A stretch of 64,000 bases of DNA from an uncultured delta proteobacterium (GCA_963804955.1 CAWDSQ010000024.1:1-64000), one strand, 5' to 3'. Positions 1 to 64,000 are shown, counted from the stretch's first letter. Notes: generated from the sequence alone by a model not told the origin. Translations and numbers: made by a program.

Positions 1-1564
1 CGTCGCGCACCAGGGCATGTATATACACATCCCGAAACGGCACATCGCCCATGAACTTAAGCCCCATCATCATCATGCGGGCCACCCAGAAAAAAAGAAT
101 ATCAAAGCCCGTCACCAGGCACGAGGTCGGATAGAACTTCTCAAGAAAGTCGGTCTTTTCAGGCCACCCGAGCGTCGAGAAAGGCCATAAAGCAGAGCTG
201 AACCATGTGTCAAGCACATCTGATTCCTGCTCGATATCGCGGCTTCCGCAGGCTGCGCAGGCTGTGGGGTCTATCTTTGCCACGGTGATTTCGCCGCAGG
301 CCTTGCAGTACCAGGCAGGGATGCGGTGGCCCCACCATATCTGGCGCGAGATGCACCAGTCCCTGATATTGTTCATCCATTCGAAATAGGTCTTCTCCCA
401 GTTAGCAGGTATGATGCGCGTGCGGCCGTCCTTAACAGCTGCTATTGCCTCTTCGGCAAGGGGCCCGACCTTCACAAACCATTGCAGCGACAGATTGGGC
501 TCTACGATATTCTTGCACCGGTAGCAGTGGCCTACGGAATGCATATGCGTTTCGGTTTTTTCAAGCAGGCCCTGAGCTTCAAGGTCGGCAAGAACTTTTT
601 TTCGCGCTTCGAACCGGTCAAGCCCTGCATAGGCGCCGGCATCGGCTGTCATGGAACCGTCTTCGCCGATAACCTTAATGAGGTCGAGCTTGTATTTCAG
701 GCCGATCTCAAAGTCATTGGGATCATGGGCAGGGGTTATTTTAAGGGCGCCTGTGCCGAATTCAAGGTCCACATAGCTGTCGCCGATAACAGGAATCCTG
801 CGGTTCATCAGCGGCAGCACCACCTCTTTGCCGATCCAGTCTTTATGGCGCGGATCTTCGGGATTGACGGCAATGGCGGTATCGCCCAGCATGGTCTCGG
901 GCCGCGTGGTTGCAACCGTCAGAAAAGCGCTCCCCTCGGGTGAAGGATATTTGATGTAGTACAGTCCGCCCTGAATATCTTCATGCTCAACCTCAAGGTC
1001 GGACAGCGCTGTGTGGCAGCGCGGGCACCAGTTGATGAGCTTGTTGCCGCGGTATATGAGACCTTCATTGTACAGGGTTACAAACACCTCGCGCACGGCC
1101 CGCGAGCAGCCTTCGTCCATGGTGAACCGCTCCCGGCTCCAGTCGCAGGATGCCCCGAGCTTCATCAGCTGCTTGACGATTGTGCCGCCCGACTCATGCT
1201 TCCACTGCCACACACGCTCCACAAACTTATCGCGGCCGACATCAAAGCGCGATTTGCCCTCCTGCGCGATCTGACGCTCAACAACATTCTGCGTTGCAAT
1301 ACCGGCATGGTCCATGCCGCACTGCCACAGGGCGGCATAGCCCTTCATTCGCTTGTAGCGTATCAGTATGTCCTGCAGGGTATTGTTGAGGGCATGGCCC
1401 ATATGCAGAGAGCCGGTCACATTGGGAGGCGGTATGACGATGCAGTAGGGCTTCCTGCTGTTGGTCATATCGGACTTGAAATACCCTTTTTTATTCCACA
1501 ACTCATACCATTTCTGCTCAACGCTGTGAGGATCATAGGTCTTATCCAAAGGCTGGTCACTCAT
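1..1564 (-). CDS. valS: Valine--tRNA ligase, 5' part (runs off window start)
   Basis: Manual minus-strand translation: starts [20 protein letters not shown] at ATG 1564 (AGGA upstream); window start reads [45 protein letters not shown], typical ValRS. Confidence 0.95.
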
Positions 1565-2066
1565 GATGCTGTCCTTGAATTAAATGCTGAAGTTCCTGTA
1601 GGATAAAATGAAACAGGATTATCATGCACCCTGCCTAAAGTCAAGAAACCTCTAAAAATCCTTGTTTTAAAACAGATATACATATAAAAAAATCAGTCCT
1701 GCATGAAAGTTGTGAGGGTAAACGAAAAATCCTTTACTGTCAGCCTGCGTCCGCCACGGTGCAGGGATTTCTGATTTCACTGTCACTACGAAATTCTTTA
1801 CTTCATTGCGGAACCGGACGTCAAAATCGCGACTTTGGATTTTTTATAGATGCTCTCAGCAGGATATTCTATCGTAGTCAAACACATTCTGTCTGTGCAT
1901 TCGAGTCTAAAAAGCTTTCAGTTAAAAACAGCTTCTGACACTGAGAAGCGACGAATGAACACTCTACCGGCTGCACGAAGTGTCGCAAAGGAGGGTTTTT
2001 GATGCGCAAGCACTGATGCGCCATACTAATAATTATTATTTATAATAAATTAAAATATAAAATTTG

Positions 2067-2095
2067 TTGACATGAAGTTTAATTTATTATATATT
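2067..2095 (+). promoter_or_regulatory. Sigma70-type promoter
   Basis: TTGACA (2067-2072), 17 nt spacer, TATATT (2090-2095), in an AT-rich tract upstream of the riboswitch. Confidence 0.7.
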
Positions 2096-2162
2096 CATCA
2101 ATGCTAAAAACCCAGTATGGGTTTTGCATGATGCTGATATAAAAAGACGTTGCAAAGCATTA

Positions 2163-2244
2163 AACCGAAAAGAGCACACTACTTCGTAAGAGTAGGTCGC
2201 AAAGTTTCCGATCCTGAAATGCAAGGAAAGCGGGACTGCCGGTA
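2163..2244 (+). ncRNA. GEMM-I (c-di-GMP-I family) riboswitch aptamer, A20 variant, predicted c-AMP-GMP sensing
   Basis: GAGCACACTACTTC-GTAA-GAGTAGGTCGCAAAG...GCGGGACTGCCGGT aligns by eye with Vc2 (GGGCAAACCATTCGAAAGAGTGGGACGCAAAG...GCGGGGTTACCG); P1 ACCG/CGGT, GNRA loop, CGCAAAG junction. Confidence 0.85.
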
Positions 2245-2270
2245 GTGAAATTGAATTTTATCACACCCGG

Positions 2271-2299
2271 CCTCTCCTTATTTCCAGGAGGGGTTTTTT
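2271..2299 (+). terminator. Intrinsic terminator (riboswitch expression platform)
   Basis: CCTCTCCT-TATTTCC-AGGAGGGG followed by TTTTTT. Confidence 0.8.
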
Positions 2300-2391
2300 A
2301 TTGCACGAAACAGAAGGATTTGCTCATACAGGCACTACTTTCGCCATATGTATTCTTAACAAATGCCTGAAAAGCCGGCCCAGGGAGTACC

Positions 2392-2832
2392 ATGACTGGA
2401 AAATTCAGAAAACCGCGCATACTGATTGTCGATGACAATTTCGTCATCCGTGATCTGATAAAATCGTTTTACGAAGACTACAACTTTGAATTGTTCGAGG
2501 CGGTTGACGGACAGGAAGCAGTGGAGATGGCCCGTACATGCGTATTTGATTTGATACTGCTGGACATTCAGATGCCGGTGTTGAACGGATACGAGGCTGC
2601 AGCCATCCTGAAAAATGACGAGGATCTTAAAGACATTCCTATTGTTGTTATCACGGCTCAAGAGCATGGGGAGGTAAAGAAACGGATCGATGGTATGTAT
2701 GATGGATACGTGAACAAACCCTTCAAAAAAGTCCATCTGATTAAAGCGACCATGCATTACCTGCAGCGTGTCATAAGCCAAAAACACAAAGTTTTCGAGT
2801 TGCCTTCTTCAAAAAACAATAGACACAGGTGA
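2392..2832 (+). CDS. Single-domain CheY-like response regulator
   Basis: ILIVDD, DLILLDIQMPVLNG, PIVVITA, KPF receiver motifs; GGGAG RBS. Confidence 0.9.
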   Translation: MTGKFRKPRILIVDDNFVIRDLIKSFYEDYNFELFEAVDGQEAVEMARTCVFDLILLDIQMPVLNGYEAAAILKNDEDLKDIPIVVITAQEHGEVKKRIDGMYDGYVNKPFKKVHLIKATMHYLQRVISQKHKVFELPSSKNNRHR

Positions 2833-3074
2833 TGGTTGCGTCTGTTAAATGGAAAAATGTTAAGCAAAAAACCTTTAATGTCGCATGCAACGCTGCATCG
2901 AGCATCAAGGGTCAGGATAAGCAGTATCAAGTGTAAAAATTTGGATTTGAACTGACGGTTTTACGAGATGATTTTTACTTCAACGGACAATAACACTATT
3001 ACCAGAAGTATCATTAAATAAATCAGGTGTTGTACTGCAGTCAAAATGCTGACACGTAATGTGTACTTTTTAGT

Positions 3075-3115
3075 AAGAAGGCCTCACCGCAATATACTAG
3101 AGGTGAGGCCTTCTT
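3075..3115. terminator. Hairpin between convergent genes (putative terminator)
   Basis: AAGAAGGCCTCACC ... GGTGAGGCCTTCTT, 14-bp perfect stem. Confidence 0.65.
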
Positions 3116-3148
3116 GGTACTTTAGAAGATTAACCAGCTAACCCAATA

Positions 3149-5605
3149 TTACGGCGTACAAGCCGCCTCGCATACGGGCTGGCCTTCGCTGCCGCAGCCG
3201 GGGTCTGCATCGCACACATCCCCTGCACCGTCGCTGTCGGCGTCCATCTGATAGCTGTTGCACAGGGCCGGGCAGTTATCCGTGCTGTCGGGGAAACTAT
3301 CTCCATCCGTATCAACCTGCCCCTCGCACAGTACCTGCCCGCAGCCCCCGCAGCCGGGCGTTGTATCGCACACATCACCAATCCCGTCGCCATCGGCATC
3401 ACCCTGCTGCGGGTTGGCATTGGCAGGGCAGTTGTCAATGACATCGAACACACCGTCGGCATCACTGTCGCATGAGGTCTCGCAGACCGGCTGGCCATCG
3501 CCCCCGCAGCCGGGGTCAGGGTCGCACACATCGCCTGTGCCGTCACCATCGGCATCAAGCTGATAGGCATTGCAGGTGGCAGGGCAGTTGTCTATTGCAT
3601 CTCTTATAAAGTCGCCGTCCGTATCCACCTCCTGCTCGCATACCGGCTGGCCGCACCCCGCGCCGCAGCCTGGGGTGGTATCGCACACATCACCTATGCC
3701 GTCAGCGTCGGCATCGAGCTGAAGGGGGTTTGCCGCATCGGGGCAGTTGTCTAAGACATCAGGTGTGCCGTCGCCATCTGTATCGGGCGGACTGAAAACT
3801 GCCGTAGGATAGCCATTCCACGGATTGGTAAACCCGGTTGCTCCGGCAAGATAGTAGACCGTAAACCCGCTTGCGCATCTGATAAAAACACCAGTTTCCA
3901 TCATCGGCGCATTGCCGTAAAAATACGCTGCTGTCATGCTCGTACAATCACCAAAGGCATTACTCCCAATGCTCGTAACGCTGTTCGGAATGGTCACGCT
4001 GGTCAAACCGGTGCAACCATAAAACGCATAATCCCCAATGCTCGTAACGCCGCTGCCTATGGTCACGCTGGTTAAACCGGTGCAACCATAAAACGCAAAA
4101 GCCCCGATGCTCGTTACGCCGCTGCCTATGGTCACGCTGGTCAAACCGGTGCAATCATAAAACGCATAAGCCCCAATGCTCGTAACGCCGCTGCCTATGG
4201 TCACGCTGGTCAAACCGGTGCAATCGTGAAACGCATAATCCCCAATGCTCGTAACGCTGTTGCGGAATGGTCACGCTGGTCAAACCGGTGCAATCGCGAA
4301 ACGCAGAACCCCCAATGCTCGTTACGCCGGCAGGTACTGCGAAGGCACCATTTTTGCCTCCGGGATACTCTAACAGAATCGTCTTGTCTTTATTATACAG
4401 TACGCCATCCTGACTGCTATAGGCGGTATTGCCTGCTTCAACCGTAATGCTGGTCAAACCGGTGCAACGATAAAACGCATAATCCCCAATGCTCGTAACG
4501 CTGTTCGGAATGGTCACGCTGGTTAAACCGGTGCAAGAAGAAAACGCATAACCCCCAATGCTCGTTACGCTGTTCGGAATGGTCACGCTGGTCAAACCGG
4601 TGCAAGAAGAAAACGCACCATCCCCAATGCTCGTAACGCTGTTCGGAATGGTCACGCTGGTCAAACCGGTGCAAGAAGAAAACGCATAACGCCCAATGCT
4701 CGTAACGCTGCTGCGGTATGGTCACGCTGGTCAAACCGGTGCAAGATAAAAACGCATAATTCCCAATGCTCGTAACGCTGTTCGGAATGGTCACGCTGGT
4801 CAAACCGGTGCAATCACGAAACGCACAATCACCAATGCACGTAACGCTGTTCGGAATGGTCACGCTGGTTAAACCGACGCAACCATAAAACGAATAAGGC
4901 CTGATCCTCGTAACGCCGCTGCCAATGGTCACGCTGGTCAAACCGGTGCAAGAATAAAACGCATAACCCCCAATGCTCGTTACGCTGTTCGGAATGGTCA
5001 CGCTGGTCAAACCGGTGCAAGAATAAAACGCATACCACCCAATGCTCGTTACGCCGCTGCCTATGGTCACGCTGGTCAAACCGGTGCAATCTTCAAACGC
5101 ATAATCCCCAATGCTCGTAACGCTGTTCGGAATGGTTATACTGGTAATGTTTGTTTTGCTATCAAATGCTCGGGGCCCAATACCGACGACCGGCATGCCG
5201 TCTCTGGTATCCGGTATGATAACATTGCCGCCGGCGCCGGTATATCGGGTTATGGTGACCGCGCCGTCTGAAACCGTGAACTTGAAATCGCCATCATTGT
5301 CGGAGGCCATAGGGCTTGGGCTTTGTGCACTTACTTCCCAAGCCCCTGCCGGTTCATCAATGGTATACTCTGCACTCAGGTCTTCATCCGCTTCATCTGC
5401 CTCTTCATTCAAGGCGGGCTCTTTTGCTGTGAAGCTGCCTTCCCAGTCTTTATCGGGGTTGGCATAGCCATTCAGCCCCTCAAGGGCCAGGCTGTCAATG
5501 CCGTGCCGTTTTACGGCAGCATGGGCCTGAGGAAGATAGCATGCTGCTGAGAAACACGAAAGAACCAATCACGGACAGGATAAACAGCGATTTTCTGAAA
5601 TGCAT
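3149..5605 (-). CDS. Secreted BspA-type (TpLRR/LRR_5) leucine-rich-repeat protein with C-terminal thrombospondin type-3 repeats; three apparent frameshifts (~5570, ~4710, ~4260)
   Basis: ORFs 4438-5568, 4155-4664 and 3149-4213 join; GGAGGAGG RBS and ATG 5605 with signal peptide; about 16 LTSVTIPNSVTSIGxxAFxxCTG units; DxDGDG..DNCP..NPxQxDxD repeats. Confidence 0.85.
3960..5140 (-). repeat. Coding tandem array of 69-bp units (about 16, one interrupted by a cap insert)
   Basis: Recurrent GGTCACGCTGGTCAAACCGGTGCAA...AAACGCA...CCCAATGCTCGTAACGC at 69-nt spacing. Confidence 0.9.
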
Positions 5606-6133
5606 GGGAACCCCTCCTCCAGTACAATTGATTAGTTTGCCTATATGTTTTAACTATAGTTAGCTTCTACATTCAAGTCAATTTAAATCATATTCAAAGG
5701 AGGACAAGGGGATCAGGATCTTCAATAGTCAATTAATAGGATGAGACATGTTGCTTCAGTCGCATTTTTTAAACACAATATCCTGGGCTATGGATTCGTA
5801 TGAAAAAACCCCACACTACGGCTTAATGTGGACTGCGGATTGTTTTTTAAATATTCAACATTACCATATAAGAAGTCTTTGCTCTGTCAGATTACGTTAA
5901 AACTAATTTCTGCTAGTGCAGGATTAAGTCCTGACTTCTACACATCAAGTTTACGGGGATACTCAGTGGCAGCATGATTCAGCAGCGCGTTAAAAAGATC
6001 CCCTAAACCCTGCGCCGCTATACACCTTGACAAACAAGCCTTCATTCTATATTTTTGACCTTAGTCCATAGCCGGCTTTTTGTCAGTTTCACAAAGCGAT
6101 CGCCTGTCATAAACCACCCTGAAGAATTTCCCC

Positions 6134-7969
6134 ATGCGTTACAAAAAAAGTATCATCACAACCTGTTTCATAGCGCTCATCATCGGGCTTTATTTCACCC
6201 CATGGGCGCAAAAGCTGCTGCCGCAGCCTTTCTCGTTCGGTTCCGGCTCTGCCCTTGATGATATCCGGGATATGCGCGGGATGAGCAAAAGGGGGTTTCG
6301 CTCCCATACAATAAGCCCCCTTACCTTTAAAACCCTGCGGTACTATCTTTTGCAGGAGCTGGACGATGCAGCAGCGCGAGCAAAATTTTGCCGAGGCTGC
6401 AAAGATCAACAGCGTACTGGCTTCAGAGGCCTTCAACCGCGCGGAGGCAATGCTCGATTACTGGATGCAGCAGCAGGATCCCTCTACCAGGCTATTCCCG
6501 GGATATGTCTATGCAGGCATCAAGTTCTGGGATTATCGCAATGTGGCCGCAGATCTTTTCCCCTTTCTTATAATCGCAGCTCATTTTATCGATGACCAGG
6601 CTTATGCGAAGCTTCTGGAAACGCTGGAAAGTGAAACATCTCTTTCTCAACCATTTGCCCTGCCGCAAACAGTGCTGCTGGGCAAAGGAACGCTAGTCGA
6701 TGAAGGTCTGAAAGAGCAGATCTTCGGCGCTGCGGAGTATATTAAAGACGGTCTGGTGCCGATTACAGAAAGGCTTGGCCGTGGTCCCTGGCTTGATCGA
6801 ATGGAAAATCTGATGAGCAGAATCTGGGCTGTCGCTCCGGTACAGACATCCTACGGCGCGATCCCCTCCGATCTTGCCGAACCGAACGGGGATCTCCTGC
6901 AGGGACTCTGCCGCCTGTATTCAGCCACAGGCAAAAAAAAATATCTTGAGTGGGCAGAGCGGCTCGGGGATGTGTACCTGCTTGAGATACTGCCCCGCAG
7001 CGGCTTTCTTCCTCCAAAAAAGTGGGATTTTAAAACCGGAAACTTCGCGTACAAATGAGGTTTGGCTGCGGGATCACGGCAATGAGCTTATCACGGGGCT
7101 GGCTGAGCTTGCCTGCATTGAATGCCTGGCCTCAAGTCCGCGCTGCGGAACCTATATCCCTCCCCTGCTCACCATGATGGATTTGCTGTTAGTCAAAGGC
7201 AGGAACAAGGACGGGCTTTGGTACAATGCCCTGGACCGGCAGGGAGAGGAGCTCAAGGTGAGGAAGGGGTCCCTCTGCGACAACTGGGGATATCTGTATG
7301 CCGCCTATCTTGCTCTGGCGCAGGTGCTGGAGAACAAGGCGATTGACCACCCATCCATAAACAACTACCGGCAGGAGGTCAAAAGGACACTTGAGAATAT
7401 CCACCTCTATACCTTTTTCCCCTGGGAGCGAGCAGTTTGAAATGGACGGGCAGGTTGACAGCATAGAAAGCGCGCTTTACCTGCTCAACAGAATCCCCGT
7501 GCCCAGCGCCTTCAGATGGATGGATGAGGAAGCCGGTTCGCTTTTCTATTTACAAAAGCCTGATGGCTCCGTCAACAGGGACTATCTTGACGGTAATTTC
7601 ATCCGAACCTCGCTACTCTATGGCTTTTATAAGACTCAGGGAACATATCTGAAACCCTGGCGGGAGGATGTGCGCGTGGGAGCATACCGCAGTGCCGACG
7701 GACTCTACCTCCACCTGGAAAGCGAGCTTGCATGGCAGGGAAAACTGTACTTTGATTATCCTCGTCATCAAATAACCAGCGCTGTAAATTACCCGAGAGT
7801 CAACGAGTGGCCTGAATGGTTTGTTGTGGAAAATGACGCGGATTATGTGGTAACGGATTTAAATAATAATACGGACCGGTCATATCGCGGCAGCGAATTG
7901 ATAAACGGCATCAGCATCAGCCTTAACAAGCACTCTTTTGACACGCTGCTGATTAAAAAGCAGCAGTAA
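6134..7969 (+). CDS. Membrane-anchored hypothetical protein, possibly a six-hairpin-glycosidase-like alpha/alpha barrel; frameshifted
   Basis: Overlapping ORFs 6134-6595, 6366-7058, 6874-7440 and 7391-7969 in register; N-terminal TM helix; LY.ATG..KYLEWAERLGD motif; fold is inference. Confidence 0.55.
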
Positions 7970-8158
7970 GGCCCCTCGCCATTCTAAGCTCCCGCGCCTC
8001 AGTCCAATGCTTCTCGCCGCCTTGCGACTGTGTTTCCCCTGCAGACGATCATGAATACAGCACTGATTATCCTGCTCAATGTCTGCATGAAAGGTATTGA
8101 ACATCAATGACCAGGGGCTATACTTATAATCAGGAAAACTTAAAAACGAGGTGGAATC

Positions 8159-8329
8159 ATGTCGAGCTTATCTTTAAAAAAAATATTCCATGCCGGAGAT
8201 TTTACGAACTCCTATGATGAGGTCCTCTTTTTCATTGTGAGTCTTTTGATTCTTGTTCCTCTCGGATTTTTCCTCTATGGTGTATTTTGCATGATTATGT
8301 GCCTTGTACAGGAAATCTGTATTGTTTGA
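8159..8329 (+). CDS. Small (56 aa) membrane protein
   Basis: GAGGTGG RBS; ATG 8159 to TGA 8329; hydrophobic VLFFIVSLLILVPLGFFLYGVFCMIMCLV. Confidence 0.5.
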   Translation: MSSLSLKKIFHAGDFTNSYDEVLFFIVSLLILVPLGFFLYGVFCMIMCLVQEICIV

Positions 8330-8404
8330 AGCGCCTGTAAAACCAGTGGATCATCACATTTAAAATAAGCGGTTTAGCAACCTCCCCTAACCCCTCCTGA
8401 CCCG

Positions 8405-8555
8405 GAGTCTGTGTAGCAATACAAATAAATGTCATTCTGAGGAACTGCAGGCGACGAAGAATCTCGTTGTTTTATTAAAACCATGTACTTTTATAACGCC
8501 TGAGATCCTTCGTTTCACTCAGGATGACTGCACTATTTAATTGCGACACAGCCTC
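8405..8555. repeat. Nested REP/MITE-like palindromic element
   Basis: Outer IR GAGTCTGTGTAGCAAT / ATTGCGACACAGCCTC; inner IR GTCATTCTGAG..GAAGAATCTC / GAGATCCTTCG..CTCAGGATGAC. Confidence 0.7.
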
Positions 8556-8753
8556 CAGGAAGGGCAAAAAAAATACCGGCGTTGAAATTAAGTACGTCCC
8601 CAACAGGCATCCCTTGGGCAGGGAAGGCTTGTTCGGAGTGTCAAAAACAAATCTTAAGACCCACAAGGCTAACTTAAAAATTTAAAATTTTTAATAATTT
8701 TATATTTTTTTACCACCTCATCCTCTCCTCAAAAAAAATTTCACCTTTTCGCC

Positions 8754-8820
8754 TTGCAAAATAGAAAAAATTATTCGATAATAAGTTATCGATAAATAAG
8801 TATCGATAATCGATTATCGA
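8754..8820 (+). promoter_or_regulatory. Promoter overlapped by three TCGATAA-N4-TTATCGA boxes (putative Rex operators)
   Basis: TTGCAA (8754), 17 nt, GATAAT (8777); boxes at 8775-8792, 8789-8806 (1 mismatch) and 8803-8820. Confidence 0.6.
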
Positions 8821-8832
8821 AAAGAGGTTGTC

Positions 8833-9495
8833 ATGACTGAAAAAACACTCAATACCCCATCGCTTCCAACTGTGCGGCGCCTGCCGACATACCTGCGGCT
8901 GCTCAAGGAATTGCAGGATGAAAAGCAGCATTATGTAAGCAGCACCTATATTGCCGACCGGTTCCAGCTCGAGCCGATTCAGGTTCGCAAAGACCTTGCG
9001 GCCATGGGCATAGTCGGCCAGCCGCGCATCGGTTTTGCGGTAACGGAGCTGACCTGCGCCATTATGCAATTCCTGGGCTGGAACAATGCAAGCGAGGCTT
9101 TTCTCATCGGCGCCGGCAATCTCGGCTCCGCCCTTGCCGGCTACAGCGGCTTTGCCGACTACGGCCTTGATATTGTTGCCGCCTTTGATGTTGACCAGGG
9201 CAAAATCGGCACGCGTATCCATGACATCGAAGTATTCCCCCTCCAAAAGCTGCCTGACCTTGCCCGGCGCCTGCATGTGCATATAGGCATTCTCACCCTT
9301 CCCGGGGCGGCGGCCCAAACCACTGCCGATATGCTGGTGCAGGTCGGTATTACGGCAATCTGGAACTTCACTCCCGTAAAGCTCATGGTGCCTGAGGATG
9401 TCATCGTTGAGAAGGTCGACCTGGCGGCAAGCCTTGCCGTGCTGTCGCGCAGCCTGAAAGAAAAGCTTCCACTGAAAATTGCCGGAGAAGCATAA
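8833..9495 (+). CDS. rex: Redox-sensing transcriptional repressor Rex
   Basis: PTVRRLPTYLR, QVRKDLA, IGAGNLGSAL, AIWNF motifs. Confidence 0.95.
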   Translation: MTEKTLNTPSLPTVRRLPTYLRLLKELQDEKQHYVSSTYIADRFQLEPIQVRKDLAAMGIVGQPRIGFAVTELTCAIMQFLGWNNASEAFLIGAGNLGSALAGYSGFADYGLDIVAAFDVDQGKIGTRIHDIEVFPLQKLPDLARRLHVHIGILTLPGAAAQTTADMLVQVGITAIWNFTPVKLMVPEDVIVEKVDLAASLAVLSRSLKEKLPLKIAGEA

Positions 9496-9496
9496 C

Positions 9497-9781
9497 ATGG
9501 CGGTAACAGAAAAAATCAGTGTTGTCGTCTGCATGGGCAGCTCCTGCTTTTCCCGGGGCAATAGCCTGATTCTACAAAGCCTGCAGAACTATATCCGTGA
9601 AAACGGCATCGAGAACAGGGTTGATCTCAGGGGAAGCCTGTGCGAGGACTGCTGCAAATGCGGGCCGAATATCATCATCAACGGCACGCGCTACAGCCAG
9701 CCCTCAGAAGCTGCCTGCCTGCAGCTGCTGGCCGAGCACCTGAAAAGCAGCGGCTGCCGCGAACAGGGGCCTGCAGCATAA
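9497..9781 (+). CDS. Thioredoxin-like [2Fe-2S] ferredoxin (HfsA-like)
   Basis: CMGSSCFSRGN...GSLCEDCCKCGP. Confidence 0.85.
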   Translation: MAVTEKISVVVCMGSSCFSRGNSLILQSLQNYIRENGIENRVDLRGSLCEDCCKCGPNIIINGTRYSQPSEAACLQLLAEHLKSSGCREQGPAA

Positions 9782-9804
9782 CCAAACAAGCTGAGAATTT
9801 TGCC

Positions 9805-11547
9805 ATGGCCACAAACTCTTCAAAACCCATATACACCGAAACCGCGCAATGCCAGGATTGCTATAAGTGCCTGCGCCAGTGTTCGGTAAAAGCAATCAAG
9901 ATCGAAAACGGCCATGCCATGATCATGCCCGACCTGTGCGTGGCCTGCGGCCACTGCGTCGAGACCTGCCCGGTGGGGGCCAAGCGCGTACGCAATGACC
10001 TTGACCGGATGCGGCGCCTGCTGCTTGAAAAAAAACAGGTTATCGTATCGCTGGCCCCGAGCTACATTTCCGAGTTTGACGATATCGGGCCAGCCCGGCT
10101 TACAGCTGCTTTGCGCAGGCTCGGATTCTCCGGCATATCTGAAACCGCTCTCGGAGCTCAGGAAGTATCTGCCCATGCCGCGCAGATGCTGAACACTAGT
10201 GACACAGGCATACATATATCGTCTGCCTGCCCCACCGCTGTTGAGCTCATAAAAAAATATTATCCCCGCTGCGCGGGCTTTGTCACATCCATGCTCTCGC
10301 CCGTGCTTGCTCACTGCAGGCTGCTGCGGCGTCAATACGGCCCGGATATCGGCATTGTTTTTGTCGGGCCCTGCATTGCCAAAAAAATTGAAGCTGATCA
10401 GCATCCCGAGCTTTTGGATGGCGCCATCACCTTCGAAGAGCTGCGCCTGTGGTGGGAGCAGGCAGGAATTGATCCTGCTAAAATGCCCGCTTCGGCTGAT
10501 GCCGGTTTTATCCCCGAGCGCGCGCAGGAAGGGGCGCTCTATCCCGTAGACGGCGGCATGGCCGCAGGCATCAAGGCAAACTGCACAGTCCATGATGCCC
10601 GGTTCATGGTGTTCTCCGGCATCGCAAACATAGGCGAAGCGCTCAAGGACATTGACCTCATGGAAATACGCGCTCCGCTGTTTATTGAAGTGCTTGCCTG
10701 CACAGGCGGCTGCGTCAACGGGCCAAAAGCGCGCAGAGCAAAAAGCACGGTCAGAAAGAGGCAGGAAATTATCAATTATGCGCCCTACCCCGCAGGCGTC
10801 ATTCCGCGCATGCCATCCATTGAAATCGAGGCATCATGGGCCATAGCACCTGTTATCGAGCCGCCCTGCAGCGATGCCGACATGCGCTCCGCGCTCAAAC
10901 GCGTGGGAAAGGTAAGCCCGCAGGACGAGCTCAACTGCGGCTCCTGCGGCTATGACTCCTGCCGCGGTTTTGCCGCAGCCCTGCGCGGCGGCCGGGCCGA
11001 GCCCAGCATGTGCGCGGGCTATATGCGCAAGCTTGCCGGTAAAAAGGCCGATGCCCTTATCCGCACCATGCCGGCAGGCATCGTCATCGTCGACAGTACG
11101 ATGCGCATTATCGAATGCAACCGCAGGTTTGCCGAGCTTCTGGGTGCTGATGCGCTGGCGCTCTACGAAGCCGGAGGCGGCCTCGACGGCGTTGAGCTGC
11201 GAAAAATTTCCTCCATACACTGGCTGTTCAGGCGTGCCCTGTCCCAGCAGATGGAGTCGGTGGAAACCGATGTGAAGCTTCGCGACAGCGTGCTGCATGC
11301 CACCGTTTTCACCATTGAGCAGGAGCAGCTTGCCGGCGGTATTTTTCAGGACATTACAGCCCCGGCCGTTCAGAAGGAGCGCATCATCACCAAGGCCAAA
11401 GAGGTCATCGCCAAGAATATTGCTACCGTGCAGCAGATTGCCTATCTGCTGGGGGAAAATGCCGCGGACTCGGAAGTGATACTCAACTCCATCGTCAGCT
11501 CCTTTGCCCCTGAATCAATTGAACCGCAGGACAAACATGACAGATGA
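9805..11547 (+). CDS. hydS: Group C sensory [FeFe]-hydrogenase with PAS domain (HydS/HfsB-like)
   Basis: N-terminal 2x[4Fe-4S]; variant H-cluster motifs SSACP, GPCIAKKIE, EVLACTGGCVNG; NCGSCGYDSC FeS motif; C-terminal PAS. Confidence 0.9.
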   Translation: MATNSSKPIYTETAQCQDCYKCLRQCSVKAIKIENGHAMIMPDLCVACGHCVETCPVGAKRVRNDLDRMRRLLLEKKQVIVSLAPSYISEFDDIGPARLTAALRRLGFSGISETALGAQEVSAHAAQMLNTSDTGIHISSACPTAVELIKKYYPRCAGFVTSMLSPVLAHCRLLRRQYGPDIGIVFVGPCIAKKIEADQHPELLDGAITFEELRLWWEQAGIDPAKMPASADAGFIPERAQEGALYPVDGGMAAGIKANCTVHDARFMVFSGIANIGEALKDIDLMEIRAPLFIEVLACTGGCVNGPKARRAKSTVRKRQEIINYAPYPAGVIPRMPSIEIEASWAIAPVIEPPCSDADMRSALKRVGKVSPQDELNCGSCGYDSCRGFAAALRGGRAEPSMCAGYMRKLAGKKADALIRTMPAGIVIVDSTMRIIECNRRFAELLGADALALYEAGGGLDGVELRKISSIHWLFRRALSQQMESVETDVKLRDSVLHATVFTIEQEQLAGGIFQDITAPAVQKERIITKAKEVIAKNIATVQQIAYLLGENAADSEVILNSIVSSFAPESIEPQDKHDR

Positions 11548-12727
11548 GCATCCTTTTATCGAAGTCGGTTTCTGGCAGCAGGCCAAGTTCGGGCAGCATG
11601 CCGCAGGGGATGTTTTTCTCTCCAACCGCATACCAGGCCCGGACCGGCTTGTGTGCGTGCTGTCCGATGGACTGGGCAGCGGCATCAAGGCAAATGTGCT
11701 TGCCACCATGACAGCCACCATGGCGCTGAAATACGTATCAGCAGACATTGCTGTTAAAAAGGCTTCGGAGATCATCATGGAGACCCTGCCCGTATGCAGC
11801 CGCCGCAAAATCGGCTATGCCACGTTCACCATAGTTGATGTGGAGCATGACGGGCAGGTGCGCATCATTGAATACGATAATCCGGCCTATGTTCTGATCA
11901 GGCAGGGTAAAAAAGCATCCATGGAGAAAAGCGTTATCGAAATACAGACAAAGCAGCTCGGCATTCGCGAGCTTCGCTACAGCAGCTTTATGGCGCAGGT
12001 TGAGGACCGCCTCGTGCTGGTGACCGACGGCGTAACGCAGTCCGGGCATGGGCAAAAAAGAAATGCCCGTGGGATGGACCGATGCCAAAGCCGCCGATTT
12101 CATCACCGTGGCCTGCATGACCGAGCCCGGCATATCGATGCCCGAAAGCTGTCGCGCTCCGTGGTGCAGCGGGCGCTGCGCAATGACGGCGACAGGCCGA
12201 AGGATGACATAAGCTGCGCGGTCATCAATTTCCGCAGGCCCCGGCATGCGCTGCTGCTCACGGGCCCACCGTTTGATCAGGAACGCGACAGCGAAATAGC
12301 CGGTCTTATCAGGGATTTCAGCGGCATTAAGATCATTTGCGGCGGCACCACGGCAAATATTGTAGCCCGCGAGCTCAAACGCAGCATCGACATCGACTTA
12401 AGCGAGCTTGACCCGCAGATACCGCCGCCCTCGCGCATGGACGGCGTGCATCTTATAACCGAAGGGACCATAACACTCAGCCGCGTGGCCGAGCATCTTG
12501 AAAACGGTGATGCGCCGGAAAGCTTAAAGCAGAACCCGGCTGTGCAGCTGGTTAGATTTCTGCTGGAGAGCGACATAATAGATTTCGTAGTCGGCACCAA
12601 GATAAACGAAGCGCATCAGGACCCGAATCTGCCTGTCGAGCTTGACATACGGCGAAATCTTATCCGCCGCATCGTGCGCCTGCTCAATGAAAAATACATG
12701 AAGGCGGCAACGATTCGCTTTATTTGA
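11537..12727 (+). CDS. SpoIIE/PP2C-family Ser/Thr phosphatase (HfsC-like)
   Basis: VLSDGLGSGIKANVLA, TDGVTQSG, DDISC, CGGTTA; compensating indels around 12045-12140. Confidence 0.9.
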   Translation: MTDEHPFIEVGFWQQAKFGQHAAGDVFLSNRIPGPDRLVCVLSDGLGSGIKANVLATMTATMALKYVSADIAVKKASEIIMETLPVCSRRKIGYATFTIVDVEHDGQVRIIEYDNPAYVLIRQGKKASMEKSVIEIQTKQLGIRELRYSSFMAQVEDRLVLVTDGVTQSGHGQKRNARGMDRCQSRRFHHRGLHDRARHIDARKLSRSVVQRALRNDGDRPKDDISCAVINFRRPRHALLLTGPPFDQERDSEIAGLIRDFSGIKIICGGTTANIVARELKRSIDIDLSELDPQIPPPSRMDGVHLITEGTITLSRVAEHLENGDAPESLKQNPAVQLVRFLLESDIIDFVVGTKINEAHQDPNLPVELDIRRNLIRRIVRLLNEKYMKAATIRFI

Positions 12728-12782
12728 TTTGTTATGTATCTAACAGCCGCCGGCACGGCTACATGAATATCAAGGAGCTGCA

Positions 12783-13280
12783 ATGGACAAGGAAAGTATC
12801 AGAAAATTCGAGTATGTTTTTGAAATCGTGGAACGAAACGAGCGCAACCCTGCCCGCCTCATACCGATACTGCAGGCTGTGCAGGAGCAGTACCGGTATC
12901 TTCCCGAGGAAATCCTTACCCTGGTTGCAACGGCCCTTGGCCTGTCGCCGGCCAAGGTATTCGGCGTGGCAACTTTCTACTCGCATTTCACCCTCACCCC
13001 CAAAGGTAAATATTGCATCCGCATCTGCGACGGCACGGCCTGCCATGTGAAGCGCTCCGACGGCCTGCTGGAGGCCCTGCGCGAAAAGCTCCACCTGCGC
13101 GAAGGCGCCTCTACCACGGCTGATCTGCTCTTTACGCTGGAAACGGTGTCATGCCTCGGCGCCTGCGGCCTTGCACCGGTCATCGTTATCAACGACGAGG
13201 TGTACGGCCAGATGACGCCGGTAAAAGCTGTTGCGCTCGTCGATGATATTTTTCAGAAGGAGGCGGCACATGACAACTGA
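12783..13280 (+). CDS. hydC: Bifurcating hydrogenase NuoE-like [2Fe-2S] subunit
   Basis: GVATFY, CDGTACHV, CLGACGLAP. Confidence 0.9.
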   Translation: MDKESIRKFEYVFEIVERNERNPARLIPILQAVQEQYRYLPEEILTLVATALGLSPAKVFGVATFYSHFTLTPKGKYCIRICDGTACHVKRSDGLLEALREKLHLREGASTTADLLFTLETVSCLGACGLAPVIVINDEVYGQMTPVKAVALVDDIFQKEAAHDN

Positions 13281-15163
13281 CGCAGCTACAGCTTGATGCC
13301 ATACAGGCAGCCTACGAGACAAAAACCGCACGGCTTACAAACCGCGTCATTATCTGCGCGGGTACGGGATGCGTGGCCAACGGCTCGCTGAAAGTACATG
13401 ATGCTTTCTGCCGTGAAATTGCAGCAGCAGGCCTTCCGCTCACGGTTGAGCTGGCAGAGGAAAACAGCGGAACTCATGTCTCCCGCAGCGGCTGCCAGGG
13501 TTTCTGCCAGATGGGCCCTCTGGTTACCATACTGCCGCAGAACATCCTGTACACGAAAGTACAGCCCTCTGATGTGCCGGACATCGTTGCAGAAACCCTC
13601 ATGGCCGGCAGGATTGTCGAGCGGCTGCTCTATGTTAACCCCGCCGATGGCCAGCGCTGCCGCGGCACGGACGATATACCGTTTTACCGCCTTCAGCAGC
13701 GGTATGTGCTGAAAAATTGCGGCATCATCGACCCCGGGGATCCGTCCGAATATATCGCCGGTGGCGGCTACCGCGGCGCCATGAAAGCGGTTCTTGAGAT
13801 GACGCCCGAGCAGCTGTGCAGCGAAATGCTCGATGCATGCCTGCGGGGCCGCGGCGGCGGAGGTTTTCCGACCGGCATGAAATGGGAAATGGCCCGCAAG
13901 CAGCCTGAAGGCAAAAAATACATTATCTGCAATGGCGATGAGGGCGATCCCGGCGCTTTCATGGACCGCAGCGTCATGGAAGGCAATCCCCACAGCGTGG
14001 TCGAAGGCATGATCATCGCGGGCCGCGCCATCGGCGCCGATGAGGGATATGTGTATGTGCGCGCCGAATACCCCCTTGCCGTGCAGCGCATGCGCAAGGC
14101 GGTCGATGATGCCCGCAGGCTCGGCATCCTGGGCGACCGCATATTCGGCAGCTCATCCTCATTCAACCTGCATGTGATGGAAGGCGCGGGCGCTTTCGTA
14201 TGCGGCGAGGAATCAGCCATGATCGCCTCGATTCAGGGCAGCCGCGGCATGCCCATGCCCAAGCCCCCCTTTCCGGTTCAAAGCGGCCTGTGGGGCAAGC
14301 CAACCGTCATTAACAATGTAGAAACACTTGCAACCGTACCTCTCATTATTTCAGGCGGAGCCGCAGCCTTCAGGCTCATGGGCACAAAATACTCGCCAGG
14401 CACCAAAACCTTTGCCATAACGGGCCATGTGGCAAATACGGGCCTCATCGAAGTGCCCTTCGGCACCACGCTGCGTGAGATTATTTTTAATATCGCCGGC
14501 GGCGTTACCAATGACGACGGGACCCTGTGCAATGAAGCCTTCAAGGCCGTTCAGATAGGCGGCCCGTCGGGCGGCTGCCTCACGGAAAAAGATCTCGACC
14601 TGCCCCTTGATTTCGACAGCCTTAAATTCGCCGGCGCCATGGTGGGCTCCGGCGGCCTTGTGGTCATGAATTCCGGCACCTGCATGGTCGCTATCGCGCG
14701 CTTCTTCATGCAGTTTGCCCAAAATGAGTCCTGCGGCAAATGCGTGCTGTGCCGTGAGGGCACGCGCCAGATGCTTGACCTGCTGGACGATATAATTGAA
14801 GGCCGGGCAGACAGCGCCACCCTTGATCTGCTGAAAGATCTTGGCCAGTGCGTGCAGAAAGGCTCGCTGTGCGGCCTTGGCAAAACAGCCCCAAACCCCG
14901 TGCTCTCCACACTTGCCAAATTCCCGGATGAATACCGCGCTCATGTTGAGCAAAAGTATTGCCCCACGGGCCGCTGCAAGGCTCTGGTCAAATTACGCAT
15001 ACTGCCCGAATACTGCAAGGGCTGCATGCAGTGCAAAAAAAAATGCCCCGTCGGGGCCATTACAGGCATAAAAGGCGCGCCCCATGAAATCGATCCGGCA
15101 AAATGCATCAAATGCTGGGCCTGCATAGAAGTCTGCCGTCTCAATGCAATTACAGGAGCCTGA
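13270..15163 (+). CDS. hydB: Bifurcating hydrogenase NuoF-like FMN/NADH subunit (indel near start)
   Basis: LRGRGGGGFPTG, CNGDEGDPGAFMDR, GAGAFVCGEE, ESCGKCVLCREG, C-terminal 2x[4Fe-4S]; N-terminal ICAGTGC lies upstream of ORF 13373. Confidence 0.9.
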
Positions 15164-15166
15164 TCC

Positions 15167-17176
15167 ATGAATATACAAGAAAACACCATTACCATAGACA
15201 AGACACTCGTGCCCATAGAGAACGAAAAAAATATTCTCGAGCTTGTCCGTAAGGCAGGCATCGACCTGCCCACCTTCTGCTACCATTCCGAGCTGAGCGT
15301 CTACGGCGCCTGCAGGCTCTGCATGGTTGAAGTTGTGGGCCGCGGCCTCATGTGGGCCTGCTCGACCCCTCCCGAACCGGGCATGATAATCAAAACAACC
15401 ACGCAGGAAATACGGGAGATGCGCAAGATCATCGTAGAGCTGCTGCTGGCAAGCCATGAGCAGGCCTGCCCAACCTGCGCCAAAAGCGCAAGCTGCCAGC
15501 TGCAGGACCTGGCGCGCAAGCTGGGCGTGAAAAGCGTGCGGTATAAACCAAGGAAGCGAAAACTGCCCCTTGATATGTCCTCGGACAGCCTCATGCGCGA
15601 CCCGAACAAGTGCGTGCTGTGCGGCGACTGCGTTCGCGTCTGCGCCGAAGTGCAATCCGTCGGGGCCATCGATTTCGCCTACCGCGGGGCCCAGTCAACG
15701 GTCATGCCCTGCTTCGGCCGGGAGCTGGGCAAGGTGGAGTGCGTAAACTGCGGCCAGTGCGCCCGCGTCTGCCCCACCGGCGCTATTGTGCCTAAACCCG
15801 AAGTCGATGATGTGTGGCGGGTGCTTGATGATACGCAGTATGTGGTCGTGGCGCAGGTGGCGCCTGCCGTGCGCGTTGCCCTGGGAGAGCTGTTCGGGCT
15901 TGAGCCGGGCACTGCAGTCACCGGCCAACTGGTTACCGCCCTGCGCAAACTCGGCTTTGACCGCGTATTTGATACATCCTTCACCGCCGATCTCACCGTT
16001 ATCGAGGAAACACATGAATTTATTGAGCGGTTCAAAAAGGGCGAGCGCCTGCCCCAGTTCACCTCCTGCTGCCCGGCATGGGTGAAGTTCATGGAGCAGT
16101 ATTACCCGGAGCTGCTCCCCAATCTCTCATCATGCCGCTCGCCTCAACAGATGTTCGGCTCACTGTGCAAGGAAATGCTCTCGGCAGAGCTCGGCGTCAA
16201 AAAAGAGCAGATCATTGTTGTCTCCATCATGCCCTGCACAGCTAAAAAAGCTGAGGCCCGGAGGCCGGAATTCGAGCATGACGGGCAGCGGGATGTTGAT
16301 TATGTTCTGACAACGCAGGAGCTTGCCCAGATGATCGATGAAGCGGGCATGCCGTTTAAAAATTTTGAGCCCGATTCCTTTGACATGCCTTTCGGCTTTA
16401 AAACCGGCGCGGGCATAATTTTCGGCAATTCGGGCGGCGTGAGCGAGGCTGTGCTGCGTCTTGCCGTTGAAAAAATAACCGGCAAACGGCCCACGCAGTG
16501 CGAGATACCGCAGGTGCGCGGGGACGCGGAAGTGCGCGAGCTTGAGCTTAAAGTGGGTGATAAAACCCTGCGGCTTGCCATTGTCAGCGGCCTTGCCAAT
16601 GCCAGAAAAATTCTGGAAAAAGTTAAAAGCGGTGAAGCAGCCTATGACCTTATCGAAGTCATGGCCTGCCCGGGCGGCTGCATCGGCGGCGCCGGCCAGC
16701 CCGTATACCGTGATCAGCATGTCAAGCGCAGCCGTACAAAGGGCCTCTATGATCATGAAACGCATATGCAGCTGCGGCATGCGCAGGACAATCCCTTTGT
16801 GCAGGGTCTCTACAAAACGCATCTGGACGGCATCGGCGGCCATGATGCCCACAAACTTCTGCATACGGGCTATCAGTCGCAGCGCCGAAGCTGTGTTGAA
16901 GATGTGCCTGTGCATACGGCAGGCACCGCAGCAAAGGAGCCGGTTGAAATATCGGTCTGTTTCGGCACGAGCTGCTTTCTGCGGGGTTCACAGCAGCTCA
17001 TGCATGATATTCTTGACCACATCAAAGAACATGACCTTGCCCGGAAAGTCGATGTGCGGGCATCGTTCTGCTTTGAGCAGTGCGACCGCGGCCCTACCGT
17101 GCGCATCGGCGATGAGGTTATCAACAAATGCACGATTGAACAGGTAGCGGATATGCTTGCGAAGAAGAAATTATAA
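15167..17176 (+). CDS. hydA: [FeFe]-hydrogenase catalytic subunit, group A3, with C-terminal [2Fe-2S] domain
   Basis: Canonical FTSCCPAW, MPCTAKKAE, EVMACPGGCIGGAGQ; N-terminal FeS domains; C-terminal CFGTSCF..CFEQCDRGP. Confidence 0.95.
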   Translation: MNIQENTITIDKTLVPIENEKNILELVRKAGIDLPTFCYHSELSVYGACRLCMVEVVGRGLMWACSTPPEPGMIIKTTTQEIREMRKIIVELLLASHEQACPTCAKSASCQLQDLARKLGVKSVRYKPRKRKLPLDMSSDSLMRDPNKCVLCGDCVRVCAEVQSVGAIDFAYRGAQSTVMPCFGRELGKVECVNCGQCARVCPTGAIVPKPEVDDVWRVLDDTQYVVVAQVAPAVRVALGELFGLEPGTAVTGQLVTALRKLGFDRVFDTSFTADLTVIEETHEFIERFKKGERLPQFTSCCPAWVKFMEQYYPELLPNLSSCRSPQQMFGSLCKEMLSAELGVKKEQIIVVSIMPCTAKKAEARRPEFEHDGQRDVDYVLTTQELAQMIDEAGMPFKNFEPDSFDMPFGFKTGAGIIFGNSGGVSEAVLRLAVEKITGKRPTQCEIPQVRGDAEVRELELKVGDKTLRLAIVSGLANARKILEKVKSGEAAYDLIEVMACPGGCIGGAGQPVYRDQHVKRSRTKGLYDHETHMQLRHAQDNPFVQGLYKTHLDGIGGHDAHKLLHTGYQSQRRSCVEDVPVHTAGTAAKEPVEISVCFGTSCFLRGSQQLMHDILDHIKEHDLARKVDVRASFCFEQCDRGPTVRIGDEVINKCTIEQVADMLAKKKL

Positions 17177-17204
17177 ATTAACCACCCCAGTGCAATCATC
17201 GAGG

Positions 17205-17480
17205 TAATGGAACTCTCAGCAACAAGCTTCGGGGTATCTCCGAGATCGCCACGGCCTATCGGCCTCGCGATGACACCCTCTTGATTGTCACTGCGGGAAG
17301 CGGAGCAACGAAGCAATCTCTCACTTACTGTCATTGCGAACGGAGTGAAGCAATCTCTGCAAAGCACTGTAACAAAAATTTTATCCTACACAGCATCCTG
17401 CTTTTATTACTTGTCATTCCCGCTTGACGGGAATCCCTTTTAGCGTACGGAAAATGATTCCGGACAAGCCGGAATGACAT
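17205..17480. repeat. Cluster of REP-like palindromes
   Basis: GAGATCGCCACGGCCT..GGCCTCGCGATGAC; two GTCA(C/T)TGCG..GAAGCAATCTC copies; GTCATTCCCGC..GGGAATCC / GATTCCGGACAAGCCGGAATGAC. Confidence 0.75.
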
Positions 17481-17946
17481 AGGTTCGATTTACGCCAACA
17501 CAGGACTAGACGACACAAAAGAAGGTGCGAAAAATTCCCCCTTTAGCAAAGGGGGATAAAAAAGGCATGTTTTTTTGTATAAACAAATACCCCATTTTTT
17601 TATGGGGAGCTGCATAAGGGTTATAGTAATTTGATTAATGCTCTAACGAACAATCGACCCTTGACTGTATCTTATCCGCTATAGTATATCTTCAAAAACT
17701 ACCCATTGCACCATTCACTGCCATTGGGGGAATGTTCATGGCATGTTTCATACTAATTCAGCTGCACGACGCAAAAAAAGCGTTGGGGCTTTTTTACCAG
17801 AACCTCCTCGCCCCCGACAGGGGAGAGGATCAAGGTGAGGGGGTTATGTTTTTAAATCATTTTTTCCGAACTCCGAACTCATAACTCCGAACTTTCTAAA
17901 AACTCTGTGGTAAATACTTTTTTCATAATTTTAAGGAGGATCAACC

Positions 17947-18447
17947 ATGGCAACAACAGCACTCAAAGGCAATCCCGTACAACTCAAAGGCGAACTTCCC
18001 GCTATCGGCTCGAAAGCCCCCGACTTTCTGCTCACCAAAAACGATCTCTCCGATGTAACGCTCAAGGACTTTGCCGGCAAAAAGATCGTGCTGAATATCT
18101 TCCCCAGCATCGACACAGCCGTATGCGCAACTTCGGTGCGGAAATTCAACCAGGCATTTGATAAGCGCACCGATGCGGTCGTTCTCTGCGTGTCGATGGA
18201 CCTGCCCTTTGCCCAGGCCCGCTTCTGCGGCGCCGAGGGTCTCAACAATGTCATCACCGTATCCGACTTTCGCACCCGCACATTCGGAGCGGCCTACGGC
18301 GTGCTCATTGCCGACGGACCCCTTGCCGGCCTCTGCGCCCGAGCAGTAGTTGCCATCGGCCCCGACGGCAAAGTCATCTACACCCAGCTTGTCAGTGAAA
18401 TCACCACCGAGCCGGATTACGACAGCGCATTGAAGGCGATTGGGTAA
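17947..18447 (+). CDS. tpx: Thiol peroxidase
   Basis: [34 protein letters not shown]. Confidence 0.95.
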
Positions 18448-18490
18448 TAAAAAATTCATGCGGAACTCTTGTCACTGCATCAGGTGAGCT

Positions 18491-18618
18491 AGTAGGGTGC
18501 GCCGCTCGCACCATTGACAGCCTGACGTCGGTTGCTGTGTTGATATGTCTACGGTGAACAAAATCGCTTTTTTGATGTGATCTGGTAATTTTATTTTGGT
18601 GCGCACGGCGCACCCTAC
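18491..18618. repeat. GTAG-type REP doublet (REPIN-like)
   Basis: GTAGGGTGCGCCGCTCGCACCA ... TGGTGCGCACGGCGCACCCTAC inverted pair. Confidence 0.75.
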
Positions 18619-18697
18619 AAGCTGAACGTGGTTCCGTTGCGCTCCACTTACGGGTGAAGTCGAACGTTACACGAATGAAGAAAGGAACTACTGAGAC

Positions 18698-19561
18698 ATG
18701 GACTTCGAATACAAGAAAATTAATTCCTGCAAATTGAGAGACGTCGGCAAAGATGAAAGATGGCTCCAAGAAAGAATATCTGAAGATCCATCAATTTTAG
18801 GGTTGGGAGACTTGATTGTTCTCCAGAGGGAAAAAAGCCAACCGACCGGCGGCAGAATTGATTTCATGATGTTTGAGCCGGAAGAAAAAACGCGGTATGA
18901 AATTGAAGTCATGCTCGGGACTCTGGACGAAAGCCACATCATAAGGACAATTGAATACTGGGATGTTGAAAGGCGACGATATCCAAATATCGATCACCGC
19001 GCTGTAATAGTAGCCGAGGACATTACCAACAGATTTTTTAATGTGATAGGCATATTGAATAAAGCAGTACCAATTATTGCTCTACAACTTAATGCATTCG
19101 TGGTTGATAACTCGCTAGTTTTAAACTTTGTTAAAGTACTTGATCTTGTCCAAGAAGAAGACCTTGATGAAGAAGAGAACAATGACCCTGTTGATAGGAA
19201 ATATTGGATAAACAGATCAAGTGAACAATCTTTGAAAGTTATGGAAGAAATGACAAGTATCGTTTCAGAAAATGGTTCAAAAACTAGAGTCATTTACAAT
19301 AGGGGCCATATTGCCTTTGGGACTAATGGAACAAATTTTATGTGGTTTCATCCCCGAAAAGGCAGCAGGCTTCACTGTGAAATAAAAATTGGAGAGGAAA
19401 AAAGAGAAGAAGTCACAACATCACTCAACGAAAAGGGGCTTGAAGCACGGCTTAGGGGCAAGCGGAACATTTCACTCATGATTACTGAAACCGAATTTAA
19501 AGAAAACAAAGATACCATACGTGAAGCGATAAAGATCGCCGAAGAAGGCTCAATAAGATAA
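18698..19561 (+). CDS. Hypothetical protein with a PD-(D/E)XK/NucS-like N-terminal domain
   Basis: ERWLQE..LGL..QREK..GRIDF..YEIEV pattern; AT-rich; domain assignment is inference. Confidence 0.6.
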   Translation: MDFEYKKINSCKLRDVGKDERWLQERISEDPSILGLGDLIVLQREKSQPTGGRIDFMMFEPEEKTRYEIEVMLGTLDESHIIRTIEYWDVERRRYPNIDHRAVIVAEDITNRFFNVIGILNKAVPIIALQLNAFVVDNSLVLNFVKVLDLVQEEDLDEEENNDPVDRKYWINRSSEQSLKVMEEMTSIVSENGSKTRVIYNRGHIAFGTNGTNFMWFHPRKGSRLHCEIKIGEEKREEVTTSLNEKGLEARLRGKRNISLMITETEFKENKDTIREAIKIAEEGSIR

Positions 19562-19685
19562 AGCCGTTTAACAACCACATCGAAGGGACGCGGGAATAGC
19601 CCACTTTCTTTTTTGGTCCCATCGGCTATGGTAAATAGGGGTAAATAAGGGACAGTTGTCCCCTTAAAAGCCTTGGAGCTGAGTT

Positions 19686-20202
19686 GTGCGTATAGTAACT
19701 TTCTGGCTGCTTCTCTTACTCGTATTGTGGTTGCCAGGGTATGCCCGCGGACAAGAGCCTAAACAGTATCGACTTCTCCCCGACCTGGATTTGAGAGTGT
19801 TTGCCTGTTCGGGGAATCCTGGCCATCATCTTTTGTCATCGCAAGCTGACTTGATACAAACACTCGAGCAGTTATCGAAGCACTGTCGGCCTGACGACTT
19901 TCAAAGAATGAAAGTGGCGTTTCTTAGCGAGCCTGCAATTGGCAAATATTCAATGGCAGAACGAAGCCCTGGCTGTGGTTTCCGAGTGGTACGGCACGGG
20001 GATGGCAACGGCCCATTTGGAGTTAACCGTGAATCAACCTGGGATACTGGAAGCCGCGATCGTCTGGAAGGTACCGCCCCCACCTCATACTCCTGACACG
20101 GCAGTATATCGTGGAGCGTTTGCGGTTAACAAAGCTGTCGTGAGCATGATTCGCGTCCGTGGCAAGAAGGACGAGGTAACCGAACTGGCAATCATCAAGT
20201 AG
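19686..20202 (+). CDS. Secreted hypothetical protein (frameshifted)
   Basis: ORF 19686-20096 has a signal peptide and continues in ORF 19939-20202. Confidence 0.45.
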
Positions 20203-20214
20203 TGGCCTCAGCCT

Positions 20215-20331
20215 GCAGGTTGGGTTGAACAAAGTGAAACCCAACATAACAGCTGAATAAAAATATACAGCAGGTTATATTTTAAATATCGTGGCCTAGA
20301 ACTGTTGGGTTACGTTTCTCAACCCAACCTG
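20215..20331. repeat. REP doublet (GCAGGTTGGGTT family)
   Basis: GCAGGTTGGGTTGAAC..AACCCAACA / TGTTGGGTT..AACCCAACCTGC; same family at 60548-60603. Confidence 0.7.
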
Positions 20332-20359
20332 CGGCTGCAAGAAAGAGGGATGTGAGACC

Positions 20360-20872
20360 ATGAATCCAAAGATCGTTATCAGGAACGAGACGCATGACGA
20401 TATTTGCGCGATATCTGAGGTGACTATCGCAGCATTCACGTCCTTGGAGATCAGCAACCACACGGAGCAGTTTATCATCGAGGCGCTGCGTGCCGCAAAA
20501 GCTCTTACGGTATCGCTGGTCGCAGAAATGGATGGCCGGGTGATAGGCCATATTGCTTTCTCTCCGGTGACCATTTCCGACGGCACCCCGAACTGGTACG
20601 GACTTGGACCAGTTTCGGTCTTGCCGGAACACCAGCGGCAGGGCATAGGCAAAGCACTGATACAGGAAGGGTTGGCGCGCCTGAAAAATATGAAGGCTCA
20701 GGGCTGTTGTCTCGTGGGACATCCGGATTACTACAGGAAATTCGGGTTCAATAACATGTCTGGACTTGTGCATGAGGGCGTGCCTCAGGAGGTCTTCTTC
20801 GCCCTGTCTTTCAACGGGCATGTCCCGCAGGGCACTGTCGCTTTCCACGAAGGATTCAAAGCAGATGGCTAG
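20360..20872 (+). CDS. GNAT N-acetyltransferase (YhbS-like)
   Basis: GHIAFSPV, LGPVSVLPEHQRQGIGKALI, GHPDYYRKFGF. Confidence 0.9.
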   Translation: MNPKIVIRNETHDDICAISEVTIAAFTSLEISNHTEQFIIEALRAAKALTVSLVAEMDGRVIGHIAFSPVTISDGTPNWYGLGPVSVLPEHQRQGIGKALIQEGLARLKNMKAQGCCLVGHPDYYRKFGFNNMSGLVHEGVPQEVFFALSFNGHVPQGTVAFHEGFKADG

Positions 20873-21161
20873 CAAGAAGGTGCAGCAGGCAGCTTGGGTG
20901 CAAACCAACTAATAATGGTAAAAATAATCGGTGGGTTCCGCTATGTTGCACCCACTCTACCGGCTGAAGGTCCAAGCTGTTCAGTGTGGCGCGGACATCG
21001 AGATTGTTGATCAGCGCGTGGACGTTTTTCGTATCAGGGCTATTGGCTCTTCAGCCTGTGTGTTCACCTAAGCTGGTGATCCGCCGAGTCGCAAGAGGCG
21101 AGATGTTGAACTCAAACTGTTAAGATGCACATACAAATACTGCACGTGAGGAGATACAACC

Positions 21162-21944
21162 ATGAAAGTGCCTGCTAAGATATCAGCTCTTTTAATACCT
21201 GCAATAATCCTATTTTCCATTCTGACAGGCTGTGCCACGCAGCAGAAGGTCACTTCAAAACCTAAAAAGACTATTGCACCCAGGACTGTCGCCCATGATA
21301 TTTCCGGAGAATGGCAGGTTGTTGATTCTACCGCCAGGTTCAAAATATCTATCACGGATGGAGATATTCATATCGAGGGATGGGATAGCAGCAATGGAGA
21401 AAAATTCAGAATTTCGGATGTGCAATGGAATGGAAAAAGACTAAGCGGAATCTTTGTAATTCCTTCAAAAAACGGCACAACATACGCGAACCTCGTTTTG
21501 ATTGATACCAACACTCTTAAGGGTACGTATAAGGGAGGGGACAGTTCCGGCGAAGAAGTGTGGAAGCGGCAGTCAATAATCGCGCCTTCCACTCTGACAG
21601 GCAGTGCCATGCAGCAAAAGATCGACACACAACCTTCAGAGACTATTTCACCCAAGACCGCCGGACAGGATATTTCCGGAGAATGGCAAATTGTTGATTC
21701 TACCGCCAGGTTCAAAATATCTTTCGTGGATGGAGTTATTCATATCGAGGGTTGGGATACCAGCGATGGAGAAAAATTCAGAATCTCGGATGTGCAATGG
21801 AATGGTAAAAGACTAAGCGGGATTTTTGTAATGCCTTCAACGAACGGCACAACATACTCGGACCTCGTATTGATTGATGCAAACACTTTTAAAGGTACGT
21901 ACAAGGGGGATAGTTCTGGAGAGGAAGTGTGGAAGCGGCAATGA
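21162..21944 (+). CDS. Lipoprotein with two near-identical ~90-aa beta-rich domains
   Basis: LTGC lipobox; DISGEWQ..EEVWKRQ occurs twice (DNA repeats 21297-21571 and 21669-21940). Confidence 0.8.
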   Translation: MKVPAKISALLIPAIILFSILTGCATQQKVTSKPKKTIAPRTVAHDISGEWQVVDSTARFKISITDGDIHIEGWDSSNGEKFRISDVQWNGKRLSGIFVIPSKNGTTYANLVLIDTNTLKGTYKGGDSSGEEVWKRQSIIAPSTLTGSAMQQKIDTQPSETISPKTAGQDISGEWQIVDSTARFKISFVDGVIHIEGWDTSDGEKFRISDVQWNGKRLSGIFVMPSTNGTTYSDLVLIDANTFKGTYKGDSSGEEVWKRQ

Positions 21945-22070
21945 TTTCATTCTCTTTGGTATGATGTATGTATAACTCAAGAACATGAAATAGAGATGCT
22001 GCACCCAGCCTGCCGCTGCACCACCCGGCTCGCCGCTGATTATAACGTTATGCCGTTGAAAGGAAAAACC

Positions 22071-22430
22071 ATGAAATACCTATGTATCGTATTCCTTATA
22101 TCATGTATGATCATCTCATGTGGCAAGGGAGGAGTTGATGAAAAAAAAATTGTCATCGATGAAACCAGTAAAATAATTGATGTGAGGACAGAACAGGAAT
22201 ATAAAGAAGGCCATTTGAAAAACTCAATAAATATACCGCATGTTGAAATAAAAAATAAAATCAATGAACAGGTAAAAGACAAAGATCAAAAGATTATTTT
22301 GTATTGTCGCAGTGGAAGAAGGTCCGGTATTGCAGAGAAAATTCTAAAAGAAATGGGTTATAAAAATGTTGTTAATGCAGGCTCTTATGAAAAACTGAAG
22401 AAAATGGAAAACGGAGAGCAAAAAGAATAA
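22071..22430 (+). CDS. Rhodanese-domain (PspE-like) lipoprotein
   Basis: IISC lipobox-like; IDVRT.EY..GH, LYCRSGRRS. Confidence 0.85.
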   Translation: MKYLCIVFLISCMIISCGKGGVDEKKIVIDETSKIIDVRTEQEYKEGHLKNSINIPHVEIKNKINEQVKDKDQKIILYCRSGRRSGIAEKILKEMGYKNVVNAGSYEKLKKMENGEQKE

Positions 22431-22669
22431 AGTTTCATAAGCACCTGTGCACAGGACTCGCATATACCCACCCGCGCCCGTGAGCAGCACATTAGCTGAT
22501 CCACACGGTTTTGATATTTACAAATTCCTTAATCCCGTAATGTGACAGCTCAAAAAGAATCACTGTACCTATGCTTCATGCCGGTGCTTTTCATCCAGGT
22601 AGGAAAAAAATTAATTTTATGGTACTGTTGTAGAACTTATTTAAATAGTTTCAGCCACAAGGATGAAAA

Positions 22670-23116
22670 ATGGAATCTTTTTTGAAACGTGCGTACGGAT
22701 TTGACAAATCAAAAATAGAAAACAGGAAACATCTCCGCTTTCCATTATCCCTTCGTGCGGAGTGCCTTTACAAGGCAGGTGAAAACGCGCAGGAATGCAG
22801 AATAGTTGATATATGCCAGCAGGGTCTAGGATTTGAACTGGATAGTCAGATAGGCATCAGCTATGGACAGACTGTGCTGCTTACCATATTTCCTCCCGAC
22901 AGAAAAATACCGGTAAACGCTATCGTAAAACTGCAATGGGCTAAAATCCCCACTGAAGGAGTTCTGAAACAGCGGGTAGGCAGCCGTCTTCTTTTTATGG
23001 ATCCAAAGGAAAAAGCGCACCTGCTGCTGCAAGCCTATGCCATGAAACTTGCGAGCATGTCTAAAAACAATTTTGCTCTACGAAGCATGGCTCTTCGCTA
23101 TCCAAAGTTTCAATAA
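22670..23116 (+). CDS. PilZ-domain protein
   Basis: ENRKHLRFP (RxxxR) and DICQQG (DxSxxG variant). Confidence 0.75.
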   Translation: MESFLKRAYGFDKSKIENRKHLRFPLSLRAECLYKAGENAQECRIVDICQQGLGFELDSQIGISYGQTVLLTIFPPDRKIPVNAIVKLQWAKIPTEGVLKQRVGSRLLFMDPKEKAHLLLQAYAMKLASMSKNNFALRSMALRYPKFQ

Positions 23117-23194
23117 ATGGAACTACGGCACCTGTATTTTTGATCATGTGCTGCAAAAGGTTTTTATATCTGCTTTCCACCATTGGAACGGTGA

Positions 23195-23350
23195 AACTCC
23201 CCGCAGAAAGCTGCGGGGTATCCTTGTAGATCGCCACGGCCTGTCGGCCTCGGGATGACATCCTCTTCTTTGTGCGAGGAGCTTGGCGACGCAGCAATCT
23301 CTAAAAAGTACTGTAACACGAATTTTTCAATCGCAGCAAGCTGCGGGGAA
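23195..23350. repeat. REP/MITE-like element related to the 17.2-kb cluster
   Basis: CCCCGCAGAAAGCTGCGGGG palindrome, AGATCGCCACGGCCTGTCGGCCTCGGGATGAC, GCAATCTC. Confidence 0.65.
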
Positions 23351-23388
23351 TGTACCCACAAGAGATTAAACACAAAACAGGTGTTCCC

Positions 23389-23877
23389 TTGCTTCACATT
23401 TTTGTTGATGCCGATGCCTGCCCGGTGAAGGATGAAGTGTACCGCGTGGCGCAGCGCTACGGCCTTGCGGTAACGCTGGTGGCAAACTCCCGGATGCGCG
23501 TTCCCAAAGATGAATTAATACAGCTTGAAGTCGTGCCGGGCGGATTCGATGCAGCCGATGACTGGATAGCCGGACATGCAGGCCTTGATGATATCGTCAT
23601 TACGGCAGACATTCCGCTTGCCGCCCGATGCCTGGCAAAAGGCGCCTGTATTCTTGGCTCGTCCGGCAGGCCCTTTACAGAAGATAATATCGGGTCCGCG
23701 CTGGCAACACGGGAATTGCTCTCGGGGCTTCGAGACCTGGGTGAGATCGGCGGCGGTCCGCCGCCCTTCAGCAAACGCGACCGCTCTCAATTCCTGCAGG
23801 AGCTTGACAAGATGATACAGGCCATCCGGAGGAAGCAGGGATATATGCAGCATATGTGGCAAGACCGTTCGTGGTGA
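23389..23877 (+). CDS. YaiI/YqxD (DUF188) family protein
   Basis: IFVDADACPVKDE, DAADDWI, ITADIPLAA. Confidence 0.9.
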   Translation: MLHIFVDADACPVKDEVYRVAQRYGLAVTLVANSRMRVPKDELIQLEVVPGGFDAADDWIAGHAGLDDIVITADIPLAARCLAKGACILGSSGRPFTEDNIGSALATRELLSGLRDLGEIGGGPPPFSKRDRSQFLQELDKMIQAIRRKQGYMQHMWQDRSW

Positions 23878-23945
23878 GTCCTGTGCTTGACGAAGTGTCG
23901 AGCCATGTACTGAAAGCAGCCCTTCGACAGGCTCAGGGTGAACGG
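23864..23945. repeat. REP doublet (CCGTTC..CTGAG..GTCGAA family)
   Basis: CCGTTCGTGGTGAG...CCCTTCGACAGGCTCAGGGTGAACGG. Confidence 0.6.
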
Positions 23946-24052
23946 ATACAATTTTCGTTTTTGCAATTTTTCTATGAAGGATACTGTCTTTAGAAAAATG
24001 CACCCCGAAAAAAATTTCCCGATTAAAAAAATTTGTTTGCTTCTATAAAAGG

Positions 24053-24700
24053 ATGACTGCCATGGACGTTCTGCTGAACGAAACAGAAGTGCGGGTGCTC
24101 GGGTGCCTGATCGAGAAGGAATTCTCAACCCCGGAATACTACCCCCTGTCGCTCAATGCTTTGGTCAATGCATGCAATCAAAAGTCAAACCGCGATCCGG
24201 TAGTGAGCTATGACGAAGAAGCCGTCTTGCAGGCCCTTGCCGGGCTTAAGCAAAAGCAGCTGGTATTTCAGAGCAATGCCGCACGGGTTGCAAAATACGA
24301 AGAGACCTTTTTAAACGCACACAACTTCATCGGCAGTGAAGCCTCCGTGCTCTGTGAGCTTATGGTGCGCGGAGCGCAGACGCCGGGAGAGCTGCGCACC
24401 AGAACCGGGCGGCTGCATGATTTTAAAAGCCCTGAAGAGTTTCATGAAGCACTCAATAAACTTGAATCCTACGGCTATGCCGTCAAGCTTGAACGCCAGC
24501 CCGGCCGCAAGGAGTCGCGCTACATGCATGTGCTGTGCGGCAAGGCGGTTGTTGAGGAAAATGATGCCGCAGCAGGGCCTGAACATGAAGTGCCGGCTGC
24601 CGAAAGGATAGCTGGACTTGAAGAAAAAATTGATAGCCTGCAGCAGGAACTGCTGGAGCTGAAACAGGCTTTTCTTGAATTTAAGCGGCAGTTCGAATAA
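24053..24700 (+). CDS. YceH (DUF480) family protein
   Basis: EVRVLGCLIEK..TPEYYPLSLNAL..ACNQKSNRDPV, RGAQTPGELR. Confidence 0.9.
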   Translation: MTAMDVLLNETEVRVLGCLIEKEFSTPEYYPLSLNALVNACNQKSNRDPVVSYDEEAVLQALAGLKQKQLVFQSNAARVAKYEETFLNAHNFIGSEASVLCELMVRGAQTPGELRTRTGRLHDFKSPEEFHEALNKLESYGYAVKLERQPGRKESRYMHVLCGKAVVEENDAAAGPEHEVPAAERIAGLEEKIDSLQQELLELKQAFLEFKRQFE

Positions 24701-24909
24701 AAAATTTCGCCGCAAGCAGCGGCAGAGTAACATTTTTCGTCATGCCGGAATCAGATCCAGCAGCCGGCCAGCTTTCTCTGGAGTGCGGCTTGCGCCTGAA
24801 TAACAGGATGCGCGGCGAGCCCGCAAGATATTGAATCTAAAGTAAATAAAAAAACTTATTAATCAAATAGTTAGATTAAAAATCTTCAGCTTTTACTTCG
24901 GTTATTCCT

Positions 24910-25711
24910 TCAGCTTTTCCGCCCGTTTTTCCCCCTCGCCGGTGAGGATGAACCCAGATCTACAACTTTTTCCAGACCTTTCCCCTCCGGCAATGACGCA
25001 GCGCGGCCGGCAAGTTCCCGAAGTATTGGCGCGGCATTGCCGACAAGGGGCTCTCCATGTCCGAAGAAGCACTTGTCAGCGTCGAGCTGGGCAAGGCGCT
25101 GCGCCGAGCGGAGCGCCCTGGCATAATCGGAGCATCCTGCACGCAGGGGCAGCCCGGGGCTCGGCGTACCGGTGAGTGCATCGCCGGTAAAAACGGCTTT
25201 TTTTGCAGGAAAATAAAAGCTGAGGCTGCCCGGCGAATGGCCCGGCGTGGCAATAATGTGAATCCCCTCAATGCGCCCGATTCCGTCAGCGTCGCTATAG
25301 GCGCTGTAGAGCTGCACAGGAACATATTTTTTCACAAATTTTTCCATAACAAACAGCATGCACTTAAACACCTTGCCGCCCAGCCCTTCCCGGCGCATGC
25401 TGCACAGAAGCCTCCTGCCCTCAATATGGTCTTTTTCCTGCACGCTTGCAATGACTCTGGCGTCGGTTGCACCCTTTACTGCTGCGAGGGCCCCCACATG
25501 GTCAAGGTGGGCATGAGTTATGAGAATCATGCGCAGATTGCGCGAGTGGACGCCCCAGTTCATTCAGAGCCTGGAGTATGACAGTTTCATCGCCGGGCAT
25601 GCCCGTATCGATAAGCACAGGATCAGGGTCGGTAACCAGATAGATGTTTGAACGGCTGCCGCGTATTCGGTATATGCCTTCACAAACCTTCTGATACAAA
25701 GCCATAAGCAT
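24910..25711 (-). CDS. MBL-fold metallo-hydrolase (frameshifted)
   Basis: LIDTG in ORF 25502-25711; THAHLDHVG, TPGHSPG, TGD, GHG in ORF 24910-25563. Confidence 0.85.
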
Positions 25712-25816
25712 CTCCCTGCAGGTATTTAAAAATTTAAATTTTAAACTTTACTCTGTAAAATTTCTAAAAATTCCTCTATACTACATTTAAAAACACCTAC
25801 TCACAGGAGGCACTCT

Positions 25817-26182
25817 ATGGGGGCAGAACGCCGCACTCACACCCGCGTTCCGGCAATGTTTGATGCCAGCATTATTCTCGACAGACAGGAAATACCGGTA
25901 AAAACATGGAACCTGAGCCTCCGGGGCATGGAATGCTCCACCGACAGCAGACTTCGTGAAGGAAAAACCTGCATCATACAATTTATACTGAGCCCCGAGG
26001 TTCGTTTCGTTATACAGGGAAAAGTGGTGCGGGCAGGCACCAAAGAAACGGGCATCTATTTCAAAACAATGGACGAAGACAGCTTCTTTCATCTCAAACG
26101 CCTTGTGCAGTACAATGCTGCTAATCCTGAAATGATAGAGGATGAATGCGCAGCACCGTTTCACCGGCAGGACACCATATAA
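25817..26182 (+). CDS. PilZ-domain protein
   Basis: ERRTHTRV and NLSLRG motifs; AGGAGG RBS. Confidence 0.85.
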   Translation: MGAERRTHTRVPAMFDASIILDRQEIPVKTWNLSLRGMECSTDSRLREGKTCIIQFILSPEVRFVIQGKVVRAGTKETGIYFKTMDEDSFFHLKRLVQYNAANPEMIEDECAAPFHRQDTI

Positions 26183-26204
26183 GCAATCCTGACAGTGCTT
26201 GTAA

Positions 26205-26920
26205 TCAAACAGCCGATGCTGTTTTTGAAAGCTCCCGGACAATCATCCGCATATCGTCCCGTGTCTCACGCTTCCTGTGCTCGTGCACGCGGAGAAAAGC
26301 AGGATCATGGGTCGGCATTACGAGCATGCCGCCCGCACGATAAAAACGGCCCCGCAGATCGTCAAGCGTTCGTTCCGGTCCCAGCAGAGCCTGCGCAGCA
26401 ACCTGCCCCAGAGCGCAGACAATAGCAGGCCCGATTGCGGCCAGCTGCCTGTGCAGAAAAGGCAGGCAGGTAGAAATTTCTTCCTGCGCCGGAGCGCTGC
26501 CATCCGGTGGTGCGCATTTCACAAAGTGGTAAGATACACATCAGGACGCGTCAGGTTCAAAACGCGCGTGATGATTTTGGTAAGCATGTCACCCTCAGGG
26601 CCGCAAAAAGGCTCTCCCGCTGCGTCATCTGCCGGCAGTGGCGCCTCGCCGACAAAAACAAGGCGGGCATGCTGATTGCCCTGCCCGAACACAATCGAGG
26701 TTCTGTGGCTGCACAGGCCGCAGCGGGTGCAAGCGCCGAGGTCTGCCAGCACCTCCTCAAGAGATTCCCGTGAAACCGGCTCAGCTGCCGCTGCAGGCTG
26801 GCTGGCTGAAGGTAACGGGCTGACTATTCTGATGCCTGAACGCCGGGCAGACGACAGATGGGCTTTCATACTGCCAATAGCCTCTGCCGATCCGGCTGTA
26901 AATTGTTCAGGCTGGCTCAT
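26205..26920 (-). CDS. Family-4 uracil-DNA glycosylase (frameshift near 26520)
   Basis: CTRCGL..R..VFGQG..LVFVGEAP; KC.PP; C.PFL..QL; PTHDPA. Confidence 0.85.
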
Positions 26921-28137
26921 CGGGAATATCTTTCAGCTTTATTTTAATGCCGGCCAGGCAGTCAAGAATGCGATGGGCAAGATCCTGCTTGGTCATGGCG
27001 GGCACATCGACGGTTCCTCCGCCGGGCAGCAGCAGGGTTGCCTTGTTCATATCCGAGCCAAAGCCGCAGTCCATGAGGGTCACATCATTGGCGACGATCA
27101 GGTCGAGATTTTTGCGCTCAAGCTTGTCGCGGGCATTGGCAAGCACATCCTGCGTCTCAGCGGCAAAGCCCACAAGAATTCTCTTCCCCTTTTTATTGCC
27201 CAGATCCGCCAGAATATCGGTCGTGCGCTCCAGATCAATGCTCGGCGCGTCGTCATTTTTTTTCACCTTGTGCATGGCGACAACGCGCGGCCGGTAGTCT
27301 GCAACGGCCGCGGCCTTTATAATGATATCTGAAGCGGAAAAATGCTTGTCCACCGCAGCAGCCATTTCCTGGGCACTGCCCACGTGAACAGCATGCACAC
27401 CCCGGGGCACGGGCAAGCATGGTCGGGCCGGAAACCAGCACGACGTCGGCCCCCCGGTGCCGCAGTGCGCGCGCTATGGCATAGCCCATCTTGCCGCTGG
27501 AGGGGTTTGAAATAAAACGCACGGGGTCGATGAACTCCTGCGTTGGCCCTGCAGTCACAAGGGCTCTTGTGCCGGTAAAATCCGAGGGCGACAGCATCAG
27601 CTCGATCTCATCGACAATATCCGCGATATCGGCAAGCCTGCCTCTGCCGTAATCGCCGCAGGCAAGATCGCCCGAGCCCGGCTCAACAAAGCGGCGGCCC
27701 AAATCCTTGAGCATCTGCACATTGCGCACAACGGCCGGGTGCTCCCACATGCCTTCGTTCATGGCCGGGGCAAACAGCACGGGCTTGCGCGTGGCTATGC
27801 AGCACGGTGGATAAAATTTCGTCGGCAATGCCGTTGTGCTGCCTTGCCGATAATATTGGCGGTTGCCGGCGCAACCACCAGCAACATCGCCGCGCTGGGC
27901 CATGGTAATATGCCCGATTTTGCGCTCTTCATACAGCTTGAACAGCTCGGTTATGACGGGATTGCCCGTCAGTGTCTGAAATGTGAGGGGCGCCATAAAC
28001 TCCCGGGCGCTTTCTGTCATGACGACATGCACGTCGGCGCCCAGCTTGACAAGCTGGCGCACAAGCTCTGCTGCCTTATAGACGGCAATGCAGCCGGTGA
28101 CACCCAGTACGATTTTTTTATCCTGCACTACTGACAT
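26907..28137 (-). CDS. coaBC: Phosphopantothenoylcysteine decarboxylase/ligase (frameshifted)
   Basis: [50 protein letters not shown]. Confidence 0.92.
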
Positions 28138-28139
28138 GC

Positions 28140-28701
28140 TTATCCCTCAATTTTGGTTTCATTAACGATTCGCAGGCCGCGAACAACATACTGCATGCCC
28201 GAGGCAACGGTCAAAAAGCCGGTCACCCAGTACAGATACGTGAGCGCATCAGGATTGCGGTGCAGTATATCAAACAGGAGCCTTCCGCCGATCGTCGTCA
28301 GCTGAAACACCGTGGTGCACTTGCTCACAACGCTCGGCCTGATTTCAACCCGCACCGATACCAGCTGCAGTATCAAAATGCCCATGGCGATAATGACATC
28401 ACGGCTCACAACAAGAATGCTGAGCCACTTCGGGAATAAGCCCCAGCAGCGCAAAGGCGACAAAGGAGCTGGTCAGGAGCAGCTTGTCTGCGATGGGGTC
28501 CAGATAGGCTCCCACCATGGTTTTCTGCTTGAACCGGCGGGCGATAAAGCCGTCAAGGCCGTCTGAAATAGCCGCGCATACAAAGACGGTCAGCGCGGCT
28601 ACATGCTCATCGTAGCTGAGCAGAATTATCAGCAGCGGAATCGACATGATCCGCGATATGGAAAGAAAGTTGGGAACGTTTATATACATGGCGTCCTTCA
28701 T
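28140..28701 (-). CDS. pgsA: CDP-alcohol phosphatidyltransferase (frameshifted)
   Basis: PNFLS.SR, SDGLDGFIAR...GAYLDPIADK. Confidence 0.8.
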
Positions 28702-29910
28702 CGACGTTTGATCGGCGTGATGCGCACATCAAGCACATTGTCATGCACCGATGTAATTCTGGTTATATACCCTGCCACGCCCGAACCGAACATTTTCTGC
28801 AAAATCGCTGCAGTATCGGCCTGGCAGGTGACGCGGGCTGTCCAGCTCTGCCTGCCGTCTCCCGGCTCAAGTTCGGTAAGCTCCAGCCCCGGCAATACCT
28901 GCGCAAATGCGCGCATGCAGTCACGAACCTCGGCAGCGGACACAGCTTTGCTGAAGCGAAGCTTAAACACATACTGGCGCGCCTGCCGCAGCTGCTGATA
29001 CAGCCGCTCGGTAATCTGATCGGCAAGCTGGCGCGAAGCTTTCTGCATGGCATCGCGGCAGGCTTCAGCTTCATCAACATGGGCTCCCAGCCCCTGCGTC
29101 ACGGCCTGCAGCACAACCTCCTGGCTGCGAGACGTCGATCGCGCTGGCCGTAATATCGCACTGCACATTCTGCACGCTTACAAGACGCGTGCCTTTGGCG
29201 CGCGTGAGGGCGGCCCGCACAAGCACCACCATCTGGGCTTCGGTTTGAGCGGCAAGCCGGCAGATCAGCTTCAGTATCCGGTGCGGCAGTGCCCGAAACC
29301 GGGCTGAAGGCTTCTTTCAGCGGCGGCTCAAAAGGCGAAATAATGCGCGTCTCCTTGTCGGCAAAAGCAGCTTCCACCGCCTGCTGAAGGGGAAACTCAG
29401 CAGGGGCGTGTCCCGGCGCCGGCAGACCACCAGTACAGCTCCTGCTGTGCATCAAGGCCCTTTCTCAGCAGCCATGACAAGCAGCGAAACCGCTTTGTTC
29501 TCAGCCATGCTTCACAAGCCCCATGCCCGAAAGCTCCTGCCGCACTCCGATCAAGCTGCACTGCAGCCTGCACGGTAACCTGATACTGATCGGGCAGCGC
29601 ATTTTCACCGGTCACTCTGAAGCTCTGCAGGTACCGCTCGGGCTGCGCGGCAAAACGGGCTATGATGCGCGAGCTGTGAGCGGCGAACAGTGTCGGCAGG
29701 CAGCAGAGAGTTTACGGCGTCGATAACGGCCTTGAGCTGGGCGTCTGCCAAGCGCGCTCTGCCGGGCGCCGGGGATATCGCCTCCGGAAATACGTTGCAA
29801 TGCCGCGTCCCGTGAAGCCGTCAACGGCTGTCTTCTCCTGGGCGCCGGCTCGCACAGCACAGGAACAGGCAAAAACATACTGCTGCAATACTGCATTCAA
29901 CTAATCGCAT
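28698..29910 (-). CDS. Secreted hypothetical protein (several frameshifts)
   Basis: Chain of overlapping minus-strand ORFs filling the gap between hflX and pgsA; signal-like MRLVECSIAAVCFCLFLCC after GAGG RBS. Confidence 0.45.
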
Positions 29911-29920
29911 GCATGTTCCT

Positions 29921-31208
29921 CTAGTTCTCCCCGTGGCGAAACGACGGCACGGCAAACCGCCGGAGATTATAGGCAATCGTGGAATCGATGCGCGCCTCAA
30001 TAAGCACGTCTCCCTCATCACAGGCGCTGTACAAAACGGTTCCGCTCATCATGATGCGGTCTATGGCGCTTTTTTCCGTCGCCGGCAGCCTGAAATACAT
30101 ATGCGGAACCCTTTGGGCAAGCCAGCGGTCGAGCAGGCTGCGCAAGCTGTCTATTCCCTGTCCGGTACGGGCAGACACCGCGGCAGCGGGCTCAAACCTT
30201 CGCGTCAGCTGCCTGACAACTCCCGGGTCTTCTACAGCATCTATTTTATTGAGAACAAAAATAGTCTCCCTGTCGCGGGCGCCGATTTCTTCAAGCACAC
30301 GGTCAACCGCCGCAGCCTGCTCCTCTGCGCAGGGGCTTGTGCAGTCTATCACATGCAGCAGCAGCTGCGCCTCCCGCACTTCTTCAAGCGTTGCTTTAAA
30401 AGCGGCAACAAGCTGGTGCGGGAGCCCCCTGATGAACCCGACGGTGTCGGACAGCAGCACAGCGCCACCGCCTGCAAGATGAATCTTGCGCGTTGTCGGG
30501 TCAAGCGTCGAAAAAAGCCTGTTTTCAGCCTTGACGTCTGAGCCGGCAAGCAGGTTCAGAAGCGTCGACTTGCCGGCATTTGTGTAGCCGACCAGGGCAG
30601 CGCACTGCGCGCTATGCCGGATACGGCTCTGTCGCTGCACCCTGCGGGCTGTTTCAACATGGCGCAGGTCGCGGCTGAGGCGCTGCATGCGATCCTTGAT
30701 CGTGCGGCGGTCAACCTCAAGCTGCGTTTCACCGGGACCCCGTGTGCCGATGCCTCCGCCCGAGGCGCGACATCTGTATGCCCCGGCCCTTGAGCCTGGG
30801 CATCAGGTAGCCCAGCTGGGCGAGCTCAATCTGCAGCTTGCCTTCCCGTGAGCGGGCCCGCTGAGCAAAAATATCCAGTATCAGCGCTGTGCGATCAATG
30901 ACTTTCACCTCTAAAAAGTCCTCGAGGTTGCGCTGCTGGGCAGGCGTCAGCTCGGCGTCAAAAATGACAAAATCAGCAGCATCCTGCACCACCTGCGCCT
31001 TCAGGGCCTCAAGCCTGCCTGCGGTAATAAAAAAGGCCGGGTCACAGGTTCTGCACGTGTAGGCAATGCTTCCGGCTATTTCAGCGCCTGCCGACCGGGC
31101 AAGGCTCTCAAGCTCTTCCTGCAGGGCGCACAGCCCGGCCGTTCCTGCGCTTTTTTGCTTCAAAACGATGAGCAGGGCTCTTTCTCTAACGACATGCCTG
31201 TAGCGCAA
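29921..31208 (-). CDS. hflX: GTPase HflX (frameshifted)
   Basis: DRTALILDIFAQRA.SREGKLQ; GYTNAGKST; LFSTLDPT; DTVGFI; NKID. Confidence 0.95.
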
Positions 31209-31302
31209 ATGTAAAGATGACCTCCCTGGCGCCCGGCACAGCGGTCGCAGCCAGCCGGGACATTCAATTAATTAGCAACTTTAAGCAAGATTCAAGAACT
31301 TT

Positions 31303-32217
31303 TTAGCATGGGCCTCGATATCCGGCGCCCCGGCAGGGCAGCTCAACCCATAGAGTATCACTATCATGGCGCAGCCAGGTAAGCTGCCTCTTGGCAAAAC
31401 GCCTGGTTTCCCGGTGTATACGGCTCACAGCCTCGGCAAGAGAAATCATGCCCCTGAGATACTGACCTATCTGCTTATAGCCGATGCTGCACAGGGGCCG
31501 GAGCTCCGGTCCATAGCCGAGAGCATAAAGCGTCTCAACTTCCCTGACAAGCCCCAGCTGCAGCATGCGCTCGACGCGCTGCCCGATCCGGCTGTACAGC
31601 TCATCCCGCTTTCTGGTCAGGCAGAGCTTCAGGCAGTCATACGGCTGGTCCTGAAATCCGTGCACCCTGTTGTGCTGCGTCATGGTTACAGCCGGTGAGC
31701 TGATACACCTCCAGTGCCCGAACAAGACGCACCGAATCGTTGGGGCTGATGGTTGACGCCGCTGCAGCATCAACCAGCTTCAATCTTTCATAGAGCTCTT
31801 TGTTGCCAAGGCTGCGAAGCTTCTCCCGCAGAGTTTCATCCGCCGGCGGCGCGCTTGAAAGGCCTTGTGTCAGGGCTCGCACATACAGGCCCGTGCCTCC
31901 CACTATAAGCGGCACCCTTCCCCGCATGGCGATATCTGCAATTATCCGCCTCGCCTCATGCATGAAGCGGGCTGCATTAAATTGTTCATCAGGGTTGACT
32001 ACTGGAAAAAAGATGATGCGGTATGTCCGACTGTTCCTGCAGCGTCGGCTTTGAGGTGCCGATATCCATATGGCGGTAAAACTGCATGGAATCGGCATTG
32101 ATGATTTCACCGGAAATCGCCCGGGCAAGGGCAAGCCCACACGTCTGTCTTGCCGACGCCCGTTGGACCCTGCACAACAATAATCTTTTGCCTGGCTGTA
32201 TCTTTTCCTGTTTTCAA
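31303..32217 (-). CDS. miaA: tRNA dimethylallyltransferase (frameshifted)
   Basis: [46 protein letters not shown]. Confidence 0.92.
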
Positions 32218-32239
32218 GGTGACGAGACTGGCTGTGTGC

Positions 32240-33018
32240 GTGCCGACTAGCGGGAAACTCATTTCAACGGGCCGGCCGCGATTGCCCGACACGGTGACAT
32301 GGTTGTTATTGTAAAAGGCAGTCACTCCGCCGGGATTCCCGATCCGGACTTTAATGTCCGACACAGCATTGACGCTGTAGGTGTCACCTTTTTTGAGGGT
32401 CACCTCAAACACATGCTTGCCGTCAACTGTAAAGCGCATCCAGCAGCGTTCCGTCGCAGCAAAACGAATGGTAAACGGACTTGGCGCAGCTGCAGCCGAT
32501 GCATTGTCAGACTCTGCCGGCTTCTGCAGAACGGGTTGTGAAGCCGGCGCAATGGGCTGATCCTGCGAAGGGGCCTCCGGCTCGCGGGGCTGAACCATGA
32601 TCGGGGCATCAGCTTCATTGTCTGGATTCATGACAGTTTGAAGGGAAGGCCTCCCCATATAGCCAAAAAACAAAGCGCAGACCAGGAGCACCACCGCACC
32701 GGCAATAACCGGCACGGCATAGCCGGGAATCAGCAAGGGCCGGGAAGCATGCTTCACTTCCTTTGGAGCACTGCTGTAGGCGCTGCATGCACCTGCGTTT
32801 CATACAGCGCCAGGGCTTCATCAGGACTGATATCAAGCTCACTGGCATAGGCTTTGATAAACCCCCTGACATATGCCTCAGGAGGAAGAAGCTCTGTTTT
32901 ATCAGCCTCAAGAGCAGTCCAGCGTAAAGATGCCGATCCTGGTGCTCTCAGCTATATCTTTGAGCGTTTTGTTTTGTTTGAGCCTTTCGGCTTTGAGAAA
33001 TGCACCTGCACTATCCAT
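32240..33018 (-). CDS. rodZ: RodZ-like HTH plus DUF4115 protein (frameshifted; 3' end approximate)
   Basis: MDSAGAFLKAER..LP..AYVRGFIKAYA; TM helix; CWMRFTVDG..IGNPGG. Confidence 0.75.
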
Positions 33019-33240
33019 ACAAGACTTCACCTGTGCGAAAAAGAAACCAGACGAGCACTGTGCATAAGAGCATCCGACTCCTGCGTGTTTTCCGTTTAAA
33101 ATTCCTTCATTTTTTTAAAATATCATGCTGGTACGGGCAATACAAGAAAAAACAAAACCATGACCATACTGATAACCAGGCAACTGAATATAAAAAAGGC
33201 CGCCTGCTTTGAGATTTTCATTAAAATCCGGGCTGTGCTT

Positions 33241-33281
33241 TAAAAAAAAGCTTCCGCACAGACTGCGGAAGCTTTTTTTAA
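33241..33281. terminator. Bidirectional intrinsic terminator
   Basis: AAAAAAAAGCTTCCGCA-CAGAC-TGCGGAAGCTTTTTTT. Confidence 0.85.
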
Positions 33282-33302
33282 ACAGTTGCTCTGCAAAACA
33301 AG

Positions 33303-33488
33303 CTACTTGTCTTCTTTTTTCTTATTGATTATCGCATGATTCGGGCATACGCGGGCGCAGGCGCCGCACTCCACGCAGGTATCGGTATTGATCCGGTAGT
33401 ACCAGTCAAACTCCTCAACCGATTTGGTCGGACAGATTTCCCAGCAGGTCCCGCAGATCACGCAATCTTCAGTAATAAAATAAGCCAT
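33303..33488 (-). CDS. 2x[4Fe-4S] ferredoxin
   Basis: CVICGTCWEICP and CVECGACARVCP; AGGAG RBS. Confidence 0.92.
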   Translation of the reverse strand: MAYFITEDCVICGTCWEICPTKSVEEFDWYYRINTDTCVECGACARVCPNHAIINKKKEDK

Positions 33489-33501
33489 GCTTCCTCCTTT
33501 T

Positions 33502-34197
33502 TCACATCTCGACAACGCCGGATGAGATATTGTCAAAATTTTCAACGATCAGCGGCACGAGGTCATAATGGATGAAGCAGAACATCTCGCCGGGCTCCAG
33601 CTGCATCATGAACCGCGACGGGGGGTCGCCCATATTGAATGTCATGGTTTTAGTGCGGTACACAAGCGGGAAAGAATTTGTGCACCAGGCTGTTCCCGAA
33701 AGGCCGTGCACCAGCTCGCCGGTCGTCCAGGTATAGACTTTACACAGGCGCATGATGCGGTTGGCATCGGCTGTCACCATGATGACATCAGGGTCCGCCA
33801 CGTCTTCAAACCTGCCGATGACCAGATATTTATGATGCTTATAGACATGGGGTATCTGCTGATTGACCCGCCGCATGACCTGCCGGGTGGCATAGGCCTT
33901 GGTGGGGCCGATCGAGGTCGCCATGCCGACATCGAAATCCTCTTTGGTCATCTTTTTGTTGCCGATGCCGGAATAGACCGCGCCGCCGCACAGAACATTC
34001 TTGTTGATAATATAAAAAGGTTTTTTGCCCTCTTTGCCGTCCCACACCTCGGGGATCATGGCGCATTCAAACGACACATCATCGCCATAGGATTCAGCAT
34101 AATCAGGCGGCGTATCGCACAGCTTATAGGCGATGATATCGCGCGTATACCCCTCATGCTTTTTCAGGTACTCGGCGTATTCCTTATTCTTGCTCAT
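33502..34197 (-). CDS. DUF169 family protein
   Basis: Conserved-Cys pattern (FECA, LCGG, AWC), PDVIMV, MGD..SR..EMF; family recognised by eye. Confidence 0.7.
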   Translation of the reverse strand: MSKNKEYAEYLKKHEGYTRDIIAYKLCDTPPDYAESYGDDVSFECAMIPEVWDGKEGKKPFYIINKNVLCGGAVYSGIGNKKMTKEDFDVGMATSIGPTKAYATRQVMRRVNQQIPHVYKHHKYLVIGRFEDVADPDVIMVTADANRIMRLCKVYTWTTGELVHGLSGTAWCTNSFPLVYRTKTMTFNMGDPPSRFMMQLEPGEMFCFIHYDLVPLIVENFDNISSGVVEM

Positions 34198-34256
34198 ACA
34201 TCCTCCATAGTATCAGGTAATTGGATTTCAACTTTTCACATGGCTTACGACGGTTC

Positions 34257-35232
34257 TTACATCATCGCCAGCATCTCATCCAGATCCATGCCGAGCTTCT
34301 CCATCTGCTCGCGGATGGACTTCATGGAAACCTCTGCATAGCCGTTTTCTTTAGCATACTGCTCGGAATTGCCTACGATCATTTCAAGCATTTCAACCGG
34401 CACTTTTTTTATCATTGCCTGCGCTTCAGCGTCCCAGGGCATTGAAAAGACAGGCTCTTCACCGGCTTCATCCTGTACGGCCGGTTCCTCCGAAAATACC
34501 GATTTATCCTTTTTCTGCCAGAACGGCGAATGCGGCGGCTTGGTCATCTCGCGGCTGGCCTTCACATCGACTTTGACATTGCAAAGAATATTGGGAATCA
34601 TGTGGGCGAATTCCATGGGAATAATAATAAACAGCTGGTCCTGCTTAATCCGGTTATGCATGCGCCCGCCGAAATCGCCTCCCACGACCATGACGTTCTT
34701 GATATACCACGGCACGGCAAAAAGCTCCCCGCACAACGATGTGCCGAATGTGCCGTAGGGCTGCACCCCATCCTGGCACAGGCGGCAGCCGCCAAGTATG
34801 CAGGCATTGTGCGGATTGGTGACGACGACGATCCAGTCGACCTGCACGCCTTCAGGCACGTCGTCAAGAGGTGCTGCGCCTATGGCCTTGACCATGCCCG
34901 GCGGCAGGCAATAGGTGCCTGCCTTCAGCCTGGCAGCACCCTCATCGGTAAAAAAGGCGCTTGTTTTGGACAGATAATCACCGGCTACAATTTCCTTCTT
35001 ACCGGGAACAATGCCGGCATGATGCACGCCGACATAACAGTCATGATGATCGGCGTCGAAATACACCCTTTTTGCCTTCATCCATCGCATAACGCATAAT
35101 GGCGCAGGGAGTATCCTGAAGCGGCTCATATCCTGCCGGAACCTGATCCCGGAACAGGCTGATTGCAACGGGTTTGCCCCGGACTTTTGCTTTTGTGACT
35201 ATCATGTCGCTTAGTGCTTTAAGATCAACCAT
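34257..35232 (-). CDS. DUF169 family protein with C-terminal PCP_red-like domain (frameshift near 35080)
   Basis: PVAISL, PCA, DC.VG, PLD, SLCG, GD.GGR; C-terminal WDAEAQAMIKKVP...EQYAKENG. Confidence 0.7.
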
Positions 35233-35593
35233 ACGAGCTCCTTTCGATAACGTTTAATACAGCAGAATCATAATCTTTAGCATATAAATTATTATACTTA
35301 TCTCACATTAAACTGTCGAGCAAAACAGTAATTAAAATAAAAATATTCTAAATTTTTATTTTTCAAAATATATTTAAAATAATGCGGTTTAATAAAAAAA
35401 TGGCTACGAACTATCGCAACCATAGAGCTTATTCACATGGGGGAAAAAGGTCATTTATAGATGGCTTCTTTGCATGCTTGATTGTATCTGGTATGAAAGT
35501 ATTCTCAAGACTCATTCAAAGAGAGCACCTCCTGTAGGGCTTTATTGTCTGATACGGAAATTCATTTTCAGAGATGGAGCCGATGGTGAAAAA

Positions 35594-35767
35594 CTACTTA
35601 TTTTTCAAAGCGATAAACAAAGCGACAACAGCTACAAATGAAAGAATTAGAGGATTTTGCGCGACATTGAGTTCAGCTATTTGTTCCGGATCCAGACATG
35701 ATTTTGCCTGTATCCCCAGATACACTACTATTACTAAATTAATTAACGCCCCTATTGTTGTCAGCAT
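35594..35767 (-). CDS. Small (57 aa) two-helix membrane protein
   Basis: AAGGAG RBS; MLTTIGALINLVIVVYLG...LILSFVAVVALFIALKNK. Confidence 0.45.
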   Translation of the reverse strand: MLTTIGALINLVIVVYLGIQAKSCLDPEQIAELNVAQNPLILSFVAVVALFIALKNK

Positions 35768-35967
35768 ATAATTCTCCTTTTTAATAGACAGCCGGCAAAG
35801 TCAGGTTGTATCCGCTGCGGCTCACGAAACAAAACCGCATAAAAACATTCATTAAAACCACAGGTGGCTGTATAAAAAGATTTGTAGTAAAAACAAAAAT
35901 GGCAGCCCGTATTTAAAAGCAATCGTGCTGTTACTGTGCAGCATATTTTTTCAAAACTGCTTATAGA

Positions 35968-36480
35968 CTAATAAATAATGCAGATGATGACACCAAGAAT
36001 GCCGCTGACAATCGCTTCGAGAAAGCCGAGAATATCCAGCGTCAGGATGGAATCAAACACATCGGCAAGCATCGTAAGCACGCTATTGAACAGACACTCA
36101 AGCGTTCCCAATATACCGGTGGCAATAATACGTTCATCGCCATCTATAAGGGACATCTTTCCGTCGCCGGTCAAGGTAACGGTTGCCTGCATGCCGTCGA
36201 TTTCAAGAAGAAACGGCTTTCCGGGCTTTAACCCTGATGAAGGGAAACCGATAGTAACCGCTGAGCCCTTAAGATCAGGGATATAAACACTGCAGATATA
36301 CCCGGTTTGGGAATCAGCAACAATCCTTTCACTAAATACGCCTGCCGCCTTTAATGCGCTCTGGAAAAGGGCCGGTTGTACAACCGGCTCAAATGACCCC
36401 GCCTGAGTCGGAACAGGTCTGCACAGCAGCAGAACACATGCAGAAAAAGCAATACAAAAAATTTTCCCGGTCAATTTCAT
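35968..36480 (-). CDS. Secreted hypothetical protein with hydrophobic C-terminus
   Basis: GGAGGT RBS, signal peptide; last gene of the cytochrome operon. Confidence 0.6.
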   Translation of the reverse strand: MKLTGKIFCIAFSACVLLLCRPVPTQAGSFEPVVQPALFQSALKAAGVFSERIVADSQTGYICSVYIPDLKGSAVTIGFPSSGLKPGKPFLLEIDGMQATVTLTGDGKMSLIDGDERIIATGILGTLECLFNSVLTMLADVFDSILTLDILGFLEAIVSGILGVIICIIY

Positions 36481-36499
36481 ACCTCCGCGCTTGCTGAAA

Positions 36500-37090
36500 T
36501 TATTTAAATTTCTTCGGGTTAATTTCATACGTATGTAAGCCCTGCGGTTTTACAACGACAATGCTGAAGGGCTTCTGCAAAGCAAGCTTATCATATCTGA
36601 AATAAACTCTAATGGTTGCATAATAGGAGGAGAAGCCCTGGCCGGCGCTTTGAGAATGTGGCGATGCCTGAAAGTGATCCGCATGAATCATTTCCGGAAG
36701 AATCTTTTTGCCCTCCTGCATGGCATGTACCGTATAGCTGCGGGCAAATTCAATACTGGATCCGTATACGGTAATGTCGATCTGAAGCGCGGGATCCTGA
36801 AGTATGGCTTCCGGCTCCTCCATGGAAACTTCCCTGCCCTGCTGCGCCTTGATGCCGGCAAGCAGTGCAAGCTTGCACCACTTGGTACGCACAACTACCT
36901 CCGGAGCGGACGGGCCGCAGCCATAGAGGCTCATAACCGTTTTTTCTATATCACGCTGGCTTGCCCTTCCGAATTCAAGTGCTTCCTGTACCTGGCTGCG
37001 GGTAAGATTGTCTGTTATGGCATGCACAACGCTGCACGGACATACACACACGGCGCACACCATGATAATAAAAAAACTGGCTGCCTTCAT
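36500..37090 (-). CDS. Periplasmic hypothetical protein
   Basis: Signal peptide ending VHA; GGGAGG RBS; co-oriented, 17 nt after the porin gene. Confidence 0.65.
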   Translation of the reverse strand: MKAASFFIIMVCAVCVCPCSVVHAITDNLTRSQVQEALEFGRASQRDIEKTVMSLYGCGPSAPEVVVRTKWCKLALLAGIKAQQGREVSMEEPEAILQDPALQIDITVYGSSIEFARSYTVHAMQEGKKILPEMIHADHFQASPHSQSAGQGFSSYYATIRVYFRYDKLALQKPFSIVVVKPQGLHTYEINPKKFK

Positions 37091-37107
37091 TGTTCCTCCC
37101 CTTTCAT

Positions 37108-38940
37108 TTAAAATGACCAGCTTGCACCTACGCTGAGCATGTTGAAGTGGCCGTCAAAATAATTTTGATCATAATCATTATATTCCCGGTACATAAATCT
37201 TGAATGCAGCGTTAAATGTTTATTATAGGCATACACAATGCCGACTGAAGTTTGAACCTGTCCGATGGAAAGATCTGAAAAGTTGCCTATATTGCGCCCA
37301 TTAACATGTTTGTCAAAGTCGGCAGCGCTGCTGATGTAGGCGGCATCCCCGGTAAGATTTATTTGAGCCGTCAGTCGATATGCCGCCGAGAGGCTCCATG
37401 TCTGGCTGCGGCTGTCATAGGGAATATCATCATATTCGAAAAGGCCTTCAGCGCCATTCAGGTGATAGGTCTTGAGTGTCCCGAAGCTGTTTACGTTATT
37501 CTTCGCAATGGTATAGCCCCCGGTCAAAGTCAGGCGCTCGGTGGGCACATACCAGAGGTTGAGGCCATATTCCCACTGACCCTCATCGGAATCATAACGG
37601 CTGTTTTTCAGTTTGGCATAGCGCAGGTTCGTATTGAGCGTTAAATTATACAGCATGCTCCAGGTCATGCTCGCAGTATAGGTGTCCTCTTTTTTTGGCA
37701 GCGAAGTCTGCACAAGGCCCGGTATTGTTTGATCTTTCATAACAAGCGGTTCATGAACGCGTATCTTCTCATATTTCAGGTTATACCGAAGCTTTTTAAA
37801 CAACCGCTGATTCCAGGTGATCCGCCATGTATTTTTACGTGTTGTGTTCGGGTCGGAATTGTCTCTATCGATATCCTGCCACTGATAGGAGCAGGTAAGC
37901 CCCGAATTCCTGATTGGGTGCATATTAAGATCGAACCCGCCCCGCTTTGTATCCAGATCAATGCCTTCATGGCTTTTGTTTTCAAGGCTGTATTTGTTGT
38001 AGTACACATCGCAGGCCAGATATTTTGAAAAATATTTACTCAGGCGCGTTGCGATGCTGTTAAAGGTGGCGTTGGTATGGGTTTCAAGATTTTCACGCTT
38101 ACCATGCTGAACGGTGGCATAAACAGTTGAGTCCCATGGCAGGGCAGACCGGACATTAACCGTGTCAACATTCAGCCTGCTGTCAGGCACGAGGCTGTAG
38201 GGCGCCCGGCCCCTGACCTGAAAAAACGATGCGCCATTGCCGTATTCTGCCATGGGCGCAGCACCGTGTTCGGTAAAGGAGCGCATCAAATGATTATACG
38301 ATATGGTTGCGGGCCCCAGCGACATTTCCATGCCGGGGGCTATATCGTTAATGCTTGAATTGACGCGCTTGTTGCGCGAGGTGACGTGGCACTCGGAGCA
38401 TTTGCCGACTGTTGTGGCCTGCCGGTGCCCGAGCTTTTGATAGGATCGCATATCAAAGTTGAATTTTACAAAAGGCAGCGACGGGAGCAGAAGCGTATTG
38501 TTTGCCTTTAACTCCGATATAATCAGCTTATTGGACTCGCCGGTATCATAATCCCTTGTAAAGTCCTGATTCTTAAGCTGATCATGCTCCAGGTAGTGCT
38601 GAAAACGAATATAGCTGAAATCACTGCGCAGATAGCGGTTAAGGTCAAGGTTGAGATTATACGACTGGTCATTGTCATCAAGCATTCGCCCGGTCATATC
38701 GATATAATTTCTGCCATTGCTGGCTTGCAGGTCAAACAACGATTCGGCGCCTGACTGAAGCACATCATATTCGCCGACTTTACTGCGATTGCCGTCAGTA
38801 TTATAGAAATGATAGCCCCCGGATACGGCAGCGCTTACATTCACATTCTGCAAAGTGCTCTTTGCTTCCTGGGCGGAGGAGCCGCCGGGGCAACACATGA
38901 GTACACCGATGATCAGAATGGCTGAAATGAGGCGATTCAT
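37108..38940 (-). CDS. MtrB/PioB-like outer-membrane beta-barrel with one CXXCH (GSU2204-like)
   Basis: Signal peptide, alternating beta-strand pattern, C-terminal ASWSF, internal GKCSECHV; ATGA overlap with the decaheme gene. Confidence 0.85.
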   Translation of the reverse strand: MNRLISAILIIGVLMCCPGGSSAQEAKSTLQNVNVSAAVSGGYHFYNTDGNRSKVGEYDVLQSGAESLFDLQASNGRNYIDMTGRMLDDNDQSYNLNLDLNRYLRSDFSYIRFQHYLEHDQLKNQDFTRDYDTGESNKLIISELKANNTLLLPSLPFVKFNFDMRSYQKLGHRQATTVGKCSECHVTSRNKRVNSSINDIAPGMEMSLGPATISYNHLMRSFTEHGAAPMAEYGNGASFFQVRGRAPYSLVPDSRLNVDTVNVRSALPWDSTVYATVQHGKRENLETHTNATFNSIATRLSKYFSKYLACDVYYNKYSLENKSHEGIDLDTKRGGFDLNMHPIRNSGLTCSYQWQDIDRDNSDPNTTRKNTWRITWNQRLFKKLRYNLKYEKIRVHEPLVMKDQTIPGLVQTSLPKKEDTYTASMTWSMLYNLTLNTNLRYAKLKNSRYDSDEGQWEYGLNLWYVPTERLTLTGGYTIAKNNVNSFGTLKTYHLNGAEGLFEYDDIPYDSRSQTWSLSAAYRLTAQINLTGDAAYISSAADFDKHVNGRNIGNFSDLSIGQVQTSVGIVYAYNKHLTLHSRFMYREYNDYDQNYFDGHFNMLSVGASWSF

Positions 38941-39851
38941 CTCGTGAGACCTCCTCCATTGACCTGAGACGGAAGATCGCTTCCGTGCACTGCCGAATGG
39001 CACTGCACGCATGAAGTCAAAAACGCGCCCGGCGTAGGATAATCGCCGGCTTTGGGGTTTATCTGATGGCCGCGGTGACAGCGCAGGCAGAGAAACGGCT
39101 CGCTTTGACGCAGCAGATTGTTGGCGATTGTTCCGTGCGGCTCATGGCAGAGAGAGCAGTCTTCAACAACCGGCGCATGCTCAAAAACAAAAGGCCCCTG
39201 GTATTCTGCATGGCAGTCAAAGCAGACATCATTGAGACTCTGTTTCTTTAAATTGTTGTTTTCAGATCCGTGGTTGTTATGACAGCTGCCGCACTTCATC
39301 TTGTTTTCGCGCAGCGGATGATGCGATGGCAGCATGAGCTGTGCTTTCTTTTCCTGATGGCAGGTGAAACAGATGTCCGGATCACCGAGATAGACCATCT
39401 TGGGACCTGTAATCTTATGGGATTTATGGCATTCATTGCATCCCACGCCGTTGATCATATGAACATTTGCGCGCCAGTCCATCGTCGGGGACCCCTGATG
39501 GCAGGCCAGACACATCTGAGAGCTCTGTTCGGCAGGCATTTTGGCGAAGCTTATAATATCCTGAGCCTTGCCTTTGGTCTGAAGATGCCTGCTGCCCGGG
39601 CCGTGACAGGTTTCGCATCCCCGCTGCATGCCTTTGAGTTCAGCGGCATTCAAACGGTAATGCATGGTCTTTTTAAACTGCTGATACACGTCGTCATGAC
39701 ACGGGACACACGAGTCTGTACCGACATAAAATGCGCCTTCGATCAGCGGCAGTTCCTGCCTGTTTTCACCGGCTTTAAGAAAACGCTGGCAGCTGAAAGC
39801 GAGGAAAGCGCACAGTATGCTTATGAATAATGCGGCTGCGGATCGGTTCAT
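38937..39851 (-). CDS. MtrA/DmsE-family decaheme cytochrome c, probable lipoprotein
   Basis: 10 CXXCH; GCETCHGPGS.H, PSHHP, GPFVFEHAPVVEDC, CH..VHGSD.PS; AFSC lipobox-like. Confidence 0.93.
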   Translation of the reverse strand: MNRSAAALFISILCAFLAFSCQRFLKAGENRQELPLIEGAFYVGTDSCVPCHDDVYQQFKKTMHYRLNAAELKGMQRGCETCHGPGSRHLQTKGKAQDIISFAKMPAEQSSQMCLACHQGSPTMDWRANVHMINGVGCNECHKSHKITGPKMVYLGDPDICFTCHQEKKAQLMLPSHHPLRENKMKCGSCHNNHGSENNNLKKQSLNDVCFDCHAEYQGPFVFEHAPVVEDCSLCHEPHGTIANNLLRQSEPFLCLRCHRGHQINPKAGDYPTPGAFLTSCVQCHSAVHGSDLPSQVNGGGLTR

Positions 39852-39895
39852 AGACGGCTCTTAGTGTCCTTCACTGGGAATATGCATATAAAAAC

Positions 39896-41401
39896 CTATT
39901 TGTACGATTCGACAGGCTCTTTCAGCTGATATCTCTGCGGCCCGGCATGGGGGTCATGACAGGCCGAACACTTCTTCTCGGTAAAAATATTGTGTTTGTT
40001 GAAATCAGGCGCGGCAGCCTTTAAAAGGGCTTTTTGCGCCATGATATGACAGTCGGCGCACAGGCCGGTGGCAACGGAGCTGATACGCGCCTTGTGCCTG
40101 GCGCTGTGGCAAAAGTTGCACTCATTGCCCGGCTCAATGTCGATGCTGCGCTGATATTCCACAAAGGCTTTGTGCAGTGAGAGGGGTTCAGCCAGCTCGA
40201 CAGGTTCAGCGCCTTTCTCTCGCAGCAAAGGATGGCAGGTATGACAGATTCGCTCCTCATTGGATCTGAGCAGCTTCGTGTATTCTGAAGCATGGCTCTC
40301 GTGACAGAAATAGCAGTTTTTCAGCACTGACCGGTCATGAACAACGGCATTGTTGACCAGCTTGGTTTCATGGCAGCCCTGCCTGAAACACAAGCCAAGC
40401 GCCGCGGGCTTTTCCCGCTGCTCTGCAGTGACGTTATGGCAGGCTTTGCATTTATTTTCAGCCCAGGGCTTGTGAGGGCGCAGAACATCAGGTGAGGTCC
40501 TCAGTATATTGCGCACCGGGGGAAGCTTCGCGACAGTAAGGCAGTCCTTAAACTCCCTGTGGCAGGCAATGCACAAGTCTGCGCCGCCGCGCAGGCGGAG
40601 AAGCGACGGCTCGCCGGCGCCCGTGGCGTCAATACCTTTTTTAATGACCCCCTTCGCATGGGGGTTATGGCAGGTAACGCAGTGAATGCCGGTATCGCCA
40701 AGAGGAAGAACAGCTGCAGCATGGCTGTCGCTTTGCAGCGCCTGTTTCATTCCGGCCGGCAGCTCTACAAGGTGGTCCGCCCGGGCTGGATGACGGCTTT
40801 TTTGCTGCTCGTGACATCCTATGCAGAGCCGGTCGCTGTCCTGTTTCAGAGGCGCATCCTTTATTTCGGATGCCGTTTCTATATCCGGCATCACCTGATG
40901 GCATTGCAGGCAGGCTTCCTCCTTGAGAACACCCAGCTGCGAAATCATCAGCTTATGCGGGTTCGGCTGTTCGAAGCGGGACCGCTCATGGCACGTGAAG
41001 CACATCGATTCGCCGGCAGGCTTATGCAGCCGCAGAAATTTGCTGTTAAAAACTCTCCCCAGCACAGTATCATACATTTGCGACTGAATATCATGACAGG
41101 TAAGGCAGGTCAGCCTTCCGCCGCTCAGGGGCCAGCCTGCAGGTATCCGTTCTTTCATCTGTTCTGGCGCAGCAATATTTACCTGATGCACCTCAAAGCG
41201 GGCTTCGGAGCCTGGTCCATGACACCGGTTGCACAGGGCATTGATGTCGCCGCCTGAACGAAGGGCGGGAGGAGCGTTGTTTTCATGGCACTCCCCGCAG
41301 TGCATGCCGGTCCAGTGCGGGTTTACCATGGTTTCGGCCTGAACCGTATAAGCAGGCATCATAACAACCAAAGAAATCAGTAAAAGAAGCACCGGTCTCA
41401 T
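39896..41401 (-). CDS. Periplasmic multiheme cytochrome c (14 CXXCH plus 1 CX4CH)
   Basis: Manual motif count; signal peptide. Confidence 0.9.
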   Translation of the reverse strand: MRPVLLLLISLVVMMPAYTVQAETMVNPHWTGMHCGECHENNAPPALRSGGDINALCNRCHGPGSEARFEVHQVNIAAPEQMKERIPAGWPLSGGRLTCLTCHDIQSQMYDTVLGRVFNSKFLRLHKPAGESMCFTCHERSRFEQPNPHKLMISQLGVLKEEACLQCHQVMPDIETASEIKDAPLKQDSDRLCIGCHEQQKSRHPARADHLVELPAGMKQALQSDSHAAAVLPLGDTGIHCVTCHNPHAKGVIKKGIDATGAGEPSLLRLRGGADLCIACHREFKDCLTVAKLPPVRNILRTSPDVLRPHKPWAENKCKACHNVTAEQREKPAALGLCFRQGCHETKLVNNAVVHDRSVLKNCYFCHESHASEYTKLLRSNEERICHTCHPLLREKGAEPVELAEPLSLHKAFVEYQRSIDIEPGNECNFCHSARHKARISSVATGLCADCHIMAQKALLKAAAPDFNKHNIFTEKKCSACHDPHAGPQRYQLKEPVESYK

Positions 41402-43419
41402 TGGAGATCTCCGAAGGGAAACTGTTCTTTTTTCTCGATGCGTGCAGGCCGGTTATGAAAATACAGATGTTTAAACAGCGCTTCAGCGCCGTGACAGATG
41501 GAGCAGAACTGCCGGGGCAGGTCATACCTGAGAAAGCTTGTCGTTATCGTACCCTCGGCAAGACCGGTGCCCCTGCCCTTTTTCTTTCCGTCCCACTGGT
41601 GCGCATTGTGACAGGTCGAGCAGACAATGCCGCCCATAGGGGAGGTTCCTCCTGAGGGGGTAAAAAGGCATATATCGAGCTGGAGCCGTTTATTGGCGAT
41701 TTCAGATACACGGGAATAAAAGGCGCCGGGGTGCAGGCCGTAACGGGGCACATGTTTTCCGGCAATGCCGCCTTTCTCATGGCAGCCGGTACAGAGTGAT
41801 ACCATAATATTTTTAGCGGGCTTTTCTGATTTCAGCCACTCTTTGGGCACGGCAGTGCCCAGGGGCGCTGCCCACATGTATTCCTTTATTGTTGAGCCAT
41901 GGGAGACATGGCATGCACCGCAGACGGATGACTGGGCCGGAGCCTGGCCGAGGGCGTTTTTGTAGCCCGTGCGCCGCAATGCTCATGTCATGGGGTGTTC
42001 CTCTGACAAAACCCTGCTCAGGATGGCAGCTGATGCACAGTGCCACCTGTCCGCCATCCCCAAGCCTGAGATACCGGCCGTTTTTGCCTGCCTTGGAAAC
42101 ATCCGTAACAGGCGAAGGATCATGAACGTCATGGCAGGTCATGCACGCAACCTTGCCCTGGGCGGATTGTTCGCATGCGTCATTAAAAAGGGGCAGGCCT
42201 GCAGAGTTGACTGAAGAGGCCTTTGCCGCCGGATGCGCAGAGTTGCGGGGAACCGCCTTTTCAGCGCACTGTCCCGGCGCATGGCAGCTCTTGCAGTAGC
42301 TTTCAAAACATGTTGAAGAGGAGGGCAACTGGCGGGCCCACATAAACGGGCCGTTGCCCTTATGCACAGAGTGACAGGCGCCGCAGGGGCCGCTGCTGGC
42401 GCCGGTCGTATTCAGTGGGTTTTTTTGCGGATGTTCGGACAGGCGCAGATCATGCGTGCTTTTCAGAGTCTGGCTCTGCTTTTTATGACAGCGCACGCAG
42501 AGCCCGTCATCCCCGGCCTGCTCGTTGAGCAGAAATTCACTGTCTGCTGCATTATGAGTTCTATGGCACGTGAAGCAAATCAGGTCGCCCTGAACGCTCA
42601 GCACTATTTTCTCGCCGCTGCTCCAGGTTTCCGGTATCTGCACTGCGCTGTCGGGCCGTATGTCGACAGGGTGAGACATACCTGTTGGTGTCGGGGTCAT
42701 TGGGCTTTTTTGGCTTTTTCGTGTGGCAGACTTCACAGAGTATCGCCGGTGCGGCGGAGTCGCGCAGCCAGCAGCACCAGCCGCTTATCGCCGACGCCGC
42801 CATGCGCCATATGGCAGGTTTCGCAGATAATTTGATTTGACTTTTCAGTGCCGAACCGGCCGCCGGCTTTTATAATCGCTTCCGGCGCCTGCTCAACTGA
42901 CACATTCACAGGATGGTTGCCCTGAGCTGTTCCGCCCGTATTTTTTGTATGACAGCGGATGCAGAGTGAGGAGTTTATATTGGGCTCGCGTTTGAATGTC
43001 ATATTAATCGAATCGCGCGGCGAGAGTTCAGCATGCGGGGTGTGGCAGGTAGAGCACAGGAGCGCCCCTTTTTCATCCAAAGGGAAATTTGGCGGTATTG
43101 TCACGCGGTCTGAAGGTATGACTCCACTTTTATGGCTGGGAGTGTTGCATACCGTGTTGCGCGAATCCCGCACGGAGCCATCATGGCAGGAAAGGCACAT
43201 TTTGGTCTCGCCAACGCTGTCCTTGGATTCCTCGAACTGTGCGATAGGAGTGCTCTTGTGCTCTATAAAAAAAGTATAGACCCATCGATAATGGCAGATC
43301 GCGCATTTTTTAGCCGTATCAGACTCGCGCGGCACGCTGCCCTGCTGCGCGGGTGAGGGGCAGGGTAAAAACAGAAAGATGCTCAGCAGCATCAGCAGGT
43401 AATGTAAGGTTTTCAGCAT
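41398..43419 (-). CDS. Periplasmic multiheme cytochrome c, about 16 hemes (frameshifted)
   Basis: ORFs 42733-43419 (5 motifs), junction CEVCH (1), 41813-42736 (6), 41398-41979 (4). Confidence 0.85.
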
Positions 43420-43421
43420 GG

Positions 43422-44234
43422 CTATTGTTGCTTAAAAAGATCGGGAAAATAAAAAACTTCATAATTGGTCAGCATGCCGCCAATTTCCATACGTTGAAGC
43501 TGGTTGGTCCGCGTCTGATCAAATCCCAGCTGCACAAAAGGCATAATACCTGTGGTGCTGTGACACTGCTTGCACATAACGAACTCCTTTATCTCAGCGT
43601 CCTTGTGCATGCTGTCGACGATCTGTTTCTTTTTTTCATCGGAGTATGTTTCTTTTTCAGCCATATACTTCAGCGACAGTGCGATGTCCTGCTCCGACAT
43701 GTAGGGCTGCAGCCCTCCCTCCACCATGTGGAGCGGCGTAATTTTTGATACATGATTGCCGGTAGAGGCTAAAAATCCTGTTGTGGCGTCCACACAGGTG
43801 CCGTACGGCTTTTCCGTTGGGTTCATGCCGGGGGGATTCACCCAGCCGAATCGCATATTGGATTTTTCGGACAACTTCAGATGGCAGGTGTTGCACGTCA
43901 TGAATTCGGTATGCAGATTGATGATAGCCATTGCCTGCTTGTTGCGTCCGTGGGGGTAAACGGTGTGGCAGATAATGCAGGATGATTTTTCCGCCCATGC
44001 ATCAAGCGCCTTATCCTCAACTCCAAGATGAAAATGTTCATGCTGCTGTTTGCGCTCCAGCTCCTTCATTTGCCAGGCTGCAAGAGACATGGATTTTGGC
44101 TTCTCGACCTTCATCTCTTTTTGCCGCTCAAACTGTACGCTGAACGTAAGCCACCAGCTCAGAAGAGCTGCCATCGTGATCACGATGGCAAAAACGATGA
44201 ACGCCTCTATGCGTGAATTTCCATTATTTGGCAT
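43422..44234 (-). CDS. Membrane-anchored triheme cytochrome c
   Basis: N-terminal TM helix; CIICH, CNTCH, CKQCH. Confidence 0.88.
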   Translation of the reverse strand: MPNNGNSRIEAFIVFAIVITMAALLSWWLTFSVQFERQKEMKVEKPKSMSLAAWQMKELERKQQHEHFHLGVEDKALDAWAEKSSCIICHTVYPHGRNKQAMAIINLHTEFMTCNTCHLKLSEKSNMRFGWVNPPGMNPTEKPYGTCVDATTGFLASTGNHVSKITPLHMVEGGLQPYMSEQDIALSLKYMAEKETYSDEKKKQIVDSMHKDAEIKEFVMCKQCHSTTGIMPFVQLGFDQTRTNQLQRMEIGGMLTNYEVFYFPDLFKQQ

Positions 44235-46088
44235 CGCTGCTCTCCCCTTTCAGGAGTTTCTCTTCCTCGCATTCCGCAACGCCCTCCTGAACCTGGCGCT
44301 GGTATTCAAGAAAATGCTCCTCAATCTGGTGGTCCTTTGCGATGCGGCCTGTCCAGAATGTCCACTGAAGCGGGAAGCGGCCGGGAGCGATATGCACATT
44401 ATACATATGCCAAAGGGCTATTACGAGAAACGCCAGTATCGACTCCTCGCCATGCATAAGCCGCAGCACATTAAACGATACTTTAGCAAAAGGAATATAT
44501 TTAACCATAAATTCCGGAAACAGCAGGCAGCAGCCCGACAGTGTCAGCACCGAGCATCCCCATACCTGGCCAGATAATGCAGTTTTTGTTTGTACATGAA
44601 TTTTTCCATCCTCGGCCGGGAATTTTCAAAACCGAGGAAATAGCGGAAATCGAAGTAAAAATCCTTCAGATCTTTCCACAGCGGAAATTGAGTTCGCTTG
44701 ATATCAAACGTGCCGTGCCTCATCTGCCTGGCAATGCCGAGCATAAGCACCGCAACATGATAGACGCAATTCAGAGTGAAAACAGCAGCATTGACCCGGT
44801 GTATTAAACGGGTGACGGTGATACCGCCGAGAAGATTGATAAACTGATGCGAAAGCTCGGAATTATGAAAAAACAGCGGGAGCCCCGTAATGACTGCTAT
44901 GGAAAAGGTGATACCCATGAGAGTATGATTTATAATGATATGCACCGAGTACCGGGGCAAGTCTCCTTTGGCGTCATACTGTACATAGCGATGCAGATTG
45001 GGGATTGTACCGATCGGGTCAGCCGGAACAGCCGGGGCCTTTGGTAATTTCTGGGGCTTGCGCAGCCATCTGAAAAAACGCGCATCGTGATTTTTGATCC
45101 GGCGGTAGGTTTCCATGCCCATAAGCGTAAAAAGCAGAAACAGCGTAAAAAACATGACGCCCTGCATAATGACTTCGGCCAGATGAATTTCCGGCCCCTT
45201 TTCCTTGTGTTTGCTCAGGTGGCTGTCGACAGAGGCGATCATCTTGCCCGCGCCGGGATGACAGGCCTCGGTCTGACATGTCTGGTAACGGTTTTCAGGA
45301 TGTACCGACGATTGCGGGTCGGATCCGGGTCGAATATTGTGTATGCTTTCGCTTGCATGACAGCTGATGCAATGGGCCGTATCCATGCCGCCGAACTGAA
45401 GAATCCGGTAATGTATTGTTTCCTTGTAGGTGCTGACGGCCTCAGCTACGGGCCCCTCCATGCCGACGACGTTCTGAAAATCTTTGTCGGCATGGCAGCT
45501 CGCGCAGAGAGCAACAACCGCAAGCGGCGGGCGGCTGGTCTTCTGCCGCATGCGGTGCGACATGTGGACAAATATCTGTTCGATGCCTTTTTCCTTGTGA
45601 CAGTTAAGGCAGCGCTTTATTACTTTTTCAGGCGGTATGTCCTGAGGCAGCGCATAGAGGTCATTGAGGTGGCAGTATTTGCAGTCCGGCTTTAATGCGG
45701 CTATTTCCGGCTTATCGTCCGGCTGTATGCCATGGATGCTTTTATTAAAGGCATCGGCTACATCCTTATGGGAAAAATCGGTTCCGCTCATGGCTTTCCA
45801 TCTGTCAATATGACAGACTTTTGCGCAGTCGACTTTTTCAATTTTTCCATGAGGGACTTTCTCTATATCGCTATGGCAGTCGATACAGGAAAGGTTGCCG
45901 TGTATCGAGTCCTGATACAGATGGCCTTCGACATAATAATTTCTCAGCGTGCCGTCTGCAGTATAGCCGCGCAGGCGCTGATACTTGTGGCATAACAGGC
46001 AATTCTCAGGATCACCGGCCACGGAAACGCCTGAAGACAGGCACAGCAGTATAGCCGCGAACGCGCTGAATCCTTTAAAAATTTTCAT
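44224..46088 (-). CDS. CbcL-like multiheme c (8 motifs) fused to a di-heme cytochrome b domain (frameshift near 44550)
   Basis: 6 CXXCH plus CX3CH and CX4CH; FdnI-like helices with His ligands (INHT, IHR, MHGEE, WH.YNVH). Confidence 0.88.
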
Positions 46089-46107
46089 AATGCCGACTCA
46101 TGCTGGT

Positions 46108-47064
46108 TCAGGGTTTATTTATTTTTTTGCCGCTCATTTCATACACGCTGACCTGATTGGCGATCATATCAACCACATACAGCCGCCCGCGATCATCAGC
46201 AGCAATGCCCACAGGGGTCTGCCATTTTAAAACATCGCCTTTTTCATCTCCGATGACCCCCTTTAAATTACCATAGCGGTTAAATACCTGGATCACCCCC
46301 AGGTAGCTGTCACTGACAAATATCTGGTTGTCCGGGTCGACGCATACTCCTTTGGGCCGGTAAAACTGGCCCAGGTCAACGCCCCAGCCGCCGATCGTAC
46401 CCACGATATCTCCTGTCGGGCTGTAGACCTGAACGCGCGTATTAATGACATCGACGACAAACACGGATGAATCAATTCCCACGGCAAGGAAAAAAGGATA
46501 CTGCAGCTGGTCGCGCCTCTCCCCTTCAGAAGCCCAGGAAGCGATCTGCTTGTATCCCGGCAGGCCGTACACAAGCACGTGATGATTGTCATTGTCAACA
46601 ACATACATCTGCTGCTTAGACTCATCAATAGCTACATCGGTCGGATCAGCGGGCTTGTCGCCTTTTGCGGGAATAATATCAACGCTTTGGAGCCACTCTC
46701 CGCCTGGCGTAAAAAACTGCACCCGGTGATTCTGCGAGTCAGCCACGTAGATGCGTCCTTCCTTGTCGGCGGCAATGCCCAGCGGGCTGGTAAATTCACC
46801 CTGCTGCGCTCCTTTGCTGCCAAAGGCAAACTGGTAGCGGCCCTGCGGGTCGAAAACCTTGACGCAGTTGTTGACCCCGTCCAGCACATAGATCTGATGG
46901 TCTTTGCCTATGGCGATGTCGCTTGGCTGCAGAAAGTCCCTTGTTATGTCAAAGAGATGCTTTGCAGGATATACCGTATAAGCATGCAATGCTCCGGGCT
47001 GCGCTGCAAGCAGCCCCGCTGCAGACAACATCACGGCTAATAACCTTGATGCACCGGTTCTCAC
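46108..47064 (-). CDS. NHL-repeat beta-propeller protein
   Basis: Repeated F..P.GIA.D..G.IYVADS.NHRVQ.F; signal peptide. Confidence 0.92.
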   Translation of the reverse strand: MRTGASRLLAVMLSAAGLLAAQPGALHAYTVYPAKHLFDITRDFLQPSDIAIGKDHQIYVLDGVNNCVKVFDPQGRYQFAFGSKGAQQGEFTSPLGIAADKEGRIYVADSQNHRVQFFTPGGEWLQSVDIIPAKGDKPADPTDVAIDESKQQMYVVDNDNHHVLVYGLPGYKQIASWASEGERRDQLQYPFFLAVGIDSSVFVVDVINTRVQVYSPTGDIVGTIGGWGVDLGQFYRPKGVCVDPDNQIFVSDSYLGVIQVFNRYGNLKGVIGDEKGDVLKWQTPVGIAADDRGRLYVVDMIANQVSVYEMSGKKINKP

Positions 47065-49826
47065 TGGCTTTTCCTCTCGAAGATTGTCGGAAACTGAAAT
47101 TGGCTGAAATTTTCAATCATCTGCACGAGCTCGCTGCGGGTTAGTTGCCTGATCCGCTCAGGCGAGTAGCCGAGCTGTTTGTACGGCAATAGCGGCTGCT
47201 TCTCGTTATGGCACTGCTGACAGGTAATGCTTTTCTTGCTTAAGAACGAGTGTATCTTTTCTAGTGACTCTTTCTTCTGCTCCAGCGACAGGGTGCTTGA
47301 CTCGGCCTTCTTGATGAAGCTCTCTGCATAATCCTTGATGGGGTCGCTATCCTGCCGTTTAAACCCCTCGGGGGTTTCAATCCCTGGAACGAGCTTAATA
47401 TTGAGTTCATCAAGCGGGGCTCCCGACAGATCAGGCACGGCATCAAGGATCTTTCCGGTGGCCCTGTTGTACCACCTGTACGTGTACTGTATACCGGTAT
47501 CCTGCTTAATATGGCATGTCTGGCAGGCAAGATAGAAATCGTGCATATTGAGATAGGTGCGCACCTCGGCTTTCGTACCATGAGGAAAGTCGCCGTGGCA
47601 CTTGATGCAGTACGACCTGTCGTCGGGAGTGACCTGCATGGTTATATTGTGAAAGTGGCCGGTTATTTCCTGCTCTTTGAGCACCCTGAATCCGCGATAA
47701 AACTTCTTCTTGCCCGCATCTTCAAGGAGCACCTCTTCAAGAAATCGCGGCTTATCGAGATAGTGCTTTTCCGGTATGCGGGTCGCGGTGAGCATATGGA
47801 ATCCGAACACAGTGTTGAACACAAGCCAGGTCAAGTATCCGGTAGTCCCTATCAAAAGCACCAGGGTGACAATTTGGCCCACGAAGCGGACGGTGCTGCG
47901 CACCATACCTCTTTTCTCTTCGGCATGTTCGGGGGCAAGGCCTTCGCTCTTGAGAGCCCCCAGGTAGTAGCCGTGGTGCTCTCCTGATATTTCCTCCTCT
48001 TTTTTTGTGCCCGTCAACCAGGACATGCCCATGGGCAGATGTTCGAGCTTCAGATGCGTGTTATAAATATGCCAGAGCATGATGACGATGGTGGCAAGCA
48101 GCGCTTCATCGCTATGGGCTATCAGGCAGAAGTTCAGTATGTTGCCGGGAAGGAATTGCGTAAAAAAGTCCTGCCCCCAGAGGACGACTCCTGACAGGCC
48201 GATGACGGGAACGCCCCAAAAAACGGCCAGGTATCCGAACTTCTCTTTGAAATTGAACCGCGAGGCTGACGGCCGTTCATTGGTTATATACAGCCGGAAC
48301 AGCATGCTTTTCCAGATATTTCGCAGGTCCTCAAGGTTGGGAACCATGGGCAGTACGAGTATGCTCATGAGCATGTTACGCAGCGTCAGCCTGCCGGCTT
48401 TCTGGAGCGGCTTGAGGTAGTATTCAACGTAGCAGCAGGCTATGTACAGGAAGTGGAACAGAAACACGAAACCCATGACCACGGCGCATACCCTGTGTAT
48501 CACCGTAGCGAGTTCTATGCCGCCCAGCATTTCATACAGCGTGCGCATCCACTCGACATGCATATATTTCATGGGTATGCCGGTTAAAACAAGCCCTGCG
48601 AAAGAGACCATGAGCAGTACGTGCTGCTGGCGCTGGTTGAAAGTCAGGTGCTTGAAATATCTCACGCCATTTTTTACATAGACCGGCGGCCGATCATCAC
48701 CGAGCTCTACGCCGTCTACGATGGGCCGCGGGGGCAGCATCCGATCTTCGAACCGGTGCTTGATCGGGAGTATTTCTCTGATAAGATCCAGAATAGCTGC
48801 AATCATGATGGGTATGAAACTCGTCAGCGTCAGCAGGACAAAAAACAGGGAGACGTAAAACTCTATCGGGTGGCGCTCCCTGTCCGCCAGCAGATGGACT
48901 TTATATTCGGTCAGATTCTGATTTGCGTCGGGATGGCAGTCTATATTGGAGCAGGCCTGCAAACGGTTTGCCGGGTACACGGCCGAGCGCGGGTCGTTCT
49001 TGTCATGCATGGAATGTATCGAGCCCCCGGAGCTGGCATGACAGTCAAGGCAGTCCGGCGACGTGTCATCCCCCATAAAGACTGATTTGCCGTGATAGGT
49101 CTCCCAGTAGGCATAGACAACATTCGGCTGATTGTGACGCTTAAGAAAATCCGCGTCCTCATGACATTTCGAACACAGCTTCACGACATCGGCGCCGCTT
49201 CTGAGCTTTTGCATGCGCGAGGTGAAATGGCTGTAAAATTTCTTTATGAATGTCTTGTCGTCATGGCAGGTTAGGCACCGGCTCATGATTCGATCGGAAA
49301 CGCCGGGCCTGATTTTTTTAAAAAACGACAGCGGCCTGTACAGCGGATCCTGATGGCAGGTCTTGCATGTTGGATAATCCTCTGGATGGGGCTTGGGACT
49401 TCCCTTTTCATCTATCGGGCTGTGCACGCTGGTCTGAAGTATATCGCCGACCTGCTTATGGGTAAAATTTTCAAGTTTGCCCTGCTTGTCAAGGTGGCAT
49501 TCCTTCAGGCAGTCGACCTTTTCAGCTTTTTTATGAGGAATATCCTTAATGTCGGCGTGGCAGCTGCGGCAGTTGAGCAGACCATGGGGGCTGTTCTGGT
49601 ATATGGGCTCTGAGATATACAGCAGGCGGAGCATATTATTTTCATCAATATGGCTCATGCCGCGGTGCTTGTGGCAGATAAGGCAGTTGTCCACATCAAC
49701 GGCCCGTGCGGTGGCCGCCGGAAGCAACACGGCAAGCAGCAGCACGCAGCCTGCTGCACGGCAGATGAAACTATACGGAACTTTCAAACTGCGGTCTTTG
49801 TTCATCATGGGATCGCACTGCCTCAT
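47061..49826 (-). CDS. Multiheme c (8) - cytochrome b - triheme c fusion protein
   Basis: 6 CXXCH plus CX3CH and CX4CH; QRQQH, IHR, AHSDEA, WHIYNTH; extra TM helix; then CIKCH, CQTCH, CQQCH. Confidence 0.9.
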   Translation of the reverse strand: MRQCDPMMNKDRSLKVPYSFICRAAGCVLLLAVLLPAATARAVDVDNCLICHKHRGMSHIDENNMLRLLYISEPIYQNSPHGLLNCRSCHADIKDIPHKKAEKVDCLKECHLDKQGKLENFTHKQVGDILQTSVHSPIDEKGSPKPHPEDYPTCKTCHQDPLYRPLSFFKKIRPGVSDRIMSRCLTCHDDKTFIKKFYSHFTSRMQKLRSGADVVKLCSKCHEDADFLKRHNQPNVVYAYWETYHGKSVFMGDDTSPDCLDCHASSGGSIHSMHDKNDPRSAVYPANRLQACSNIDCHPDANQNLTEYKVHLLADRERHPIEFYVSLFFVLLTLTSFIPIMIAAILDLIREILPIKHRFEDRMLPPRPIVDGVELGDDRPPVYVKNGVRYFKHLTFNQRQQHVLLMVSFAGLVLTGIPMKYMHVEWMRTLYEMLGGIELATVIHRVCAVVMGFVFLFHFLYIACCYVEYYLKPLQKAGRLTLRNMLMSILVLPMVPNLEDLRNIWKSMLFRLYITNERPSASRFNFKEKFGYLAVFWGVPVIGLSGVVLWGQDFFTQFLPGNILNFCLIAHSDEALLATIVIMLWHIYNTHLKLEHLPMGMSWLTGTKKEEEISGEHHGYYLGALKSEGLAPEHAEEKRGMVRSTVRFVGQIVTLVLLIGTTGYLTWLVFNTVFGFHMLTATRIPEKHYLDKPRFLEEVLLEDAGKKKFYRGFRVLKEQEITGHFHNITMQVTPDDRSYCIKCHGDFPHGTKAEVRTYLNMHDFYLACQTCHIKQDTGIQYTYRWYNRATGKILDAVPDLSGAPLDELNIKLVPGIETPEGFKRQDSDPIKDYAESFIKKAESSTLSLEQKKESLEKIHSFLSKKSITCQQCHNEKQPLLPYKQLGYSPERIRQLTRSELVQMIENFSQFQFPTIFERKSQ

Positions 49827-49834
49827 TAGTATTT

Positions 49835-50588
49835 TTATCTGGCCTCACGGACGCATCGAAACCCGATATTAAAGCTCCGGGCATCCGGAGACGCATAAAA
49901 ACGGTTTGCAGCCCTGACTTCATCCGGGCCGCAGTACCATGCACCGCCGCGCAGCACCTTCAGCACTCCGTCTACAGGACCGGTAACATGGTTATCGGGG
50001 CTTACTGAATAAAAGTCTGCGCCATACCAGTCAGAGCACCATTCCCATACATTGCCGGTCATATCATGCAGACCGTACGGATTGGGTGGAAACTTTTTCA
50101 CCTGCACAATTCCGAAAGAGCCATAATTTGCAAAATTTTTGTCCGATATGTCTCCCCAAAAATATTTCTGTCCTGACGTGCCGCCGCGTGCGGCATACTC
50201 CCACTCAGCTTCGGTAGGCAGACGCTTGCCTGCCCATGCGGCATAGGCCTGCGCATCATACCACGATACACCCGCAACAGGCTCATCGGGCTTATCGATC
50301 TCCGGCTGCCAGAACGGCGGCAGCGTACGTGAGGTTGCTTCGGCAAACACTTTATACTGAGCATTGGTAATCTCATGAACATCCATATAAAAAGAATGAA
50401 CAGTGACTTCATGCCGCGGTTTTTCATCAAAATCGCCATCGTCTGAACCCATGACAAACTTTCCGCCTTGAATAAAAATAACGGCCTCAGAAATAGTTCC
50501 TGAAACAGGGCCATCCGGCGCCGGTGACGGGCCGGCTGCACAGCTAAAGCATGCACAAAGTTAAAAACAGAACAATCAATCTTTTCAT
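49835..50588 (-). CDS. FGE-sulfatase (SUMF1/NirV-like) domain protein (frameshifted 5' end)
   Basis: RLPTEAEWEYAARGG, GLHDMTGNVWEW, RGGAW, GFRC. Confidence 0.88.
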
Positions 50589-50622
50589 GCATAGTTCCGG
50601 ATACGGCATACCCTGCCCTGTT

Positions 50623-51717
50623 TTAATGAACCAGCGTTGACGTTTTCTGGACTGATATAAAATCATAGAATCGAGCCTGAAAGCCGTTGTGGCAGCTCAG
50701 GCATGCGAAATTAAGCGTAAGAAACGGGCCTGCTGACATCCTTGACAGCATAACTGCCGTCAAGTGAAAACATTTGATAGGGCTCTGCCTCCGTTTTTAT
50801 ACGCCAGATATGAGAAGCGGTATCGCCTTTTCTATACGGACCGATACCTGTCGAATTATCTGTTTTTACGGCCGGCGCCATATGGCAGCTTGTACACAGC
50901 AACACGACTTCATGCCCAGGTAGCGCTTTTTTAAAAAGTGACATGTGCTGCAGGTGACTTTTATGGCATTCATCGGTGCGAGTTTCAAGACTGTAATGCG
51001 GGTTATGGCAGCCCGGCGCATTGCAGGATTTTGCCATGCCGGGTGGATAGCCCACTCATTGTACTGCTGCTGCGGCTTTATAAAACCGTCCTGGGCTTCA
51101 ATGACCCTCCCGTCATTGCGGGAATGGCAGGGCTTGCAGACAGAGGCGGTTGTATCCACTATGATTGTTGCGGGTGATGGTGCGCTAATATGGCTGCCGC
51201 CAGGACCGTGGCATGATTCGCAGCCTGTATACGGGTAATGCAATGTCTGCTGCCAGGCGGCATAAATAGTACTGTGGCAGCCATTACAGACATCAGAGCC
51301 GACATATGCAGCTGCAAAAGGCTCAACCGTAAAATATGCCGTTCGCACAACCCGCTCGTTAAAAAGCGGAATATATTCCACAACATCCACCTTCGCTTCT
51401 CCACGTGCCGTAAATGGTATACTGATGTTCCATACCACAGAGTACAAGCCGCTCAGCCGCAAGCGAACGCGGTAGCCGAGTCGTATTGTCCAGTTCGAGC
51501 CGGTAACTTCGCCGTGCAGCAGGACAAGGCTGGGCCTTTCAAGGCTGTAAGCCACCTTGACTCGCACTGCCTGACTGGGCTGGCATTGTGTTATCTCAGT
51601 ACCTTCAGAATCCGTTACGGTGATTTGTTCAATAGCAAAAGGCATAGTACCATAGGCTGTGCCTGCGGCAAAAAGGGACAAAGCTAAAAAAAATACTGCC
51701 GGTCTATATCGTGTCAT
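50623..51717 (-). CDS. Secreted multiheme cytochrome c (about 7 hemes) with a beta-rich N-terminal domain (frameshifted)
   Basis: CNGCH, CESCH, CKPCH, disrupted C..GCH, CSTCH, CTSCH and CLSCH across frames. Confidence 0.8.
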
Positions 51718-51740
51718 AGTTGTCTGTCCTGCACAGTCAG

Positions 51741-53256
51741 TTACTGTGTGTGCACGGATGGTGCGATATTTTTTACCTGGTCGTAGGTATAACTCGTGGC
51801 GGCCTGACCGCCGGTTCGATGGCAACCCAGACAAACAAAATTAACGGTGAGCCCGGCGGTTTTGCCCGCTGAATCAACAGCAAGCTTCGACCCGTTGTCG
51901 GAAAACATCTCCGAAGGTGACGCTGCAGCGGAATTTATTTTAAAAATATGTGAACGCAGATCGCCGAAAATATGCTCATTCTGGGCAGGGTCGATAAATA
52001 TTTTTGATGCCCCTGCTTTCACCGCATAGGGCATGTGGCAGTCGGTGCAGGCAAGCTGTGACATATTGAGCCCAACTGTCACACCGGTATGGCAGGTTGT
52101 GCATTCTGTCACAATAGCAGTCCCGTGCGGCCTGGTCATCATAATGGGCCGAGGCATGAGGGTCGTGGCATCGTGTGCACTGCATAAAGCTGTGTGGCGA
52201 AGCCTTGAGCTCCGATGCCTGCTGCTGATGCAGGATGAGGCCGCCGGATGCTTCAACCACCGACGAACTGCCCCGCACGTGACAGTCGGCACAGGGTATG
52301 GCCGATGAAAGGTCGGGTTTTACAGCATACGGAGCTGCAGCATGGGCGCTGCCGGGGCCGTGGCAGGCTTCGCAGCCGACGCGGCCCTCCGTCCAGGTGC
52401 CGGCGATACCGGAGAGGCCGCCCTGGCTGCCCTTCGGCACATAGCCGGTGGCATGACAGGGGCCGCAGTCAAAACGTGCCGGGATCCGGAGTATCAGGGC
52501 TGTAGGATACAAATCCTGCAGGGGTCCCAAGATAGCTGCTTGCCAGGTTGTATTGAGCTTCCGGGCCGGTAAGTATCGTGCCGTTGTCAGCCGACGAGAA
52601 ATTGGCAGACCAGGCATACCCGCCGATAACATAGGAAATATCTCCCCAGATGGTTCCGGGAGGCGGATTAGGAACGCCGGAAGCAAAAGGCGGGTACGCG
52701 GGCGCCTGATATGCAATAGAGCTCATGGCATAGTAGTGCCCTGATTGCGTATAGACATTGACAACATCAGGGGTGAAGCCGACATGACAGCCCATGCACC
52801 GCTGAGACCCGATATAATCCTGCGCGGGTCCGGGATTAGGCTGATTTTAAATGAGGTTGTTTCGCGGGAGATACCTCCGGGAATGCCCAGATAGGTTATA
52901 GCCACGGTGGCATTGTCGCTTGCGCCGAGAGGCACGATGCTGTCCCAGTAGAAGCTGTAATCACCATGCTCGCAGCTGTTTTTAATTGAAGGCGAAGCGT
53001 TCTGCTTTTTTGCGCCTGTGAATGTTACAGATCCCCAGGCGAAAGAGATTGAAAACAGGCGGACAGAGTAGTCAATGTTGTAGCGAACGGGATTGCCCGG
53101 CGCAGTATCTGGTATAGGCGTTATGGAAACAGTCACGGCCGAAGGGGCTGCGGAAGACGGCAAAGCAGTAGTGCTGCCGGCCAGGGCCTGGGAGGCAGCA
53201 AGAAAAAACAAACAGCACAGCATTAGTGAGATACAAGTATAGACTTTGCTTCTCAT
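51741..53256 (-). CDS. Secreted octaheme cytochrome c with a beta-rich N-terminal domain (frameshifted)
   Basis: CMGCH, CGPCH, CEACH, CADCH, CTRCH, CTTCH, CTDCH and CLGCH across ORFs 52723-53256, 52469-52795, 51976-52716 and 51741-52292. Confidence 0.82.
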
Positions 53257-53358
53257 CCCCGCCCTATGCTAAAACTTGTTTTGCTATAATATATTTATAG
53301 TAACACAATTACCGAAATACTACGAGAAAATAATTATGCAATTAAACTATTTTACCTC

Positions 53359-54402
53359 TTAATCTTGACCACCTAAAAGGTCAAGCTGCCCGGTTGGTTT
53401 CCTGAACCCCTTTTTCTTGAGATGCTTATAGGCAAGCTCAGTAGCCCTTCTGCCCGATGAGGTTCGTATAAGAAGCCCGGCCTTCAGCAAATATGGTTCT
53501 ACGACATCGATGAGCGTATCGGTTTCCTCCTGAAGAGTTGCAGCAATTGCTTCGACCCCTACAGGTCCGCCCTTGTAAAAATCTATTATCACATTTAAAA
53601 AGCGCGCATCAAGCGGCGTTAAGCCAAGGGCATCAATGCCTTCAAGGGCAAGGGCTTCAATGCTCACGGCACGGGTAATGCGCCCGCCTGCCCGTACCTG
53701 GGCAAAATCGCGAACCCGGCGCAGCATTTGATTGGCAATACGGGGTGTGCCGCGCGACCGCAGCGCTATTTCAAGTGACGCGTCAGCATCGATGCCGACT
53801 TCAAGTATGGCGGCGGAGCGTGAAATGACCATCTGCAGCTGCTCATGCGTGTAAAAATCAAGGGAGCGCTGTATGCCGAATCGCTCCCGCAGCGGCGATG
53901 ACAGCAGGCCCGCCCGCGTGGTTGCGCCAACGAGCGTAAAGGGCTCAAGTTTAGCGCGGTAGCTGCGGGCGTTCATGCCCTTGTCGAAAATAATATCAAC
54001 GGCAAAATCCTCCATGGCGGAATACAAAAACTCCTCAACAATTTTAGGCAGACGATGTATCTCATCTATAAACAGTACGCTGCCGTACCCGAGATGCGTA
54101 AGAATGCTCACCAGATCGCCGCCTTTTTCAAGGGCAGGCCCTGAAGTATGCGTAAGCGGCATATCAAGTTCATTAGCAATGATATGGGCCATAGTGGTCT
54201 TGCCGAGCCCCGGCGGACCGTAGAAGAGCACATGATCGAGAACATCGCCGCGCTGCCTGGCCGCCTGCACGGCGATCTGAAGCGTCTCGACGATCTGCTT
54301 CTGGCCGATATATTCCTGAAAGCGCTTGGGCCGGAGATCGGCGACAATTTTCCTCTCTGCCTCTTCATCAATGACAGACGGGGAATTGTTTTTGTCTTTC
54401 AT
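53359..54402 (-). CDS. ruvB: Holliday junction branch-migration helicase RuvB
   Basis: [39 protein letters not shown]. Confidence 0.97.
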
Positions 54403-54476
54403 GATTCCTTTGCCTCAGAGAATGAGGGTACCATCGTTTATATTTGACATGGAGGATAGACACCATACCCATCAAT

Positions 54477-55106
54477 TTATTGTAATGGACCGGACTTTGT
54501 CCCCCGGTACACCTCTTCAAACAATTCTTCAGGCGTCTGCGCATCGGGCTTGCGCTTCAGCGCTTCCTCAACCATGCGCGCTGCCTCGGAACGGTTATGC
54601 CCAAGCTGCTTCACAAGAACATCGATAACCTGTTTTGAAAAATCTCCCGGCGGCGGAACAAACGGGCGTTCATCCTCACGCATGAGCGCGTATTTGCCGA
54701 CCTTTCCGTTCAGTTCGGAAATCATCATGTCGGCCTTGCGCCGTCCGACTCCTTTGAGCTTCGTGATGGTCTGTACATCGCGGTCTTCGATAGCGCGGGC
54801 AATCACCGGCACAGGCAGGGTGAGAGCACGGGCAGCAGTCGATGGGCCGATATCTTTCACGGTAATGAGATGCTCAAAAAACTCAAGCGCAATTTCGGTG
54901 GTGAAACCGATAAGCACAGGCTTAGGCTGCTGCACAGTCTGATGATATGAGATAAAAAGCTCCACCTCATCCTCGCCTACCCGTTTGCCCATGAACTCCT
55001 GCCAGACAATTTCCGGCAGCAGTATTTCATAGCCAACACCGCCGGTCACAACGACGATATAGCCATCTTCAGCTCTGAACAGTGTACCTTTAATATAGCG
55101 GATCAT
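54477..55106 (-). CDS. ruvA: Holliday junction DNA-binding protein RuvA
   Basis: MIRYIKG..GGVGYEI, IGP..A, KGVGRRKA; located between ruvC and ruvB. Confidence 0.92.
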   Translation of the reverse strand: MIRYIKGTLFRAEDGYIVVVTGGVGYEILLPEIVWQEFMGKRVGEDEVELFISYHQTVQQPKPVLIGFTTEIALEFFEHLITVKDIGPSTAARALTLPVPVIARAIEDRDVQTITKLKGVGRRKADMMISELNGKVGKYALMREDERPFVPPPGDFSKQVIDVLVKQLGHNRSEAARMVEEALKRKPDAQTPEELFEEVYRGTKSGPLQ

Positions 55107-55146
55107 GGTATTATTTTTTATATTTTGGATTGCACTACATTTACTA

Positions 55147-55312
55147 TTGATAAACCCGTAAAAAGTCGCAGTGCGTATCATTGCGAGGAGAGAAGCGACG
55201 TGGCAATCTCGTTTTTTCGCAGGGGCTTAAAATTTTAAGCCCCTACCGGCACGAAGAGATTGCTTCACTTCGTTCGCAATGACAGTTTGTTTGACTTTTT
55301 ACGCAACCATCA
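55147..55312. repeat. MITE-like element with nested REP palindromes
   Basis: TIR TTGAT-N5-CGTAAAAAGTC / GACTTTTTACG-N5-ATCA; inner TCATTGCGA..GCAATCTC / GAGATTGC..TCGCAATGA; core AGGGGCTTAAAATTTTAAGCCCCT. Confidence 0.75.
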
Positions 55313-55315
55313 TTA

Positions 55316-55828
55316 TTACCAGTTAAAATATCCCTTCCGGGATAAAATCATCAGCGCAAGGGCCGCCGCATCGGAGGCATGGTCCGGTTTGATATCTTCC
55401 CGCCTGCCCAGCATGCGCTTCACAGCCTGGCTCACCTGCTCTTTTGAGGCCCTGCCATTGCCCGCAAGGCAGCTCTTCACTTCGGTTGGCCTGATTGTGA
55501 AAACCTCGATGCCGCGCTCCTGCGCCGCAAGATACAGAACGCCGCGGACTTCGCCAAGTTGTACAGCCGCATTCGGAAATTTGTCAAGCACATACACATC
55601 TTCAAGCACCATCACATCAGGCTGCCAGGTATCAATGAGGTCGCAGACGCCCAGATATATTTTCTGCAGCCGCTGCGGCGTACTCTGGCCGGGTGTGGTC
55701 TTAATAGCGCCGTATGAACAAAGCTCCCCGCCCTGCTTGAACGTGCCGATTACGGCAAAGCCGGTTGCGGCCAGGCCGGGGTCAAGGCCCAGTGCCCGAT
55801 GCCTGTATTTTTGAATATCTATGGCCAT
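55316..55828 (-). CDS. ruvC: Crossover junction endodeoxyribonuclease RuvC
   Basis: LGLDPGLA.TG, G.GRASKEQV, DHASDA. Confidence 0.95.
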   Translation of the reverse strand: MAIDIQKYRHRALGLDPGLAATGFAVIGTFKQGGELCSYGAIKTTPGQSTPQRLQKIYLGVCDLIDTWQPDVMVLEDVYVLDKFPNAAVQLGEVRGVLYLAAQERGIEVFTIRPTEVKSCLAGNGRASKEQVSQAVKRMLGRREDIKPDHASDAAALALMILSRKGYFNW

Positions 55829-56030
55829 GGTAAATATAGATTATAAAAGACATATTGTCACAGAGAACAACCCCAATCTAACATATAAGGACATGTTGTC
55901 AAACTATAAAGAATGCCTTGTTTTTTATTGACAGTACAGGTGCTTCTGCTTATAGTTTTCGAACATTTCAGCACAGCTGCAGCTTCAGCTTTTTCTGACC
56001 TGCTATTGAGATGAGAGCTTGAGGATTTCA

Positions 56031-56552
56031 ATGGAGAGAAACGAGCAAACCGGCAGTCGGACCGGCAATGGTTGTTCTGCAGCACATATGCCGGCCTCCC
56101 TGCTGCCTCGCATACTTGCGAAGTATAATACCGAAGAAGTTACGTTTCTGGATGTTGGGCCAACCCAGCATGCTCTGCGAGGAAAGACTCTTTCGGAAAT
56201 ATTCCCTTCCACCCATGATGCTTTTGCCGCCATGTTCAATTCCGGGCGGTCAAATCTGACAACCATCTATTTTCAGCTGAGCGCCGGATATCCGGAGGGA
56301 TTCAAAGTTCGCATGCCGGCATTAAAGCTTACAAAAACATCCTACCAAATAGGACTTCTTGAATATTCAAATCTCAATCCAAAAAATTCGGTTTTCCGCT
56401 CTGACAGCGAAAAGGAGTTTTCAAATTACATTCCGACAACGCTTCAGAAGGTTCATTTTCTGCAGGAAAAATGCGGGCGCATAGACAGCGATGCGTACAG
56501 CCGCGTTATCGACACCATTTACGAATTTCTCTTCTACCTCACCGCTCCCTGA
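56031..56552 (+). CDS. Hypothetical protein
   Basis: Only long ORF in the gap; GAGG RBS before ATG 56031. Confidence 0.5.
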   Translation: MERNEQTGSRTGNGCSAAHMPASLLPRILAKYNTEEVTFLDVGPTQHALRGKTLSEIFPSTHDAFAAMFNSGRSNLTTIYFQLSAGYPEGFKVRMPALKLTKTSYQIGLLEYSNLNPKNSVFRSDSEKEFSNYIPTTLQKVHFLQEKCGRIDSDAYSRVIDTIYEFLFYLTAP

Positions 56553-56664
56553 CCTGAGGCGTATTAAAAACGTATTCTATCGGGTGGGGAAGGAACTACC
56601 TAAGTGCGAACAGAACTACATGCCAAATACTGCAGATAGTTTTTTCAACTGATACTCTGGTATT

Positions 56665-56715
56665 AAAAAAAAGAGTAAAGGCCCGATGCTCAATGCATCG
56701 GGCCTTTACTCTTTA
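56665..56715. terminator. Bidirectional terminator between convergent genes
   Basis: AAAGAGTAAAGGCCCGATGC-TCAAT-GCATCGGGCCTTTACTCTTT. Confidence 0.85.
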
Positions 56716-56747
56716 AAAATCATTCTGGCTGTGTTCGGAACCGGGGT

Positions 56748-57575
56748 TTATTTTACCTCAATCGGCCCGCACTGGGTCTCGTTTGTATCACCGAAAGTAA
56801 CGGAGACCTTAAAATCTCCGGCTGTAAGATGGGCGGGCCAAATACGAACATAACCAAAGATCAGCTTCTCACCCAGCCGGATCTTGACTATATCATCAAT
56901 GCCTTCGCTTTCCCAAAAAATACAGATGGGGTTTGAAAAAGAAATACTGCTGTTCCTGTCGGCCCTGATTGTAAAAAACTGAATCGGCGAGAAAATAAGA
57001 GTTCTCAGCACGCTGAATGTTTTAGGCCGTACTGTCAGTGTACAGTCGATCTCACAATTATCAAAAGTGGTATTGTCGGTGTCATCGCAATCAGGTCCTG
57101 CAGTGCAGTTGTCGCCGTAGCCATCGCCGTCGATATCCACACAGCATGCTGCATGCGTGGTGTTGTCTGTGTCGTCGCAATCAGGTCCTGCAGGGCAGTT
57201 CACACCGTAGGTATCGTTGTCGGCATCAATACATTCGGCTGGCGCACAGGTTGAGTGACAGGTTATGCAAGTAGGTGTCGTAGCAGCAGCATGAGATGGC
57301 AGATTTACCAGGTTGCATGCGCCCGGATCGCTGGCGGGATGGCAACCGGCGCATTTATCTGAAGTTACATTTTTACCGGGGACTGAACCCGGATGGCATG
57401 CGCCGCAACTGCCCGTTACACTACCGTGGGTTGTGTGAAGGCCAGCACCTGCCGTGAAATTATGGCAGGGCATGCACGTACCTGTTGTCACATTTTCATA
57501 AGCATAACCCTGCTGCGCACCGAGTAGAAACAGCGCCGCAAGTACGAGTACTCCGGTGATTAGCAATTTTTTCAT
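56748..57575 (-). CDS. Secreted tetraheme cytochrome c with Asp-rich C.D.D.D.YG..C..GPDCDD repeats
   Basis: AGGAGG RBS, signal peptide; CMPCH, CGACH, CAGCH, CITCH; two repeats; beta-rich C-terminal domain. Confidence 0.85.
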   Translation of the reverse strand: MKKLLITGVLVLAALFLLGAQQGYAYENVTTGTCMPCHNFTAGAGLHTTHGSVTGSCGACHPGSVPGKNVTSDKCAGCHPASDPGACNLVNLPSHAAATTPTCITCHSTCAPAECIDADNDTYGVNCPAGPDCDDTDNTTHAACCVDIDGDGYGDNCTAGPDCDDTDNTTFDNCEIDCTLTVRPKTFSVLRTLIFSPIQFFTIRADRNSSISFSNPICIFWESEGIDDIVKIRLGEKLIFGYVRIWPAHLTAGDFKVSVTFGDTNETQCGPIEVK

Positions 57576-57662
57576 ATATTTCCTCCTGTTTGATTTAATT
57601 ATCTTAACGTAAATATGCAGTGGCGTACATTTTCTGTACGCCACTGCTTACCAGGCGAGGCC

Positions 57663-59869
57663 TTAATGATTAAGATACACATTCAGATTATCGATTGATT
57701 TTTGGAGAACCGCCTCTCATATAGTTTCCGTTGTGGGCAAATCCACCCGGATCCTTCAGGCTCACAAGGAAGTTGTAGCATGCCCGTGCAAGCCGCGGGG
57801 TAAGGGACTTGTACTGGTTGTCGCTGGTAAGGTCGTTCTGCCGCTATCCGTGCAGTTCGATGATCATCTTTGAACCAGTACGGATAGGCGACATCATCAA
57901 AAACGATGCAGGCCTTGGCCTTGGTGTTGCCGCCGGCGTCAACAGTCGTATTGTCGGCTGCATAGAACTGAATTGCCGCAAGAAGCTCAGTCTCAAGCGC
58001 AGGAATTGCTGTATTCATCTGCGTTTCGACATCTGCAACAGATGAGAAGTTATGGCAGGGCTGGCAGCTTGAGCCGGTTTTGACCTCAGTCGAATGCTGG
58101 TTATGGCATGATCATGCAGTCTGTGCCGGCCGGATGGGTGGAATCGACATCAATAGTCAGATCACCATAATCATAGCCGATCCGCGACTTGCTTGCCTTA
58201 GAGGCTGCAAAGGCTGCCGCGGTAATGCGGATTGGTTAATCCGATTTTTGAGGATATTTTGTCGACCGTGGTGGCATTATCCCCTGCGGGATAGGCTTTT
58301 TTAATCTGCGTATCGACGTTTGCCTGCCATGCGCGGCCCTGATGGCACTGGCCGCAGATAACAGAAGCAGCACCCGGATTGGCAACCGTCTGGCCGGAGG
58401 CTTCGAACTTCACTGAATCCAGTGCAGCCTGCATCTGCGGAATGGCATGCATAGCAGGTAATGCCGATATTGTTTACAGCAAGAGGAGGCTGGGCAATGG
58501 TCCGATTACCCGTGCGACAAAATTCATTAAATCCGACTGTCGAATGGCAGCTTGCGCAGTTGGCCTGTACGGTGGCATCAGGATTTGAAGCATTGTCCCA
58601 GTCTCTGAATGCCAGGGAGTTGTAATCGGCATGGCCTGAAAGCTCCCATTCCGCCGTAGCCTCCTGAGCGTCAGTAATCGGATAAGCCTTATACGACCGT
58701 ATATCATTGATCGAGGCATCTAAAAACGCCGCGGCGTAGCTGCTGTTGTGAGCGAAGATGCCCGGGTCTTTCACATAGACTAAATAGTTATAGCATGCCC
58801 TTAAAAGGCGGGGTGTGAATTTGTTGTAGGTGTTATCGCCGGTGTCTCGAACACCATTGCAGTTGTTGTCTAAATACCAGCCCGACGAACCTGATTGTAC
58901 TATGCAGGCCTTCTCCTTGGTATTGTTGTCAGCGTCTTCGGTCGTGTTGTCGGCAGCATATTGTCTAATGACGCTGTAGAGCTGGGCTTTTTTTGCATCA
59001 AGCACATCTGCATTTCCCCACGCACGCACATCTTCAAGACTTTCAAAGCTGGGATGACAGGTATTGCACCGTGCATCAAGTCTGAACTCTGTTGAATGCT
59101 GATCATGGCAGACCATGCAATCCGTGCCGCCCGGATGGGACAGGTCGGCAGCGATCGGCAAATCATAATCAACAGCGATAAGAGACTTACTGGCTTTGAT
59201 GGCTGCAAAGGATGCCACATAATGCGGATTGGTCGAGGTCAGGCTTGCAGTCTGTTTGTCGACCGTGCTTTCATTATCACCACCCGGATAGGCTGCCAGG
59301 ATTTTGTCTTCAACATCACCCTTCCAGGCGCGGCCCTGATGGCACTGTCCGCACAGGACAGAAGACTCACCGGGATAGTCAACCCTTTGGCCGGATTCAT
59401 AAAACAATACCGAAGTCTTGTTATAAGCTCTGTCGGAATGGCAGGCATCGCAGGTTATGCCGACATTGTTCACAGCAAGCGGAGGATTCGCGATGGATCG
59501 GTTTTCAGTAAGCAGGAATTCATAAAAGCCTGCTGTTGAATGGCAGCTTGCGCAGTTTGATGAGACTGTTGCACTGGGATCTGAAGGATCGTCCCAGTCT
59601 CTGAAGGCTTCAGAAGAATTATCAGCATGACCGGATTTCGACCATTCGGCTGTCGCCTCCTCCGCAGCAGTCATCGTCGTTGTCGTGGTCGGTATCGTCG
59701 TGGTTTCCGGGGTTGTCGTTGTTACCGGGGTCGTTGTTGTTGCCGGGGTAGAAGTCGTCGTCGTGGTGCAGGGCGTTGGCGGCTTCCAGGGTTTGCATGC
59801 GCCGCCCGTAAAGGCAAGCAGCATAAGCACAAGGCAGATACTCAACAACTGAATACTTTGTTTTTTCAT
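57663..59869 (-). CDS. Multiheme cytochrome c lipoprotein with a Thr-rich stalk and two homologous 5-heme domains (second one frameshifted)
   Basis: GGAC lipobox-like; TTTTP tract; W..SGHAD..S.AFRDWD...CASCHS, C.ACH, CGQCHQGR and NPHY each occur twice. Confidence 0.85.
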
Positions 59870-60547
59870 CCTCCTGTCCTCCTTTTGTGTTTGGTTACAC
59901 TGATGCATAAATATAAAATGATAAATAAAAAAAGTGGCCAGTCTACAAACTTAGCATATTTTGTTTCTCTAACAACATTTTTTTTGAACTATTTTTTTTT
60001 ACTATTTTCTACTCTCCCGCATCCGCCTCATTAGAGTCTGTTTCTTAAAATTTGACACACTTTATTTGTTACTTTCGCCGTTGCAGCATACCACTTCAAA
60101 AACAGAGCTGGAATTTGCTCTTACAAACAACCATTGCTCTGGCGCGGTCTCCCCCCTGCCTATGTTTTATATAAAGTATCTATCACGCATAGTTATTTTA
60201 TTGAGCAAAAAACATTTGAAATAAAGGTCTTAAAAAAATAGTACATACCACTAGATAGAGTATTCCTTTTGTCTCTTATGCACTTGCTACCTGGTTTAGT
60301 ATCTCTTCAAACAATTGTTTTTTCAATAGGTGGAAAACACCTGTTTTGTATTTTTTTTTGCTTAAAAATACTTAGTTACTCAATTGTTTATCCGTATAAA
60401 GTACGTAGGAATTAACAACCACCCAGTATCTCGATCTTCTTCCATTTTCACAGTTGGCATAAGTATATCCTGTAATGGTTTACCCTTTAAGAAGGCTTTT
60501 TTTACATCTCACTCGCCATGTTAGTGCCTGAACAAAAGTCGTTTTTT

Positions 60548-60603
60548 GCAGGTTGGGTTAAGCCCGAAAGAACCGTTGGTTTTCGTACCTCAACCCAACC
60601 TGC
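60548..60603. repeat. REP doublet (GCAGGTTGGGTT family)
   Basis: GCAGGTTGGGTT...AACCCAACCTGC. Confidence 0.65.
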
Positions 60604-61120
60604 GCGAAAACAAATGCTTACGAAAAAGTACTGTAATAAGGGCGAGCCCAAAACTTGTATGGTTCCGGGTTTTCGTTCAGACACTATGTTACCTGCATTG
60701 CATAACTTGGACCATCCTCGCAGCGGATGGTTTATATAAAACAATAATTATAAGTACATAATGCATGGGATCAGGTTAATCTTTGCACCCCTTTTGACGG
60801 GTACGAGTAATGGGCTGCGCCAGGCTTATATAAAAATGCCTTAACGGATACATGGCAGCAGCAAGACCGATCAGGGTAACTGATAGCAGGACATAATATT
60901 CGTGAGAAATACGCAGCGATGGGAGGGCAGAACCCGCCAGCAAAAAAACAAATGCTGCCGACGTTTTTTTAATAATATGCTGCGGAATTTTTTTATTTCA
61001 CCAGCTTGAAAAAAGCTTCAAAATTTAGAATATTATGTTATAAACTAAAACCATTTAATTGATAGATTTATTGACTAACTGAGTTTACCTGCTGCTGTAT
61101 AAGAGCAGACACCTGCGAGG

Positions 61121-62113
61121 ATGGTGTTTTGCATGTTCCGGAGACGCAACTTTTTTATTTTGTTTATTGTCATAGGGGTAATTGCCGGCATGTATACAAC
61201 CATGGAAATTCTCGGGCAGAATTTTTTAAATAAAATGTATACGCCCACAAAATGGGTGAATCTGGATAAGGATTACAGGGGGGGAATTCAAAAGAAAGCA
61301 GTGGTTCCTGAATCCACCGCCCCCAGGCTGCGCATAGCCATGGCTCCCATAATGTCACCTGAAAAAAATATTCCCCTCTATAAAAATTTCTTTAAGTACC
61401 TGGGGGAGCGACTCGGCATGGAGCCGGTCGTGATCCACCGCTCGAGCTATGCTGAAATAAATGACCTGCTGCAGTACGATAACTGTGACATCGGCTTTAT
61501 CTGCAGCTATCCGTTTGTGCTCGGAGAGCGGTCCTATGGCCTCCAGCTGCTGGCTATTCCGCGCATTAAGGGCAAAATAACCTATCAGTCACTCATCATC
61601 GTACCCGCTACCAGCAGCGCGGCATCGCTTCTCGACCTGCGCGGTAAGCGCTTTGCTTCCTGCGATATTATTTCGCTATCCGGCTGGGTATATCCTGCGC
61701 TGTGGCTGCAGGAACGCGGGGAAAACCCGAAAAAATTCTTCGGCGAGCAGGTCATCACCGGCAGTCACGACCGGGCTATCCAGGCTGTAGCATTAAATTT
61801 TGTCGACGGCGCAGCTGTTCAAAGCCTTGTTTACGAGCGCATGATCGAGGAAGCGGCGGGCCTTGCGGATAAAATAAAAGTTATCGGGAAATCATCTGAA
61901 TTCGGCATGCCCCCCCTGGTGGTAAACCCCAAGCTGGATCCGTCTCTCAGGGAGCGGATACGGAAGCTTTTGGTCACGATGGATGAAAAGCCTGAGGGGG
62001 AGCAAATCCTTGCCGCCATGGGGATAGACCGCTTTGAAAAGCCTGACGATTATCTGGATAAAATTCTTTATAACGATGTGCGAAAGTGCGCGGACGTATG
62101 GAATCCCAGATAG
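61121..62113 (+). CDS. PhnD-family periplasmic binding protein, AioX/ArrX-like sensor
   Basis: YAEINDLL, FICSYPF, YQSLIIVP, SLSG, GSHD.AI.AV, VDGAAV, PPLV; no ABC permease or ATPase adjacent. Confidence 0.8.
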   Translation: MVFCMFRRRNFFILFIVIGVIAGMYTTMEILGQNFLNKMYTPTKWVNLDKDYRGGIQKKAVVPESTAPRLRIAMAPIMSPEKNIPLYKNFFKYLGERLGMEPVVIHRSSYAEINDLLQYDNCDIGFICSYPFVLGERSYGLQLLAIPRIKGKITYQSLIIVPATSSAASLLDLRGKRFASCDIISLSGWVYPALWLQERGENPKKFFGEQVITGSHDRAIQAVALNFVDGAAVQSLVYERMIEEAAGLADKIKVIGKSSEFGMPPLVVNPKLDPSLRERIRKLLVTMDEKPEGEQILAAMGIDRFEKPDDYLDKILYNDVRKCADVWNPR

Positions 62114-63558
62114 TCATTTATTGTCGGCGCTTGTACAAAGCATGCTGCCGCCTGTTCAACAGCTTTGTTTCCGTTCCGATTTTTATAAAAATCCTGGGGG
62201 CGGGGATGCTGGTCGTGCTGATCTTTGGATCCATCGTGCTCTACAGAAGCCGCACCAGCATGGCGCAGACGCTCTATACTGAGCTTGAAGACCAGACGCG
62301 CAACCTGGCGGTGCTGATGGCTCTGAATTTAGAGCGGTCAATGGCTATTAAAGATTATTTAAACGCAAAAATATTTCTTGATGCCGCTCAGCAGGCTAAT
62401 CCGAATATCGAATATATTATCGTCGAAGACCAGATGAGCCGCATAGTCGCCCATACGTTTGAGGGGGCTGTTCCGGCTGATCTGGTAAGGCTGTATCCCC
62501 AGGTGAAAGCGACGGATAAAAATGTTTCTGTTGAAGTATTAGGAGCTCCCCGGGGCTTTATCATAGAAGCAGCGATGCCCTTCACCCATAACGCACTCGG
62601 ACGCGTCAGGATAGGGCAGAGCGACCGGTACATTAGACAGCGCATCCTTGCCCTGAACAGGCTGCTGCTGTTTTCAACGATACTGTGCGCAATGCTCGGG
62701 TTTTTCCTGGCGGCCATATTGACCTACCTGATAACCAGGCCGGTAAAAAATCTTCTGGCAGCGACCAACCGGATCAGCAATGGCGACTTTTCCTCACGGG
62801 CGCGTGTTTTCTGGAATGATGAAATAGGCAGATTCGCCACGGCATTCAATCACATGGCTGAAAACCTGCAGGAGTTTCGCCGGCAGGTTGAAGAAAAGGA
62901 GGCCAACAGGCAGTCTCTGCTTGAAAAGCTCATCATCACCCAGGAGCTGGAGCGCCGGCGGATTTCGCAGGACCTTCACGACCAGCTCGGGCAATCCCTG
63001 TCGGTGCTGCTGCTGGAAGCCAGGTCCATGGATGACAAAGGCCGCATCTGTTGCGAAAAGCACAAAATTATCGAACAGCGGATAGCCGAACTGATAGATG
63101 AAGTTCGCCAGATCGCCTGGACCATGCACCCCTCGATTCTTGATGATTACGGCCTTGACCAGGCTCTTGAGCGCTATATTGCCATCATCGCGAAATCAAC
63201 CAGAATTAATATAGACTATCAGAGCCTCTGTCATCCGGGCCTTGAGCGCCTTCCCTACAGGACCGAGGTCGCCCTCTACCGCATCGCCCAGGAGGCCATC
63301 ACCAATATCGTGCGTCACGCAAAAACAGATCAGGCCAGCGTGGTCTTTATGAGAAACGAGAGCGAGGCTGTTCTGCTGATTGAGGATAACGGACAGGGGT
63401 TTGATTGCACGGCTCTTCCCCGGGAAGACTCCATCCACATGGGGCTTACCGGGATGTGTGAGCGGGCGTCAATGCTTGGAGGTACATTGACCCTGGAGTC
63501 CGCGCCCGGCCAGGGAACCACCGTACGCGTAAAATTTCATCAAGAGGTCCGGTTATGA
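62086..63558 (+). CDS. Membrane sensor histidine kinase (HAMP, HisKA_3, HATPase)
   Basis: Two TM helices; DEIG...FN.M; QE.ERRRISQDLHD; YRIAQEAITN; DNGQGF; GLTGM.ER. Confidence 0.93.
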   Translation: MRGRMESQIVIYCRRLYKACCRLFNSFVSVPIFIKILGAGMLVVLIFGSIVLYRSRTSMAQTLYTELEDQTRNLAVLMALNLERSMAIKDYLNAKIFLDAAQQANPNIEYIIVEDQMSRIVAHTFEGAVPADLVRLYPQVKATDKNVSVEVLGAPRGFIIEAAMPFTHNALGRVRIGQSDRYIRQRILALNRLLLFSTILCAMLGFFLAAILTYLITRPVKNLLAATNRISNGDFSSRARVFWNDEIGRFATAFNHMAENLQEFRRQVEEKEANRQSLLEKLIITQELERRRISQDLHDQLGQSLSVLLLEARSMDDKGRICCEKHKIIEQRIAELIDEVRQIAWTMHPSILDDYGLDQALERYIAIIAKSTRINIDYQSLCHPGLERLPYRTEVALYRIAQEAITNIVRHAKTDQASVVFMRNESEAVLLIEDNGQGFDCTALPREDSIHMGLTGMCERASMLGGTLTLESAPGQGTTVRVKFHQEVRL

Positions 63559-64000
63559 GCATTAAGCTAATGATTGCCGATGATCATGCTGTTTTTCGAA
63601 GCGGGCTGCGCGCTCTGCTCGAAAAAGAAAAAGGGTTTCAGGTCGTCGCTGAAGCAGGTGATGGCAATGAAACGGTAAAGAAGGCGTGCAGGGAAGATAT
63701 TGACGTGCTCATCCTTGATATAAATATGCCGGGAATGACCGGGCCCATGATCGCCGAAGAAGTCCTGAAAAAAAAGCCCCGGCTGTCGATAGTAATTTTA
63801 ACGATGCATGATGAGGAGTATTACCTGCAGGAGCTTTTTAAAATAGGCGTGCGCGGCTTTGTGCTTAAAAAATCAACCGGCACTGACCTGCTGCAGGCAA
63901 TCCATGCCGCCGTGCGCGGCGAGCAGTACATTGATCCCTCCCTGACCAGGTGCGTGCTTTCCCGCTATATAGGCTCCCCGGACACGAAAGCGCCCGGCCA
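63555..64000 (+). CDS. NarL/LuxR-family response regulator (runs off window end)
   Basis: Manual translation MSIKLMIADDHAVFRSGLRALL...LILDINMPGMTG...LTMHDEEYY; ATGA overlap with the kinase gene. Confidence 0.9.
   Translation, partial: MSIKLMIADDHAVFRSGLRALLEKEKGFQVVAEAGDGNETVKKACREDIDVLILDINMPGMTGPMIAEEVLKKKPRLSIVILTMHDEEYYLQELFKIGVRGFVLKKSTGTDLLQAIHAAVRGEQYIDPSLTRCVLSRYIGSPDTKAPG

Follow-up and report, generated by a model that had tools for sequence, protein, structure and literature searches.

An uncultured freshwater Desulfobacterota bacterium carries, at 35968-53256 on the minus strand of the 64,000-nt stretch of DNA analysed here (the window), 13 co-oriented genes (about 17 kb; A to M, Table 1). 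As read from sequence, these genes probably make up one functional operon, its frames broken only by assembly errors, that encodes a trans-envelope multihaem electron conduit. Electrons would probably flow outward through this conduit, which would serve extracellular electron transfer, and it would most likely be used to respire acceptors outside the cell, be they Fe(III)/Mn(IV) minerals, humics or a partner in syntrophy.

The original prediction had described 13 co-oriented genes in the order two cytochromes, FGE-like protein, b/c module 1, NHL protein, b/c module 2 (two genes), 16-haem, 15-haem and decahaem proteins, porin and two unknowns, and both the shared strand and the order were found as described. 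The 4-nt overlaps that it listed can be read from the junction sequences as GTGA at 47061-47064 (D/E) and ATGA at 41398-41401 (H/I) and 38937-38940 (decahaem gene J/porin gene K), and all three are kept in orthologues. Its figure of about 79 c-haem motifs proved exact: the intact orthologues (loci L001/L002) give 8+7+11+8+3+16+15+10+1 = 79 when CxxCH and Cx3-4CH are both counted, while 76 of the 79 are readable in the window's aligned frames, the other three coinciding with indels in A and B. Intergenic spacing ranges from -11 to about +88 nt across the cluster, and this tight spacing, together with the conserved synteny, would fit a single operon; promoter-like sites (31 versus 21.1 in shuffled sequence, sd 5.1) and terminator-like sites (23 versus 21.4, sd 5.8) are little above background. 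Nine of the 31 stop-to-stop frames with at least four CxxCH in the 4.26-Mb genome fall inside the 17-kb stretch, so that the clustering exceeds chance; the cluster is also the genome's sole copy of these genes and its largest cytochrome locus.

Table 1. Genes of the cluster, the haem-binding motif of the porin and the frame breaks (coordinates count from the first letter of the window).
Feature	Coordinates	Strand	Remarks
Gene A, secreted 8-haem cytochrome	51741..53256	-	~500 aa; orthologue in locus L024 507 aa, 8 CxxCH
Gene B, secreted 7-haem cytochrome	50623..51717	-	362 aa in orthologues
Gene C, FGE-sulfatase-fold lipoprotein	49835..50587	-	~250 aa; PF03781 204.5 bits vs cut-off 23.3
Gene D, c-b-c module 1, inner membrane	47061..49826	-	921 aa, intact
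Gene E, secreted NHL-repeat beta-propeller	46108..47064	-	318 aa, intact; PF01436 110.6 bits, 4 stretches
Gene F, module 2 c-haem and cytochrome b part	44224..46088	-	621 aa in orthologues, 8 haem motifs
Gene G, module 2 membrane-anchored trihaem subunit	43422..44234	-	270 aa, intact
Gene H, secreted 16-haem cytochrome	41398..43419	-	672 aa in orthologues
Gene I, secreted 15-haem cytochrome	39896..41401	-	501 aa, intact; 14 CxxCH and 1 Cx4CH
Gene J, decahaem lipoprotein, OmcK (GSU2203)/DmsE/MtrA family	38937..39851	-	304 aa, intact, 10 CxxCH
Gene K, MtrB-like outer-membrane porin, OmcL (GSU2204) kind	37108..38940	-	610 aa, intact
Haem-binding motif CSECH of K (Cys181, Cys184, His185)	38386..38400	-	Tip of long strand 7-8 hairpin in model
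Gene L, secreted 196-aa protein	36500..37090	-	Helical N-terminal part and beta-sandwich
Gene M, small secreted protein, hydrophobic C-terminal tail	35968..36528	-	No family in Pfam/NCBIfam
Gene A breaks	~52841, ~52477, ~52127	-	tblastn frame changes against orthologues
Gene B breaks, six 1-nt insertions		-	Comparison with orthologues
Gene C break	near 50556	-	Severs signal peptide; metagenome run X3 lacks one base at 50556
Gene F break, one base missing	near 44567-44572	-	Comparison with orthologues
Gene H breaks, 1-nt insertions	42765, 42679, 41972	-	All 16/16 haem motifs retained

At the inner membrane, D consists in order of a signal peptide, eight c-haem motifs, a TM helix, a four-helix dihaem cytochrome b domain, a second TM helix and a C-terminal trihaem domain, and because its hydrophobic segments are even in number both c-haem domains are placed in the periplasm. 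The b-domain scores lie under the HMM cut-offs (PF01292 27.3 vs 30.1; TIGR01583 39.8 vs 115.85); His402, 444, 571 and 586 of this domain are invariant in 22 of 22 aligned sequences, four MtoC-like proteins among them, and the b domain of F has these four His as well. F and D share 30% identity across about 640 aa (E 2e-86). G, whose gene overlaps that of F by 11 nt, aligns with the C-terminal part of D at 28% identity (E 3e-24). In addition, D and F share 26-27% identity over about 600 residues (E 1e-40 to 7e-54) with proteins whose genes follow MtoA/MtoB-like genes in MAGs of Gallionellaceae, Azonexaceae and Rhodocyclaceae (loci L003-L006); these proteins are taken as MtoC from gene order and taxon only. 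On these alignments, D and F/G are two paralogous modules related to the MtoC-like proteins, and D and F fit the CbcL/MtoC/MtrH architecture, in which a membrane dihaem cytochrome b that keeps its His ligands carries a fused periplasmic multihaem c domain. In relatives the c, b and trihaem parts are fused or split in four different ways, which suggests that they work together. In CbcL of Geobacter sulfurreducens (GSU0274), a HydC/FdnI-type dihaem cytochrome b is joined in one protein to a periplasmic multihaem c domain; the likeness of the window's modules to it is one of architecture, and they differ from it in adding a membrane-anchored trihaem domain or subunit and in forming two paralogous modules. 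MtoC has been grouped with CbcL in the literature (PMC6295460).

A, B, H and I are secreted cytochromes, of which H and I would lie in the periplasm. The N-terminal domain of A (about 140 aa) is haem-free, and the protein shows a weak sequence match to PDB 6i5b_A (E 1.2e-7); B is a paralogue of A in layout and adjoins J-K-L also in rearranged clusters (loci L038, L040 and L042). The signal peptides of A and B are ordinary, given which both proteins could be periplasmic.

J and K form the outer-membrane part of the cluster. J exceeds the curated cut-offs of both NF041028, the GSU2203 family (345 bits vs 325), and TIGR03508 (260.1 vs 192.2); among 12 orthologues its ten CxxCH are all invariant and its lipobox Cys21 nearly so, and its profile matches MtrA (6r2q_A) with E 4.7e-58. 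For K, a start at 39012 was rejected in favour of the ATG at 38940, since the upstream extension of the orthologue contains a stop. K scores above the cut-off of PF11854 (30.8 bits vs 23) and below that of NF041027, the GSU2204 family (264.8 vs 350, with only profile positions 2-342 of 580 matched), and is thus a relative of GSU2204 and not an equivalog. The AlphaFold2 model of K (pLDDT 81.9) predicts 26 strands, and in Foldseek against the PDB its best match is MtrB (6r2q_B; E 2.9e-19, TM 0.74/0.70), followed by a match with TM 0.41. The single haem-binding motif of K is invariant in 24 of 24 aligned porins, and exactly one CxxCH occurs in each of the 36 distinct K-like ORFs among those listed; in the model, the hairpin that bears it would lie on the cell-surface side. 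The part identities first proposed thus hold by homology, J belonging to the MtrA/DmsE/OmcK family, K being MtrB-like, and D and F/G combining multihaem c with dihaem cytochrome b.

The remaining proteins are accessories, and for C, E and L a non-catalytic role in assembly or docking is probable. The best NCBIfam match of C is GldK/PorK, far under its cut-off; 14 of its 15 orthologues keep the lipobox Cys, and only some of these 15 have the Cys that follows RGGAWY, taken here to belong to the FGE catalytic pair, with no Cys five residues on. E is kept in the cluster across the class. L has no Pfam or NCBIfam match, and its model (pLDDT 85.2) resembles generic beta-sandwiches only; its gene (16 orthologues) always stands behind the porin gene in this class. 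M, which probably starts at an internal ATG at 36480, is restricted to this genus save for one weak match, and it is present as two tandem copies in relatives and as one in the window.

Two MAGs of the same genus show the same gene order with all 11-13 frames open. Within the class, 24 of 41 genomes yielded K and 22 of 42 yielded L. At most of the loci whose flanks are long enough, B, C, the b/c genes, E, H and I lie near J-K-L, collinear or divergent. The core of decahaem, porin and L is found repeatedly across this small class, as is the extended set, with fused, split and divergent arrangements. Record titles and coded run labels place the members of this lineage in anoxic lakes, springs and sediments.

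The path proposed for the electrons follows from homology and topology. Menaquinol would be oxidised at the inner membrane by either paralogous c-b-c module (D, or F with G), and a MqnA-family gene of menaquinone synthesis is present in the genome. The dihaem cytochrome b of each module would pass electrons to the periplasmic c-haem domains, from which H and I may ferry them across the periplasm to J, which would thread the 26-strand porin K as MtrA threads MtrB. Exit at the cell surface would possibly proceed via the covalent haem of K itself together with A and B. The outer end of this path is a guess, because an MtrC/OmcA-type surface decahaem is absent from the cluster (best TIGR03507 score among 19 ORFs 29.3 bits vs 209.3). 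A further-reaching proposal, which is speculative and which we put forward only tentatively, is that the OmcL-type porin is itself a cytochrome whose c-haem, on the extended strand 7-8 hairpin at the surface mouth of the barrel, is fed by the threaded J, so that J and K would form a two-protein conduit that has its own outer redox site and no need for MtrC. On this proposal, the c-b-c modules, each combining an 8-haem c, a dihaem b and an anchored trihaem c part, would represent a branch of quinol:cytochrome oxidoreductases not described before. Their two or three paralogue types would let the bacteria select a route according to acceptor potential, and the 16- and 15-haem proteins would be fixed wires that bridge the periplasm.

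The original prediction did not recognise the layout from any characterised system, which stands for the 13-gene arrangement as a whole, since literature searches did not find it described; it does not stand for its parts, because one-cluster combinations of CbcL/MtoC/MtrH with mtrAB/mtoAB (PMC6295460) and the OmcK-OmcL pair (PMC10553843) have already been published. It has been reported that CbcL/MtoC/MtrH genes cluster with mtrAB/mtoAB, for instance in the betaproteobacterial mtoA-mtoB-mtoC(-mtoD) and mtrH/cymA-mtrABC clusters of Dechloromonas aromatica, Gallionella capsiferriformans and Rhodoferax ferrireducens (PMC6295460). Like these clusters, that of the window brings together a decahaem resembling MtrA, a porin resembling MtrB and a quinol oxidoreductase in which multihaem c and cytochrome b are fused. 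However, the mto-like loci L003-L006 hold one b/c protein, which ends after the last membrane helix without a trihaem domain, whereas the window has two modules. A tblastn search of these loci with all 13 reference proteins returned J-like and F-like matches only, with no 16-/15-haem carrier, FGE-fold lipoprotein, NHL propeller or L, and their MtoB-like porins have no CxxCH (0 of 4), unlike K. With the Shewanella MtrCAB complex (6R2Q) the window shares the matches of J to MtrA and of the K model to MtrB given above; it differs in the missing MtrC/OmcA-type decahaem, in the lipoprotein signal of J and in the haem motif of the porin. Its quinol oxidase is of the b/c type, and no cluster protein reaches the cut-off of a NapC/NirT-family (CymA-type) model, the sole such match being NrfH on J (31.3 bits vs 134.2).

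The OmcK-OmcL pair is the other close parallel, in that J passes the GSU2203 family cut-off and K has the single CxxCH that names the GSU2204 family, although K stays under the cut-off of that family, as noted. In G. sulfurreducens, expression of GSU2203 (OmcK) and GSU2204 rises with hematite and magnetite (PMC4070692, Table 2), while GSU2201 (PpcF) responds the opposite way (PMC4070692, Table 2; PMC9248073, Table 1). OmcKL homologues are highly expressed in the partner of a methane-oxidising consortium (PMC10553843, section 9). In the account given in PMC10553843, the OmcKL conduit of Ca. Desulfofervidus (HotSeep-1) has no periplasmic cytochrome gene beside the pair and OmcK is treated as extracellular. 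In the window, by contrast, the pair is preceded by two large cytochromes of the periplasm and by two modules of the inner membrane, and J resembles a porin-threading MtrA homologue. Secreted NHL propellers also sit in other electron-transfer clusters, such as UetH/UetI of Tenderiales and DFE_0451/DFE_0463 of Desulfovibrio ferrophilus, where they are proposed to stabilise complexes or aid adhesion (10.1101/2022.05.06.490989, PMC9769857, PMC10734462). The window shares with these clusters the NHL beta-propeller as a fixed member of a multihaem cytochrome cluster, while their cytochromes and porins, judged from the lists in those papers, are of other kinds. The cluster is best described as known part types in a larger, undescribed arrangement, which extends rather than overturns current models.

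The reading as a functional operon depends on the nature of the 14 frame breaks in the cluster. A has three of them, B six, C and F one each and H three, and the other eight genes are untouched. That the operon is decaying in this strain and the breaks are true mutations, an outcome the original prediction had named as telling against it, would agree with their clustering in these five genes, A and B alone accounting for nine. This is nevertheless very improbable, and the breaks are almost certainly assembly errors, because the genome's rpoB also falls into two frames and miaA and hflX within the window are likewise split, and because contigs from four metagenome runs, 94-99% alike, have the corrected form at 9 of the 14 frame-breaking sites among the matches listed. 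The MqnA-family gene is broken in the same way, the relative G003 (a long contig) has breaks of its own at other places (D, G, H and I), and the broken stretches are free of amino-acid decay. Of the twelve 1-nt breaks that show up in comparison with both relatives, eleven are insertions, a pattern that fits long-read assembly errors.

Given an intact operon, its direction and purpose have to be weighed. Sequence alone does not fix the direction, because the homologous MtoABC of iron oxidisers is thought to run inward (PMC6295460, PMC10734462). The same conduit might accordingly be fed by Fe(II), a cathode-like mineral or a partner in syntrophy and reduce the quinone pool, as proposed for those organisms and for partners of methane-oxidising archaea; the homology of the b/c modules to the MtoC-like proteins beside MtoA/MtoB-like genes, the argument that CbcL/MtoC/MtrH can run in both directions (PMC6295460) and the proposal of electron uptake for OmcKL homologues (PMC10553843) all favour it. 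We consider inward flow unlikely, though it deserves some weight, since no terminal reductase was identified in a search that covered dsrA (best 25.5 bits vs cut-off 392.85) and aprA (a match well under cut-off) in this 87%-complete genome, and since the relatives' record titles and best-matching runs suggest anoxic freshwater or sediment, where the usual reading is outward. Less probable again is a non-respiratory conduit, acting as a redox antenna, in detoxification or in electron delivery to a soluble or surface-bound substrate with the FGE-fold and NHL proteins as enzymes. C, E and L are always present without an assigned role, and DmsE-type decahaem/porin pairs, whose family cut-off J passes, serve non-metal reductases; but Pfam and NCBIfam reveal no molybdopterin or other catalytic reductase gene and no sensor or chemotaxis gene in the cluster, two quinol-linked modules and 31 periplasmic haems would be a heavy cost for sensing, and the presumed catalytic Cys of C is not conserved.

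With outward respiration as the preferred reading, the cluster places an OmcKL-type pair beside its likely periplasmic and inner-membrane partners, which are absent beside the HotSeep-1 pair as presented in PMC10553843. Gene fusion and fission among relatives show which pieces of the inner-membrane module belong together, and the predicted haem on the outer face of the porin offers a testable feature. If the interpretation is true, a small uncultured Desulfobacterota lineage would possess a dedicated route for extracellular electron transfer, and its members would be candidates for the reduction of iron or humics, or for electric syntrophy, in freshwater systems that produce methane.

In the window, 13 genes (A–M) run in one direction, as the original prediction had stated, and its estimate of about 79 c-haem motifs agrees with two orthologous loci of the same genus, L001 (CAIWCT010000321) and L002 (JAFGCP010000177), in which genes A to K carry 8, 7, 0, 11, 0, 8, 3, 16, 15, 10 and 1 motifs, respectively, giving 79. 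These loci, retrieved from same-genus MAG contigs with the inner-membrane module D (921 aa) as the query, match the cluster in gene content and gene order, and all their frames are open. In the window itself, three of the 79 motifs lie at indel sites, and the other 76 can be read in aligned frames. The three predicted 4-nt overlaps between genes were also found in place, with the sequences GTGA, ATGA, and ATGA; the same overlaps are present in the orthologues, where the other intergenic spacings range from -11 to about +88 nt. The genome has one copy of the cluster, and 9 of the 31 genomic frames with at least four CxxCH motifs lie in it. A promoter and terminator scan of the region gave counts close to those of shuffles. 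The ruv genes stand between the cluster and the two multihaem ORFs upstream of it.

Positions of the cluster, its neighbours and other features discussed in the text
Feature	Position	Strand	Remarks
Genes A–M	35968-53256	minus	13 genes, head to tail
K	from ATG at 38940	minus	610 aa; Pfam MtrB_PioB above cut-off
ruvC, ruvA, ruvB		same as cluster	directly upstream of cluster
Multihaem ORF	56748-57644	minus	4 CxxCH; cytochrome c7/c3-type Pfam match
Multihaem ORF	58301-59908	minus	7 CxxCH; cytochrome c7/c3-type Pfam match
Promoter-like site	53362-53333		weak; scan near shuffle level
Terminator-like site	35943-35926		weak; scan near shuffle level
AT-rich stretch	35168-35968		about 800 bases after the single M, no long ORF; DUF169 and ferredoxin genes follow
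Two DUF169 proteins, small ferredoxin	33303-35168	minus	just downstream of cluster; one DUF169 protein with PCP_red-like tail; ferredoxin 2x[4Fe-4S]
miaA pieces	31303-31773 + 31637-32140	minus	
hflX pieces	29921-30688 + 30729-31208	minus	
MqnA-family gene	G000:C25:82170-82950		same genome; MqnA/MqnD family, futalosine pathway
Partial second copy (L009)	G003:C42:1-17700		same-genus genome; G-like, H, I, J, K, L, M

Fourteen small indels cut five of the genes in the window (A, B, C, F, and H), leaving the other eight (D, E, G, I, J, K, L, and M) unbroken. At 12 of these breaks, the window differs by 1 nt from both same-genus relatives, in 11 cases by an insertion. Frame breaks of the same kind split the housekeeping genes miaA and hflX in the window into two pieces each; in the same genome, rpoB and an MqnA-family gene are read in two frames and rpoC in one. 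In G003, a relative whose genome is in few contigs, the breaks are different ones and fall in D, G, H, and I. None of the sequencing runs contains this strain (best share of sampled words, 0.22), and no RNA run is among those listed. Contigs of four metagenome runs are 94-99% alike to the region in the listed pieces; they lack the extra base of the window at 50556, 50898, 50908, 50983, 51014, 51050, 52127, and 52477 and carry an extra G at 44567 relative to it. Among the matches listed, these are the 9 of the 14 break sites with the corrected form, and one contig spanning 42438-42798 has two gaps. From the split rpoB, MqnA-family, miaA, and hflX genes, the different breaks of G003, and the corrected metagenome contigs, we conclude that the frame breaks are assembly errors and not decay of the operon. 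The cluster is real and conserved, and it is probably functional.

Module D begins with a signal peptide and 8 c-haem motifs; a membrane helix then leads into a four-helix cytochrome b domain, and after another helix the protein ends in a C-terminal trihaem domain. Because the number of helices is even, both c domains are predicted to lie in the periplasm. F (621 aa) and G (270 aa) have the same architecture in two genes, F sharing 30% identity with D over about 640 residues and G sharing 28% with the C-terminal part of D. Among relatives, the c, b, and trihaem parts occur in four forms, namely as one protein, as c and b+c, as c+b and c, and as three proteins, and these fusions and splits are good genetic evidence that the three parts belong to one complex. 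A PDB sequence search with D gave only a marginal multihaem match (1sp3_A, E 0.0012). Four histidines of D (402, 444, 571, and 586) are conserved in all 22 aligned b domains, an alignment that takes in MtoC-like proteins of 656-667 aa with 9 haems, whose genes come after MtoA-like and MtoB-like genes in MAGs of Gallionellaceae, Azonexaceae, and Rhodocyclaceae. MtoC and MtrH have been described as CbcL homologues clustering with mtoAB/mtrAB (PMC6295460).

With the models of both the GSU2203 and the DmsE decahaem family, J (304 aa) scores above the curated cut-off. In 12 orthologues, all 10 CxxCH motifs are invariant and the lipoprotein cysteine is nearly so, and in a profile search of the PDB J matches MtrA of 6R2Q (E 4.7e-58). 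The cluster contains no genes for molybdopterin subunits, and DMSO-type use, as in DmsEFAB, was rejected on that ground. The porin K scores 264.8 with the GSU2204 model and does not reach its cut-off of 350, and a PDB sequence search with K gave no match. Its AlphaFold2 model, built from 24 sequences (pLDDT 81.9), has 26 strands, and the best solved match is MtrB with a TM of 0.74, the next-best having a TM of only 0.41.

Exactly one CxxCH is present in all 36 K-like ORFs examined, with Cys181, Cys184, and His185 invariant in 24/24 aligned porins, whereas MtoB-like porins from four loci of betaproteobacterial type lack the motif (0/4). In the model, this motif is located at the low-confidence tip of the hairpin formed by strands 7 (155-179) and 8 (185-208), both of which are long. 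Where an even strand passes into an odd one, the junction spans 2-5 residues, and the odd-to-even junctions are mostly long loops. In outer-membrane barrels, loop lengths usually tell which side faces the cell surface, and from these junctions we infer that the hairpin with its CxxCH would lie on the cell-surface side. The position of this putative porin haem is the structural prediction of this work. Selenocysteine in K, a candidate raised by in-frame TGA codons of relatives, was rejected; the codons of G001 fall in a spurious upstream extension, and K of the window has no Sec sign. Complex prediction for K with the small secreted protein L gave a score of 0.00 (mark 0.32), which speaks neither for nor against the pairing.

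Among the other products, the 16-haem protein H and the 15-haem protein I each carry a signal peptide and lack membrane segments. A and B share a layout in which 7-8 haems come after a haem-free N-terminal domain, and both match PDB 6i5b weakly; a protein-atlas look-up with the N-terminal domain of B gave no usable match. C, a lipoprotein, has the FGE-sulfatase fold, the nearest NCBIfam model being GldK/PorK, far below cut-off, and it has no conserved Cys at what we take to be the location of the FGE catalytic pair. L belongs to no family, and its nearest atlas clusters comprise hypothetical proteins without a name. Modelled with confidence (pLDDT 85.2), it combines a helical part with a beta-sandwich, for which Foldseek and VIA-align (48,161 chains) found only generic Ig/FnIII/CopC-like matches (best Z 7.2), from which no function follows. 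M is essentially genus-specific; the relatives L030-L032 (about 13.3-14.5 kb) have two tandem M paralogues after L, and the window has one. E is an NHL propeller, a type of protein that is also a constant component of electron-transfer clusters elsewhere (10.1101/2022.05.06.490989, PMC9769857, PMC10734462).

The decahaem family is large, since at least 589 of 599 matched stretches of species-representative genomes encode a relative. Of the best 80 loci, 58 have a K-like porin after J (tblastn), among them loci of Desulfobacterota, Aminicenantes, and Planctomycetota; outside the 13 loci whose J/K identities match the class of the window, none of L, H, I, C, E, or close b/c modules occurs. An HMM of L had matches in only 12 of these 80 loci, none beyond that class, and in genomes of the class K is present in 24/41 and L in 22/42. 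By rpoB comparison, the closest sequences come from MAGs labelled delta proteobacterium or Thermodesulfobacteriota (76% and 75%), with Syntrophales/Syntrophaceae labels at 63%. The full A-M layout occurs within the genus; other layouts are B-C-D-E-H-I-J-K-L with a single module, B-C-E-F-G-H-I-J-K-L, A-B-C-H-I-D'-E-D-J-K, a divergent form with C-H-I-D'-E facing J-K-L, and, in one family, J-K-L alone. Judging from these varied layouts, J-K-L is the core and the other genes are a frequently linked extension. The partial copy in G003 is 83-94% identical to the reference, and the full copy of that genome is on C8. In two Aminicenantes MAG loci (L043 and L044, e.g., L044:2790-9841), genes for an A-like 8-haem protein, a J-like decahaem protein, and a K-like porin containing a single CxxCH precede one for a 931-aa protein in which 19 CxxCH motifs are joined to a cytochrome b domain; an NHL gene lies close by. 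On this gene content, the linkage of a one-CxxCH porin type with b/c modules recurs in another phylum.

It has been reported that decahaem, porin, and CbcL-like components can form a conduit encoded in one cluster (PMC6295460). The OmcK-OmcL pair has been named and is induced by iron oxides in Geobacter (PMC4070692, Table 2), its homologues are highly expressed in HotSeep-1, where, according to section 9 of PMC10553843, no periplasmic cytochrome gene adjoins the pair, and MtrA-type/MtrB-type operons have been noted in Desulfuromonadia (PMC11492766). In the main texts outside subscription journals, a literature search found no description of the 13-gene layout, the c-b-c module, or the porin-haem position. 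The layout had been called unfamiliar from characterised systems, which holds for the 13-gene arrangement in the literature searched but not for its smaller published counterparts, the decahaem-porin-CbcL-like conduits and OmcK-OmcL.

Homology, topology, and linkage together suggest an electron path from the inner membrane to the cell surface. The genome (87% complete) has the MqnA-family gene and no dsrA match near cut-off, which makes outward, respiratory or syntrophic use the simplest reading. Inward electron flow through the same conduit is less likely but is kept in view because homologous Mto systems are read in that direction. The cluster, as its gene content indicates, is a much enlarged form of known decahaem-porin-quinol-oxidoreductase systems.
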